A DNA stretch of 64,000 bases from Pseudovirgaria hyperparasitica (taxonomy: Eukaryota), in assembly GCA_010093815.1 (NCBI GenBank), contig ML996577.1. One strand, 5' to 3'. Numbering within the stretch: the first letter of the stretch is position 1; every line of letters begins with the position of its first letter. Below, in pieces: positions 1 to 64,000 of this stretch. The position numbers were made by a program, and so were the translations under genes. Under the pieces are notes generated by a model. The model did not search any database and was not told where the DNA came from. It saw nothing but the letters and a program-made list of their open reading frames with translations.

Positions 1-152
1 GCTAGGAAGCTTTTCCAAATTGCAATTGTATCACAATCTTATATGTGAATCCTATGCATGTAAGCGAGAGTGATTCATTCTTTACACTCATATGTATCTT
101 CTTCGCAGCCAGATAGCCAAATATATATCAACATTCACCACATGTGTCCTCT

Positions 153-2609
153 CTACTTGCCCCCATCCAACAACGCAGTCGCCGCCTCAATCTTCTTCAC
201 AATGATCCCCACCCACTTCTCCGCATTATCCCAATCCCCAGCCTCAATGCTCTCCACCAAGCCCGGAAACGTCGCTCCGGCATACCCGGTCCAGATCCCG
301 GGCGCAAAAACGACATGCTTGAACCAAGACCTTCCGTCGAGCCCTTCCTCGTGCAAAAACTGTCTCTCGAGCGTCTTGTATTTTGTATTCACTTTGCGGG
401 TGAGGTAGTACAGCCGGACACGCTCCCACCATTTCCACGCTGGCGGGGGGTCCTTGAGACTTTCGCCGAGGTCTGCGGCGGATTGGTCCAGTTTGACAGA
501 CGCAGAGTAGAGGGACGTCAGGACTTGCTCTATCGGCTCGAAGATGGACGCGTGCTTGGCGGGGGTGCCTTTCTGCGCAGTCTTCTTGGCGCGCTCGAGA
601 TAGCCCGAGAGTCCGGTTGCATACTCCGTTGCGTTCAGAGCTAGGACGGGCGTCTCGACGAGTTTCGCCGCGAGCAGTGCCCAGACACGTGCGATTGTGG
701 CATGGTACTGGAAGCTTGGATCGCCGAATTTCTGCATCCAGGAGAAGGAGTCGTAGTTTGAGTGGTAGTGATACACGGCGCTGTGTTCGCCTGGCTGGAA
801 GCCCATGTCGATACTGGGGATGCCGGCGAAGTCCTGGAATGCGGTGAAGTCGGAACCGCTGCCCATCGTGGCGATTTTACCATCCCAGAGATCAGCGAGG
901 GTCTGGTTCACGACGGTCTGGTTGGGTGACTGAACTTTGCTCAATGTAGAGACAAAGGCGGTGTTCAAGAGCGGCGCGGAGGCGACGTGAAGATGTGGTC
1001 CGGATGTGCCAACGTCAACATTCAGGTATGCGACAGTGGAGGTTTGGAGCCAGGGGAGGTATTCTTCGACCCATCTGAGAATTGTTAGCCTGTATATAAG
1101 ATGTTTGACAGCTTTGACACTTACTCAGTTGAGCCAATGAGCCCATATTCTTCGCCGTCCCAACTGGCGAAGACAATGGTTCTCAGTGGCTTCCATCCGG
1201 CGTCGAGTGCGGTACCAAAGCTTCTAACGACTTCATTCATAGCTGCTGAGCCACTGTTCGGATCGCCAGCTCCACCAGCAATCCATGCATCTCGGTGGTT
1301 GCCAAGCACAATAACTTCGTCAGCTATCGTTCCGTTGATTATACCTATCACGTTCCATAGAGGAGTGATCTGATAGTCTTGCTCGTTGGACAAGTTGATG
1401 ACAAGATCATCTGGCGTGGGTCCAATATTGTAGTCCACACCTTTGTAACCGAGTCCACCGCCTTGCCAAAATTTATTGAACTTAGATGCCTTGGGTCCGT
1501 AGCCATTGAGCGCCTTCAATAATGGTAGAGCTTCTTTGTACGAGATTGGAAGAGACGGGATTGAAGGGATGGCATGGTCAACAGGTTTACGCTCAGCACC
1601 GGGGAGAGAAGGGTAACCAGGTGTTGTTGGATCACCAGGGGCCATGCCTGAAGTTGTTAGATCCTGAGGTTTGCATCTTATTAGACAAATACTGACTCAA
1701 AAATTGAACACTTCCTCGCTGGACGCTACTTTCCTGTCTCGCAAGACCATGTGGGTAAGGCTTATCGCCATTCTCTTCTGTAACGCCACCGTCATCACCC
1801 GGGTCCGTATACATAATTACTCCAACCATTCCGAGCTCTTGAGCACGTTTGACTTTAAGTCCCCGAAAGACGCCTCCGTATCGAGCAAGAGCAATCTTGC
1901 CACTGAGAGTGACGTTAGCATCAACGAGGTCCTGGTAGTCGTAGACGGTGCCATAATTCACGTATACATAAGGAGCCGTAACGTTTCCTGAGGCACTATA
2001 GCCGTGAAATGTGGGAATGCGATCCTCCAAACCGCTTGTACTGTCTTCGTCAAGAACATCCTCTTCGAGCGTAGCTTCAAATTTGACTTCCCAAGAATCT
2101 TTCTTCTCAGTAGAAAGACCATGCTTCTTCTTGCTCTTTTCCAATAGAGCCAGTCTGTGTGCGACAGGGTAATTTAGGTAGCAATCATAGGATACGATCT
2201 TACTAGCTACGCCAAACTCTTCCCAGCGGTCCTTCGTCCAGACTGCTTGTGAGAGATTCTTTCCTGCCAAGTGCGGTCCAGCAGTGTAGTATTTACTCCA
2301 CTCTTTCGCCTTCTTCGGGTCGGGTATATCGATCAGGATCCCTTCAAGCTCCTCATAGCTCAATCCGCTGCTCTGAGGCCATGATTGGGGTATGTGCTTC
2401 GATGACCCTGGGAGATACGGTGAAGGCGTATATGTACCATCATCAAGATGATCGGGGAGGAAGAGACCGAGGAGAAGAGAGGCGAGAACGAGGATAGGAA
2501 CGACTGTGAGCACTAACGAGCAGAATCGACGGAGAGTGTGGTGAGAATATCGCGGTGTCGCGGGACGGATCTGGATCACCTGGATCAGTGGGGTGCGTTC
2601 GTCAGCCAT
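153..2609 (-). CDS. Glutamate carboxypeptidase II / transferrin-receptor-like M28 peptidase (N-terminal TM, PA domain, M28 domain, TfR dimerisation domain); 3 exons
   Basis: ORFs 1632-2609, 1121-1645 and 153-968 join through GT-AG introns 1648-1696 and 1075-1124. Motifs: GNHRDAW, AGDPNSGSA, FASWDGEEYGLIGSTEW, YHYHSNYDSF, FKHVVFAPG..TGYAGATFPG. Confidence 0.93.
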
Positions 2610-3547
2610 GTCGAAGATCCCATCTGCTTCAAAAGAGGCCTTTTTGCAGAGTCGGAAGACTGGAGGAGCTCGTCCTCGTCCTCGTCCCGGTCCACTAGCA
2701 CACTATCGATGTTTGGATGCGGTGCGCGGCACCAATGACGTCGGCCGCTAGCCCCACTTCCGCCCGGGCGCCCGTTTCAACCAACTAGGGGGAGTGAAGA
2801 CGGGTGAGTTGATAAGAATACCATACTAAAACAGATTTCATATTCTATATTCCATAGATCATGCACTTTACCCCACTCAAACATAAGATAGGATTCTCCC
2901 TTCATTCTCTGAGTTGCCGGCAAGGGCTGCTTACATCCCAAGCCTCAGAGCCGACATTGGTGACCATATGCGATAACGGTAGTGATTGAAATTGATTCCC
3001 CATTTCGTGGTCAGCAAGGCAACACAAGATTGTATCCACCAACAGCACAGTTTCAACGGTGATACAACCCATGTTACGCGTATAGCCAACGCCAAATGTA
3101 TTACGGAATGATTACTATGCGTTTCCTCGCTTCTTCTGCCCAATCACCCCCAGTCAAGACAAATCCTAGATGCAGCATCAAACAACCATGCCTTGCTCCT
3201 CTCGCCCAAGTCCGCTCGGTAGCAGGCTTTAGTAATCTTATTCTCCAAACGTGTTGTAGAGATAGCCCACAACGTCGTGCTTCCGGAGTATCCTGTGGTC
3301 CGATAGCTCATTTCCAAGCATTGGTAAGTGATGTGTATACATTCTTGGCTTGCTTTCGGTGGAGTCTGCTCTTGGGACTACGAAGATGAGCGGTGAGATC
3401 AACTAGAGAGAATCATTGTACTGTAGGCGGAGAAGTATTCTGTGGTGAGTTGAGGACTATAAATGCAGGATGCCCGTGGTTATGATCTGGTATCAAAAAA
3501 ACATAGCTAGCAATTATCCTCACTTTTGCGTCTATAAAGCCTTCAAG

Positions 3548-4517
3548 ATGACTATTTCCGCTCTTTGTATCGCCTTGACGGCTGTCGTTGGAATTGCCAT
3601 TGCCGATGGTATTTGCTCCCGTGCAACGAGGTTTTGAGTCTTGCTAATGAGAACCAGCCGTGCCGTTCGAAAGGCTGGATATCAACAATTCGGTGCGTCA
3701 CAATAGAATAGAGGTTTGATGCTCAACAACGAATAACCACTCTTTAGGTCCTCTTGATTGTTGATGAACAGGTTGGCCTTTACCATGTGGCCAGGGACTT
3801 TGATCCAACCTTGTTTTACAATAATATCCTCGCTCATTCAGCCATTGGAAATATCTTCGACATTCCTGTTATCATGACTACCTCTGCTCAAGAAGGTAAG
3901 TTCTCTCCTTCGCATCCAAAAGACAGGTCAACTAATACTAGTATAGGGCCGAATGGACCAGTAAGCATATACATTCAATGCCACGACAATCACTCATGTT
4001 CCCGTAGTTGCCGAGGGAGATTCTCGAGATGTATCCGAATGCTCCTCTGATACGCCGCAACGGAGAAGTGAATGCTTGGGACAACGCCGAATTTCGCGAA
4101 GCCGTCAGAGCTACCAATCGCACACAGATGATCGTTGGTGGTATCGTTACCGACGTTTGTACGTGAACTCATAACATATCCTCATGTATGCTGTTGACCC
4201 TTTTAGGTACAAGCTTTCTCTCCCTGTCCCTTCGCGCCGAAGGCTACAGCGTTTGGGCCAATGTCGAGGCTTCCGGTACAACTACTGAGCTTCTTCGTGA
4301 TACCGCCAACTTGCGAATGCATGCAGCTGGCGTTCAGCTGGTTTCGTGGTTTGCTATCGTTATGGACTTGATGCGTGATTGGCGCAATCCTCCAGGTACT
4401 GCTGGCATGCTTCCAGTGATCGAAAAGTACTTTCCAGCGTATGCATTCATTGCGAAATCCCATGGAGCTGCTGTCCAAAACGGGACAATAATTGACGGAG
4501 AGCAGCAGCTTTTGTAG
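3548..4517 (+). CDS. Secreted isochorismatase-family (YcaC-like) cysteine hydrolase; multi-exon, with a 14-nt microexon at 3947-3960
   Basis: ATG 3548 gives a signal-peptide-like MTISALCIALTAVVGIAIA. The spliced product contains LLIVDEQVGL, TTSAQEGPNGPLPRE, RRNGEVNAWD and GIVTDVCT (Cys codon split by intron 4159-4206). TATA-like tataaa near 3459. Confidence 0.85.
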
Positions 4518-4648
4518 ACAACATATGCTGTCTCTCGGACTACAGGTTTGGCCGAGGACCACGACAGGACCATCATAGTGACTTTGTCTTGCCTTACTTT
4601 CGATATGTTAAAGCACTTCGGGTTGTCGTAGTGAGCTAGGGCGTATCT

Positions 4649-6663
4649 TCAAGTCGATGTTGGGAAGAAGGGCCGCCTACGTTTTCCTTGGTCGTTACCT
4701 GAAGGTGTGTGGCTTTGCTTGGGTCGACTTCGTTTCTTATTCGTAACTGTTGACTTGAATACATGCTGCTCTGTGCTCAATACTTGTGTCTGGTGCGGAG
4801 ATCGGTCTTCTTTGACAACTTCTTTAATCGTTTGTCGAGATAAGCAAAGATCAATGTGACTATTGAAAGACTGATCGCCCGCGGGCTGTGGAAGGGAGCA
4901 TATGGGACAAGTCCAAAATTCATCTTTAGGTGACGAGGGCGGAGATGATTTTACAACCGTAGCCTTTTTTCCAGCAGCAACGCGATGCGACAATTCCCAG
5001 GCACTTTTCGGCATATGCTCCTGTTCGTGCTCTTGGCTGAGAGATTCAAGCTCGTTCATCTCATCTTGTCGTTCCTGCCGAGCTGCATCTTCAAACTCAG
5101 TGTCAGGCCATACCTCCCATGCTCCATCTTTGTCGACATTCCCATGTGCGATATTGTTCGAAGGACATGATTTCATTTTTTTCAGACCAAAGAAGTCTAT
5201 GCCAGCCTTCTTTGTGCTAATGAGATGCGTCACGCGTAATCCCATGAGTCGCAACTTCATCCCAGGAAAGTCTTTCTCGAGCTTTGCAAGCATTGGTTCT
5301 GAATACTTATACAGATCATCAGCTAGGTTCACCGCTCTTGGAGGCTGGACTTGTCGGGTAAAGACCTCATAAGTGTGCAGCTTGACCTTAAGACATAGTG
5401 TTCGTCCTCTATATTGGGTTCTCTCCAAATCTTTTTGGAGTTCTTCCGCAGTGTGGCGCAGCTTTTCTCTGAGCTCTGTCTTGTCGCCCATGTCCCGAAA
5501 CGTGCTTTCGGTTCCAACGCTCTTGCGATCGGATTCGTCAGGGGGCTGAATCGTGGTCCTCCCGAGACCCAGGTAGCATTGCATGAGAAATTGAAAGGCT
5601 TTCTCACCAAACAGTTTCGAAAGATACGCGCGGTACTCGTAAATGTCGCCTATTGTGTTTATCCCAACTTCTCGCAATTCGCGTTCGAAAACCCGACCGA
5701 TTCCGTTCACTTTCCGGGTTGGAAGGTCGCGCATAAAGTGCATTATCGTACTTCGGTCGCTCGCTACTTTGAACTGTCCATTGGGCTTATTCATATTAGA
5801 TCCAATCTTGGCCAACTTAGCATTCGGTGCAATACCAGCAGAAACCGTAATTTTAGCATGTTCATGGACCTCCGCACGGAGTTGTTCGACGGCATCCCAA
5901 GGGGTCATATCATGCTGCTGACAATATCCCGTGATATTCAGGTATGCTTCGTCGACACTGGCACTTTCAAAGTTTGGGTCGTATCTGGAAATGACCTCAC
6001 GAACCTCCTCAGCTTTAGCGGAATACTTCTCAAAGTTGAGTGGCAAGCAAATCAACTCTGGACATAATTTCATAGCAACAAAGCCAGCCATGCCACTCCG
6101 ACAACCAAACTTTCGTGCAGCATAGTTGCAAGTCGTGAGCACACCCTTGCCAACCGCAAAGGGAACGTCCTTGAGATCTGGCCTGTCCAGCTCTTCCACG
6201 GCCGCATAGAAAGCATCACAATCCAAGTGTACAATATGCTGCGACAAGTCTCGCGATAGCTCCAGTTCAGTAATATAGTCGTCTGCTCTGCGCAGGTCGG
6301 AGGTCAGGTCTAGGCGCTCGAGCTGTCGTTTTTTAGCTAATATCCTACTGATCTTGTCCGTCAACGTCTTATCTTTTGCTTCTTCATTGTTGAAAAACTT
6401 CGATCCTTTAGACGCATTGTAAATGACTTCTGATACCTGGACTTGTTAGTGTCATATCGTGCACAGGGCTGGACTGGATCTACCTTCTTCTGATCTACAG
6501 AGTCTTGACCAGCCTTGGTCAAGGATGGTCCAAGGAGGGAATACTTCAGAGAGTGATGCTGGCTTGAGCCCGGATGGGACCCATCTACTGCTGCCTGGTT
6601 GGCTGCTTCTTCGGATTTCACTTCGCGATCATGACCCTGTCCTTTAGCATGTTTGTCCGTCAT
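4649..6663 (-). CDS. DNA polymerase kappa (Y-family, DinB homologue) with C-terminal UBZ zinc finger; 2 exons
   Basis: Intron 6437-6483 joins ORFs 6361-6663 and 4649-6364. Motifs: LLGPSLTKAGQ, VHLDCDAFYAAVE, TCNYAARKFG, SVDEAYL, RKSVGTESTF, CPIC..HID.CL. Confidence 0.95.
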
Positions 6664-7362
6664 ACCGTGGTGGTCTGGAACATTTCGATATACAGACTGC
6701 TCAAGCAGAATGAAGGAATGCTGCTGTAAAGGCTTCTAGGATCCTTGAGGCTGCAGCGGAGGGTCTTGCGGGGATGCTTGGTGACGCGCTTGCAGTTTGC
6801 AGGGATCGCGTTTCGCGTGTACCAACAAGCAAGCTAAGTGACAGGATTAGAAGCCCTAGTCTCCACAAGGTTTGAATCGGATTAGTATGTAAACAGACAA
6901 GTTAGATCAAGGAGGCTTCGACTACTTCATGTTGAAAACCATATAGACACAAGCGGATACTGTTGACCAACACAAGACATTTGTCGTTCCGGGGTCTCAA
7001 CAAGTGTGAACAATATTGCCAAGACACCAGCAAGCTTCCCGCAGCACTCCTACCAAGGTGCATCCGCCGCAACGACGACGACAACACGCATATCGATACG
7101 CATGAACCCCTCCTAATACAAATTCGCCGACCATCCACTCTCTTCGCTCCATCAAGTCAGACTCAGACTCTCGTCAAGACACGCCTCAACCTCCATTGAT
7201 ACCATCTATAGCGTTTCACCGCACCCCCACTCGTTGTTGTGACGACCCATCAGACTTGCGGAGGACGATTTGACCGCCTGTGACCAGTTGAACATCGATA
7301 TGGCATGTTACCATTACGACTGTAGCGTGTTGAGTCCATGATAAGGCCCAAGAGTTGACACA

Positions 7363-9405
7363 ATGCCTCCCGAACGACAAAATAATGCCAATCCGGCGCG
7401 CCCATTGATGCCAACGCTGGCTTCATCTAGGACTGCTCGGACTCCCATCACACCACGCCTTGCTGCTGCAGCTCAGCCTACGACAGGTGGTATGCGGCGG
7501 AACGACAGATCAGACATAACTTCAGCGCCGAACACGATACTGCCGTCCTCGTCCGTAACACCAGCAAACAAGAAATCCCTCAATAGTAACATTACACCCC
7601 GTTCTTCCGACCGAAGATCACGCGCCGGTAGCACTCAGTCAACATCCAACGATGCCTCAATACACTCTCCACCGATGGCCAGTCGGCCTGTATCAGGATT
7701 CGATGGTTACAGGAGAGATACAGGGAACAGCTACACCGGCTCAAGCTTAGCAGCAGCAGCACCAGTCGGTGGTGGAAGATCTCGCAGTGTCATAGGCCCT
7801 GGCAGCGCGCAAGCCGGCAAAATGAGGAGCCGCTCGCCCCATTCCACCTTGTCTGGGATCGCTGGATCCGAGTCGGGCGCGCGAGAAGATCAGTCGATGT
7901 TCTTCCACGCCGATGAAGCAAGATCGCAACGTGCTGCGGTAGCACCCCCAGTGCCGAGTGCACCAGTACAGAAGAAGCCTACATTTTTCTACGCTGATGG
8001 AAGGAGGGAGACTGGCTTTGTGGAGCCTGTCGGGGTTCCGTCGCCTCCTTTGTCAAGTCTAGGAAGAAACAATCTTTCACCTCCGTCACAATTCTTCCTG
8101 GCAAGTGATGCTCCGGTTTGCAAGCCGAGTAGTATACATCCCGCGGCGTCTCCCCCTTCCGCTCTTCCCGAACCCAACATACAGGCTCCACAATCCAGAG
8201 CACTGGCTTTGAGATCACCTTCGCCGGAGAAAATTAACATCCATCTGTCTTATCGCAAAGGCGCATCGCAGATCATGAGACCGAACGGCCACCGACCGTC
8301 GCCCGTATCGATCCTATCAAGCGAGCATTTGACTAGACGTCGCTCGAGCACTGATTCTCCTCTTGCAAAATCTTCGCATGCAAAGACCAGTAGCTTGTCC
8401 TCGATTGATTCCATCAACTCACCTCCTCGTCTACACGAAGGCAAGGTCGAATCCACCTCACCTACAACACCACTAAGAGCTAACATAGCCAAAAATTTCA
8501 CGGAAAAAAGTACCGGTCGGCCGTCGTTGGACTCCAACTTGTCATTGCCTAGCGAGAGTCAGGTGGCGATGTCTGAGGACCATGTTTCGGGGCCCCAAAG
8601 TCCGACTGCACCGTTGCAGAGTGGAAATAGTCTGCAAAAGATGAACGAGCTTGCAGCCAATGCTAGGCGTGAGAGGAAAGTACTGGATCTTGAGATTAGC
8701 AATTCGTCCCTCCTTGCTATCAATCGACAATTAGAACGAGAAGTTCGAAAACAGAAGGCGGAACTACGACGTTATAGGCGACTAAGTCGAGCGGGTAGGT
8801 TCTCAACTAGTACCGCCCGTACCTCGTCGGGCGAGTATTTCGACATCGATGACAGCGAGAGCCTGGACATATTAAATGAAGTCGATGAGGATGCGGAAGA
8901 GGATGAGGATGAGGAACAGTCTTTGAGCGAATCATCTGCCGAAGATGAAGATTTATCGCCCGATGCTCTTGCTGAGCGCGATGCACGACATGCGTTTAAA
9001 GACGAAAAACGATTGCAGCTCGATCTGTCGAGGCATAAAGAACTTTTGGTGGACTCTCAGAAGATGAACCAAAGTCTAAAGCGTTGCCTGGGCTGGACAG
9101 AGGAGCTTATTGCTGAAGGGAGGAAAGCGCTGGAGTACAAAGTCAAGGTTTCAGACGTAAAACTTGGTGGTCGTGTGCTTCAGGCAACGGAGCATGAAAA
9201 CGACTACAACGATGATGACGAGGAAAATGATCCTACGATCGGTTCTGGTGGAGCTCTGTTGAGCCCATGGATCCCGAGTTCTGAGATGCAAGAAGATCAG
9301 ATAAATGCTTTATTGACATCCATCAACGCGGCTCGTACAGATCGAGATAGTGGTATCGAACTCGAGCTCCCCCAGACCCGAAAAGACCAACTAGAGCTAT
9401 CATAA
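7363..9405 (+). CDS. Uncharacterised conserved fungal protein; Ser/Pro-rich N-terminus, C-terminal coiled coil and acidic tract
   Basis: 680-aa uninterrupted ORF with an ordered, conserved-looking block ELAANARRERKVLDLEISNSSLLAINRQLEREVRKQKAELRRYRR and LLVDSQKMNQSLKRCLGWTEELI. Confidence 0.85.
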   Translation: MPPERQNNANPARPLMPTLASSRTARTPITPRLAAAAQPTTGGMRRNDRSDITSAPNTILPSSSVTPANKKSLNSNITPRSSDRRSRAGSTQSTSNDASIHSPPMASRPVSGFDGYRRDTGNSYTGSSLAAAAPVGGGRSRSVIGPGSAQAGKMRSRSPHSTLSGIAGSESGAREDQSMFFHADEARSQRAAVAPPVPSAPVQKKPTFFYADGRRETGFVEPVGVPSPPLSSLGRNNLSPPSQFFLASDAPVCKPSSIHPAASPPSALPEPNIQAPQSRALALRSPSPEKINIHLSYRKGASQIMRPNGHRPSPVSILSSEHLTRRRSSTDSPLAKSSHAKTSSLSSIDSINSPPRLHEGKVESTSPTTPLRANIAKNFTEKSTGRPSLDSNLSLPSESQVAMSEDHVSGPQSPTAPLQSGNSLQKMNELAANARRERKVLDLEISNSSLLAINRQLEREVRKQKAELRRYRRLSRAGRFSTSTARTSSGEYFDIDDSESLDILNEVDEDAEEDEDEEQSLSESSAEDEDLSPDALAERDARHAFKDEKRLQLDLSRHKELLVDSQKMNQSLKRCLGWTEELIAEGRKALEYKVKVSDVKLGGRVLQATEHENDYNDDDEENDPTIGSGGALLSPWIPSSEMQEDQINALLTSINAARTDRDSGIELELPQTRKDQLELS

Positions 9406-10077
9406 GCTGCTCAGTAGGCTTTTTTCCACGACAGGTCTTTAAGATCTACACCACTTCCACAGACACATCAGGTTCGCTTTCCTTTGTTAACGCAAACAGC
9501 TTGACTCTTCGGGCTTGCAGGATCCTCTGGCGTTGAGTAATGAGCTGGTAGGGGACCACGAGGAAGGCACAGCTGGACTGGAGCGATCATATTACGGGTG
9601 AACATTTTTCGAGGCATAGTTTGACTCATGGCGGAACCACTACCTTTGTTTGTTGCTTGTTGACCCTGTACAATTTGGCCGGTACATTGAACGCACCCAT
9701 ACCCCATGATACCCCCTATTCATAGTCTATCTCTTGATAGACCAGTCAAGATTATATAGCTGACGGTCTGTACATAGTCACTCTACTGTCAGAGCAATAG
9801 ACTGTATAATTTACTCAATCAGCGCTGATCGTGAAATCGGTAGATACTGGCTGGCTGATTACCATAGCGTGCGTTGGTTAATTCGCATGCCTCTACTTCC
9901 TCTGATTCAACTCTTCTGGGAACTCAGCCACCACCTGGCATCTACCAGCTGACGTCATCCGGAAGTGCTACTTAGCCACCTTGCTAGATAGATCTTCAGA
10001 AGAACATCATACGAAAGGAGCTCGCAGATCGCTTTCTCACAACAGTTCCCGTAGTAGCAGATGCACAGAATCAAAGG

Positions 10078-11625
10078 ATGGGACAGAACCTATCCGACCA
10101 CCCTCTAGCCATTCCAGATAATCGTCTTCAGATCTTAATCAACCAGATCAAAGACTACCAGATAACTCATGGCTCTCTAATAAAACTTCTGCCAGGGGTA
10201 AATAATAATGAGGAATCGCCTGTGCAGTCTGTTCCAGTCGGTGTTGCAGTATTTCCAACTCCATGGCCGCGAGAGCTGTTCGAGCGAGCTACGGAGATTC
10301 AGCAGGCCTTCAATGAGCTGTACATACGGATTTCGGAGGATCCCAAGTGGTTGGGCGATGTACTAGTAGATCTACGACGATCGGATAGTTTCACACAGAA
10401 GCTATGGAGAATATGGGAAGCTGTGAGCGAAGAGCAGAAGGGCGAGGAAGGCCGCACGAATCTAGGCATTTTCCGGAGCGACTACATGCTACATGATAGA
10501 AGGGGAGACGGACAAGAGCTCGATATCAGGCAGGTTGAATTTAATACCTTTTCCGTGGCCGGTGGTACGCACGGGAACATAGTAGGGAATATGCATCGGC
10601 ACCTTTGTCGGACTGGCGCGTTTGATGCCGAAAACACCACGGCAGGCAAGACGAACCAGTGCAAGCTCGAAAACCTTCCAATCAACGACACCATCAAGGG
10701 CATAGTCGCGGGTCTGAAAGCCGCACACGAGGCATACGGCCCAGCAAGGAGCTCAGATGTCTCAGCAACGGCAATGCTTATGGTCGTGCAACCCCACAAT
10801 ATCAATATCTGCGATGAACGTCCACTAGAATACGCACTATGGGACCAGAGTCCCTCTATACCCTGCTACCGTGTCGTCTTCAGCGACGAAGTTTTGGAGC
10901 GAACCTCTCTCACGGCCGACAAGCTTCTTCTGTACCACCCACCGCATACCGCCCAGCCCGTCGAGATCTCAGTCGTGTACTTCCGCGCCGGATATGACAT
11001 GCACGAATACACCGATGCCGGCATCAAAGCCCGATACCTACTCGACCGCAGTCGGGCTATCATATGCCCCTCGATCCTGAGTCATCTTGCGACGTTCAAG
11101 AAGGTCCAGCAAGCGCTCTGTGTGCCTGGCGCTGTGGAGCGTTTTCTGCCAGACGAGAAAGCTAGGCTTGTGAGAGCGACGTTCAGTGCTATTCTGCCTA
11201 TGGACGAGGAGTCTAGGCTGGGCCAATATGCGAGGGAGCTTACGCAGGATTCCGTGAGGGCAATCGATTACATCCTCAAGCCTTCTCTCGAAGGTGGCGG
11301 GCATAACGTGTATGGGATCGATATTGTGCCGTTCTTAGCGAAGGTGCATAAACGGAGATGGGCGCAGTACATCCTCATGGAGTGCATACGACCGCCGAAG
11401 ATAGACAATATCTTGTTGACTGGGAGAGGCGTATATCAAGGACCAGTAGTTAGTGAGTTAGGCATGTTTGGCACATGTTTGTGGATGAGTGATGTTGGCG
11501 ACGGCGTCGAGATCTTGCGAAACGAATGCGCGGGTTGGAGCTTCAAGACGAAGGCTGCGGACGTTGACGAGATGAGCGTGGTAAAAGGATATGGTTGCTT
11601 TGACTGTCCTTATCTGACTGTCTAG
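10078..11625 (+). CDS. Eukaryotic glutathione synthetase-like ATP-grasp ligase (divergent)
   Basis: 515-aa intronless ORF with FPTPWP, LGIFRSDYM, QVEFNT, VVYFRAGY, LATFKKVQQAL, LKPSLEGGGHNVYG, YILMECIRPP, VSELGMFG. Confidence 0.9.
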   Translation: MGQNLSDHPLAIPDNRLQILINQIKDYQITHGSLIKLLPGVNNNEESPVQSVPVGVAVFPTPWPRELFERATEIQQAFNELYIRISEDPKWLGDVLVDLRRSDSFTQKLWRIWEAVSEEQKGEEGRTNLGIFRSDYMLHDRRGDGQELDIRQVEFNTFSVAGGTHGNIVGNMHRHLCRTGAFDAENTTAGKTNQCKLENLPINDTIKGIVAGLKAAHEAYGPARSSDVSATAMLMVVQPHNINICDERPLEYALWDQSPSIPCYRVVFSDEVLERTSLTADKLLLYHPPHTAQPVEISVVYFRAGYDMHEYTDAGIKARYLLDRSRAIICPSILSHLATFKKVQQALCVPGAVERFLPDEKARLVRATFSAILPMDEESRLGQYARELTQDSVRAIDYILKPSLEGGGHNVYGIDIVPFLAKVHKRRWAQYILMECIRPPKIDNILLTGRGVYQGPVVSELGMFGTCLWMSDVGDGVEILRNECAGWSFKTKAADVDEMSVVKGYGCFDCPYLTV

Positions 11626-11880
11626 TTCAATCACCATCCTGAAATCTTAGTCGACGAGATCTCAAGATGCGCCGTTCGTATAGGCTATGCACAGCTATAA
11701 ATCTGCATATTGGCCCTGGAGCAGGCTATGCTTCTTCCATTGGGATCCGTAAGTATTATTTAATAATGATCTAAAGAAGCCCTCCCTCGCCCGTAGTGCA
11801 GATGCCAGTTACAAAACAAAAAAAAATAAACAAAGTGCATCGAAACGAAGGTACGCCGAAGTCGCGAAATGCAAAACATT

Positions 11881-11984
11881 GGGTCTAACCGGGATTTGAA
11901 CCCGGGGCCTGTCACATTAGAAGACTCTAAAGAATCCGGGAAAAGAAACCCGAAGCGACAATCATACCACTAGACCATTAGACC
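11881..11984 (-). tRNA. tRNA-Pro(CGG) with 32-nt intron (11917-11948)
   Basis: Minus strand reads GGTCTAA TG GTCTAGTGGTATGATT GTCGC TTCGGG [intron] T GTGAC AGGCC CCGGG TTCAAAT CCCGG TTAGACC C. Acceptor and T stems pair fully, the intron is at the canonical 37/38 position, and a T-run lies downstream (A-run at ~11818-11826 on +). Confidence 0.95.
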
Positions 11985-13507
11985 ACTCATGTATTCAGCA
12001 TTTGGCTCAGGAAAATTATAACTGTTGATAAAAATTGCTTTCAGAGTGGGGAAGAGTGACCAGGGTCAACCAATGAGTCTTTGCTTAGAGCCGGGTGAGA
12101 CCCGGCTAGTTCTCCACAATTTTACAACTTCAATCCACGTCGTTCGTTGCAACGTCGGACGTCAGATGTCCTCAGTCTCTTTCTAGCAATGTCTGGCACC
12201 GTGTGTGGTAGAGTACTCTACTAAACAAACGACCTCTCTTGGGGAGAATACTTGCTGTCATTCAGGCCTTATCGCCTTGGTGCATCTGTCACTTTATATC
12301 CTGTACTAGTATCGTCTTTCATACGTGTCTTATGATTTCACCGTTCGTTATATATGCAGTCACTAACAATATCCAAAGACATTCACCATATGTCTAGCTC
12401 CCCAGTAATATTGCTAGAATGCCCCATGAGTCGCCCTATTCGTGGCTGCCGTTTGATCCTAGATTGTATAAGAGCAACTACGCTGGCGGCATCACAACTC
12501 ATAAAAATCTTCTTTGACCTTCTTGGACTCAAGACCTCCGATGATATGTACCTTGGCATCAGGCTGGCGTATGTGCAAGAGAGCTTCTCTTTAGGCTTCC
12601 AAGGCTCTTTCAAATGCAACAGAGATTCGATTACTTTAATTGTCCGCGCGATCGTGGATGACTTTTGAAGTTCAGATTGAGAACAATTGTAGAAAGCCTT
12701 GCGACCTTGATGAGCAGCCGAAAGTCTTACATTGAACGGGACAATGAAGATCACAGGCGATTTTGCAAAGGATTAGCCACTGTTCATTATCAGGTCGACA
12801 AGCTCACTGATGAGGTCGAGCAACTTCGTTGCGTCCTTTCAACGAAAGTGTTGTCCGACTCCAAGATTTCTGCTGAATCCTCGCTCGGGTGTGCTGTGTT
12901 GTGTTGGCTGCCGAGACGAATCGGCTTTATGTAACTTTGGAAGAGCTCGTGAAGGCGAAAGGAGCTGTCGTAGGAGATCGGAAGATATGGAACGACTATT
13001 CAAGAGCATTGGAAGTACCAGCTTCGGAAGCAAAGGATGTTGTATGGGCGAGCAGTGGTATATTCTAAGACTTTGTAGAATATGCTCTCACACCTTGACA
13101 GCACGACTCCGACGAATCCGATGACGATCACGATCACGATTGGGCACTCGATCGATCGCGACCCAGACCGAGGGCGAGTCCAGCAGCTATCGGAGTGCAG
13201 GGTCATCGTAGCAGAAAGACTTCCATTCCACGATACAGAAAAAGCTCTGTCCGAACGCGATTGTATGATGGCAGGTAGCTTCCCAGGGAAAGAGACCTAG
13301 TAGCGCCTACAAGGCGGCCACTTCCACCCTACCGAACAGCGCAAAATGCCATTGTTTGCGAGCATAGCTTAAGCACGAGCCAGTGAACAGCGAACCGTGG
13401 GTAGGCAGCACCCCGCTTGTGTGGTGCCGCTGCCACACTATTTACACATACTTGCTTTACTTGGGGTATATAATCATGTCAACGAGTACTGTTCTCATAA
13501 CCCCAGT

Positions 13508-13648
13508 GGGAGAATAGTCTAGTTGGTTAACGACCTGACCTACCACTGAAGCAAAGCACCAGATGAAGGAGCTAAGTATCTGCAGGGGAGCAGAGGCGCG
13601 GGTTCGACCCTTGTGGACCTGAGCCTTTTGTATTTTTTCGACTTTTTT
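13508..13648 (+). pseudogene. tRNA-derived Pol III-like element (pseudo-tRNA or SINE head)
   Basis: A-box/D-arm-like TAGTCTAGTTGGTTAACGAC at 13515, B-box GGTTCGACCC at 13601 and T-runs at 13626-13648. No acceptor stem can be formed. Confidence 0.55.
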
Positions 13649-15715
13649 GCCATTTTCATAATTTTTGGAGTTTTAACTTGTAGACTGCTTTCTTTTGGGT
13701 CTTTGTTATTGGGGGATCCTTTCTAGAGACTGATGAGAGGCTCATTGAATGGATGGAAGAAAGATTGCTTGATAATGAGAGTCTGTGAGGCAAATACATT
13801 CGGTTAACAGCGAACCACAACCAGAAAGCACCTATTGTGCTACGATGAAACACGCATTAGTTGCGCGTGGCATTTGCGGCGCGTTCTAGAGACAACGTAG
13901 TATATACATGCTCACGCTCGCACTCGCATTCGCACTCCTGAACTGCCCGGTACGCCCGCGGCAAGAACACCCATCCTTCCAGGACCTCCTCGTAGGTAGG
14001 TGGCCGCAGCGGAATACCTACCCGACATACATCCTACCCGTCAGACATCCTACCCAGCACTCCCAGCGCACGTGCACCCAAGGCAAAAGCTATATAACCG
14101 CCCTTTCCTCTGTCCACCAGTTCTCCTTCCATCATACCACTAAAGGCACCATGGCAACTATGGTATACCGTACAATGTTGTGTCCTTTGGGGAGTGTTGG
14201 CGTACAAAGATGGTGTTCTTCCCATGGTGGTGGGGTTCGGTTGTTGTGCGGTTCTTCGGCGTGGGATGGTGGTGATTGGTGGCATTGGGCTGTAGTGGTG
14301 GTGATCATCATTGTAGGATTTGAGTGAAGGGGGGTATACGCGTATAGAGCGGAGAGGTGAAGAGGGTTTTGAGGGGATGGAGGAGGTGGGGAGTTGACGC
14401 GATAACTAACACTGTAGAGATTAGAGAGTCTAGGTTTGTTCTGGAAGGGAGATAGATGTCTTCCAGGGTAGGATTGCACGCATTTAGACAGAGATGTTCT
14501 GGATTTCTTCGCGGTAGGGACTATACATGGAAGGATGCTGAAGAGTGGCAGTTTCTCACTATAGCAAGTTTACCAAAGAATTGGTTACATTGATGACTGT
14601 GTTGCTGTCTCCAGATGCGTGAAATGCAATTGAGTTATCAAGAAGTCTGATAGAATTTCGCTGAGACACAGCAAGGCGTGCCAATAGTTCCTGAGCCACA
14701 TAAGATCAACCTGGTGCGAATAGAACACTGCCATCTAGTTCTGACTGGTGAGAGACACAAGGCTGAGCGTATAGAGTAACTCTCAACACAGCTCTTCGCC
14801 GCCAGCTGATAGATGTTATGTCTTCCAAAACCCTCTTTACCTTTCGTCATGAACTGTAACGTGACGTTGAAGTTCCAAGTAGTCCTCTGGAGGAGCGTCG
14901 TATTGCTTATGTGGATCCATTCAGCCGCATCTAGGCCCGCAAATCAACAGCCCTGCCGAGTATCCTACACTATTTTCACGTCAGACTTAGTTCCGAGACA
15001 TTCTCCATACCGAGCTGGATAGTGTGCTAAGCCTTCTTGCGTCGTATATCTCATCTTCGTGATACATGATTGCATCGCACTTGGCGAACATCGGACGAAA
15101 GCGATATGCTGGCGAGCATGGATCCTCCAGGTCCAAGCTCCATGACCCTAGATCTTTCAATGAGAACGCATGTCACCAAAGGCACGGCAGCATATTGCAG
15201 GTGCACTGAGCCATCGAAAAGCTTTGAACACCTTGCTTCGAGCGTAGCCATCCTCAGGAACGGTAACATTAGCACGGACTAAAACACTGGAGCTTCATGG
15301 GGCAACTGTACGCTAGGCTCCATGTTCACGATGTTGTGTCGCTTGAACCTGCAAGTATTGTAGTACGCCATACTTTCGCCTTGCTTATACGCCAGGGTAT
15401 GATCTCGCGAGGCTGCAAACAGGACCCAACGATCTCACAGGTTGATCTGACGCCAAGTATTGGTAGGATGCGGCTCGTATGACTATGACCAATGGCACGC
15501 AGCGTGGTATTGACATCTGGTCTTGTTCACTTGATGGTCCGTGATGGCGGATGGTCCCGTTCCTTATAGGACTTTGTGGATCCACAGGTGAGTATAAAGA
15601 CGCGATCTACAACTTCACCGTTGAAAAAAAGTGTCAGCAACAAATACCACACAGCACAATTCCAACGAATATCCCAACCTCCACCGAATCAAGCAAACTG
15701 ATACGCACCATCACC

Positions 15716-16142
15716 ATGCAGATCTTCACCATCGTCGCAGTCCTCGCCGCTGCAGCTTCCGCAGCCTCAGTCAGTCGCCAACCCGGTCCAGTCAACTGCT
15801 CGACCTGCAACCTCGACGGCTCCGGAAGAGCATGCCACCCGTCAGCCGCCTGCACCTTGAACGGCGGTGCCGGAGCTCCCAACAAAGCCTACTGCACCTG
15901 TCCATCCGGCTTCAAGGCAAACCCGAGAGAAGTCGGCGCGGATCCAGCCGCGCAGTGGCGCCTGAACTGGGCCGGACATGAAAGCCAGGTCTTCGTACGT
16001 GAACAGTGCCGATTGTCATGATTTTGAAATGTGCTGACGCGCGAGGTGTTAGGTGCGCTGGGAGACTGCGTGTACCACACCGTGCAACGACGCTACCTGC
16101 TCTGAGATCAGCATTAATCGCAACCCGCAATGCTTTGCGTAG
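15716..16142 (+). CDS. Small secreted cysteine-rich protein (~122 aa, 10 Cys); 2 exons
   Basis: TATA gtataaag near 15592, CACCATG context and signal peptide MQIFTIVAVLAAAASA. Intron 15995-16052 (gtacgt..gctgac..tag) gives the C-terminus VRWETACTTPCNDATCSEISINRNPQCFA*. Confidence 0.85.
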
Positions 16143-17417
16143 GTGTTTTCCTAGGAGTGGCATCGGACGAGTGGGTCGGGTAGTGTGATATCTGAGGCAT
16201 AGCTCTCGTCTGGTATGGTTCACATTGAGTGTGATATGCTGCTGGCATAGAAGGGCCTGATAGCGAGTGGCGATGAAAGTATGAGATATGGAATGCGTAT
16301 CATGCAAGGACTTTCAGGAAAGGGCCTTCTGAACCATAACATAATCATGAATATCACATAATCAATCTACTCTTTAGGCATTTTGCAGAGCTACATGAGG
16401 ATGTAGGTTGGTACTGATGTGAGATTAATGTGATTCTAAACACAGCGTCTGGGGATTTGACGTAGATACTCATTACATGTAGGGAGGTCGTGCTGATGAC
16501 AGTGTAAAGAAATATGGACATGGAAGAGGAGGTTTCAAACGATGACTGTAGCAAATTTGTTCTGATATGAATGGTGAGATGTGGGCCTACCACTGTGTAT
16601 CGAAGCATAGAGCTGATAATAGTCTATTCCTTTTGAGAAATGGAATTAAACCAGACTCGAGTTGTCGAAAACATAAAACTGTATTGTGAACCGATGCAAA
16701 ACAGACTTAGAAGATATGTAGAAACACATGACCGAAGTAGTACTTATATGGAATCTGTAGACCAGTACAACGTTGCCAGAGTACATATGGTCAGCCACTC
16801 TGGTGTAGCCTGTTGCTGACTTTACAATAGTAAGCGGTTATTGTCCTGGAACTGTTGGAGTATATAAAATATCCTGCCGTGTTGTGATATGTTCCGAGCT
16901 GTGTTGTCGGATGCAATGAATGCACTGGAAATGGCCGCTGCAGCAACAATTCCGAAGGACTGAGTCATTGTCGTGAGTCCTACAGATACTGTGATAATCC
17001 GTGAAGAGCGGCCATGGAGTTTCGTCGTGGCTCCTCGCCGTGAAAGAAATATAGGTGAGAGGTTGGTTGTTTGGTGATAGGGGGAGCCGACGGTAAGCGT
17101 GCCGATCCACCATCCATGCGTCAGTCGGCGTCGGAGTTAGCGTTGGACCCCGCCAGAAATTACGCAGGGCGCGCGCTAAATTGATATCTCCCTAGCTCAG
17201 TGCTATTGATATGTTATCGGGAGCCCCTCCAGCTCAAGTCGCTCCGGTGACTCCAGTCGTACAACACAGTCTTCTTGTCTCCCCCTCTCAATTGACACTG
17301 AACACACACCTCATACTACTCTGAACATATCTAGGACTTGTCAAGATCCACATCGACACCTACAAGCCACTCAAACTTGCGAGTAAGACGGTGTAAACAA
17401 ACGGAGCTCTGCACGCC

Positions 17418-19125
17418 ATGGCAGCATCGTGCCGCGCTGCCAACAGGCTTCGAGGAGCTCTGCTTTCCCACGGACTTCGATCTCGCTCACAAACTTCCCT
17501 CATAGCTGTCAATGGCATCCGGAAGGTCTCTGCTGCGGCAGCTGTCAAGGCCGCTATCACTGGACAGTCATACTTTCCGGACGAGCCAAGGGTCCCAATC
17601 GTGAAGACTGAGATCCCCGGGCCGAAGAGTACAGAGGCAATCAAGAGACTTAGCCAAGTCTTCGACACCAGGTCACTGAACATGATGGCCAACTACAAGG
17701 ACAGCTACGGCAATTAGTGAGCGGCTTCCAGGCCAGGATATGAGAAACTTGGCAACTGACGGACTATAGCATCGCAGATCTGGATGGGAACCTACTCCTA
17801 GACGTGTAAGGCTAGCATGTCTGTCTGTTATGTTTTCCACAATATCTAACACAGCACGCAGGTATGCTCAGATTGCCTCCATACCTGTCGGATACAACAA
17901 CCCGGCGCTCCTCCTCGCCGCCACATCCCCTGACATGGCCTCGGCCATCATCAACCGTCCAGCGCTCGGAAACTTCCCCCAGCACGACTGGGCCGAGATA
18001 CTCGCCACGGGAATCCTCAAAGTAGCACCACGCGGTCTCGACCAAGTCTTCACCGGCGTCAGCGGCTCCGACGCCAACGAACTCGCCTTCAAGGCAGCAT
18101 TCATGTGGAAGCGGCAGCAACAACGCGGCACAGCCGACTTCACCCCCGAAGAAATCGAATCCTCCATGAACAACAAGTCCCCCGGCTCACCCGACCTCTC
18201 CATCCTCTCCTTCACCTCCGCCTTTCACGGCCGCCTCTTCGGCTCCCTCTCAGCAACCCGCTCCAAGCCGATCCACAAACTCGACATCCCCTCCTTCAAC
18301 TGGCCGCAAGCCCCCTTCCCCCAATGCAAATACCCACTCGACGCCCACTCCGCCGCCAACATGGCCGAAGAAGCCCGCTGTCTCGCGGAAACCGAGCGGC
18401 TCATCACCGAATGGCCGCACCCGCCCGCCGCCATCATCGTCGAGCCCATCCAGTCCGAAGGCGGCGACAACCACGCCTCGCCACACTTCTTCCGCGGCCT
18501 GCGCGACCTCACGCGCAAGCACAACATCCTCTTCATCGTCGACGAGGTCCAGACCGGCGTCGGCGCCACCGGCCGCTTCTGGGCCCACGACCACTGGGCA
18601 CTCGAGCACCCGCCCGACATGGTCACGTTTAGCAAAAAGGCCCAGACGGCCGGCTACTACTACGGCGACCACGCCCTCCGGCCGAATAAGCCGTACCGCC
18701 AGTTCAACACCTGGATGGGCGATCCCGCGCGCGCGATCCTGTTCCGCGCCATCATCGCGGAGATTGAGCGGCTCGGCTTGGTCGAGAATACGGCTGAGGT
18801 GGGCAGGTATACGTATGCTGGCTTGGAGCGGCTGGCGGACAAGTATCCCGGGCAGATTAATGACTTGCGCGGGAAAGGGCAGGGCACGTTTCTTGCGTTT
18901 GACAGTCCGAGGCGGGACGAGGTGCTGAGGAAGGCGAAGAGTGTGGGGTTGAATCTTGGGGGCAGCGGGGAGGCGGCGGTGCGGTTGCGGCCGATGCTGA
19001 TTTTCCAGAAGTATCATGGTGAGTCGAATCTTGTCCTGGGTGCGTTTTAGTGTGGTTTACTGACTGGACGTTTGATGGCAGCCGATATGTTCCTGGAGCG
19101 CATGGAGATGATCTTGAAGTCGTGA
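17418..19125 (+). CDS. gatA: 4-aminobutyrate (GABA) aminotransferase with mitochondrial-type presequence; 4 exons
   Basis: AQIASIPVGYNNP, SGSDANELAFKAAF, FHGRLFGSLS, VEPIQSEGGD, DEVQTGVGATG, FSKKAQ (PLP lysine), FNTWMGDP. The last exon after the intron at ~19019-19081 ends LKS* at 19125. Confidence 0.95.
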
Positions 19126-19326
19126 CATGGTGTGTTTGGATGGATGGATGGATGGATGGATGGAGGGGTTTATGTATACGTTTCTGGGGGGGTGGCATGC
19201 TATGCTCGTGCATGTGCGCCACACCGGTGCTATCACATCTATGTCCAAACCTTTCATACAAATACAAGACACACAGGATCTTCCATCTACCCTGCACTGT
19301 GCTCCAACTCATCCTCCTCCTCCTCC

Positions 19327-20657
19327 TCACTCGAACGTCGCAAGGGCTCGCTCACTGCTCGTCAATGGAAACAGCTGCTTGTAGAAGCCCACAGCGCCTG
19401 CAACGAGTATCACATAATACGCCACCGTCCACCCTATGCCCAAACTCGCATACTGCACCTTTCCACGCGACGTAGCCCCAGATTGGCGCTGTCCCTGCCT
19501 CTCGCTCTCCCTCCCTCTCTCCCTCTCCCTCTCCCCATTTACCACCACCACCACATCCTCGCCCACACGGCCCCAAAACCGCGGAAGCCCCATCCAATTA
19601 CAAAAGCTATGCGCAAGTATCAGCCCCAGCAGACTACGCGTGCGCAAAAAGACAAAGGCGGCGTAGAAGCCAAACAGCGAAGTATACGCAAACTGAAACA
19701 GCGAGCGGGCGAGCGCGGGCAGGGCCGGCACGCCCGGGTTCGTGAGGCGGAACTCGTAGTAGTGGTGCACGTGGGCGATGCCAAAGTAGAGCGGCGTCAG
19801 GAAGACGGTGCGGAGAGGGGTGATGTGGCCGAGCAGGTGCAGGGGGATGATGAGCGAGCGCCAGATGAGTTCTTCGGAGACGGGGCCCTGGGGTTAGGGT
19901 CAGTTTGTCAGCCAGTCAATTAAGTAGGCAGGCCAGGTTCCCGCGTCTTCAAGAACAGAGTATACACACAGCAATGTAATTCCGACACCCCACCCAATCA
20001 GCCAGCACGGCCTCATACAGCGGCCACCCACGGATCCAGCGCCTCCACCCACCTTCCACGACTCCAGCCTCGAAGAGCGGGCCGGCGAAGAGGATGGCTG
20101 TCAGCAGCAGCGTCTTCGCGGCGTCTTTCAGCGACACGGGCCACCAGCCCAGTAGATTGAGTGTGTCGAGCGGGCGGGCGTAGGTGTAGTGCTGGACAGC
20201 GTAGATTGTGACGAGGGAGGCGACGAGGCAGGAGAGGGAGACGGCGCGGATGCGGGCGCGGATGGAGGAGGGGGCATCGCGGGAGAGGGTGGGCGAGGGC
20301 CGGGTGGCGGGCGAGAGGTAGAAGGGGAGGATGTAGATGAGGGTGAAGAGGACCTGTTGATCGTGGGTGGGTTAGTGTTCATTTCTTTTGTGTGTTGTGG
20401 GTTAGGGGTTGTGGAATGAATGGATGAATGAATGAATGGGAGTGACGTACTGATATCAGGGCGGCGGACCCAGGGGACAACGCGGGCTTTTCTGTGCGTC
20501 AGTCAGTCAAATGTTAGCGTCGCGATTCGTAAGGAGATATAATGAATTGAATTGAGAGCGTGGTGTTTTGTGTATGTGTGTGAGAGGAGGAGTAATTACC
20601 GGGCTCCTTTCTGAAGGCCGAGACCAGACGGTTGAGATAGTCGACAGGACTCCCCAT
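19327..20657 (-). CDS. RCE1: CAAX prenyl protease 2 (Rce1); multi-exon
   Basis: Spliced product contains LIYILPFYLSPATRPSPTLSRDAP, AILFAGPLFE, GPVSEELIWRSLIIPL, FGIAHVHHYYEF, QFAYTSLFG and AHSFCNWMGLP. ATG at 20657. Confidence 0.9.
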
Positions 20658-23097
20658 TAAGACTGACTGACTGATGACCTCACTGGGTGAAAGGCTGTCA
20701 CTGAGTATTACAAGCTAGTAATTAAGCTTCGAAAAAAAAAAGAAAGCGCGGACAATTGTCATGTGACGACGCTGGACGACGGCGACAACGACGAGAATTG
20801 ACGAGAACGCGACGGAACGGGAAGGAGGCTGTTGAGAGTCCAGACTCAACGAGAAGGAGCAAGACGTCTTTGGGCACCTGCACCTTGTCCGAATGGGGAG
20901 AGCGCGACAGACATCTCTACGGAGCAGTCGCATAGTTCTTGATCAGGATAGGGACCGGTGGTGTTATCGTTATCCGTCCACTGTCGTGTCTTTTATCGCG
21001 CGCCTGCTATTTTTGGACGGCGCCGCAAAAGCATATTAAAGCATCTCACACTCGTCATGTCCGCGCGCCGTGACCGATAGAACCTGTGATTGCATGAGAG
21101 AGGAACGGTTCGGAGTACTACGGTGGTCGTTGCATGAAGAAAAGAAAGCAGGATGCACAGTTGCTTCTGTTGCGGTCTTGTCGTCAGTCTGTCTAGATAG
21201 ACACTGCGCAGGAGTAGTGTGAAAGTGTCAGATCAGGTACGGCGTGAAGCGATAGTGTGATCATCAAGACACAGAGATTATATGACTTGAAGAGAGGAGG
21301 GCAGCAAGAACAACTACAACATAACAACTGCAACATAACGACAGCCAACACTGGTGGGCTCAAACATTGACCCGGCGCAAAGTCCTGAGAGCGGTGTGCT
21401 AGCACTGTATGTAGCTAGACGCCGTTGAAAGGAGGCTTGAAGCTGAGATGAAACGTCCCGCATAAAAAGACGTCAGCTAGTCACTAGTTCCGTCCACGAA
21501 GACGCGATCCCCAGGGGCAGTTCACGATGGGATTTGCAGAGCGAGTGTGTGCCATGGTTCGCAAGTGAGATGTGGAGAACAAGCCTCAGGGGGGGAAAGT
21601 CAGTGTGCCAGCTTCCAGAGCTTTTTATGGCACACGACAGAACCATTAATGTTTCGGTACCAAAGCGCAAAGAGCATCAAGGACTCCAGACGATTTGTTT
21701 CATCGTGGGCGCCAGTGGAGGGTGGTGTGGGTTGTGTATGTGGGTGTGGTAGAATAAGCGTGAGGAGCGTGGAAACGACAGGCAGACAGGAGGAGTGAGA
21801 GAATGTCAGCTCGATGCATGTATGTGCTGGCACTCAATTGACCACAGTAATACATACTGCTTAATACTATTAATATTATTGTTACCGATGAGGATGGGAG
21901 ACGAGGCATGCAGGAGTGAGGAGAAGGGCGCGACAGGAATGAATGAATGCATATTGTTGATTCAAACCTGAACGAATCAGAGATGCAGCCCGATGGGGTT
22001 TTGTGGCATCGGCGCGCTGTGAGTGGCCAGAGCGTGACGCAATTTCGTTAATGACGCCCGCTAAGCCCAGCCAGGACTAGCGGTGTCGCGCACAAGCATT
22101 CCACACGCGCCTCAGCAAATCTCTTTTTACGCGTTAGAACGGCGGTTCAAGTCTCCTGGACCACAAACATTTGCTGGAATCTCACCGTACACTACCAACG
22201 ACTACACACTTTACGCGGTACATGGTACCAGACCATGAGGCAGGGCCCGTACGGCGCCCTCGTCCACATCACATGGAGAACCTTCTCTTGCCTCTTGACT
22301 CTTGAGTCGTCTTGAGCCTTGACTCTTGAGTCTGAGAGCGGAGGGAGAGTGAGTGTATAGTAGTAGTGTAGTGTAATAATAGCCCAACTTGTTATTGTTG
22401 TTGTTGTTATCGTGAATTGTAGCATTCAGACTAATTACTACATCATCTCTCAAAAAGGTTCATCGTCCTGCTTTCATTATGCCCCGATTCTGCCATCCAG
22501 AAGATCCTTCTTGACCCCCCGAAATTGACCACTGTCCCCCATAACCCCCTCCCTCCCAAAGGAAAGGAACCACACAAAATCAATAACCTATCCCTCACCG
22601 CGATTTGCAAAAGCACCGATATCATCTGCAGCGCCAGCCAGTCAGACGGCCTCTCTGCAGTGCCAGCGACATACAGCATTAGCCCATTCCACACGCCCAT
22701 ACCAAATCTGCCACTCGCTTGGCCCATCTCGTCAATTCTCAATTCTGCCGACGACCCACTCGTTACAGCAGTCGCCCATCCATCCCACCATCTCCTCTCC
22801 ATCCTCAAACCCTCAATCCTTCACCACACTCTCTTTGTCGCCATTTTTTGGCCAGTCACTCTTTTGGACTCTGTGTAATTCTTTCCTCCTTCTTTGTCGC
22901 TCTTTTTATCAACAAAAACACTTCTTATGCCCTTTCACGAGTCTCTCTTTCAGCCGCCCGTTCATTTCACCGACGACTTTGTTAATACTAATGCCTTGAG
23001 GAACCTGCGAAAAACCCCCCCACGGGACTGTTCTTTGACTTCCCATCCACCTTCTCATGACCTTTCCTTGCTGCCTGTACCATCTCCTAATTCCGCC

Positions 23098-25288
23098 ATG
23101 TCTTCCTCGTCAGAAAACGAGAATCCTTCGCCGCTGCATACGAAGCCGGTCCTGCGCATGCCGTCGCCCCGCCGCAGGCCTCTCCATGACAGATCAAACT
23201 CTCGGAACAACGACTGGGCCGGACCAAGTATCCGCATGGTAGACGACCTGGATGTGACGACTTATGCGAAGACGCCATTTCCAAACCATCCCTCTCAAAT
23301 CTTAGCACCGCGCAGAGAGCCGCCTGGTTATGCGTTCGGGGACAGGGGCTCTGGCGGTGCTCGAGTTTCGGATGCTAGCTCGGCTACTAGGGTTCCATCA
23401 ACGGAAACGAGCAACCCCACGGAGGACTTGTATCCCAAACCACTACAGTTGCGCAAAGGCCAGCGGGGTTCTGGTTCGGTATCAAATTCAGATGTCGAGA
23501 GCGTCACGGATGCGTCGCCATGGACACCTGCTTCGTTCCGCTTGTCGCAAGACGTCAGTCCCCCGTCCACACCAGGCGTTGCACGAAATTCCCTATTACC
23601 ACCAGGCGGCTTAGACATCGTCAAGGAGGAGTCGCCGCCATTGCCACCGCAACAGGAACAGCAGCCTCTACAGACTCTACAGCCTCTGCAAGACCAGCCC
23701 ACGATACGCGCCGTTCACCCATCAAGCGCTGCTCCTTCACAACCACTCACCTCGGCGCAGTCAAAAGCCTCTCTCACTTCCTCCACCTCCACCGACACTC
23801 TTGTTCTTCACTACGGCATCGAAGAGCGCAGTAATTCCTCAAGTTCTGACCTTGCCTTTCCACGTCCACCTTCACCTGTTCGACAGGCCAAAACACCGAC
23901 ATATGCGCAACCACGTGTAGCGAAGCGGGCTTCATCTGCACTACCAGCCTCTCCTTCTCGACCGAAGATTAACCAATCATCCGACTCTCTGGCCTCTCTG
24001 GATTCAAACTCTTCGGAACGCCCTCGATCATCATCTGCGCCCGTCTGCGTGCCTCATGTTTCTTTCACTGCGGGAACAGAACGCCCGAGTGTTGTTCAGT
24101 ATCCGGTAGTCCGGGCACCGCAATCGAGCGGTTCTTGGGCGCAATCCTCTCAGGCTGTACCACGTCAGAAATCCAAGAAAGCCTCGCGAATGAGTGATCG
24201 GTTTTCGGGCCGGCCCTTGAACACGCAGCTCTCCAACAATCCTTCAGCGTCTGGACAAGCATCCCAATCATCGCAGACACGCCCGCAGTCGAATGTGAAA
24301 GTGCTGAGCTCAGTCCCGGAGCGCAAGCCTGTGCCTCGTAGCAGGGTTGTAGAGCAGCCATCGGCGGAGTCACTGACGGTGCCTCAACGGACACTTTCGA
24401 ATGTGCGACCGCACGACTGGAGGGATTCGGATGAGCATCATGATGTAGTCACGGAGCTTCAATCGCCGCCTCTCAGAAAGCAGCGTTCTGGCTACTTTAG
24501 CAGGTTCTCGTCCGAGTCACGGCCCAACTCATCACGTGGCAGCGGCTCCAGACCGAGCTCGTCATCGTCGGATGTTGCGCACTTTATCGCCAACACGATA
24601 CCTGCTTGGGCGAGATACTACTACCAGAGAGGTGAGCGAGGCGCCGACTTGGCCGTGGATGGTGACTGCCGAAGAGACTCGGTGCACAGCGAGGGCACCA
24701 GCGTCAGCAGCGAGCCCAACTACCGTGTATGGCGTCCACGCACCAGACCTCGGCCAGGTGATGAATCGACGGATTCTCTCGCCATCTCTGAAGCGCGCGT
24801 GGAGCAGGAGGCATATGTGCAGGGAGGACGTCGGCAGCCGATGAACGAGCCATGGGCACCTCGTCTTCGACGCGACAAACGGCCAATATCGCGCATCAGT
24901 GCGTGGCGAGCACCGTCGTTTGATGACGCGTTCAACTTTCTGTCCTGGTCGCAAGGCAATCGACAGGTGCTCTTGTTCTGTCTTGGCTTCTTCTTCCCCC
25001 CGTTATGGATCATGGCCTCGTTCCTCTACGTTCGACCGCCGGAATGCCACGAGAAAGATGCGACGCCGGGCCAGGTGGAGGCAGCAATGGCAGAGCACAT
25101 GGGGCAGATTGACGAGATCCGGTACCAGAAGGCGCGCTGGTGGCGGAACCTCAACCGCATCATGTCGGTCGTCGGCGTGGCTCTAATAGTAACAATCGTG
25201 AGTGTGAGGGCCTGAAAGTGAAAAGCAGTATCGTTTTGTTTAACAATTCGTACAGATTGTCCTTGCCATATTCGCATCGCGGGCTTGA
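23098..25288 (+). CDS. Serine/proline-rich fungal protein with C-terminal transmembrane helices; 2 exons
   Basis: Long ORF (likely ATG 23098 in ccgccATG context). C-terminal NRQVLLFCLGFFFPPLWIMASFL and ARWWRNLNRIMSVVGVALIVTI; intron 25198-25255 adds IVLAIFASRA*. Confidence 0.85.
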
Positions 25289-27918
25289 AATACGGGCACA
25301 AAATATTTGCAACATCAATGTACACGTCCCCAAACGGGTATCTACGATTTTCTTTTACACATAAGTTCAACGTCATCTACGAATTGTCGACATAACACTT
25401 CATGATGTCATGACGAGGCCCTACGCCACTACACTCATTGTTTTCACTATACACTTGGCCATCCACGCTTCACGATCGATTGCAAGGAGGATGCGGATGG
25501 GCTCTTTCTTGGATAAACTCTACCGCAACACTGCGACACCGCGACACGCCCTCTTCACTATCTCATCTGTCGACTATGGACAGACAGCATGTCTGATGAT
25601 GTACGCCACACTCTGCTTGCGTGTAATGTGAGCAGCAGATATGACAGCATCAGATGTTTCCTCTTTTGTCCTTTTTTATCATCATCATCCATTTTTTCCT
25701 CCTATTTTCACGCGCACCGAAACTCACGAAAGAACATATCCTGCTATTTAGCGACGTTTTTGGCTACAATTGATGGCATGGCATGAAGCATTGCATTTTT
25801 AGCGATTCCGAAAACGCCCCCCCCTTTTTTTGTTTTCCTTTTTCCTTGGTGGACGGCTTTTTTTCCAATATGTGGGCGAGGATTGGTAACGAAGGACTGT
25901 TTGTGTGGGTGTTCCAGTTTGGCAGCACCGCACATCAGACAGACGGACAGACGGACAAACAGCAAAGAAAGAAAGAGAGAAAACCTGTGGGCTCGCGGCG
26001 ATGCTCGGTGCGGGGATTGAATTTTGGCACACGGGCAGCGCGACGACCCTGGGAGGGGACTCGAAGAGCATTTGAAACTAAATACATATGTACTGTAAAC
26101 TACAAACGTTGTAATAAGAGCACGGCGGACGATGTACCCTCCTTCGGGACTGGACATCGGCATATCCGTAAATAGAAACACGACTTTTTCTTCTCTTCAC
26201 GGCGATCCCGTTCGTTCATCCGTCTTTTCTGGATATTCTGAAACAGAACCTAGCTAGCCGTCGTAGACAGTGCTGACGGTTGACCCGCTAAACTGATTAA
26301 TTAGTTAGCCAGGCGGGCATGTAGACGAGGCGAGAGAGGAAGGGGAAGAAGAAGAAGCGCTCGTTTTCGGCCGGTAGGTAAAAACGCGGCTGTGTGTGTG
26401 TGTGTGTGTGTGCTACTGTAATGATTCACCCAAATAGAAAATAAGAAGTGGGCCGTCTTTATCTGTCTTTGTCTGGTCTTTGTCCCATCAGGCCGTGCAT
26501 ATCCGCGCATGCATGAAGGAATCGAAGGGAGGGAGGATGTCAGCATTGCTTGGCGGGGCGAGGGATGGATTGGGCTTGGCGGTCTTGGCGGTCTTGGCGG
26601 TCTTGGCGGGACGGTTATAGGTACAGGACAGGGCTATCTTTACTGTTAGGTGTGATGGTGCCTGAGTGAGCTGAGGTCATGTCAGCCAGTGCCACTGGAT
26701 CGAGATGAGGGATGGACTGGAGGTTAACTGGTCTTCTGGATGTCTTCCCTTTGTGACTATATCTATTGATGGCCGAGCATACCAAGATCCATGGATGGCG
26801 TTTGAGTTGTGCCAAGCGGGCGACGAGAAAGTATGGCAGAGAGAGAGTGAATAACAATGGATACCAAGATATACCTGCCTCGACTAATGACCATGGTCTC
26901 CCCGTCGTACCCGCCATTTAACCCGTCACGAGGCAGGAACGGCAAAGATGGATGACGAAGCAGGCAACATGTCGCGTGCCGTCCATCTACCCCCTTTTTG
27001 CTGTAATCAGGGGGTTTGTTGATTCATAATTGGATAAGCAAGTCAGCATCTCTGAGTCGCGTGGTTTATAGATTATGCGCCTGCCTGCATACATACGCAT
27101 ACGTACATACGTACATACGTTCCTTGTCTTTATTGCCTTTCTCCCACATCGTTCAAGGGTGCCCTGCATGTCCCCACACACGAAAGTGAAGGGGAGGGGG
27201 GGGCGCTAATGCAACTCCACCAAACCCGTCTGTATGTGCACGGATAACGGGTGCCAAGTGCTTCAGGAAAACACCTAGTACTACGATGTTATGACGCAGC
27301 TCCGGGCAGCCAGCTGTTCGGTTGCGAGGGTAGGGCTGTGGAGACCGACCTGTTTGGCTGTGATTAATGAGGTGAAGCTGAATCTGAATCTGATGCTGAT
27401 GCTGACGCACCCCTTGTAGCACCAGCAGCGACGAAGTGCATTCCCCCATCAGCATCAGCATCCGCATCAGCATCCCAAAGCACTATCTCTGGCTTGCCCA
27501 TCCATTCTCATTCGCACACATTCCTGATCCCATGTCCCCTTCCCATTCCTCCAAGGTGACAAAGGAAGGGATCCACGCGGCCTGCTCGCTCCAATTTCTC
27601 CACTCTGCCTTCCCTGCCATATCTCATAAAACCCTCACCATGTCTCTCTCTCTTCCTCGCTCTCTCTCTCTGCTCCATCCTTGCTTGCTCCCTTTTTCTC
27701 TTTTCGAAATCCGCATCCCGGCTCTCTTATATCTTAGCTTTGCCGTCGTCTACTTTTTCTGTAATCAGGAATACATTTAACTTCTCTCTCTCTCCCTCCT
27801 ATTCATCTCCCCGTCGACAACGACCCCGTCAACAGGATACCTTAATCGTCTTCACCTCTGTTACAAACGAACATACTCAAACAGTACCCTTAACTTCTCT
27901 GTCCTCGGCTTCGTGGCC

Positions 27919-29159
27919 ATGAAGCTGCTGCAATGCCTCTCCGTGCTGGCTTCCTCTGCCTTGCTGGCTCGTTCCGTCTTGGCCTCGCCGGCAGCTTCAC
28001 CTCGACTGCCAGATACAAAAAATACACAAGCTACCGCATCGAAGCGTGAGGAGAATCAGGAAAATGAAAAAAAGGAGGACAAGCCGTCTGATCCGAGATA
28101 CTTTCGTATGCATCCCTGCTCTGCTGCCCCGTTCCGTTCTTACAGAACTAGTGCTAATTCCTGATCCCTAGATGAGCCGGGGTATGCCAGCACTGTTTCC
28201 CCCCCTCAGTATCTCTGCGCCACCTACAGCAGCAGCAGCCAGCCCAGCTAGCTAACGTTTGTCTTCTTTTAGTGGTAACATGTATCTGAACCATTACGAC
28301 GTGCGTTACTTCAAGACGCAGCAGGAATACGATGATCGCGTTCAATCCCTACAGCATATGATGCGCTCATACCTCATCTTCTTCCACGAAAAGAATCTAG
28401 AGACCTGGATAGCCCATGGCTCGCTCCTCGGCTGGTGGTGGAATGGCAAGGTCTGCCTCACATGAAGCATTCTCACAGCCCCGTACTGACCTCATCTCCC
28501 AGATGCTGCCGTGGGACTGGGACATCGACACCCAGGTGCCCGACCAAACCCTCTACTACCTCGGCGAGAACTACAACCAAACCACATACCAGTACCGAGC
28601 CGCCGGCGAGGCCAAGATCCGCAACTACCTCATCGACGTCAACCCACACTTCCGCGAGCGCGAACACGGCGACGGCGCAAACTTCATCGACGCCCGCTGG
28701 ATCGACATGGACAACGGCCTCTACATCGACATCACCGGGCTGTCCGAGCTGGACCCCGCGACCAAGCCCGGCGTCTGGTCCTGCAAGAACTTTCACGATT
28801 ATCGCACCGCGGACATTTATCCGCTGCGTGACACCTTTTTCGAGGGTGTGCCGGCTCGGATTCCGTATGCGTATGACAAGGTGCTCTTGGATGAGTATCA
28901 CGAGAAGGCGCTTGTGGTGACGGACTTTGAGGGGTGAGGATTATATGCCTGTAGACAGTGTATTGCGTCGAGCTGACTGTCTTCTTCTAGTCATCGCTGG
29001 GATGCCACGCGACGGGAATGGCTCAGAGTCCAGGACCAAGCCGTCACACCACGCCACGACGGTCCCCATCTCGGGTCCAAGGCCTTGCGCCGACGCGCAG
29101 CGCCCGAGCAGCAGCAGCAGCAGCAGCAGCAGCACTCGCCCGCAGAGAAAGCAACCTGA
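27919..29159 (+). CDS. LicD-family / Mnn4-like mannosylphosphate transferase; multi-exon, with a 10-nt microexon at 28172-28181
   Basis: Signal peptide MKLLQCLSVLASSALLARSVLA. Spliced motifs RYFHEPGG, HYDVRYF, TWIAHGSLLGWWWNGK, MLPWDWDIDTQV, IDARWID..NGLYIDITG, CKN.H.Y, PLRDTFFEG, L..EY. The 3' end is uncertain (see findings). Confidence 0.88.
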
Positions 29160-30250
29160 ACACACCGTCTACTAGCAGTCTTCCACTAACACTCGCGCTA
29201 CAGTTCCCCGCCCGCCAACCTACTCCCAGCCCTACCCGGCGGACGGCCCAAGACAGACGTACAGACAGAGTGGTGGATCACAGTCGCGCAGGAGTGCTTC
29301 ATCATCATCAACGTCTTCTTCATCGGCATCTACTACGGCAGCCGGCTCCCCTTTGCCATCCACATGTTTCCCTGCATCTCCAGGAAGATGCGCAATCGCT
29401 GGCAGCGATGGCTGAAGAAGACGGTTGGTGCGGCGGGGAATTGGGCTACGGATCTGCTGATTGGGCGTGAGGCTGGGCCGGAGGCGGAGGAGACACGGGA
29501 GCGTGTGTCGGATCATGGTGATGTGGAGACGGGAGCTGCGCGTCGCGATGGACTTGAGGAGATTCCCTGTGCTCCAATGCGGCCGGCTTCGCGAAGCTCG
29601 GCAGATGCGGTCCTGTCGAATCCTGATGCTGTCGACGACAAAGGCCTGCCAAAGGTGGATGGTCCGTCAGACTGCTACTATGAATACGGCTTCCGCGACT
29701 TGAGCGACGGCAACGGGGGCGTGATTCGGCATGAGCCAAAGCAGCGTCGCGAGACGCTTTGGAGATATGGCAAGTAGACAGTAGCCAGGCGGCGCAAGCC
29801 TGGGCTGTCGATCTGTCATTCTCTGTTCTGGCCTGTCGTGTGTCTTTCTTGTCTTGTGTGTCACTTTTTTGTTTTTGGTGGTATCAGTCTTGTGTTTTTT
29901 GGGGGGTTTTTGGTTTTGGGTTTGGGTATGGAAAAGGGTCTTGGATTAAGCGGGTGTTTTTGGATAGATGGGAGTAGGAAGGAGGAAGGAGGAAGATGGA
30001 AGGAAGAAGGAAGAAGGAAGAAGAAGGGGAAGAAAAAGAAGAAGAAAAGGAGGACGAAGAGGAAGAAGGTGAATAATATGCTTTTTTGCTTCGCTTTTGA
30101 CCTTTGAGGGGTCTTGTGCTGTGCTGTGTTGTCTTGGTGGTTGTGCGTGCTTTGTTTACTGGGGTTGGGGATTGGGGGTGCAGGGTTGGAGTGCTTTGGA
30201 TTATTGATCAATGTGTCTTGAGAGCGGGCGGGTCGGACTGTTTTGGTGGC

Positions 30251-30487
30251 GTTGGATTGATGTGGTGGTGTTGGATTGATGTGGTGGTGTTGGATTGATG
30301 TGGTGGTGTTGGATTGATGTGGTGGTGTTGGATTGATGTGGTGGTNNNNNNNNNNNNNNNNNNNNNNNNNNNNNNNNNNNNNNNNNNNNNTGGTGTTGGA
30401 TTGATGTGGTGGTGTTGGATTGATGTGGTGGTGTTGGATTGATGTGGTGGTGTTGGATTGATGTGGTGGTGTTGGATTGATGTGGCG
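30251..30487. repeat. 19-bp tandem repeat (GTTGGATTGATGTGGTGGT)n interrupted by a 45-N assembly gap (30346-30390)
   Basis: Near-identical units are visible on both sides of the N run. Confidence 0.95.
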
Positions 30488-30671
30488 GTCTTGGGGTTTA
30501 ATAGGTTTAATAGTGGTTGCTCAAGGAGTACTTGGTGATGTTTGATGCCTTGCCTGCCACCCTGAAGTGTATTCATATGTGGAAAAGTTCGTTTCACGTT
30601 GCCACGAGAAGTTTACGCTAACCTGTCCTCTCTCCTTTACTTAGCTCCGACTCGACTCCGGACTCGTCTCA

Positions 30672-30940
30672 CGGACAGATGGATGGACAGGGGATGGACA
30701 GATTGATGGACAGATGGATGGACAGATGGATGGACAGGGGATGGACAGATTGATGGACAGATGGATGGACAGATGGATGATGGATGGATGGACAGATGGA
30801 TGATGGATGAGGTAGATCTTACTTACCTATGTCTACCCATCTGCCCTGATGACTAGACGGGACGGACGGAACAGACAGAACAGACAGAACAGACAGAACA
30901 GACAGAACAGACAGAATAGACAGAACAGACAGAACAGACA
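30672..30940. repeat. Compound minisatellite: GGACAGATGGAT-like units followed by (ACAGACAGA)n
   Basis: Direct inspection; produces the spurious RQN-repeat ORF 30849-31034. Confidence 0.9.
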
Positions 30941-31622
30941 ATGCCCATCCTCTTTTATACTATACTATACTATACAAATACAATCCCATACAATCCATAC
31001 CGATACCCATAAACCCTCAAACAGTCCTATGTAACCTATCCAATACCAATATCAACAAGTTATCAAAAAGAGCGGGTTTTTTTCTTGTCTTGAAACGACA
31101 GTACGAGACGGACGGACGGACGAGTGAAAAGGGAAAGGGGGAAGGAGGAAGGAGAGGAATAGAAAGGGACAGATGGAAGAAAGGGACAGAAAGAAGTAAG
31201 GGACAGAAAGAAGAAAGGGACAGAAAGAAGAAAGGGACAGAAAGAAAGGAGAGTAGAGGGCAAGGGGGAGAGAGTACAAAGTGCTGCCCGACTTGTGTGT
31301 CTGATATCTATCGTTTTCGAATTTTGAGGATAAGCACAGGATTGGGGATTACGGATAATCCTCATCACTCACGACGAGCGCAGTGAATCGTGGGAAGTAC
31401 TGATGCCTACAGAAGGGGGGCTATAGAGCCAAGGGGCTGGCATGGGGGAGGTAGGTGATAGTAGTAGTACATATATATTTACAAGCTAACAACCAATCTA
31501 CACAAAGAGTGGATGGATGGATGAAAGGATGGATGGATGAAGCCCCAGTAGTCGACCACAATCAGTTCACCTCCCGATCGATCCCTACCAACTCAACTCA
31601 ACTACCTAGCAGAAGAAACAGG

Positions 31623-33511
31623 TCACTTCTTCTCCACCGCAGCCCCAGCCTGCTGCTGCTTCGCCTGCTCCTCCTTCGGCGCCAAGCCAAGCAGACTCTT
31701 AACGCTAAAGCTCTGCTTCATCCCCTTGACAAAATCCTCCTGCATCGCCTTCTCCATCTCCTCAAGCTCCTTGGTCCACTTCTCGCTATTCTCCCGAATC
31801 TCCTTCTCCATCAGCTCGTACTGGCGCTGGCCGCGCTCGCGCGCCTGGTCGCTCAGCATCTTGCCCTGGCGCGCGCCCTCGGCGAGCGACTGGCCGTCTT
31901 CGTACTGCAGGCCGCCGGCACCACCCTGTTGCGGCTTCATGCCGAGCGCGCCCGCGACCCAGGACGAGGCGGAGCGTTTCGGTTTCTTGGCGTTTTCGGC
32001 GGCGAGTTGCTTGTTGAAAGCCTCGCGCTGGATGGCTTCGCGGCGGGCGAATTCGGTGGGGATGTCGGTGCCTTCAAAGGACTTGATTGCGGCGCGGACG
32101 TCGGGGATGCCCATTGCGGCGAGGTATTCGAGGAAGGGGATTAGGTTGACGAGGCCTTTGTCTTGCGCTTTGCCTTCCCAGGGCGGGAGGATAATGGCGT
32201 TGTTTGGCTGCAGTTTTGCGTGGTCCTTTTTGGTGTCGATCAGGATTACTTTCGAGGGGTCGCGGTTTAGGTATGAGAGGTCCTGGTGGTTATTTGATTA
32301 GCATTTCACTCATTCAGCGGATCCTTAATACTGGTTCCCCTGGTCGGACAGACCTTGATGTATTCGCCATTCTCGTAGCGTGTGCCCTCGCGGTACAGCG
32401 GCCAGGCGATTGCGAGACGCAGTGGGTCAAGCTTCGCCACAATGGGCTCTGCGGAGGTGCGCGGTAGGCTGGTGAAGACGACAATCTCGTAGTACTGGCA
32501 GAGGTATCGCAAAAAGTAGTCCAGACCGGGCCGTTTCGCCGTGCGCCAGCCGTGCTCGCGGCTCCACTCGCTGTGGATCAGTAAGTCCTCCAGACTCAAG
32601 ACCAGCGTGTACGGTGGAGCGGGATCTAGGTCGGGGAGAAGCTTGGGGAACGTCGGTTCGGTGTAGTAGCTCATCTGGTTTGACCAGCGGGCGTTGATGC
32701 GCTTCCAGAACAGGCTAAAGTCCCAGCCTGAAGGAGCCTCTGGGTGTAGCTTGGCCTCCTCTTCTGTGTCCCAGTCTCGCCCATAGTACACGGCGCCTCC
32801 TATACCTAGTAAGGCCGCTGCCACTGCAGAGTAGTTTGCCGTCCTGTTTCTTCTCCGGTCGGTAGAGGTCTCGTATGCAGATTTCGGAAGCTCAGCACCA
32901 CCGCGGCCGCCGCTTCCAGGTGGTGGTGCAGGGTTTTCAGGGTCTTCAGTAACATTAGGTCCACTGTGTTCAACATCGAGCTCAGCACGAGCATTTGCTT
33001 GCGCTCCAAATTCCTTTGCGAACGTTGATGGGATGCCGTGTCGAAGGTCTGGAAGTGGCCCAGTATTACTTGCATGCTCTTGGACGGGCTCTTTGACAGA
33101 TTCAGCGTCAGGCTCATTGGCCTTTGCCGACTTGGGTCCCCCAAATTCCGCTTGCTTTTCCGAGAGCTCTGCCGCTGGTGTGGGTTTGCTCTTGCGCGAG
33201 TACTGTGGAGGACTCGGCGGGTTCAGGTTTCGCTTCATCATCGGTCGGGCATAGCGTATCGATGCATTGTTTCCTGTTTCCTCGTGTAATCGCAAGGCTG
33301 GAAGAGAGCTCATGCCCTGTCGGAGCTGAATGACATTGCGACCGCTCTCAATTTCGTACGCTTGCCGATACTCTTTCATAAGCTGTGCTCTACGCGCATT
33401 CTTTGATCTGGACAGCCCTGATGCCGCAGACTGGCTATAGTATCGAAGGGGTGTCGTGGGAGAGGACTGCGGCCCCGACCGAATTGCGTGAGCGGCCGAC
33501 CTGGAAAGCAT
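31623..33511 (-). CDS. TIM50: Mitochondrial inner membrane translocase subunit Tim50; 2 exons
   Basis: Presequence [12 protein letters not shown], a TM segment, then [45 protein letters not shown]. After intron ~32284-32352: [17 protein letters not shown]. Confidence 0.95.
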
Positions 33512-33861
33512 TACAGGCGATTATATCATGGAAGAGCCCAGCAAGTAAGAGTCCAGCGAGCTATCGAGCCAGCATAAGGTGAAGAAGAACGAATGGCTGT
33601 GGGATGAGGTGGTGTTGGAGATGGAAGCTCTGGGCAAAAAAACCCACGGTATCGCGTCAGGATTCTGCCGATCAAGAAGGACGCTAAGGACAGCCATTAC
33701 CGTCGCATCTAACGGACACCTGTTTCCAAGGGAATGCCAGACACGCGACACTTCCTGTCCCCCTCGGCGCAATGCCTTTCTGATCCTTTACATGTCCGTC
33801 TCGATTGACAGATACGAATCACCCAGTCGCCCATGCCGTCGCCTGTGATCCGGGGTCGGGA

Positions 33862-36800
33862 ATGCTATTCTTTTGGTGGCCATCTTCGGCCGACCTAGAT
33901 CGGACTGCAAAGTCCTTTTCGATGACATGGACTTTACTCTACTGGTCACTACTACACATATGTTGCTCTTTGTGCATGAGCGATGATGTGGTTTCTGATC
34001 TACGGTCAGCAAGTTCGCGACCTGCTTGAGCATGCTTACTGACTGGGAGCAGACAGGAGACACGAGCCATCTTCTACCATGGCTACGACAATTACATGAG
34101 ATATGCCTTTCCCGAAGACGAACTGCGCCCGCTGAGCTGCAGTCCGCTTGTCCGCGATCGCGCGAATCCAGCGCACATAGAAGTCAACGACGTTCTCGGA
34201 AACTACTCCCTCACCCTTATCGACAGTCTATCCACCCTCGCCATTCTCGCGTCATCCCCACCCCCGGGACAGAAGCACAACAAGGCATTGCAAGACTTCC
34301 AAGATGGCGTCGTGCTCATTGTTGAAAACTACGGCGATGGGACGAACACATCCTCTGGAGTGGGGAAGCGATCGCGTGGTTTCGAGCTTGATAGCAAAGT
34401 CCAAATCTTTGAGACTGTCATCCGTGGGCTGGGTGGACTTTTGAGCGCACATCAATTCGCGGTCGGAGACTTGCCAATCCGAGGGTATGATGCCGGTGTT
34501 CAAGACCACGAGGGCACGAGGGGTATACGTTGGAACAAAGGCTTCGTTTATGACGGCCAGCTGCTCCGTCTTGCGCACGATCTAGGACGTCGACTTCTAC
34601 CTGCCTTCTCTACGCCCACGGGGATCCCATACCCCAGAGTGAATCTCAAGCACGGAGTACCATTCTACCTGAACTCTCCCCTCAACAACGCCGCAGAGTT
34701 TGGTCAGTGCGAAAAGGGGGCCCCTGAATCTCCAGAAATCACCGAAACATGTAGCGCTGGCGCAGGCAGCCTGGTTCTAGAGCTCACGACTCTGAGTAGG
34801 CTGACAGGAGATTGGAGGTTCGAGATTGCTGGAAAGCGAGCTTTCTGGGCCGTCTGGGAGCGCAGAAGTAGCTCTGGCTTGATCGGTTCTGGAATCGATG
34901 CCGAAACAGGCCGTTGGATGTCTCCTTATACGGGAGTAGGAGCTGGCATAGATTCCTTCTTTGAGTATGCCTTCAAGTCATACATTTTCCTTTCCGGTGT
35001 GGACTTTGAGCCGAATGGGACTGTTGACTCGTCCGCCGCATTCCTCCATACCTGGCAAGATGCCCATCAAAGTATCAAGCGACACGTCTATCGAGGGGCT
35101 GCCTTTCAACACCCCCACTATGCGCAAGTGGACTTGTACACCGGCGCACTACGCGCATACTGGATTGACAGCCTCAGCGCTTATTACCCCGGGCTTCTGG
35201 CCCTGGCCGGAGAATTGGACGAGGCTATTGAAACACACCTCTTGTATACAGCCTTGTGGACAAGATTTTCAGCGATTCCCGAACGATGGTCTACTTCTTC
35301 TGGCAACATCGAGGCAGGCTTGAGATGGTGGGGAGGTCGTCCTGAATTCATCGAGTCGACATGGTACCTGTATCGCGCCACTCAGGACCCATTTTACCTC
35401 CACGTTGCTGAGATGACACTCCGCGATATTAAGCGAAGATGCTGGACGAGGTGTGGCTGGGCAGGTCTACAGGATGTTCGGACGGGAGAATTGAGCGACA
35501 GGATGGAGAGCTTCTTTCTCGGTGAGACAGCCAAGTACTTGTTCCTGCTGTTTGACAAGACCCATCCTCTGAATACGTGGGATGCGCCGTTTGTGTTCAC
35601 TACGGAAGGCCATCCACTCATTATACCCAAAGAGCAGAGGAGGATGTCAAAGTTTCGAGCAAAAGCTGCAATGACAGAAGACGTTGAAATGGCTCTCGCA
35701 GAAGAGACGTGCCCTCTGCCACCTCCGGTGCAGCCTTTCAGTCTTTCAGCAGCGGCAGCTCGGCCGGATCTCTTCCATGCTGCGAGCCTTGCAAGGCTTC
35801 ATCTAATGCCTAGCATCGAGACAGTCGACTCGCCTCTTGTCGAGTTCTCATCGGATCATCCCAGCATATCCGTGTCTGACCTTCATTCCCCTTCAAATTA
35901 CTCTTACTATCCGTGGACTTTACCCATGGAACTGGTCCCTTGGAACGCCACAAGCTCCCGGATGGCCACCCGCTCAACATTTGATCTGGCATTTCCAAAC
36001 ATGCTCAACACCGCGTTGACTGTACAGCCACTGCAAAAGGTTGTGAATGGCTATCTGGTCCGATCTCTGAGCGGAGTGCGTCTTGGTATGGTTCGCGAGG
36101 GAGGCGTGCACGGCACTTCATTCGACATGCCAGAGGCATTTCGCATCTACACGGTCTCCAACTTTCTGCTTGGCCGAGATGAGCAGGTATTCGTGGAGAG
36201 GGACGCAGTGAGCAGCTTTGACCCCGCTGATGCGCACTTTACGAAACTTCGAGATTCCGTGAATCTTGACGTAATAATAGATATAAAAACACCACAGCAA
36301 CGCGACCCAGAGCCTTCCGCCGAGGCCGAAGTCGACGGCCCAAACGATAACCTGACCGACTCGATCTTGTTCGACGAATCAGGCCTCCTATCAGAGCTCG
36401 ACATCGACCTTGAGAATGCGGACGTCGATGGCCCGTCCCTACTCAGCAGTCTGCTCACCAACATCCAAAACCTCCTCGCATCGTCCACTTCCCGGCCTCA
36501 GTCAACCACCAAAGCTCGCGCGCCAGACACCACGCGTTCAGCTCTCATCGCAGCCATGCCAACAGGACCCGGGGCCGCCCCGCTCCCGGACGTCCCGGAC
36601 ATTGACTACGTGTACCGAAAAGACCGCCTCCCTCCCTGGCGCACGATATACCTCGCCGACAACCTATGCACGACGAAACTCTCCCGCTCCGTCCCGCGCA
36701 CCCACCAAGTCCTCGTCATCCGCCGCGGCGGCTGTAGCTTCAGCCAGAAGCTGCAGAACATACCCGCGTATGCGCCGTCCCCCTCCTCGCTCCAGCTGGT

Positions 36801-37056
36801 CATTGTGGTGTCGTTTCCAGAGCACGAGGAGAGACGCCAGGGCGCGGACGATGACGACTCGCTCATTCAGCCGCTGCTTGACGTGCAGCAGCTCACGCCT
36901 TCGGGCATTGTGCGGCCGCATCCGATTCCGATGATTATGGTTGGCGGTGGCGAGGAGACGATGACGCGCTTTGGTAGGGCGCAGGGCGTGGGTGTGCGGC
37001 GGAGGTTTCATTATGCTAGCCAGGGACTGCGGATTGCGAATCTGGTTGTACTATAG
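33862..37056 (+). CDS. ER degradation-enhancing alpha-1,2-mannosidase-like protein (GH47, EDEM/Mnl1/Htm1) with C-terminal PA-like domain; 2 exons
   Basis: FYHGYDNYMRYAFPEDELRPLSC, LTLIDSLSTL, FETVIRGLGGLLSAH, GAGIDSFFEY, RPEFIESTWYLY, MESFFLGETAKYLFLLF, RRGGCSF. The first exon encodes a hydrophobic signal region; the exact start is uncertain. Confidence 0.93.
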
Positions 37057-37960
37057 GGCGGTTCGTGATGTGGATGGAGTATTGTATGGGGATGTTATAT
37101 GATTATAGAGCAATGAGTTATGTTGAGTAAGATTTTGAAACACAACGCTTGCAGATCGAGTGTAGGCTCTCAAGATACACAAAGGGAACATGCAAGGGAA
37201 GAGGTGTGTGACGTAGACCTCCCTACGGTGCGATCACAGATGATAGAAGACCATTGTGCTTGCTATCTGTCAATTCAGGGGGTGTATTGAGGAGCGTAAA
37301 CAGCCTACTCTTGGCAAATCGAGAACAACATACAGAGCCCGTTTTATCCATTCATGTACATGTCAAGTACCGACCGACAAGAAAAGTTCTCAATAGGACC
37401 TGACGCTCGACTATCTGTAAATGAATAAGATTATCCAACGTCAAAAATCAATTTACAATACTTCAGTGGGGGATCATGCGCATCCGCACTTCCAATTCGC
37501 ACAAACACACAAATGCTAAACATCCACTCCATACCTGTACCACACACTCTCCATCCACCCTTCCAGACAGACAATCTTCCTCCAAAGCCGCAAATCCAAT
37601 CTCCATTCCCACAACACACGACGTCGCAACATCAAGCTAAAATACCGCACACCCAGCGCACACTATCCCCCATCCAGCCTAGTCTCGCACCCCACCCTAC
37701 CCCACGCCCTAGGTAGAAAGCTTCTGTTGTTCAGGTTCTCCATAAGTGCACAAGCGACACGTCGGAAAAAGCGCCGATATCAAAACCGCATGTGTCCATT
37801 AAGACTGCAAGACATCACATCATACCACACATCACACCGAACTACGAACATCTAAACGGGCACGCTTAGCACGCGTCAGGACAGAATAGGATAGATCGTT
37901 AACTGTTCACGCAGCTATTCAAAGAGCAAGGCAAATCACTGACTGGGACGTAAAACCATA

Positions 37961-39352
37961 ATGGCGGCATCTACTACAGACGACACGAACGAAGACCCCC
38001 CAAACGACAACGACGCAGCCGCGACGTACGAGGCAGAACACGTGCACGCCGTGTACGAGGAGATAGCGGATCATTTCTCGTCGACGAGGTATAAGGTGTG
38101 CGTTTTGCCCCCTTGTTGGTTTTGATCCGTTCTGTTCTGTTCTGTTCTGTCTGTTCTTGTTCTTGTTCTGTTCTGTTCTGTTCTGTCCTATCATTCATTC
38201 ATTCATCCATCCATCCATCTATATCAATCCCACAACATCTCCCAATCCATCCCAAACACACCACACCACCACACACCACCACAAACCCACCTCCAAACCC
38301 ACCACTAACCCACCCCCCAGCCATGGCCCATAATATCCACCTTCCTCCGCGCCCTCCCCGCCGGCTCAATCGGCCTAGACATCGGCTGCGGCAACGGTAA
38401 ATACCTGCACCCCTCGCTCTTTGCACGTCCGTCTCCCTCCCCCCGGTCCTCTAATCCACCCTCTCAACCCCCTAATCCACCCTCTCAAACCCCCCCTGAA
38501 CCATCCCCAGCCCAACCCCTCCACCTCCAAAACCCAGGAATATACATCCTCGCCTCCGACCCCTCGCCCAACCTCGCACGCATTGCCGCCTCGCCTTCCA
38601 CACACCCGCATTCCACCCTCATTGCGTCCGCTCTCGCCCTGCCGCATCCGCCTGGTAGATTTGACTTTGCGATTTGTATTGCGGTGTTGCATCATTTGAG
38701 TACGCGGGAGAGGAGGGTTGGGGGGGTGAGGGGGGTGTTGGGGGTTTTGAGGGGTGGAAATCGTGGGGATGAAAGGGGTGGGGATGGGGAAGGGGAAGGG
38801 GATGGAGAGAAAGGGGATGGGAAAGGGGATGGGAAAGGGGATAAAAGGGGCAAAGCACTAATCTACGTCTGGGCCCTCGAGCAGCGGACCAGCAGGCGTG
38901 GCTGGGACACCGGGGACGCGCAGGACGTCATGGTGCCGTGGGTCGTCAAGGCCCCGAAGTCTCACAAAACGTCCAAACCATCCAAACAACCAGAACCGTC
39001 AAACCGCAAGAAGAACGGGACCGGGGTTCGAGATACGAAGGTCTTACAGGAAGAAGGTAAAGGAGAAGAAGAACAACCCCAAGAAAAAGGAGAAGAAAAA
39101 GGAGAAGAAAAAGGAGAAGAAAAAGGAGAAGAAAAAGGAGAAGAAAAAGGAGTCGAAACGGAACCCCAAGAACCCAAAGAAGAACGATCCCAAGAAGACA
39201 GAGTCTACAACCGCTACTACCACCTCTACGCGCGCGGCGAGCTCGAGGAAGACGTACGCAGCGCTGGCGGCGAGGTGCTGGACAGCGGCTACGAGCGGGA
39301 TAACTGGTGGGCGGTAGTGGCGCCGCGGCTCCGGGGCGGAGGGAGGAGCTGA
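37961..39352 (+). CDS. TRM9: tRNA wobble-uridine (mcm5U) methyltransferase Trm9; 2 exons
   Basis: YEAEHVHAVYEEIADHFSSTRYK, intron 38096-38320, then PWPII, GLDIGCGNGKY, FDFAICIAVLHHLST, LIYVWALEQ, QDVMVPW, RYYHLY..GELE, GYERDNWW. Confidence 0.92.
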
Positions 39353-39379
39353 TGTGTGGGACATGGGGCGGAGGAGGAG

Positions 39380-39490
39380 GGAGCTGGATGTGTGGGAGCT
39401 GGATTTGTGAGAGCTGGATTTGTGAGAGCTGGATTTGTGAGAGCTGGATTTGTGAGAGCTGGATTTGTGAGAGCTGGATGTGTGGGAGAG
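39380..39490. repeat. 15-bp tandem repeat (GAGCTGGATTTGTGA)n, about 7 copies
   Basis: Direct inspection immediately 3' of the TRM9 stop. Confidence 0.9.
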
Positions 39491-39561
39491 GAGTGGAGAA
39501 GACCAAAAGGGGAGAAGAATTGGAGAGGAACGAGGTGACAAAACGAGAGTACATATGTGCC

Positions 39562-39563
<2 letters not shown>

Positions 39564-39600
<37 letters not shown>

Positions 39601-39860
39601 CAAAAGATCCCACCCACCCATCCAACAATCCAATCCAGTCCAGTCCAGTCCAGTCCATTCCGGTCCAATCCAGCATAGCTACCACACACGCTCGACAACA
39701 GCGCTCCCAAACAAAGCCCCACCCCCTCTCCCCCCTCAAACCTAAACACGCCCTATCCAACACCCACATCCACATCCACATCCACATCCACACCCACACC
39801 CACATCCAACATCCACATCCAACATCCACATCCAACACCCACATCCAACATGCACATCCA
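39564..39860. repeat. Microsatellite cluster: (CA)n, (CCAGT)n, (CACATC)n
   Basis: Direct inspection. Confidence 0.9.
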
Positions 39861-40378
39861 ACACGCGCAGTCCACGCAAACAAAGCACCATACACCATAC
39901 ATATACATATCGTATGCATCTGTCATTTATATATATAGTGTATAGTATATATACTATATATAGCATAGCTCCACACATACACACACACACACAAACAAAA
40001 AAAAAAATCCCAAGCCACCAAAGCAAAAAAAAACCGGGCATGAATACAAAGAACAATGAAAAATTGACAAGCCCCCCCGCGTCGTAACCCCCCAAACCAA
40101 AATGCGCCGTCCGGTTCGGGTTGTTGGAAAGAGTTTTCAGTTTTCAGTTCAGCTCAGTTCAATTCAGCTCAAGTTCAGATTCAGATTCAGTTCAATTCAG
40201 TCCAGTTCAACGGAGTAAGGTAAACAAGTTAATGTATCGCAAGCCAGGTATGAAAAAAACGCCATGTGTTAAGGTAGGTAGGAGGAGGGTGGGAAAGAAA
40301 AAAAAACACAATGTTTTGAGTGTCTGTGTGTCTGTGTGTATGTTCTGTTCTGTTCTGTCTGCAGCTAAATAAACACAA

Positions 40379-41973
40379 TCACGCGCCGGCTCGCGCGCGC
40401 TCGCCCACCGTAGTAGTAGTGGCAGCGCTGGGCTGGTCGTTGTTCCACGTCAGATAAGTGTGGTCGCCGAGTTTCCTATTGCGCGTTTGTTAGTCTTCCG
40501 TCGCTTCAACCTTAAGACACTCTGGGCGCGGGCCTACCTTGGCTTGATGAGATGGGTGGCCGTGAAGACGGCCCCGAGCAGGATGCAGAGGCCGCCGACG
40601 ACGACGTAGGCGATGCCAAGGAACGGGTTCTTGCCGCCCATTACCGTTCTTGTCGATAGAAGGATTGACTTTGTCCCGCCGTATGTGGTCACGGGGAATA
40701 CTTCACCGAGTTAGCGATGCCGCATGACAAGACGTAGAGCCTGCTGCTTACCTGAGGCGATTTCGATGCGGTAGCGTCCCAGTTTCATGGCCTCGTTGTC
40801 GTTCCTCAGCGCAAGTTTGCTGAAGGCAGGTAGACCGGCAGTCCTCATCCAGACCTGGAACGCATAGTCGGTGTGTAGATTGGGCAGAGTCGAGTCGTTG
40901 TACCTCCCGTTCTCGTATCTCGGTTGCCAGTTCGGTGGCGGCACAACCTGATCGGCCTTGTATGCAGTGTCGCCGTATAGATCAGCATCGCTGCCCCATG
41001 CGATACCGTTCTCCGTCATGCCGTAGATGTTATTGTTATCATCCACCTTGTAAGGCTGATTAATCGTGTCGTTGAACAGAGAATTGGCAATCAGCCCGCA
41101 GGGATAGTACGCCGTCCCGTTGCCATCAGCCTTGAGCGGATCGCAGTCGCTGCCGCCAATGGTGCCGTTGTCGCGAAACTTGCCGTTAAGCTGGTCGACA
41201 TCGAGAGACGAAACGTATCGGCGATGGTTTTGGTAGAAGTTGGTCAGTCGATAGTACAGAAACACCGGTCCACCAATGTCATTCGGCACATAAAACTCCA
41301 GCACACACATAGGCGTGTTCTCAATCGCGCGCCCGCCCCTGGTAAGCGGGTACTGAAAGGTCTTGTTGTATCGTCCCCACGTAGAAGCCTGGCCACTGAC
41401 GAGCGCCGTCTTGAACGAACTCGAGGCCAGATTACTAGGGATATCGCTAAGCGCATTTGGGTCGTTTGGATTCGACGAGATGTCAGGTGCGTCTCGGACG
41501 CAATTCGAATAATCAATCGAAACCTCTTGAACCTGCGCCCAAACCTCGTCAGCACCAAACAGCATCACCACCAGTCCCATTCTCCTCCACTCACCGTCGA
41601 GCTCGCCCAGATCAGCAGGCCCCCAATAGGAGCAAATATGATGCCGACAATGAAGAAGAGTGGAAGAACGGTTTTGGGCGTCAGGATCGGTCTGCGGAGG
41701 CGTCATGTCAGCCACGTCGTCCCTTTTATCATTCTGCGACAAGGCCAGGATACAACATACTGCCATGCCTTCAACCTCTGCTGTCTAAACGCCGTATCTA
41801 CACCCCAAACAAGTCAATATCAATTCTTGCCCCGCAGCCCTAACAACAGCTGGCATCGTTCCCGTGAACATACTCGCTGGTCTCCGACTCTTCTCCTTCT
41901 TCTTCGGCTCGTCCGCCGCATCGGTCCTCCTGTCCGACGAATCGTCGCTGGGCTCATTCGCATTTCTAGCCAT
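40379..41973 (-). CDS. Cdc50/Lem3-family P4-ATPase flippase beta subunit; multi-exon
   Basis: Spliced [104 protein letters not shown]. Confidence 0.95.
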
Positions 41974-42831
41974 CCTGCACGACGGGTAAACACAGCGATA
42001 AAAGGTCCGCGGTTCGAAAGAGGTGGGGCGAGAAGGCAGAACGGTTTGGCGGATAGTTTTGGAATGTAGGGCGGATGATGGAAAGGAAGTAACCCCGTTA
42101 CAGTTGCGTAGCGGCTTCTGCCAAGCAGGGCGCCGTGAGGTTATGGCGCCTCAGGCATCCACGCACGCCCGCACGGCTCAGCACCGACACGCACACCAGT
42201 TCAGCACAGCGTCAGGGTCTCAAGCGCCAAATATAGATGTGGCTGAGGCATCACGGACGGAATCGTCGGAATACTAACGCCCTCCGGCGCCGACCTCACT
42301 CTATGGGTTGCTTATCAATACCAACAGATGCTATGCTTCAGACAGTATCAGCGAATCTCGCTCCGACATCGTCACTATTTCACAAAAGTCACTGCACAGA
42401 AAAGTAGGCACAAAAGCGACTGTGGTCAGAGTTGGTGAATAATGATTCTTCTATCTAAGCTCACTGGCTCTTTATGAACCACGGCTCTGGCGCGGCAACG
42501 ATACACGTTGCCACACGCAATGTCAACTCTGACGAGGTTGAAATGATCCCAAACCGTGACTCCAATGTCCTAAACCCAAGGACGAGGACGTATCCTATGC
42601 AGCAATATTGCAAGACCAAGACATATATGCAAGTCTGATGGAGGGGGGTATCAAAAACAATAACTGTGTGCTACATGCTGTGTGTTGAAAAAATGGGGGG
42701 CAAGGACTGCAAGTCCACCCGTGGCGAGCCCACCAAAGTACTCCTAAACAGAAAGACAAAAAAGAACGAAACAGCTTGACATGCACCAGGCATGCAGGGG
42801 AGCATGCGACCAACAACGATGAAGATACAGT

Positions 42832-43962
42832 CTAGCGGAGGTATTGCGTAAAGTTCTCCTTGGCGAACCATCCGGCCTTGTCAAAGTCGTCCCAGAGCCT
42901 GCTTGCTTTGTTGACGTCGATCTTGCATGCACCCTGAGCATGCGTCTTCTTGAAGTCCTGGCCCTTCTTCAGCCATTCGACCTTGGCAATGAAGATCCGT
43001 CGCTTCTGCGTCAGGTACTGTGCGCATGTGAGGCGATGGTACGCGGCCAGATGCTGCTCAGCCGGTGGCAGCAGATGCCGATCCGGGTCATCAAGGTCCG
43101 GCTGGTTGATCGGGGCTTTAAATTTGTCCCTGGCATCGGCTGTCTTGGTCATGATTAATGGATCGTCGTAGAACCGGCGATCGGGCCGTGGAGCAAAGTC
43201 GGGGAAGGCGTCGAATCTGTTGTCGTTGATCTTCGTGGTCGTCTTCCTCGGGGCTGGTGTCGGTTTTGTAACGCCGGCAGGGGCCTTGCGTTCTTTCAAG
43301 ACTGGCTGGGGCTTTGTGGCGGGCTTCGTGACCCTTGCTCTGCGCGGCATGGCGACAGCAATCTTCTTCGACTTGGGTGCGGACGACGTTGCCGGGAGGA
43401 GGGTCTTCAAGGCTGGGCGCTTTGTGAGGCTGTGGTAGGTATAGCGCTTGTTGATTTCCCTCTCTTGGGCTCTCCAGCCTTGCTGGTCTGCGAGGAAATT
43501 TCTGGTGACGACTTGCTTGAAGAACATTGCGGTCGCCTCCGCCAACACCTTGTACTCATCGCGAGTTGGGCGAGCAGACTCGGGGACGTGCGTCGTGTTG
43601 GCAATGTGCTGGGAGATTTGACTCTCGACACGCGCCGACTCGGAATCGCTCGAGTCGAACAGAGGAAGACGCGAAGCACTGTTATCAACATAGACATCGT
43701 TGTCAAACAGCAATGGATCCCGCTGTGACTGGCTGTCTCTTTGTAGTTCAACAGTGATGTCTTTCTTGCTGACCTCGTAAGGAGAGATTGGGGGCGACAC
43801 ATATGTGGTGGTGGATGTTCTGGAGGCAAAAGGATTCTTTGAAGAGCTCTTTCGCACAGGCTCTTGGAAAGAGTCGACCTTTATCATCTCTGGTGGCGAT
43901 AGGAGCATGTTTACAGACATGGCTGTCGATTTCGGGGTTCGTGGTGTCGGAGAAGGATTCAT
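42832..43962 (-). CDS. SWIRM-domain protein (Fun19/YOR338W-like)
   Basis: C-terminal DPDRHLL..AE..LA....LTC.QYL..KRRIF...F.KT.AQ.ACKIDVNKASRLW..F.KAGWF and N-terminal LLSPPE and SPPISP motifs. The start could lie at 44049, 43962 or 43920. Confidence 0.85.
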   Translation of the reverse strand: MNPSPTPRTPKSTAMSVNMLLSPPEMIKVDSFQEPVRKSSSKNPFASRTSTTTYVSPPISPYEVSKKDITVELQRDSQSQRDPLLFDNDVYVDNSASRLPLFDSSDSESARVESQISQHIANTTHVPESARPTRDEYKVLAEATAMFFKQVVTRNFLADQQGWRAQEREINKRYTYHSLTKRPALKTLLPATSSAPKSKKIAVAMPRRARVTKPATKPQPVLKERKAPAGVTKPTPAPRKTTTKINDNRFDAFPDFAPRPDRRFYDDPLIMTKTADARDKFKAPINQPDLDDPDRHLLPPAEQHLAAYHRLTCAQYLTQKRRIFIAKVEWLKKGQDFKKTHAQGACKIDVNKASRLWDDFDKAGWFAKENFTQYLR

Positions 43963-45727
43963 AGTGGAAGTTGGTATGGGCGGACGAAAGGCAGAAAGAA
44001 TAATATGGGCGGAAGCGGTATTTAAGTAATTGACTGGTCCTTGGACCATACGTAAGAGTGTGAAGAGAGCCGGTCCGGAGTTAAGAAGACTGTTGTGGAG
44101 TGTGAAAGCGATATGTGGCGAATATAGCGAAGATGTATATGTCAGCGATTGAGTGCTCTGACTCCTCGCAGGCCTTTTTATAACAATTGTGAAGATCCTT
44201 CAGCGCGTGGGACAATTTAAAAGTGTGTATGCTGGCGGACAGATACGTGGTTGACTTGGTCAATGGGCTACCAGGTGGCAGTCACAATGCTCTCTGCCAA
44301 TTGGAAGGCACGGGGTGTTAGGTAGCAGCTGCCTTGGTAGGCAGAGGAAATTGAAGGAGGAGCGACAAGGATGACGACAAGCCGTTGCAAAAGCAAGTTA
44401 TGGCCAGATTGCGTGGAAGCAAGTTCTAGAGGCGACAGCAATGGAGGGAATTGAAGGGGGGGCGGTGGAGTGGTTATATGGCAAGCTTAGAGAGAGAGAG
44501 AGAGGGCTGTGTTATGGAGGGGAGCAGGCTGCAGCAGAGAAATGAGGTGGGAGGCGGATGACTGGTTTCATACCATCATATATCAATCAGGCGGTCCATT
44601 GAGAGACAAAGAAGGCGGCAGCAGACCTTGTGTGAACTGGCACGCACAAGCAGAGGCACCCACACCTTTCAGTAGCAGCCCACCTACTTTAACCATGGGC
44701 CATGCCATCCATGGGACCATGACCGTTCGCGCACCACACCCCCCCTCCCCTATCCAAACTCCAGCCTTCCAACCGTTCAAGGGAGAAGGATGAGGAAGAG
44801 GAAGAAGATGGGAGAGAGAGGATGAGGGACAGGAGGGAGCAGGCAGCGCGCCATGCGGACGGCGGCTGCAAGGCGAAGCAGAGCACAAAGGCGTGAAATA
44901 GATTACGCGCGCTCATGGCGGCCTAGAGGAGGCGAGGAATGGGCACGAAGAGTGCATGGATTGGCAAATGGCATTCATTGTGGCCAAACAAAGCAAAGTT
45001 GCGAGGAGCTGACGAATTGACAAATGAGAAGGCGTTGGAATGGCGGAGAAGAAAGATGCAGTAAGCTGGAGCGAGTGAGAGAGAGAGTGAGTAAGACAGT
45101 GAGAGAGAGAGATAGAGTGGAAGTGAAAGTGAGAGGAAGCGAGGGGGCTTGGAGTGGGCGGCGCGATCAGAGCCAAGGAATATGTCGGATAGGGAGCGGC
45201 GAGTAGATGGATTAGGCATAGACTCACTACCTATACTGTAAGTCTGTAGCTATAACGATTAATTACTGTTCCCCGGAGCAAGGGGAGCGGCGGCGTTAAA
45301 AGGACAAAGCGATAAGGAACAGGGAAAAATAAGAGGGAAGTGGAAGCAGGGAGCAGGGAGCAGGAGCAGGGATTAAGGAGCAGGGAATAAGGCAGTTGAC
45401 AGGGAACAAGAACCAAGGGTCCATCGTCCGCCTGTCCGTGTCCGCGATGCTGACTGACGGTCACGCGTATTGATATAACACTTCTTATTGGCCAATCCAA
45501 AGCTTACTATCCAGCTTTAACCTGATACCGTACAGTGGCACACCGGTAGAACAAGTCCGTAATCTATATTGCTATTACCGATGCATGCGGCAACAAATGC
45601 ATGCCATGATGAGAATAGGAATGCTTGCATGCCGAATGTTTGCGGAGACACATAATCACACTGACAATCACATTCATACTCAGTCACAGGAATGCTGGAA
45701 CGCTGTGCATTCTCGGACGCGAGCACG

Positions 45728-45820
45728 CTCATTCAGTCATTCATTCAATCATCCACTCAATCATTCATTCATTCATTCATTCATTCATTCATTCATTCAT
45801 TCATTCATTCATTCATTCAT
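45728..45820. repeat. (TCAT)n microsatellite
   Basis: Direct inspection. Confidence 0.95.
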
Positions 45821-47578
45821 GCCTTTCAATTGCCAACTAATTATCCGCACACCGGTCACCACAGCGTAGGTGGTGAGTGATTGGCAATTCTGTACACACT
45901 ATGCACTAGGCAGCCGGGCATTCGTGTCATTGTTTAGTGACTCAGACGTGCGGATCGGGCACCGGGGGCCTCGTAATCCTGGACTGTGGAAGCCACGTAC
46001 CAAAGCTAAACAGCTAAAGCCCCCTAATTACGTCCCTTGACTGTGTATGTGTGTGTGTGTGCTTCATTCTTTTTCGGCCGGCTGCAATTCACCCTTCATT
46101 TCATTGCCTCTTTCTATCCATGCCATGCTTTTCCATTCCATTGAACGACGACGCTGCATCTTCAGCGCCCGGTCATGGAGTCGAGCTACGCGGCAGCCCA
46201 TCAATTGCTGCCCTGCGACATTTTCAATTCCACTCGCCGCGTTGGCCGCTCTCAATTCGCCCAAGGCAGACAGCGCTCGACGACGGTCAAGTAGTATCAG
46301 GGCGGGCAGGTAAACTTTACACGTGTCGCTAGCAGGCCCAAGTACGCCGCCCCTACAGTGCTAGAAACCTTGTACCCCAGCCAAGTAAGGCATCAACATT
46401 GGCCTGTCTGATTCGCCTGCTGCTCTCACCGGCGAAGCGCCATTCGCAATGCTGCTGTGTGTATACGACATCGCGTCGAGCAACCATAGGGGGGGCTCAT
46501 TGCGGGCGCAATTGCTCTATTTCCGGCTTATGTTGATGAGAATGATGATGATTATGATGATTGTGATTCTAGACATGATCATCTGAACCCCCTACTCATC
46601 ATCATCATCATCGTCAGGATTCAGATGATTGAGCCGTGGCGGAGTTTGCGCGTAGGCTGCTTCCGTCATACATGCTGGATTCGGGGTTACGCGTTCTCGT
46701 CCGTGGAACCAGCTAGCATCAAGATGACAATTGACAGTCTTCCAACAGAACTGCATGCTCTCAATTGGGCCCTGCCGTCTCAAGCAACGATACTCTCGCC
46801 ACCTCTACACGCAGCATTGAGAGCTGCAACATTCCGGCAGCGCTCCATATCCATCTCCATTTCCGTATCAGGGAAGCACCGAGATAGGCCAATGGCATCC
46901 TCTCGACACTATATCCGTCACCAGACGTCAGCCAACAGCCAAACAATGTACCGCAGTACTGTACTTGGTTGTAGATGATGCCACCCTCGATATGCTATTG
47001 GACCGCTGCCAGCTGCTGTTCGATCAAGACACCGCCCCATGCACGGCGTGCACCGTGGTCCGATGACTCTGCGAACAGGTCTCGCGGTCGAGGAAGAAAG
47101 CATGTGAAAGATTGAAAGGGTGGTGAGTGTCTCAGGTGAGGCATAGATACCTCCTCCTTCCATTATGGGCGTGTATAGCTGTATACAGCCAGTCCAAGTT
47201 CCCCCCACTCGCTCAATTGGCGACGTGGGGTTTGGGTGTGTGGCACGCGGCCTCCCCAAGGCTGGCGGCTGCTCACAAGACCACGGCTTCGCACACGCCA
47301 TTGAAGTCAGTGATCATGCTGAGATGTGTCTGATTGGTCAATGCAACAGTGTAGTGTGTGGTTTAGCGAGCGAGAGGGTGTGGTGAGAAGGAGGAAGAGG
47401 AGGAGGAGGAGTATCAGTAGTAGTAACCACAATCACAATCAGATGGACAGTATCGGGTATCATCAGGGCGGTCGAGAATGTGGTCCGGTACGTCGGGGCA
47501 GGCCGGGCGCGTGCGTAAGGAGGAGCAGGAGGGATTGATGCACATCGCGGGGCGTCTAAAGCAGTTCTAAACAGCCCC

Positions 47579-47628
47579 AAAGACCCCCCTAAGACCCCCC
47601 TAAGACCCCCTAAGACCCCCCCAAAGAC
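47579..47628. repeat. (AAGACCCCCCT)-like tandem repeat, about 4 copies; G-quadruplex-capable on the minus strand
   Basis: agacccccctaagacccccctaagaccccctaagaccccccc. Confidence 0.8.
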
Positions 47629-48924
47629 AGTCAAGTTGCAGGCAGTGACCCAGCCAAGCGTTGAAGCCTATCGCGCCCGAATGTGGAGGATAAGCTTACC
47701 CCGCCGCTTATCGCTTTCCACCACCACCACAAGCACGCCGAAACACTGCCCATGTCCGCCCGGCCCAGGTCTGCCATTGTCATCTGATGCTGCCGGCGAC
47801 GACTCGATCAATCGCTCTAGACTGCCACTATCGCAGAATCAACAGCCCTCTTCTCACAATTGTTATCACATCCTTGGGACGCTCAATTGCACAGAGTAGC
47901 GACAGAGAGAGCCGTATTGTCGATAGGCCAGTCGCGGCTTATGCTAATTAGACGCCTGCCCCCGCTGCATATCCCATACATGGGCTGCAAATGCGGAACC
48001 GGGAGAGCCGGGCCTTGGCCTCGCCCTTGCTTAGGGTGCCTTTTGGCTTTATGCCCTTGCACCATGCATGACAACGATCCAGCCATCCATTCACTCTCAG
48101 GGACCTTCAGCGGAGCCAGGGAGCCAGGGAGTCAGGGCGGGCCGTCACTCTGAAAGCCGGGCGATCCACTGCATCCAGATCGCGTGGCATGCCTGGGACA
48201 AAAGGACCCTGTTTTGCCAACTCTTTGACTTGCTCCTCCACTCTGCCTCCACTATACTCATGCCATTCCAGTGTTGCTGCTACGCCGTGGCACGATGCCT
48301 CACTCTTGCATGTTGACCACCTGTTGTGTGCACAATCTTGCTTCCCATTGCGTGCTTGGCCCTATGCTGGTCTGAAAGCAGAAAACGGTTGGACGACGAT
48401 AGTTCGTGCTCCACTCCAGGAAGTGCTATCCGATGAGGCCATACCTCTGCGTCTCAGCCTGAGACGAACCCCTGAGACTATCCATACATACCGGCAACCG
48501 GACTGCGATACGGGCTGTTGTAGAATGCAAGTAAGCTCTGCAAGACCAGCAGCCTGGTCCTCGGTCTCCCGTCTCGAGACAGTCCTCCATCAGGTAGGTC
48601 CTAGCAAGAATTAATAACTCACAGACGTAGAGGCAGTAATCACAATTGCCAATGTCCAAACTGCAGAAGACATTGGTACACGCGCACTGACCCTGCTTGG
48701 CTGCATCGTGAAGCCGTGATTTCTCCATCCTACATACAGCTTGTCAAAATCCCATCAGAAATTCCCACCGGAGCGGATCAAACTGCCCACCGACCAGACC
48801 AGAGACCCCTCCTCACCTAAACACCATCACGAACAAAACACTCCTCTCCATAATCCATACAACCACAACCACAACCACAACACACAACAAACTCCACCAC
48901 ACACCTCACAATGCACCTCCAAAA

Positions 48925-49794
48925 ATGCCCTCACCACCACCCACACCCCTCCCCCAACCACGCCCCTTCCTAAGATCCCTCCTCTCCTCCATCCAACAAC
49001 CCACCACAACCCCAAACACCACCACCACCACCACATCAACAACAACAACAGCAAACCCCCTCCTCCCCCTCCACACCAACCTCAGAACCCCCCTCCTAAC
49101 CCTCCACATCCTCTTCCCCAACGAACTCCTCCCCGCCCTCGACCTCCTCGACCGCGGCCTCGTCTCGCGAGTGCTCGTTTATCGCGGGCGTGGACACGAG
49201 TCCGAAGACAAAGACAACGACAACGACAAAAAACACGGGGAGGCAGATGGCAACGGAGACGGAGACGGAGACGGAGACGAAGAAAGCAGCGAGAAGAATG
49301 GACAGAGCGACGCAGTAATAACAACATATTTCCACGTGCGCTCTGCTGCCACTGCTACTACTACGCACCGCTCGTCGCGGCACTACGGCCAGAACAACGG
49401 CCAGCAACAACAGCAAGAAGCCCAAATCTACCGCGTCCGCACCGACGCGTGGAACTGCGACTGTGCTGCCTTTGCGTTTGCCGCGTTTCCTGCTGTTGTG
49501 GACACGGCGGGGACACACACAGACACAGACACCGAGGCACACACGGACACTCACTCAGAAAGAACACAAGGGACACAAACAGAAACAGAGGCAGACACAG
49601 AAGGACAAGGAGTCGAGACCTGGCAATGGGGCGGGCGCACACTTGGCCGTGGCAGTGCGCCCGTGTGTAAGCATCTGCTTGCCTGTGTGCTGGCGTCGCG
49701 GTGTGTGTTGTTTGCGGGCTTGGTGGAGGAGAGGAGGGTTGGGTTGTGGGAGGGTGTTGGGTGGGCTTCTGGTGCGGCTGGGTTGGGGATTTGA
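48925..49794 (+). CDS. SWIM zinc-finger protein, probable Sws1/ZSWIM7 (Shu complex) homologue
   Basis: LLTLHILFPNELLPALDLLDRGLV and a SWIM CxC..CxH signature: AWNCDCAAFAFAAF ... PVCKHLLACVLA. Confidence 0.75.
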   Translation: MPSPPPTPLPQPRPFLRSLLSSIQQPTTTPNTTTTTTSTTTTANPLLPLHTNLRTPLLTLHILFPNELLPALDLLDRGLVSRVLVYRGRGHESEDKDNDNDKKHGEADGNGDGDGDGDEESSEKNGQSDAVITTYFHVRSAATATTTHRSSRHYGQNNGQQQQQEAQIYRVRTDAWNCDCAAFAFAAFPAVVDTAGTHTDTDTEAHTDTHSERTQGTQTETEADTEGQGVETWQWGGRTLGRGSAPVCKHLLACVLASRCVLFAGLVEERRVGLWEGVGWASGAAGLGI

Positions 49795-50027
49795 GATTTG
49801 AGATTTGAGAGAGATGGTGCTGGGATGGGTTGTGTGATTTGGGGTAGATTCGAGAGATCATAGCACGTCCGTCATAGGTTAGAGTCCAGGATACGTGCGT
49901 GCATGCGTGGCCGTCTACTTGGGACATTCACAATCAGGATGCCGGGTAAGTAGTACATGGCCAGCAGTAGCTTCTATCGCCCACAGAGCATGCATGCTAC
50001 ATACCCCATCAGTCCACGTCAAGGAGG

Positions 50028-51265
50028 CTATCTTTTCCGCTCTCCGTCCTTGGACTTGCTCTTGTCGCCCTTTTCATCCTTCTTCTCGCCCTCCTTCGCC
50101 TCCCCATTCACCGTCCCGTTCGCCTTCTTCTCCTTCTCCTCCTTTGCCTTCTCGTCCTCCTTCTTCCCGCTCGCCTCCTTGTCCTCGGCCGTTTGCTTGT
50201 TCTGGATCTTGTTCTCGATCAGGTCGTGGAACGCGGTGATGGCCCGGATCAGACTGCTCAGGTAGATCGTCATCAGCTGGTCGTTCGTCTTCACACTCAT
50301 CGCTCTGGCCAGCTCGCTGTTGTCTGCGGGGCCAGGCGGTGGTATACCGTTTGTTTGGGCTGTGGACTTGGGTGTGGAGAGGTTGGGGAGCAGGTTGAAC
50401 ACGTCTTGCAGGTTGCCGAGAATGGCGTGGTTGACGGGGAGATCGCCGTCCAGGACCTTCTGTAGGTATTGCCCAATGTCGCGCAGCCGCAGGTGTAGAC
50501 CTTGCAGAGACTGGAGCTGAGAGGTTATGCGCGTGGAGAGCGTTCCGACGGCGACGTCGCGGATATCACGTAGGAGATGCTCAACGCCAATCTCTTCTGC
50601 TTCCTCGGCTTCTATTATCGATGGCGTGTGGACGAATGTTTTTGTGGTCGTGGTTCCGTCCTAGGCGTGAGGTTAGCACACGGTATAACGCATGACGGCT
50701 TGCAGCAGTAGTACTGCTTGCCCATGATCCATCTTACATCTTTGATCTCCTCCACTGCAAAGTATGCATCTGTCGGCACACCAACCTCCTTTGGCTGCAC
50801 GTCTATGATCACTAATAGCGGGTTCGGTGTATATCTCTTGAAGAGCTCGTTGATCTCGAGATCAGACGCCCTTAGCTTAGGCCCCGAGTGATACCACCCG
50901 ATGAGCTTCTCCCGTGCGTTGACCTTCTTGAACATGTCGTTCATCGACTCAACATAATTGTGATCCAGAAACCAGACCGACGGGTCCCTCTCATCTTCTT
51001 CAAACGGCACTGTAACATTTCGTTAGCGTTTTTTGCCGCCAATCTGACCTTCCAACCATCTGCGGCGCCACATACCAGCAAAGCTGTTTGACACCCTCAC
51101 ATTCTTGCCGTCATTCTGACCGAGAAGAACACCGACTACACGCTTCTTTGTCTTTGCGTCCTTGGCCAAACGCCCGTAGTGGTCTGCGGCGGAGAGTAGG
51201 ACGAGAGGTGCGACGGAGACGTTACGGGTGACGAGAGACAGCGTTTCAGCTGTCGTTGCAGGCAT
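50028..51265 (-). CDS. RPN8: 26S proteasome lid subunit Rpn8 (MPN domain); 3 exons
   Basis: [102 protein letters not shown]. Confidence 0.97.
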
Positions 51266-51751
51266 GGCCGCGGTATATGAGGGATTGTGGGGTGTTAGAG
51301 GATGGGCGTGAGAGGTGGGCTTGCGACGGTCGTTGATGGGGGCAGAGAGATATCGGTGATGTTGCTCAAAGGCTCGTGAGCTGTAGCTCCGATTTCGAGA
51401 GGAAGGTATGCACGGACCATACTCAACCTTATAAGGCTCTCCAAGCAAATGGTAATTAAGTTGAATTGAGCTCAGGTAGGGTAGGCCAGCAAAACCATTT
51501 ATGACAATTATTTGAACTTTAATCATGAGAGCCAAGTGGGCTACTAGATCCGAATCATAGGATAATCATTGTTGGTCCACAGTGCCCTAATACTATGTAC
51601 GATACATTCCAATATTTGCTCCACGCTATGCATATACCCAACCAGATCATATCAACTACAATTTTCCACCAAGCGCGCCCAGGATCTGGCCCAGGCCGTA
51701 TTGTGACAAACTGATTTTACAAAGAGACTATTCCCACAACATGGAAATACA

Positions 51752-53057
51752 TTACATCGTCGCGGTCGGGAAGTAATATTGCTCCCACAGAAACTCGTAG
51801 TCTTCGATGACGCCCCCTACAAGGTCCAGCAAAGGCTTGCCACGGAGTCTACCAGTCACAGAGTGTATCCAGGATCTGTCACATGTCAGTTCGTCCCAAT
51901 TATCCAGGGGTCATGAGTACGCACTTGGTGATGTTCTCGTAGAACGCTCCTCGCATAACCCACCAGCCGAGGGCCCAGCCTCTCTTGCGAAGTTCATCCC
52001 TCTCCAGGTTGGTCAGGCCTCTCAAGCCGCCTGCGAGTCGCTCCTGGAAGTCCTTCTTCGCCAACTGGCGCGCCCCATATTCAATGCTCAGCCCGAGCAG
52101 CCATGGCTGCCACGCCTTCTTGTTGTCACTCCATTTCTGCATGGCGATGGCGTAAATCACAGGTCGAAGAATATAGAGCACTTCAGCCAGTTCGCCTTTA
52201 CCAGAGACACGATGGAGAAGTGCTTTTGGAGGCTTGATATCGTCCGCCGTAAGGACTTTCGATAGGAGATAGTTTGAAATGTCGGTGGAGTCTGGCAAAG
52301 AGGGCATCGACAGGCCTGTTCGCGGCATGGTCCACGACGCATCGTCGGAGCGCTCACTTGATGGTTCGCTCGGCGGCGTGCCAATCAAATCCTCCGCCGG
52401 CGTTGCTTCTTCCAGGCTGCTTGGATCCACTTCTCGTTCTGGGAGGGGCGGGGACAGTAAAGGTCGGGAATTGGTCAGTCTCAAGAGGAGAAGTCTGCAC
52501 ACAGCTTTGACGAATTCCAAGAGGATCACAATGCGCCACCGCACTTTCTCCCCTTTCCTTTTCGCGACCATTTCCCATAGCAATTCGGTGTGTTGGATCA
52601 TCTGCAATATGAGCGCGAGGCGCTGATACGTTGGGGACTTCTGTGTCCAAAATCTAGTGTAGCGATTGTGCGGCGAGGGGTGCGGCCGTCGCGCGAGAGG
52701 GAGGCGACATGCTGCTTTGTATAGGAGAGAGTCGTGATATAGGGACAGGATTTGTACACTGCTGTGAACTGAAATTTGTGAGTTACTGTAGAGGTAGAAA
52801 TGGGTATTCTGTCATACGAGTCTCAGAGGCAATCTCAGCCTCTCGGAAGCGTCCTAGAGAGTAGATATCAGTAATGCGCATGGTAGTAGTTCACGGCTCT
52901 ATTACGCACCAGGTATAATGTACGTCAATGAGCGGAGTCCCGATTCAATCTGCGAGACTGCACTAGCATTCTTCGTTATGAAGTCGCCATACATCCCCAG
53001 CCACTTCGGTGGAAGTGATATGCTCTCGTGAAGCTTCACCGACGCTTGCTTGTACAT
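51752..53057 (-). CDS. PEX16: Peroxin Pex16; multi-exon
   Basis: FITKNASAVSQIESGLRSLTYIIPGRFREAEIASE, ELLWEMVAKRKGEKVRWR, AEVLYILRPVIYA, WWVMRGAFYENITK, C-terminal EQYYFPTATM*. Confidence 0.93.
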
Positions 53058-53528
53058 GGCGGCCCGGCAGAACGCTCCCACAGAAAACAAAGTAGATGGA
53101 TGTGAGGGACGAGAAATGCGCCAGAGCAGAATATCTTGTGTGAATGCGCTCCACGTCAAGTCGCGTCGTCACCTCTCAGGCCGAGGTTGGTGATCGAAAG
53201 GGAATAGTGAGGTGCCCGTGATGCGGCTCGGCGCTGGCGCCCCTTGTAAATCCACCACCGTGCTCACACCTCATATGTGTCCCGGCCACGACAAATACAC
53301 CACGCCGCAGTGTCTCACGCGCGAGGCTGCTTCTATGAAGACTGATTTTCTGCGCATTAAAAGAGACATATTCCAGTCGATCTAGCGACCTGAACCCCAT
53401 TGAACTGAGTCCGGGAGAAACGACCCCCGCGCGTGAGTCGATTACGCGCCCATCAGGCATCTCGGACTTTCGCGTCTACATCTTCTAACGGCCACACCAG
53501 CCTTATATCCAGCATTGCGCCAGGATCA

Positions 53529-55102
53529 ATGGAGTTCTCCCTCGACAACAACTTCCTCAATCTTGTCGGCGCGCAGTCCAGCCCATCACTTGGCCTTGCT
53601 CACCATGGCGGTTCTGAGGCTCAGCGACCTTCTCAGTCCTGCGTCAATGATGAGGGCATGAGCAATCAACGTGCGCAATGGGAAGCCAACTATGCAAATA
53701 TTGATATGCCCCCACCACCTCCCGCGGTGTTCAACACTCGAGAAGAGATGATTGCCGAAGCCAAGGAATTCGCAGAGTCCCATGGATACACGCTTGTCAT
53801 CGGCCACTCTTCAAAGCATCAGGGTGAACCCTCGCGCTGCTGGCTTACGTGCGACCTCGGAGGCGTGTATCGCAACAGACATCATCTGACTCCCGAGATG
53901 CGCAAGCGGAAACGAGAATCCCGTAAGCTGGACTGTCCCATGCGCGTACTTGGAACCAAGCGAAAGTACGAAAATGGCTGGATATTACACCTTCCTGACC
54001 CTGTGAGAGCATTACACAACCATGGATCAACCACTCAAAGCGAACCTCCTCCTCCGCCGGCAGAGTTCCCAGAACTAGAGCAAGCTCTCTACCAGTGGCA
54101 GCAGCAGTGTTTTGCCGATGGTATACCTGTTCACGGCAACACTCTCAAAGCGAAAGCCATCGAGTTGTACAAAAGCATGCCGGTGTATCGTGACAGAGGC
54201 CCAATCCCAGAATTAGGTGTGAATTGGCTGAATGACTATCGGAAGCGTCAGAACCTTCCAACCCGAACACAACAAAAAGGGTCGAGCACTAACACTCCAA
54301 ACCGACCACCGTCGATAAGCAACGTGCAACTCAGCATGGAGGATACACTGCCTCTCCCTCGGAACACTCTTGAGCTTTTCAAATCTGTGAAAGGATACGT
54401 CAAGACCTACATGGCAAAGTTTGATGCTTCTCATGACTTCAACCATATTTTGCGTGTGCTCGCTCTTGCCAACCGGATCTACACTACTGAAATCACAAAT
54501 TATCCCCAGGCTCAGTACGACCCAAGCGCTGTCTTTCTTGCCGCGTACGTCAATGATACGATGACCGTGATTGCCATTGCTGATTGAAATAGACTGCTTC
54601 ATGACATTGGCGACCAGAAATATGAGTCGGGTGCTTATACAGAAAATCAGATTGCTGAGATTCTGCTCGAGCGCGGTGCGTCTGACGTTCTTGCGTTGAA
54701 AGTCCAGATGATAGCAAAGAACACATCGTACTCGATCGAAACCAAGAATCCCTTGCTAACGAGAGCTATCCTTGCGCAAAATCCGGAGCTTGCGATAGTT
54801 CAGGATGCCGATCGCTTAGATGCTATAGGAGCCATTGGCATTGGCCGCGCGTTTACGTTTGGAGGTGCGAAGCGACCTCATGAGGGCATGGATGGAACGA
54901 TTAAGCACTTCGGCGATAAGCTTGAGAAGCTTGAAAGTATGATGAAGGTATGTGTGCCATCTCAGCGTGCCTGGTTCAATCGAGTAACACAGTGAAGACC
55001 GAAACCGGAAAGCAGATCGCTCGTGAGCGCACGAACCGACTCGAGGTGTTCAAGTCCTGGTGGCAGGAGGAGACCGAAGGACTGGCGAGATGGAAAGAAT
55101 AG
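53529..55102 (+). CDS. Chimeric protein: FAR1/MULE-type (WRKY-GCM1-like) DNA-binding domain + CENP-B/Tc5-type HTH + HD-domain phosphohydrolase; 3 exons
   Basis: One ORF carries CDLGGVYRNR..RKRKRESRKLDCP..W..HNH, then FPELEQALYQW..GIPVHG.TLKAKA..WL..YRKR, then DASHDFNHILRV. Intron 54545-54592 restores AALLHDIGDQKY. VQDADRLDAIGAIGIGRAFTFGG and HF.DKL follow; intron 54948-54997 gives KTETGKQIARERT..FKSWWQEE. Confidence 0.82.
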
Positions 55103-55394
55103 TAACCATTTACGATTTTGTCACTTCTTATCATGTTTTCCGTCACAGCGTTATAGATCGTTAATACCCTTAGGCAATGAACATGCTTGGCGTTACGCTT
55201 CGTTAAACACGCTTCCGATGGAAGTGCTGATTCACTTGTCAAAACAAACACCGACGCGCCGCTGCTGTTCGGCGCCACCTCAGGTTCCACCTTCAACAGC
55301 TCAACAGTACAGATGCCCTGACCAGTATACACATCTTCACGCACTATATAAGCTGTTCAAGCCCAAGGACTTTCGGGAATGGGGTGGAAACTCT

Positions 55395-55490
55395 GCATCG
55401 TTGGTTTAGTGGTTATGGCTTATAACTTTAAAGGCAGACCAGAACTACACTGAGGCAGGGCAGACGTTCGATTCCCACTTAGGACAGTTG
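55395..55490 (+). pseudogene. Degenerate tRNA-like element (tRNA-Gly-like 5' end, A box and B box)
   Basis: GCATCGTTGGTTTAGTGGTTATGGC at 55395 and GTTCGATTCC at 55466; the stems do not close. TATA-like tatataa about 50 bp upstream. Confidence 0.45.
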
Positions 55491-56692
55491 TTTCGTGTAT
55501 ATTGTTTACAGACTCAACCTGTCTTAACCAAATCTTGCGGATTTTTCCCAGGTGTGGCCTTCGGGCACAGCGGATTATGAAGCGGACCGGTCACCTGGTG
55601 GGCGGATTATCAGATGCTCGCATCTACTCTCTTTTTGTTTCCTGGCTTTACTCTCTCTTAAACTTTTTGGTCCCATGATCTGGATGGTGGATGTTCTCAC
55701 GTTTGTGGTTTTGCGGTCGTCGTACGACGGTGGATCATCAGCCCAATCACTCACACAGACAGTTCAGAACACCATCTTCGACTGACAGCTGCAACATCCA
55801 CAGACGGCAACTGGCGTGTGGGAAAGGAAACAAAGCATAGGACCCTCTAATGACACCCCGCTTTACGCCACTACAAGGACTAGGAGTGAGATAAAGGACA
55901 TGTCTTGGCGGAGAGGACTTGGACAAAGAGGCTGGAGCAACAATCTGTGGAGACGTGCAACACGCTCGAATGTACCCTACCAATCCCCAACAAGATGCAT
56001 CTCCGCATAACGATCGTACTCAGTGTATCCACTCTCTGGTATCTGTAAATATGGGGCCTGGCCGGTGTGAGGGTCATGGTTAGTACCGAACTGCGAGTGC
56101 ACGAGACCCATTGCCCCCATGCGCCTGACGTATTGGACAATGGGTTTCTTTGTCTGAGTTCGTCGAAACCTGTTCTACTATGTGAATCACGATACAGATA
56201 GTCAATTAGACTGATGCCATCATCGATAATCAAAGCTACCTCTACCTCTGCAGCAGCATAAATACTTCAACTCACCCTCTAACTACATACTCTCTACCAG
56301 TATCAAACCTCAGTCACCTCTGCTAAATTCATACAAGTAAGTTGCATTCTGAAGTGTCTCTGCCTCGCTGTTTCTCCTATGTATTCTTCTGGTCCTAGTC
56401 GCAGGGCAGCTTCCTTTCTTCAGATCGGATTAGGAAACTGCTTCGCGAAAAAAGACCTATATCTCCTCACCTTTCACTTTCACTTTCACTTCCAACTTCA
56501 ATCCTCATACTAACATATCATCATCCTCATTATTAACATTTTCTCAGTCCTCAAGCAGCCTCTTCTTGCCTAAGCAGTCGATTTCCTAATCTCAAGACGA
56601 ACACTTCACGTACAATCACATCAACCGTGGGTAAGCTGCCTACGTACATGCATCCGTTGTACTGATCACTCATGCAGATAGCTCCTAACGAA

Positions 56693-58277
56693 ATGTCTGA
56701 CCACCGCATTTGCTTCATCATCCCTCCTCAGATCTCGAGAGCTGTAGTCGATGCCGACGACATCGACGATGAAGTAAAGCAGATGCACCGTCAAACACTT
56801 GACCACACCAACAGCCTCCGCGGTGCAAGGTTTCAGCGATGCGAAGCGGCTCGTACCGCTTCAGGTGAGCAAGGCCATAGCCACCCTATCATCCCACCCC
56901 ATATTCATAGCGCCATAGCAGAGGCTGGGAACGCAGAGGAGCAGGAAGCTGCACTAAGCACCCTTCAATATGACACTGAAGGACGTGCAGCTCGTCCTCG
57001 CGGCCTGAATAGGACCATCTACGACTTTCAGCACGATGATAACTCTCAGGATCTTCCCGGAGATGTTGTTCTCCGCACGGAGGGCTCGGAGCCGGTCGAA
57101 TCATCAAAAGATAGTACGAACGATCCAAACGAATGCTACGACGGCTTTGGAGAGACCTACAAGCTATTCAACGATGTCTTCAAACGGAATTCAATTGATG
57201 GCAAGGGTGCAAAGCTGATTGGCTCTGTTCATTTCGGTAAGTAATGCCCTCGAAGAACATGTCACTCACCGCGGGTACTGACTCAAAGCTTCACAGGGAC
57301 AAAATATCAGGCAAGTCCAGCAGTTTCATGAGTTTCCTGCCACTGTTGACTGATGATAATTCAGAACGCGTTCTGGGACGGAAAGCAGATGGTCTTTGGT
57401 ATGATCCTCACCGCAAGCTCTCGTCTCGCTTGTCCTGTCTGCTGACCCACACGCAGGTGATGGTGATGGTACTATCTTTAGAGATGTGAGTTGGGTTCCT
57501 TCTCCAGCTATACAGCCATACTGACATTAATCCAGTTCACAAGCCGAGACGATGTGTATGCATTCAGGTCTTACCTTACTATAGTTCAATAACTGACGGT
57601 CGCAGCATTGGTCACGAACTGACGCACGCTGTCACTCAATTCACTGCCAACCTCATATATGAAAATCAGCCTGGTGCCCTCAACGAGTCCATATCTGACG
57701 GTATGATTCGAGACTCCTAAGATAACTTCGTTCTGACAAGAAACAGTCTTTGGCATCATGGTCAAACAATACAAGCTAGGCAAGCCAGCCGCTGAAGCCA
57801 ACTGGATCCTTGCCGAGGGCATCTGGGGCCCTGGGATCAACGGTAGAGGTCTTCGCGACATGCAGAACCCAGGAACGGCATACAATGATCCGAAAATTGG
57901 AAAGGATCCTCAGCCTGCTCACATGAGTAAGCATAACCAATAACAACAACCAGGTATGATAAATGCTGACGTCCGCTCTAGAGGACTACAAGAAGCTCCC
58001 AAACACTGCAGATGGTGACTATGGCGGTGTCCATATCAATTCCGGCATACCGAATAAGGCCTTCTATCTTGCGGCAACCAAAATCGGGGGCAACTCTTGG
58101 GATGGTGCCGGTCCCATCTGGTATGAAACACTCACTGGCGGGAAGTTGAAGTCCAACGCCACTTTCCAACAGTTCGCCGACTTGACGGTACTCAATGCTG
58201 GGCCCCACGCTTCGCAGGTCGTTGCTGCTTGGAAGGAAGTCGGCATCAGCGCGAAGTCTGGTAGGTCGGAGCTTTAA
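56693..58277 (+). CDS. Thermolysin-family (M4) metalloprotease, protealysin-like; 8 coding exons including one GC-AG intron
   Basis: Propeptide ICFIIPPQI. The spliced core reads [41 protein letters not shown], then [27 protein letters not shown]...[27 protein letters not shown]. Confidence 0.92.
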
Positions 58278-58666
58278 GCGTTCTTCTTTCTTTGCTCCAA
58301 TGATACTGAAGTCTCCTTCCTGTTAGCAAAGAAGTCGAAGTTGAAGGCAGCATTACAGCAACCCAGGGGTAGCTCATACGTATATCCCGTGGGCCATGTA
58401 GCAGCGGGTGGTGGTGTCGTGACGGGCGGATGCGGAGGATGCTAATACACGGACTGGTATCGGAGACAGTTGGCAGTTGAGTAGTCATAGGTAAAGCCAA
58501 CGAGATCTCCTTTCATGATGTGCAAGATGGGTAAAGTGATGTCTGAACATGACTTCTATCAGTTAGTTATGTCAAGAGGGTAAGAAACCCCTGATGGCAT
58601 ATTTGGTATATCTACTATATCTACTATACTATACTATGTATGCAGCAGGTCTATGTTATGTATGGT

Positions 58667-59786
58667 CTAGAAAAGGTCTGGGTATCTTCCAAGAGCACCG
58701 TTCGCACCGCCATCAAAGTCATCATGTAGCTCGTCCAGCTTACCGAACATCTCCGCATATTTCAGACCTCGCAGTCGTTCAGCTTCCACCTTCTCCCATG
58801 TGAAGTCCGAAATGCCTTCCGCCAGCACAAAGGACTCGTCGAGATCATCCCTTGTCGTCGCATCATTCGACGCCGTGTCCACACTCGCCTGTGCCTCCTT
58901 TGCGAGCTCCCCAACGTCCGCCGGCTTCGGCGGTAACAACTTCGAATGCTCGAGCACAGTCTCCGCCGGAATCGTCAATCTCCCCTTCTTCACCACATAT
59001 TTACTAATACTCGTGGCATACAACGCGCCCCTAATTCTCTCCTTCCGCTCCTCCAAACTCTCCTCTTCCTCCCTCTTCCCCGCCAACTTCGCCTTCTTCC
59101 CGGGCTGCAAGGTATAGTGCTTCGGCCTGACGACGCCCGCCTTGACGATATGCGACACCAGATAGATCCACTTGCGGTCCCACGACAGCAGCCTCGTCCA
59201 GATCTCATACTTGACAAACGGCTTAATCTCCCGCTTGAAATGGCAGCTCACCCCGCCGAGCGCCATGCTGGCGCGGGGCCCCGAAGTGCCGTCGTCAAAG
59301 GCCGGGTCGCGCGACGCGTAGATGCCCGTGCGCAGCAGCGCGACCATGTAGTGTGTGCGCGAGATGTCGAGGTCGGAGAAGTAGGTGCTGTTGGACTTGT
59401 GCAGGTTGAAGTCGGTTTCCCAGAGCGAGGTGCGCGTTGATGTGATTGCGGGCTCGAACAGGGAGCCTGGTGGGATGGGCGCGTTTTGGAAGACGAGTTG
59501 GTGGATTAGGGCGCGGTAGAAGCGGAGCTGTGTTTTGGGAGAGGGTTGTTAGTCATTGGAACTGTAGAGATTGGCTTCGTTGAGGGGGTTTTTTTTGGCT
59601 TGGAGAGATTCGTTATTGAGAGAGGGGGAGAAGACGTACGTGCCAGACGAAGGGCAGGTTTTTCCAGCTTAGGATTGCGAGCACGACGCCGATTGCTCGC
59701 CATGCACGCAGTGGCTGGACGCCTGCGCCTTTGAGAATGTATGTGCTTGTCGCGGACAGAGCGTTGAGGACGGCGCCGCTGGCCAT
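58667..59786 (-). CDS. Hotdog-fold thioesterase-like protein (THEM6/YBR096W-like); 2 exons
   Basis: KNLPFVWH, intron, then LRF..ETDFNLHKSNSTYFSDLDISR, ALGGVSCHFKREIKP, TRLLSWDRKWIYLVSH, SKYVVKKGRLTIP. Confidence 0.85.
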
Positions 59787-61746
59787 GGTGGAGAAGAGGG
59801 AGTAGAGAGTCGTACGGGATGGAGGCGGACGCAATTGAAGGGGAAAAGGGCAAAAAAGAACGTGAGTCTGCGCGACGAGGCTTTAAGATATCAGATCGAC
59901 TCTGGAGTTTACTGCAGGCTATGTTTCAACTTTTGTAAGTCTGAGCTTCAGTTGCGCATCACATGCCGAGGTTCGATCGCGGTTTGGGACTAGCGTCGGA
60001 GAGCCGGGTTAGGAAATGTAAGAAGTTCTGCGATTGCGCGCGGACTCAGGAGGTGCCAAAATGGGTAGATTACCTTTCTTTTTAAGGGAGTCGACAGCAG
60101 CACACCGGACATGATATTCTCCGAAGCCGGACAAAGATTTCAGCTTATGTATATGTATATAAATAGAGGCTCTCTTCATTCACCTTTCGATTACATCGCT
60201 AGTCTGTCGCATATTGGAGTTCGATAACTTGCCCTCGCGCTGTAATCGTGTGCCAGCTAGTCTGGATCTGGAATACCTTGCGATTCGACATCTGACAGCC
60301 TCCGATGACATATCCGCGTCAGACTCGGAGCGATGCGCTATTCTCCGATGCCGTGTCACAAGGGGTGTTTGTCGCGATAGGAATACTCGGACTCCATCTT
60401 GAATCCTTCCTGGTGGTCTGGCCGTTGTTCGAGACGCATTCTGCGGAAATGTGCCTAAGTTTTTACCGTAAAGTCTTGCTGTCTTGATGGCCTAAACACA
60501 ACAATGCCACCCCCCTCCCTTGCCCTATCGCCGAGAATTACAGCATCAAAATCTTTAGGACAAGGATAATGTAACTCTTCCTCCGCCGGTGGGTTCTCCC
60601 TTCGGCGGGCTTGTATTATGGTAAGCACTCATGTCGTTCTACCCCCACGGCCGGAGATCATTCCGGATGCGATAGGATCAACCGTGCGCAGATTACATCA
60701 ATTGTGCAATGCGCCAGCATCTATCGGAGCGCCCAGTATATGTAATCCATGCTGCTCTGTCACTTCATCCCCCTTGTGTTATTGAGAACAATATTGACAA
60801 GTTAGCATGAAGTTGGACGGCGCTGCTGAGGACGAGTCCTCCGATATATGTACGGCATCTTACACTTCGACTTGGTGGCGTTTGCGGCCAGGCTCGAGAA
60901 TCCGTTGCATTCTTGCAAGATAAGTGTCCCGAGGACATAGATGTCGGCCTACAAACGCCTGCTCGGCAGCATGGCTACTTTATATTCCACACTGATGCAC
61001 GCTGTTTGAAATTTACGGCTTGTCGTCGAATTTCTCGCGTATATTAGTGCTGATTTGATAAGACATCCATTACAGATCCCGATTCCTGCTCACTTGAGCC
61101 ACTAAATGTACCTGGGTAGAGCCTAAACATACTGAAAGTTTGGTTCAGAGACGAGCACATATAATACGTCCCTTTGGTATAAGATCTTTTCGGGTAATAC
61201 AGGCTACAGCGCGAACCAAGGCAGATTATGAAGTCTGTTCCGGCTGACTAATAGGATCTCAACTAGAACTACTTATTCAGTCTTAGATTGTCCGAGTTTC
61301 CCATCGCAAGGCTCGCAGGACTTTAGGCAGAAGCGCTCCTGCGCCTCCTGCAGGCCTCCTCATACAGCCACATATACTTGATTTCGTTCGACAACGACAT
61401 CCTAGCGGAAGACATAAGCTCAAGAATGTCAAGAAACAAAACCTGTTTTTTTTTTGGCTGTAAAGTGGCGAATGTGTAAGCTCAACTAGAGCGAGTGGTT
61501 GTAGCTCATAAAGCAGTAGTTGAAGCATTGTTTGCGACTCAGGCTCTCTGAACATAGTATCTCAGTGAGTCAACGGTGTGCTCGAGCGCTAGTCTGCCTG
61601 CTGAAGCCTTTGACTTGATATTTATACACTCACTCCTCTTCGAGCTCCAAGAAATATCATAGGTATGCTCCACTGCCTAGATTACGTTCATAGTTTTACC
61701 TTTTAACTGAATAACAGATCCGGCAGTTATACCAAAAGATAAAATC

Positions 61747-62166
61747 ATGAGCTATTCACTTCACATCGTTACCTCTAGACGACCCCAAATTTTCGACGAC
61801 CAAAAGAAAGACAGACCATACCATTGGGCTTTCTTCCTCCAAACGGGGACTGAGCGTGGTGATGGTTCTGTTTTACAGCTTCATGGAATGCCAGGGGCAT
61901 TCTACTATGAGGGAGAGGAGAAAGTTGTCCCTCACGCACCCGGAAGTATCAAGGCCGAGGTCGAGATTGGTGCTGTTCCTGTAGCGCGCTATGAGCGTTT
62001 CAAGGAACTCTTAAAGGCTGTTCCTATCTCGAAGGATGAATCATCGGGGTGGAATTGCCAAGACTGGAGTCTGCAAGCTTTAGCATCGCTTCGGGAAGAA
62101 GGATTTGTGGACGACACATATAGTGATGCTGCACTAAGGTATTGGCTTCGGGAAGAGGACGTTTAG
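61747..62166 (+). CDS. Hypothetical 139-aa protein with His...Cys motifs (DUF6540-like, possible permuted papain-like peptidase)
   Basis: YHWAFFL, LQLHGMPGAFYY and WNCQDWSLQALASL. aaaatcATG context with an apparent 5' UTR intron at ~61663-61717. Confidence 0.75.
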   Translation: MSYSLHIVTSRRPQIFDDQKKDRPYHWAFFLQTGTERGDGSVLQLHGMPGAFYYEGEEKVVPHAPGSIKAEVEIGAVPVARYERFKELLKAVPISKDESSGWNCQDWSLQALASLREEGFVDDTYSDAALRYWLREEDV

Positions 62167-62190
62167 GCGTGTAGTTGCATTTCCATTAAG

Positions 62191-62928
62191 CTAGAATTGT
62201 TGAAGGATATCTTCGACCTGTAATTCGGTTGGATAAGGTTCTAGGACATGGTCCATCACACATTTCCAACGAAGGCTGAGTCTGTCTCCGAATAACGATT
62301 TAGTGTACTCCCAGAATGCAGGCCGCCAGCCAGCCATCTCCCAATCGATAATTCCAGTGACATGCCCTGACGCCGGTTCAACAAGTATGTTTTCGTCGCT
62401 TAGATCCGCATGAGAGAAGGTGATTTTGTAATCGTTCGAGAGTTTTTGTCGATATAACGTCGCTAGTTCAGGCTTAGGGCATCTTAGGATTGGAGCCACG
62501 AGAAAGTCATTGAACTCCGATACTGAGCCGAAAGGACCGCATGGCATACCATTGTTCAGGCGATGATCAAGTACTTCCCCACCCATACAAGATCCGATAT
62601 AACCAGGGTTTGGTGCTTGAAGTGCACGTAGTTGTCGAATGTAATCGCGAATCTCGTTTTGAGCCGTTGTCTTTGCATCTTCGCCCATGCTGTCCCATGC
62701 CGTAGATAAAGGTTCCCCTTCGATGGCATGCATAGTAAACCAACCGCGAGATCCTTGGATGTGGCTTTCGACGACTGTAGGCACTGGAATGGCTGTATGG
62801 CGTCGGACAAAGAATATTGCGTCCACCTCTCTTTGTATGTCATGGCTCCTTCCAGATTTAATGTAAAGGTGCTTGTTCTTCCTCCGAGTGCGTGGAGGAA
62901 ACAACGTCATGCGCCTCGGCAACTCCAT
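62191..62928 (-). CDS. Aminoglycoside-phosphotransferase/choline-kinase-like (APH family) protein
   Basis: E..AIFFVRRHTAIPVPTV, M..IEGEPL...W, GPF.S..EFN, FSHADLSDENILV, GIIDWEMAGW.P.FWEY. Confidence 0.9.
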   Translation of the reverse strand: MELPRRMTLFPPRTRRKNKHLYIKSGRSHDIQREVDAIFFVRRHTAIPVPTVVESHIQGSRGWFTMHAIEGEPLSTAWDSMGEDAKTTAQNEIRDYIRQLRALQAPNPGYIGSCMGGEVLDHRLNNGMPCGPFGSVSEFNDFLVAPILRCPKPELATLYRQKLSNDYKITFSHADLSDENILVEPASGHVTGIIDWEMAGWRPAFWEYTKSLFGDRLSLRWKCVMDHVLEPYPTELQVEDILQQF

Positions 62929-63040
62929 GGATTGATGCGTACACGAAGCTATGGGAGAGGATCTCTGAGGCGTCTGGACAAACTTGTTTGAGAGGTGTGA
63001 TCTGGTGAATGCGCGACCAATAGAACTACGCCTTCCGGAT

Positions 63041-63546
63041 CCGTCGTTTTCCTAGAACCTGAGTCGCTTGGCATTTTTCAATTTCACGCGTGTGTTCTAA
63101 CACCCTAATTAGATAGTTATTTTACCTCTTTACCTCTATATAAGGGTCTATATATAATAATATCTATAGAGACTTATCGAGTAGAGTAAGGCGATTAATC
63201 CTATATACTTTTTAAGCTCTATACTCTCTAATTTACTCTATAATAAGAGGGTCTAGTTTCTTAGAGAAGAGGACGAAGGTAGTTTTTCTAGAACCTAATA
63301 CGGTTTTCATACGGCCCTCTTCTAAGAACTTTTTAAGATCCTTCTTTATCTCTTTAAAAGAACTTTATAAGAATAAAATAAACTTATAGAGGAATAGAGG
63401 TATATCTAATTAATTATTATATCTACTTTTTAAAGCTCTTAAATACTTAGAATAGCTATAAAAGTAGAAAGAGCTCTAGGTATAAAGATTAGGGAGAGAA
63501 CACGCGCGTGCTAGTGCTAGTGACTTAGGTTCTAGGAAAACGACGG
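63041..63546. mobile_element. 506-bp non-autonomous DNA transposon (MITE-like) with RIP-like interior
   Basis: TIRs CCGTCGTTTTCCTAGAACCT are identical over 20 bp and match 26/28 at 63041-63068 vs 63519-63546. AT flanks both ends. The interior is AT-rich, TpA-rich and almost free of CpA/TpG. Confidence 0.88.
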
Positions 63547-64000
63547 ATAAAATGTTCGTCCGTTATACGTAAAATCGAGAGCAAGAATGGAATGCAGAGA
63601 ATTCGCTTTGAACACAACATAGATAATATAATAGTATATGTAGACAGTTCGCTATTTAGTCTGATCTACTAACAAAAACGATCTAGATAAATCCAGCTAT
63701 ATAGACACTTGAAGGAAATCTACATAATATTAATTCAAGTCAAAGACTTACTAGTAACTTGATCTAATAGAAAGGCTTAATCCCATGTAATGAAACCCTT
63801 TCAAAAAAATTACATTTCAGATATATATTTACTGGTCAACTACAAATACAGTCTCAATCCCCCTGGGTTGTATACAATCATATCCGCCGACCTCTAGAGG
63901 AGCTCCATAGATAACTATAAGTTGCCTCCTATAGACTCACAGGCGCTAGCCGCAGCCATTGACAAGAACTTGCGCACAATGCGAGATGCTTCCAGCGCTC

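Follow-up and report, generated by a model that had tools for sequence, protein, structure and literature searches.

According to excerpts from PMC5919673, nearly all eukaryotes carry a single glutathione synthetase (GS) gene, and the canonical glutamate pocket of the enzyme has been kept for about a billion years, the exception being the effectors of nematodes. These GS-like effectors, known from Globodera pallida clade 3 (5oeu, 5oev and 5oet), are paralogs of GS in which the ATP-grasp machinery and the catalytic Arg persist while the glutamate pocket departs from the canonical form; they lost GS activity, and other substrates have been proposed for them. They are secreted and lineage-expanded, and according to the same excerpts each of their six pocket positions is substituted and the set is hypervariable, with 21 compositions among 24 proteins. 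Plants have two GS paralogs whose peptide ends in a different amino acid, namely soybean homoglutathione synthetase (3kaj, 3kak, 3kal) and, from part of PMC6508825, rice hydroxymethyl-glutathione synthetase OsGS2. The change of acceptor in plants is attributed to two alanines of the A-loop, γ-Glu-Cys still being used (PMC5919673, excerpts). Passages of PMC2845819 give R267, S151, E214 and N216 as γ-glutamyl contacts, and R450 as forming a salt bridge to the glycine carboxylate, all strictly conserved in the human, yeast and T. brucei enzymes. Cp1B, which acts in E-64 biosynthesis (9cjn; PMC12568646), is a stand-alone amide ligase of the ATP-grasp type from a fungus, built on a GS-like three-domain architecture. 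Literature searches found no described fungal GS paralog of the type analysed here, and no biochemical results on such a protein.

The gene under study lies in a 64-kb stretch of DNA, which we call the window. Canonical GS is referred to below as C-type, and the form with variant motifs as V-type.

10078..11625 (stop included), + strand: intronless coding sequence (P0001) of a V-type glutathione-synthetase-like ATP-grasp ligase (ORF, Pfam, AlphaFold2, Foldseek, ML tree)

The coding sequence is a single, uninterrupted ATG-to-stop ORF of 515 aa. It contains PF03917 (E 1.7e-110, 369.7 bits for a cut-off of 25; residues 16-513, positions 3-363 of the 363 of the profile) and PF03199 (E 5.4e-30, 104.5 bits for a cut-off of 20.9). 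The finding of the whole PF03917 profile together with PF03199 in one ORF implies a gene without introns, as the original prediction had proposed, and the two full-length domains, both above the gathering score, place the protein in the eukaryotic GS superfamily. The AlphaFold2 model (pLDDT 91.1, pTM 0.92) has the GS fold, its top Foldseek match being yeast GS (1m0w_A; E 1.6e-43, TM 0.83/0.89). Cp1B ranked 32 in that list (TM 0.55/0.58); it differs from the V-type protein in its low identity (13%), in falling outside PF03917 and in belonging to a biosynthetic gene cluster. A phmmer comparison with yeast GS gave 230 bits (E 4.6e-67) for the query, versus 330 bits for a Pezizomycotina C-type; that with nematode 5oeu gave an E value of 3.7e-34.

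Residue-by-residue alignments with human GS (2hgs) and yeast GS (1m0t) were used to read the motifs around the substrate sites:

10543..10566, + strand: N156-TFSVAG-G163 (NTFSVAGG in the query), which replaces NTISASFGG (2hgs alignment)
10798..10818, + strand: N241-I-N243-ICD-E247, helix of the γ-glutamyl pocket, with ERN..DQ reading NIN..DE (alignment, clade frequencies)
10984..10995, + strand: S-loop R303-A-G-Y306, human R267..Y270 (clade frequencies)
11278..11316, + strand: G-loop K401-PSLEGGGHNVY-G413, with KPQREGGGNN reading KPSLEGGGHN (alignment, clade frequencies)
11539..11553, + strand: S488-FKT-K492, with LLRTK reading SFKTK (alignment, clade frequencies)
11569..11589, + strand: A-loop E498-MSVVK-G504, in place of (D/E)GGVAAG (alignment, clade frequencies)

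All five variant motifs named in the original prediction were recovered, EMSVVKG falling exactly at residues 498-504 (nt 11569-11589), and the ATP-grasp core that it had described as intact is present in the translation (RSDY, QVEFNT, FRAGY, KKVQQ, EGGG, SELG). It had, however, taken the loops to be special to one gene, while they turned out to be a conserved signature of a large family extending over the Pezizomycotina. The 119 non-self proteins among the matches listed (47-53% identity) have the variant motifs without exception and, where these matches carry species names, the species are all Pezizomycotina. The listed motif substitutions are fixed at frequencies of 0.88-1.00 in these 119 relatives, and the canonical residue at 0.98-1.00 in 118 canonical fungal GS; such fixation indicates that the changes are more than chance. 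Further, 32 sites are fixed to differing residues in the two sets, with the query having the V-type residue at 29 of them, and many are published substrate contacts or positions of the A- or G-loop (S151A, E214N, Q220E, R450K, GG-V-AA to MS-V-VK).

A possible explanation was that the variant loops are simply the form that GSH2 takes in Pezizomycotina. This was ruled out, since canonical GS is present in Pezizomycotina (P0155 and at least 119 relatives) and in the very same species. Both types occur in at least seven species, counted as names common to the V-type and C-type matches listed: Hypoxylon trugodes, Hypoxylon sp. CI-4A, Xylariaceae FL0016, Xylariaceae FL0662B, Annulohypoxylon moriforme, Cadophora sp. 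DSE1049 and Leptodontidium sp. PMI_412. No C-type from a named Eurotiomycete or Dothideomycete appeared among the matches listed. In 115 representatives of at least 430 aa, aligned with MAFFT at settings faster than --auto, the A-loop was V-type in 37, canonical in 66 and neither in 12. A phylogeny, suggested along with the original prediction, was built by maximum likelihood from 42 rows. The V-type formed a clade with 100/100 support that contained the query and adjoined the Pezizomycotina C-type clade; the query fell outside this GSH2 ortholog clade, and all of the 200 bootstrap trees (100%) had a branch that set each of the two types apart. A split supported at 99/96 set the V-type, the Pezizomycotina C-type and P0166 apart from Neolecta, two Saccharomycotina, Wallemia, Ramicandelaber, Conidiobolus, Pigoraptor and Lagenidium. 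The co-occurrence of the two types and their separate, fully supported clades support the claim that the gene is a paralog, and not of the canonical GSH2 type. The query is 39-41% identical to fungal C-type GS. In the same species pairs, V-type identity was 46-48% and C-type identity 65-68%, showing that the V-type evolves faster. The V-type is a real, conserved and probably neofunctionalised family of GS paralogs, without the status of a lineage-typical ortholog: an old second GS-like family of filamentous ascomycetes that apparently had not been described.

The canonical copy might nevertheless have been lost in the lineage of this organism, so that the V-type enzyme would be its sole GS and would have to make glutathione. 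The window contains one GS homolog only, and the organism stands by itself among the Dothideomycetes: its GABA aminotransferase matches a Pseudovirgaria hyperparasitica record at 99% identity, and the next hits are at 81%. Against this, all seven of the species names that overlap among the matches listed have a C-type, which is strongly conserved over Pezizomycetes, Lecanoromycetes, Leotiomycetes and Sordariomycetes, and Fusarium graminearum without GS is a glutathione auxotroph (part of PMC10790779). A sole GS is therefore very improbable.

The residues for ATP, Mg and catalysis are at least 0.98 conserved in both the 119 V-type and the 118 C-type sequences, and the query has all of human R125, D127, E144, N146, K305, K364, E368, G369-371, N373, E425 and K452. 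The list follows in part passages of PMC2845819. Likeness to canonical GS (yeast Gsh2, 1m0t/1m0w; human, 2hgs) covers the two Pfam domains, the fold, the ATP, Mg and catalytic residues, R125, R267 and N216. The differences, besides the separate clade, are S151A, F152G, E214N, Q220E, Q366S, R367L, N372H, R450K and the change of GGVAAG to MSVVKG. In the first motif, the Mg ligand N156 (human N146) is retained, while S151 and F152 are replaced by A161 and G162; the S151 position is A in the V-type (0.97) and S in the C-type (0.99), and that of F152 is G (1.00) and F (0.99), respectively. In the pocket helix, N243 preserves human N216, with E214 changed to N241 (V-type N 0.99, C-type E 1.00) and Q220 to E247 (V-type E 1.00, C-type Q 1.00). 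The S-loop Arg is retained; the Tyr at the Y270 position is present in the query, yet in just 52% of V-type sequences. The G-loop keeps K364, E368, GGG and N373 but has Q366 changed to S, R367 to L and N372 to H, and SFKTK retains K452 (K492) with R450 replaced by K490. The A-loop positions are M 0.97, S 0.98, V 0.92 and K 1.00 in the V-type, versus G 0.99, G 0.99, A 0.99 and A 0.99 in the C-type. The glycine site of a bona fide GS, that is, R450 plus G-G-V-A-(A/S/G)-G in the A-loop, is accordingly absent, K490 and M-S-V-V-K-G standing in its place.

Among the strictly conserved γ-glutamyl contacts given in passages of PMC2845819, R267 (R303) and N216 (N243) are kept and S151 and E214 changed, so that the V-type alters S151, E214, R450 and the A-loop Gly-Gly. 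The plant type, by comparison, was defined by a canonical γ-Glu-Cys pocket in which only the two A-loop alanines are replaced; the V-type also differs from it at the γ-glutamyl pocket, R450 and the G-loop flank, and has an independent, fungal origin adjoining the Pezizomycotina C-type. The original prediction had cited the soybean replacement of Ala-Ala by Leu-Pro as a precedent; this is apt for the acceptor loop, but does not cover the γ-glutamyl pocket, which is altered here too. The nematode effectors, whose altered glutamate pocket goes with lost GS activity, are a precedent for a V-type of changed function. The query lacks their distinguishing traits (a secretion signal, judged by eye, and six hypervariable pocket positions): its N-terminus, MGQNLSDHPLAIPDNR, is hydrophilic by eye, there is typically one V-type gene per genome, and two of the six positions are changed (E214 and Q220, fixed at 0.99-1.00), plus S151.

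A second, genuine GS isozyme, still ligating glycine to γ-Glu-Cys but perhaps less efficient, differently regulated or somewhat promiscuous, must be weighed against this. The pocket changes would then be compensated drift, E214N and Q220E leaving one acidic residue in the helix. Excerpts of PMC5919673 list six glutamate-pocket positions (R, E, two Q, N, Y), of which the query keeps four (R, N, Y and one Q), so it may still bind γ-Glu-Cys; R125, R267 and N216 are retained along with every residue for catalysis, ATP and Mg. A nematode clade-2 GS is active with a non-canonical A-loop, and prefers glycine despite non-canonical residues at both Ala positions (PMC5919673, excerpts), so that A-loop changes by themselves do not prove a new acceptor. 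The scores with the TIGR01986 GS equivalog (cut-off 329.8) point both ways: those of the V-type, 318.6-342.5 bits, are lower than the 439-482 of the C-type, which favours a paralog of changed function, and the H. trugodes V-type (318.6) falls below the cut-off, but the query (342.5) and the A. steynii V-type (341.0) just exceed it. Every source labels V-type proteins glutathione synthetase; the ESM Atlas returned just clusters automatically given that name, and no functional lead. However, 12 positions of the substrate pocket and loops are fixed as non-canonical throughout the clade, whereas the C-type of the same genomes retains the canonical residues, and the Tyr270 position, which binds γ-GC and is the site of known patient mutations according to part of a preprint on human GS (hGS), is relaxed. 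Redundant copies would not be expected to keep a differing pocket under purifying selection in five fungal classes. An isozyme of this kind is rather unlikely.

A non-catalytic or regulatory role, for example in a heterodimer with canonical GS or as a metabolite sensor, is as improbable as a sole GS. It would fit the obligate homodimer and inter-subunit communication of GS (hGS preprint, in part), the retention of R221 in the interface region (0.99) and the faster evolution of the V-type, but a pseudoenzyme would not be expected to keep its ATP, Mg and phosphoryl-transfer residues at 0.98 or more in 119 sequences.

With moderate confidence, we favour a duplicated GSH2, specific to Pezizomycotina, that codes for an ATP-grasp ligase, cytosolic, competent in catalysis and of changed specificity, which probably makes a small peptide other than glutathione. 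The residue changes are what suggests differing substrates. The duplication would have occurred no later than the base of the filamentous ascomycetes, followed by the shift in specificity. ATP and two Mg2+ would be held, as in GS, by the retained K341, K401, E154, N156, E405, GGG, N410, E460 and K492. The donor might be an acyl-amino-acid or dipeptide whose C-terminal carboxylate, held by R133 and R303/N243, would be phosphorylated, and an amine acceptor beneath the closing A-loop would attack the acyl phosphate. The N-terminal pocket for the donor would have been rebuilt through S151A, E214N, Q220E and the relaxed Tyr270 position, and that for the acceptor through R450K, GG-V-AA to MS-V-VK with its invariant Lys, Q366S and R367L. 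With both pockets rebuilt, the enzyme is unlikely to prefer either γ-Glu-Cys or glycine; glutathione itself would presumably come from a canonical GSH2 elsewhere in the genome.

The surroundings of the gene were inspected as well:

9950..9957, no strand: TGACGTCA, the sole match in the 64-kb window, 121-128 nt upstream of the ATG
10016..11850, no strand: stretch under single colinear contigs from two public runs of one sample (X1, 10019-11850; X2, 10016-11784)

Scanned with Pfam, 9 + 31 ORFs from across the window gave housekeeping-type genes alone, with no biosynthetic gene cluster and no PKS, NRPS or tailoring set. Neighbours were compared using ORFs of at least 70 aa in 20 of 80 metagenome loci (V-type, with the longest flanks) and the first 30 kb of the window; the GS ORF alone was common to the 21 loci, and no conserved neighbour was found. 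The next ORF clusters (11, 8, 6, 5, 4, 3 and 3 loci) were antisense ORFs within the GS gene, and each remaining one was limited to a group of two or three loci that have long flanks in common and are apparently related contigs (e.g. L010/L011/L019, L032/L033/L036 and L001/L013). Over the gene, X1 and X2 showed no differences and no joints; the runs behind them may be RNA, as suggested by a contig in the next gene that skips a GT..AG segment, although no run recorded as RNA was listed for the stretch. A promoter scan found one TGACTCA, two STRE-like pentamers and one TGACGTCA, only the last being compared with chance. We take TGACGTCA to be a CRE-type bZIP palindrome; it is not enriched in the window (one match in 64 kb for 1.42 expected by chance), and may or may not be part of the promoter of the gene.

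The V-type is old and under purifying selection, with new pocket residues fixed, in at least five classes of Pezizomycotina. More tentatively, and with some doubt, an ancient dedicated paralog of filamentous ascomycetes, among them Aspergillus, Penicillium, Xylariales, Leotiomycetes, Dothideomycetes and lichen-forming species, may produce a peptide of low molecular weight, perhaps a thiol, that has escaped detection, from a donor and an acceptor both unlike those of glutathione synthesis. This would amount to a second conserved small-peptide pathway beside glutathione, independent of ribosomes and NRPS, in a major fungal lineage. The naming of V-type proteins as glutathione synthetase, some being above the NCBIfam equivalog cut-off, is a systematic annotation error. 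It can misguide metabolic reconstructions, and also studies in which two GS genes are listed undistinguished, such as one on T. marneffei (PMC10449922). If the favoured reading is true, the V-type would be the second exception to the conserved GS pocket and a sign of unknown peptide or thiol chemistry in fungi that matter to medicine, agriculture and industry.

The glutathione synthetase-like (GS-like) gene is a single open reading frame:

10078..11625, plus strand: GS-like gene, one ATG-to-stop ORF of 515 aa

A Pfam scan matched both glutathione synthetase (GS) domains over their whole length: PF03917 with an E-value of 1.7e-110 (profile positions 3-363 of 363) and PF03199 with one of 5.4e-30. 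Since the ORF is uninterrupted and both domains are whole, the gene is intronless, as the original prediction had stated, and complete. The closest solved structures were yeast GS (1m0t, E 4.6e-67), human GS (2hgs, E 3.1e-49), potato GS (5oes, E 3.3e-49), soybean homoglutathione synthetase (3kaj, E 4.5e-43) and a nematode GS-like effector (5oeu, E 3.7e-34). An AlphaFold2 model made from an alignment of 40 relatives was confident (pLDDT 91.1, pTM 0.92) and superposed on the closed form of yeast GS (1m0w) with TM values of 0.83/0.89; the protein thus has the GS-superfamily fold. The fungal E-64 ligase Cp1B is related to it only remotely in structure (TM 0.55, 13% identity). The gene is the only GS homolog in the 64-kb window.

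Residue-by-residue alignments recovered every motif change on which the proposal of rewritten substrate loops had been founded, and EMSVVKG, which stands in place of the canonical A-loop (D/E)GGVAAG, occupies residues 498-504 (nt 11569-11589), precisely where it had been placed. Positions were numbered after human GS through the residue-by-residue alignment with 2hgs, and were compared between 119 proteins of the variant-motif clade (V-type; 120 listed, one of more than 600 aa left out) and 118 canonical fungal GS (C-type; 120 listed, two of less than 480 aa left out).

Residue changes in the pocket and loops (human residue; query residue; V-type residue and fraction; C-type residue and fraction)
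S151; A161; A 0.97; S 0.99
F152; G162; G 1.00; F 0.99
E214; N241; N 0.99; E 1.00
Q220; E247; E 1.00; Q 1.00
Q366; S403; S 0.97; Q 1.00
R367; L404; L 0.93; R 1.00
N372; H409; H 0.88; N 0.98
R450; K490; K 0.90; R 1.00
G459; M499; M 0.97; G 0.99
G460; S500; S 0.98; G 0.99
A462; V502; V 0.92; A 0.99
A463; K503; K 1.00; A 0.99

Further, the Tyr270 position is Tyr in 52% of V-type versus 100% of C-type proteins. In this alignment, 73 columns were at least 0.95 identical in both types, and 32 were conserved at 0.85 or more within each type with differing residues; the query carries the V residue at 29 of these 32, the C residue at S86, and neither at I35 and L283. R125, D127, E144, N146, K305, K364, E368, G369-371, N373, E425 and K452 reach at least 0.98 in both types, and R267 and N216 are at 1.00 in each. 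By this comparison, the residues for ATP binding and acyl-phosphate chemistry are all kept, the ATP-grasp catalytic set is intact, and the pocket is maintained under purifying selection; it is highly improbable that V-type proteins are non-catalytic. The available part of one structural study (PMC2845819) describes contacts of R267, S151, E214 and N216 with the gamma-glutamyl moiety, of R125 and S149 with the cysteinyl backbone, and of R450 and the V461/A462 backbone amides with the glycyl carboxylate, and gives the residues as strictly conserved among the human, yeast and T. brucei enzymes. Because substitutions fall at these published contacts, V-type proteins are altered at each end of the substrate site relative to canonical GS, whereas in plant homoglutathione and hydroxymethyl-glutathione synthetases the acceptor loop alone is altered.

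A word-indexed search identified 1482 relatives of the query among 8000 scored candidates. The variant motifs were common to all of the best 120 of these, whose identity to the query, the window's own protein aside, did not exceed 53%. That the databases hold no close V-type ortholog is explained by the host's probable place on a sparsely sampled Dothideomycete branch; the aminotransferase ORF (17770-19050) is 99% identical to a Pseudovirgaria hyperparasitica record, and its next best matches are 81% identical. The named V-type proteins among the matches listed belong to Pezizomycotina (Aspergillus, Penicillium, Leotiomycetes, Dothideomycetes, Xylariales and lichen-forming Lecanoromycetes), as do further named V-like representatives (Pyrenula, Sphaerulina, Lineolata). 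An exhaustive representative search gave 2506 matches at E ≤ 0.001, the best 150 of which were listed and showed two motif classes; among the 115 representatives with 430 aa or more, the A-loop was V-type in 37, canonical in 66 and neither in 12. A few V-like representatives (P0137, P0173) have degenerate G-loops and A-loops (e.g. KSSLQGSKHS with IDVANG, or RPSLGGSGDG); such copies may be decayed, or further diverged within the V clade.

The canonical representatives nearest to the query are themselves Pezizomycotina (Verticillium, Kalaharituber, Xylographa). A search with the Verticillium C-type protein P0155 found at least 120 C-type proteins from Sordariomycetes and Leotiomycetes, including P0345 of Fusarium graminearum; the matches listed were 62-86% identical to P0155, and none was a named Eurotiomycete or Dothideomycete C-type. 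Judged from the species named in the best 120 of each search, both types are present in at least seven species (Hypoxylon trugodes, Hypoxylon sp. CI-4A, Xylariaceae sp. FL0016, Xylariaceae sp. FL0662B, Annulohypoxylon moriforme, Cadophora sp. DSE1049 and Leptodontidium sp. 2 PMI_412), and within one species they are 37-44% identical. The accessible text of PMC10449922 lists two GS homologs for Talaromyces marneffei without comment. In a careful maximum-likelihood tree of 42 rows (16 of the V-type, 11 of the Pezizomycotina C-type and 15 further representatives; root not inferred), the V-type clade had 100/100 support and a stem of 0.48, and every one of 200 bootstrap trees had a branch that set the Pezizomycotina C-type rows apart from the rest. 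A split with 99/96 support set the V-type rows, the Pezizomycotina C-type rows and the row P0166 against all others, among them Neolecta, Dipodascopsis, Tortispora, Wallemia, Ramicandelaber, Conidiobolus, Pigoraptor and Lagenidium. The same V clade came out of a quick 67-row tree. The presence of C-type proteins in the same species and the separate clades rule out the V-type as a local Pezizomycotina form of GSH2, and uphold the predicted paralogy; that the V-type is the sole GS of the host genome is highly improbable. The simplest reading is that GSH2 was duplicated no later than the base of Pezizomycotina and then patchily retained, the direction being read onto an unrooted tree. In the same species pairs the V-type has evolved faster than the C-type: V-V and C-C identities were 46% and 68% for Cadophora versus Hypoxylon trugodes, 48% and 65% for Leptodontidium versus Xylariaceae FL0016, and 73% and 91% for Cadophora versus Leptodontidium.

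The surroundings of the gene include the following:

153-2702, minus strand: M28/PA/TFR-dimer peptidase (PA, Peptidase_M28 and TFR_dimer over three adjacent ORF pieces)
4649-6445, minus strand: Y-family DNA polymerase (Pfam)
7363-9405, plus strand: Ser/Pro-rich 680-aa ORF without Pfam match
9950-9957: TGACGTCA, a CRE-type bZIP palindrome 121-128 nt upstream of the GS-like ATG, sole copy in the window
17770-19050, plus strand: class-III aminotransferase (Pfam)

GH47, CDC50, SWIRM, Pex16 and MPN-domain protein genes are also present. These neighbours are ordinary genes, and Pfam scans of the ORFs found no PKS, NRPS or tailoring set within the 64-kb window. The peptidase gene, some 7 kb away from the GS-like gene, seems to contain introns and to be of the glutamate-carboxypeptidase-II-like (PSMA/NAALADase) type, whose enzymes remove the terminal glutamates of small peptides. 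Its proximity is probably coincidental, since the pair is not conserved in other V-type loci. No neighbour ORF family was common to 20 V-type metagenome loci (from 80 kept), such families being restricted to sets of two or three loci on apparently related contigs; the GS-like gene is not clustered. Many GS-like genes in these 20 loci are single ORFs too. Elsewhere in the window, the ORF at 53409-54584 (plus strand) encodes a Tc5-transposase HTH domain and is perhaps a pogo/Tc5-like element remnant; it lies near one with a protealysin propeptide and an M4 thermolysin-type catalytic domain (56666-57241, plus strand); M4 peptidases are better known in bacteria. The GC skew flips sharply within 20001-24000, from +0.245 at 20-22 kb to -0.249 at 22-24 kb; the adjoining block at 18-20 kb is GC-rich (0.60).

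X1 and X2, two public runs from a single sample and of unrecorded kind, each cover the GS-like gene with a single colinear contig (10019-11850 and 10016-11784) with no differences or joints. Directly downstream, a contig of X1 skips 76 nt with GT..AG ends at 12302/12379, which suggests the runs to be RNA and implies a spliced transcript of an unannotated gene at about 12150-13600, without Pfam match. If the runs are RNA, this hints faintly at unspliced transcription of the GS-like gene. Long contigs of both runs also cover the 7363-9405 ORF, which has an acidic, coiled-coil-like C-terminal part. Cover by the run contigs starts about 60 nt downstream of TGACGTCA; the motif's position alone is suggestive, its count in the window being at chance level (1 observed, 1.42 expected).

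Like GS, V-type enzymes would phosphorylate a dipeptide-like donor at its terminal carboxylate and then join an amine acceptor to it. The pocket for the donor's N-terminal residue would be rebuilt, lacking the S151 hydroxyl, with its acidic residue shifted from 214 to 220 and with the constraint on position Tyr270 relaxed; so would the acceptor lid, with an invariant Lys503, Ser500, and Lys490 replacing Arg. From these changes, the product is probably something other than glutathione. Against this, of the six glutamate-pocket positions that the available part of PMC5919673 names, the query keeps four; the same text reports that a nematode clade-2 GS still prefers glycine despite non-canonical A-loop residues; and the query clears the cut-off (329.8 bits) of the GS equivalog TIGR01986 with 342.5 bits. 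A glutathione-making isozyme is rather unlikely. According to that source, a single GS gene is the rule in nearly every eukaryote, and plants, fungi and animals share the conserved canonical glutamate pocket. The nematode GS-like effector family that it describes is the closest analogy to the V-type. Unlike those effectors, V-type proteins appear from the N-terminus not to be secreted, they are not expanded, and their pocket is fixed, not hypervariable. Deletion of GSH2 in F. graminearum abolishes glutathione, and gamma-Glu-Cys accumulates (PMC10790779, available part); the deleted gene is assumed to be the C-type P0345, since the Fusarium proteins among the matches listed are all C-type.

Two other V-type proteins scored 341.0 and 318.6 bits against TIGR01986, and three C-types 439-482 bits. 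Some V-types pass and another misses, so their naming as glutathione synthase is inconsistent, and such automatic naming is probably over-specific. Searches of the openly accessible literature found no publication on the fungal V-type paralog; the query is an ordinary member of what is apparently a large, conserved and uncharacterised GS paralog family.
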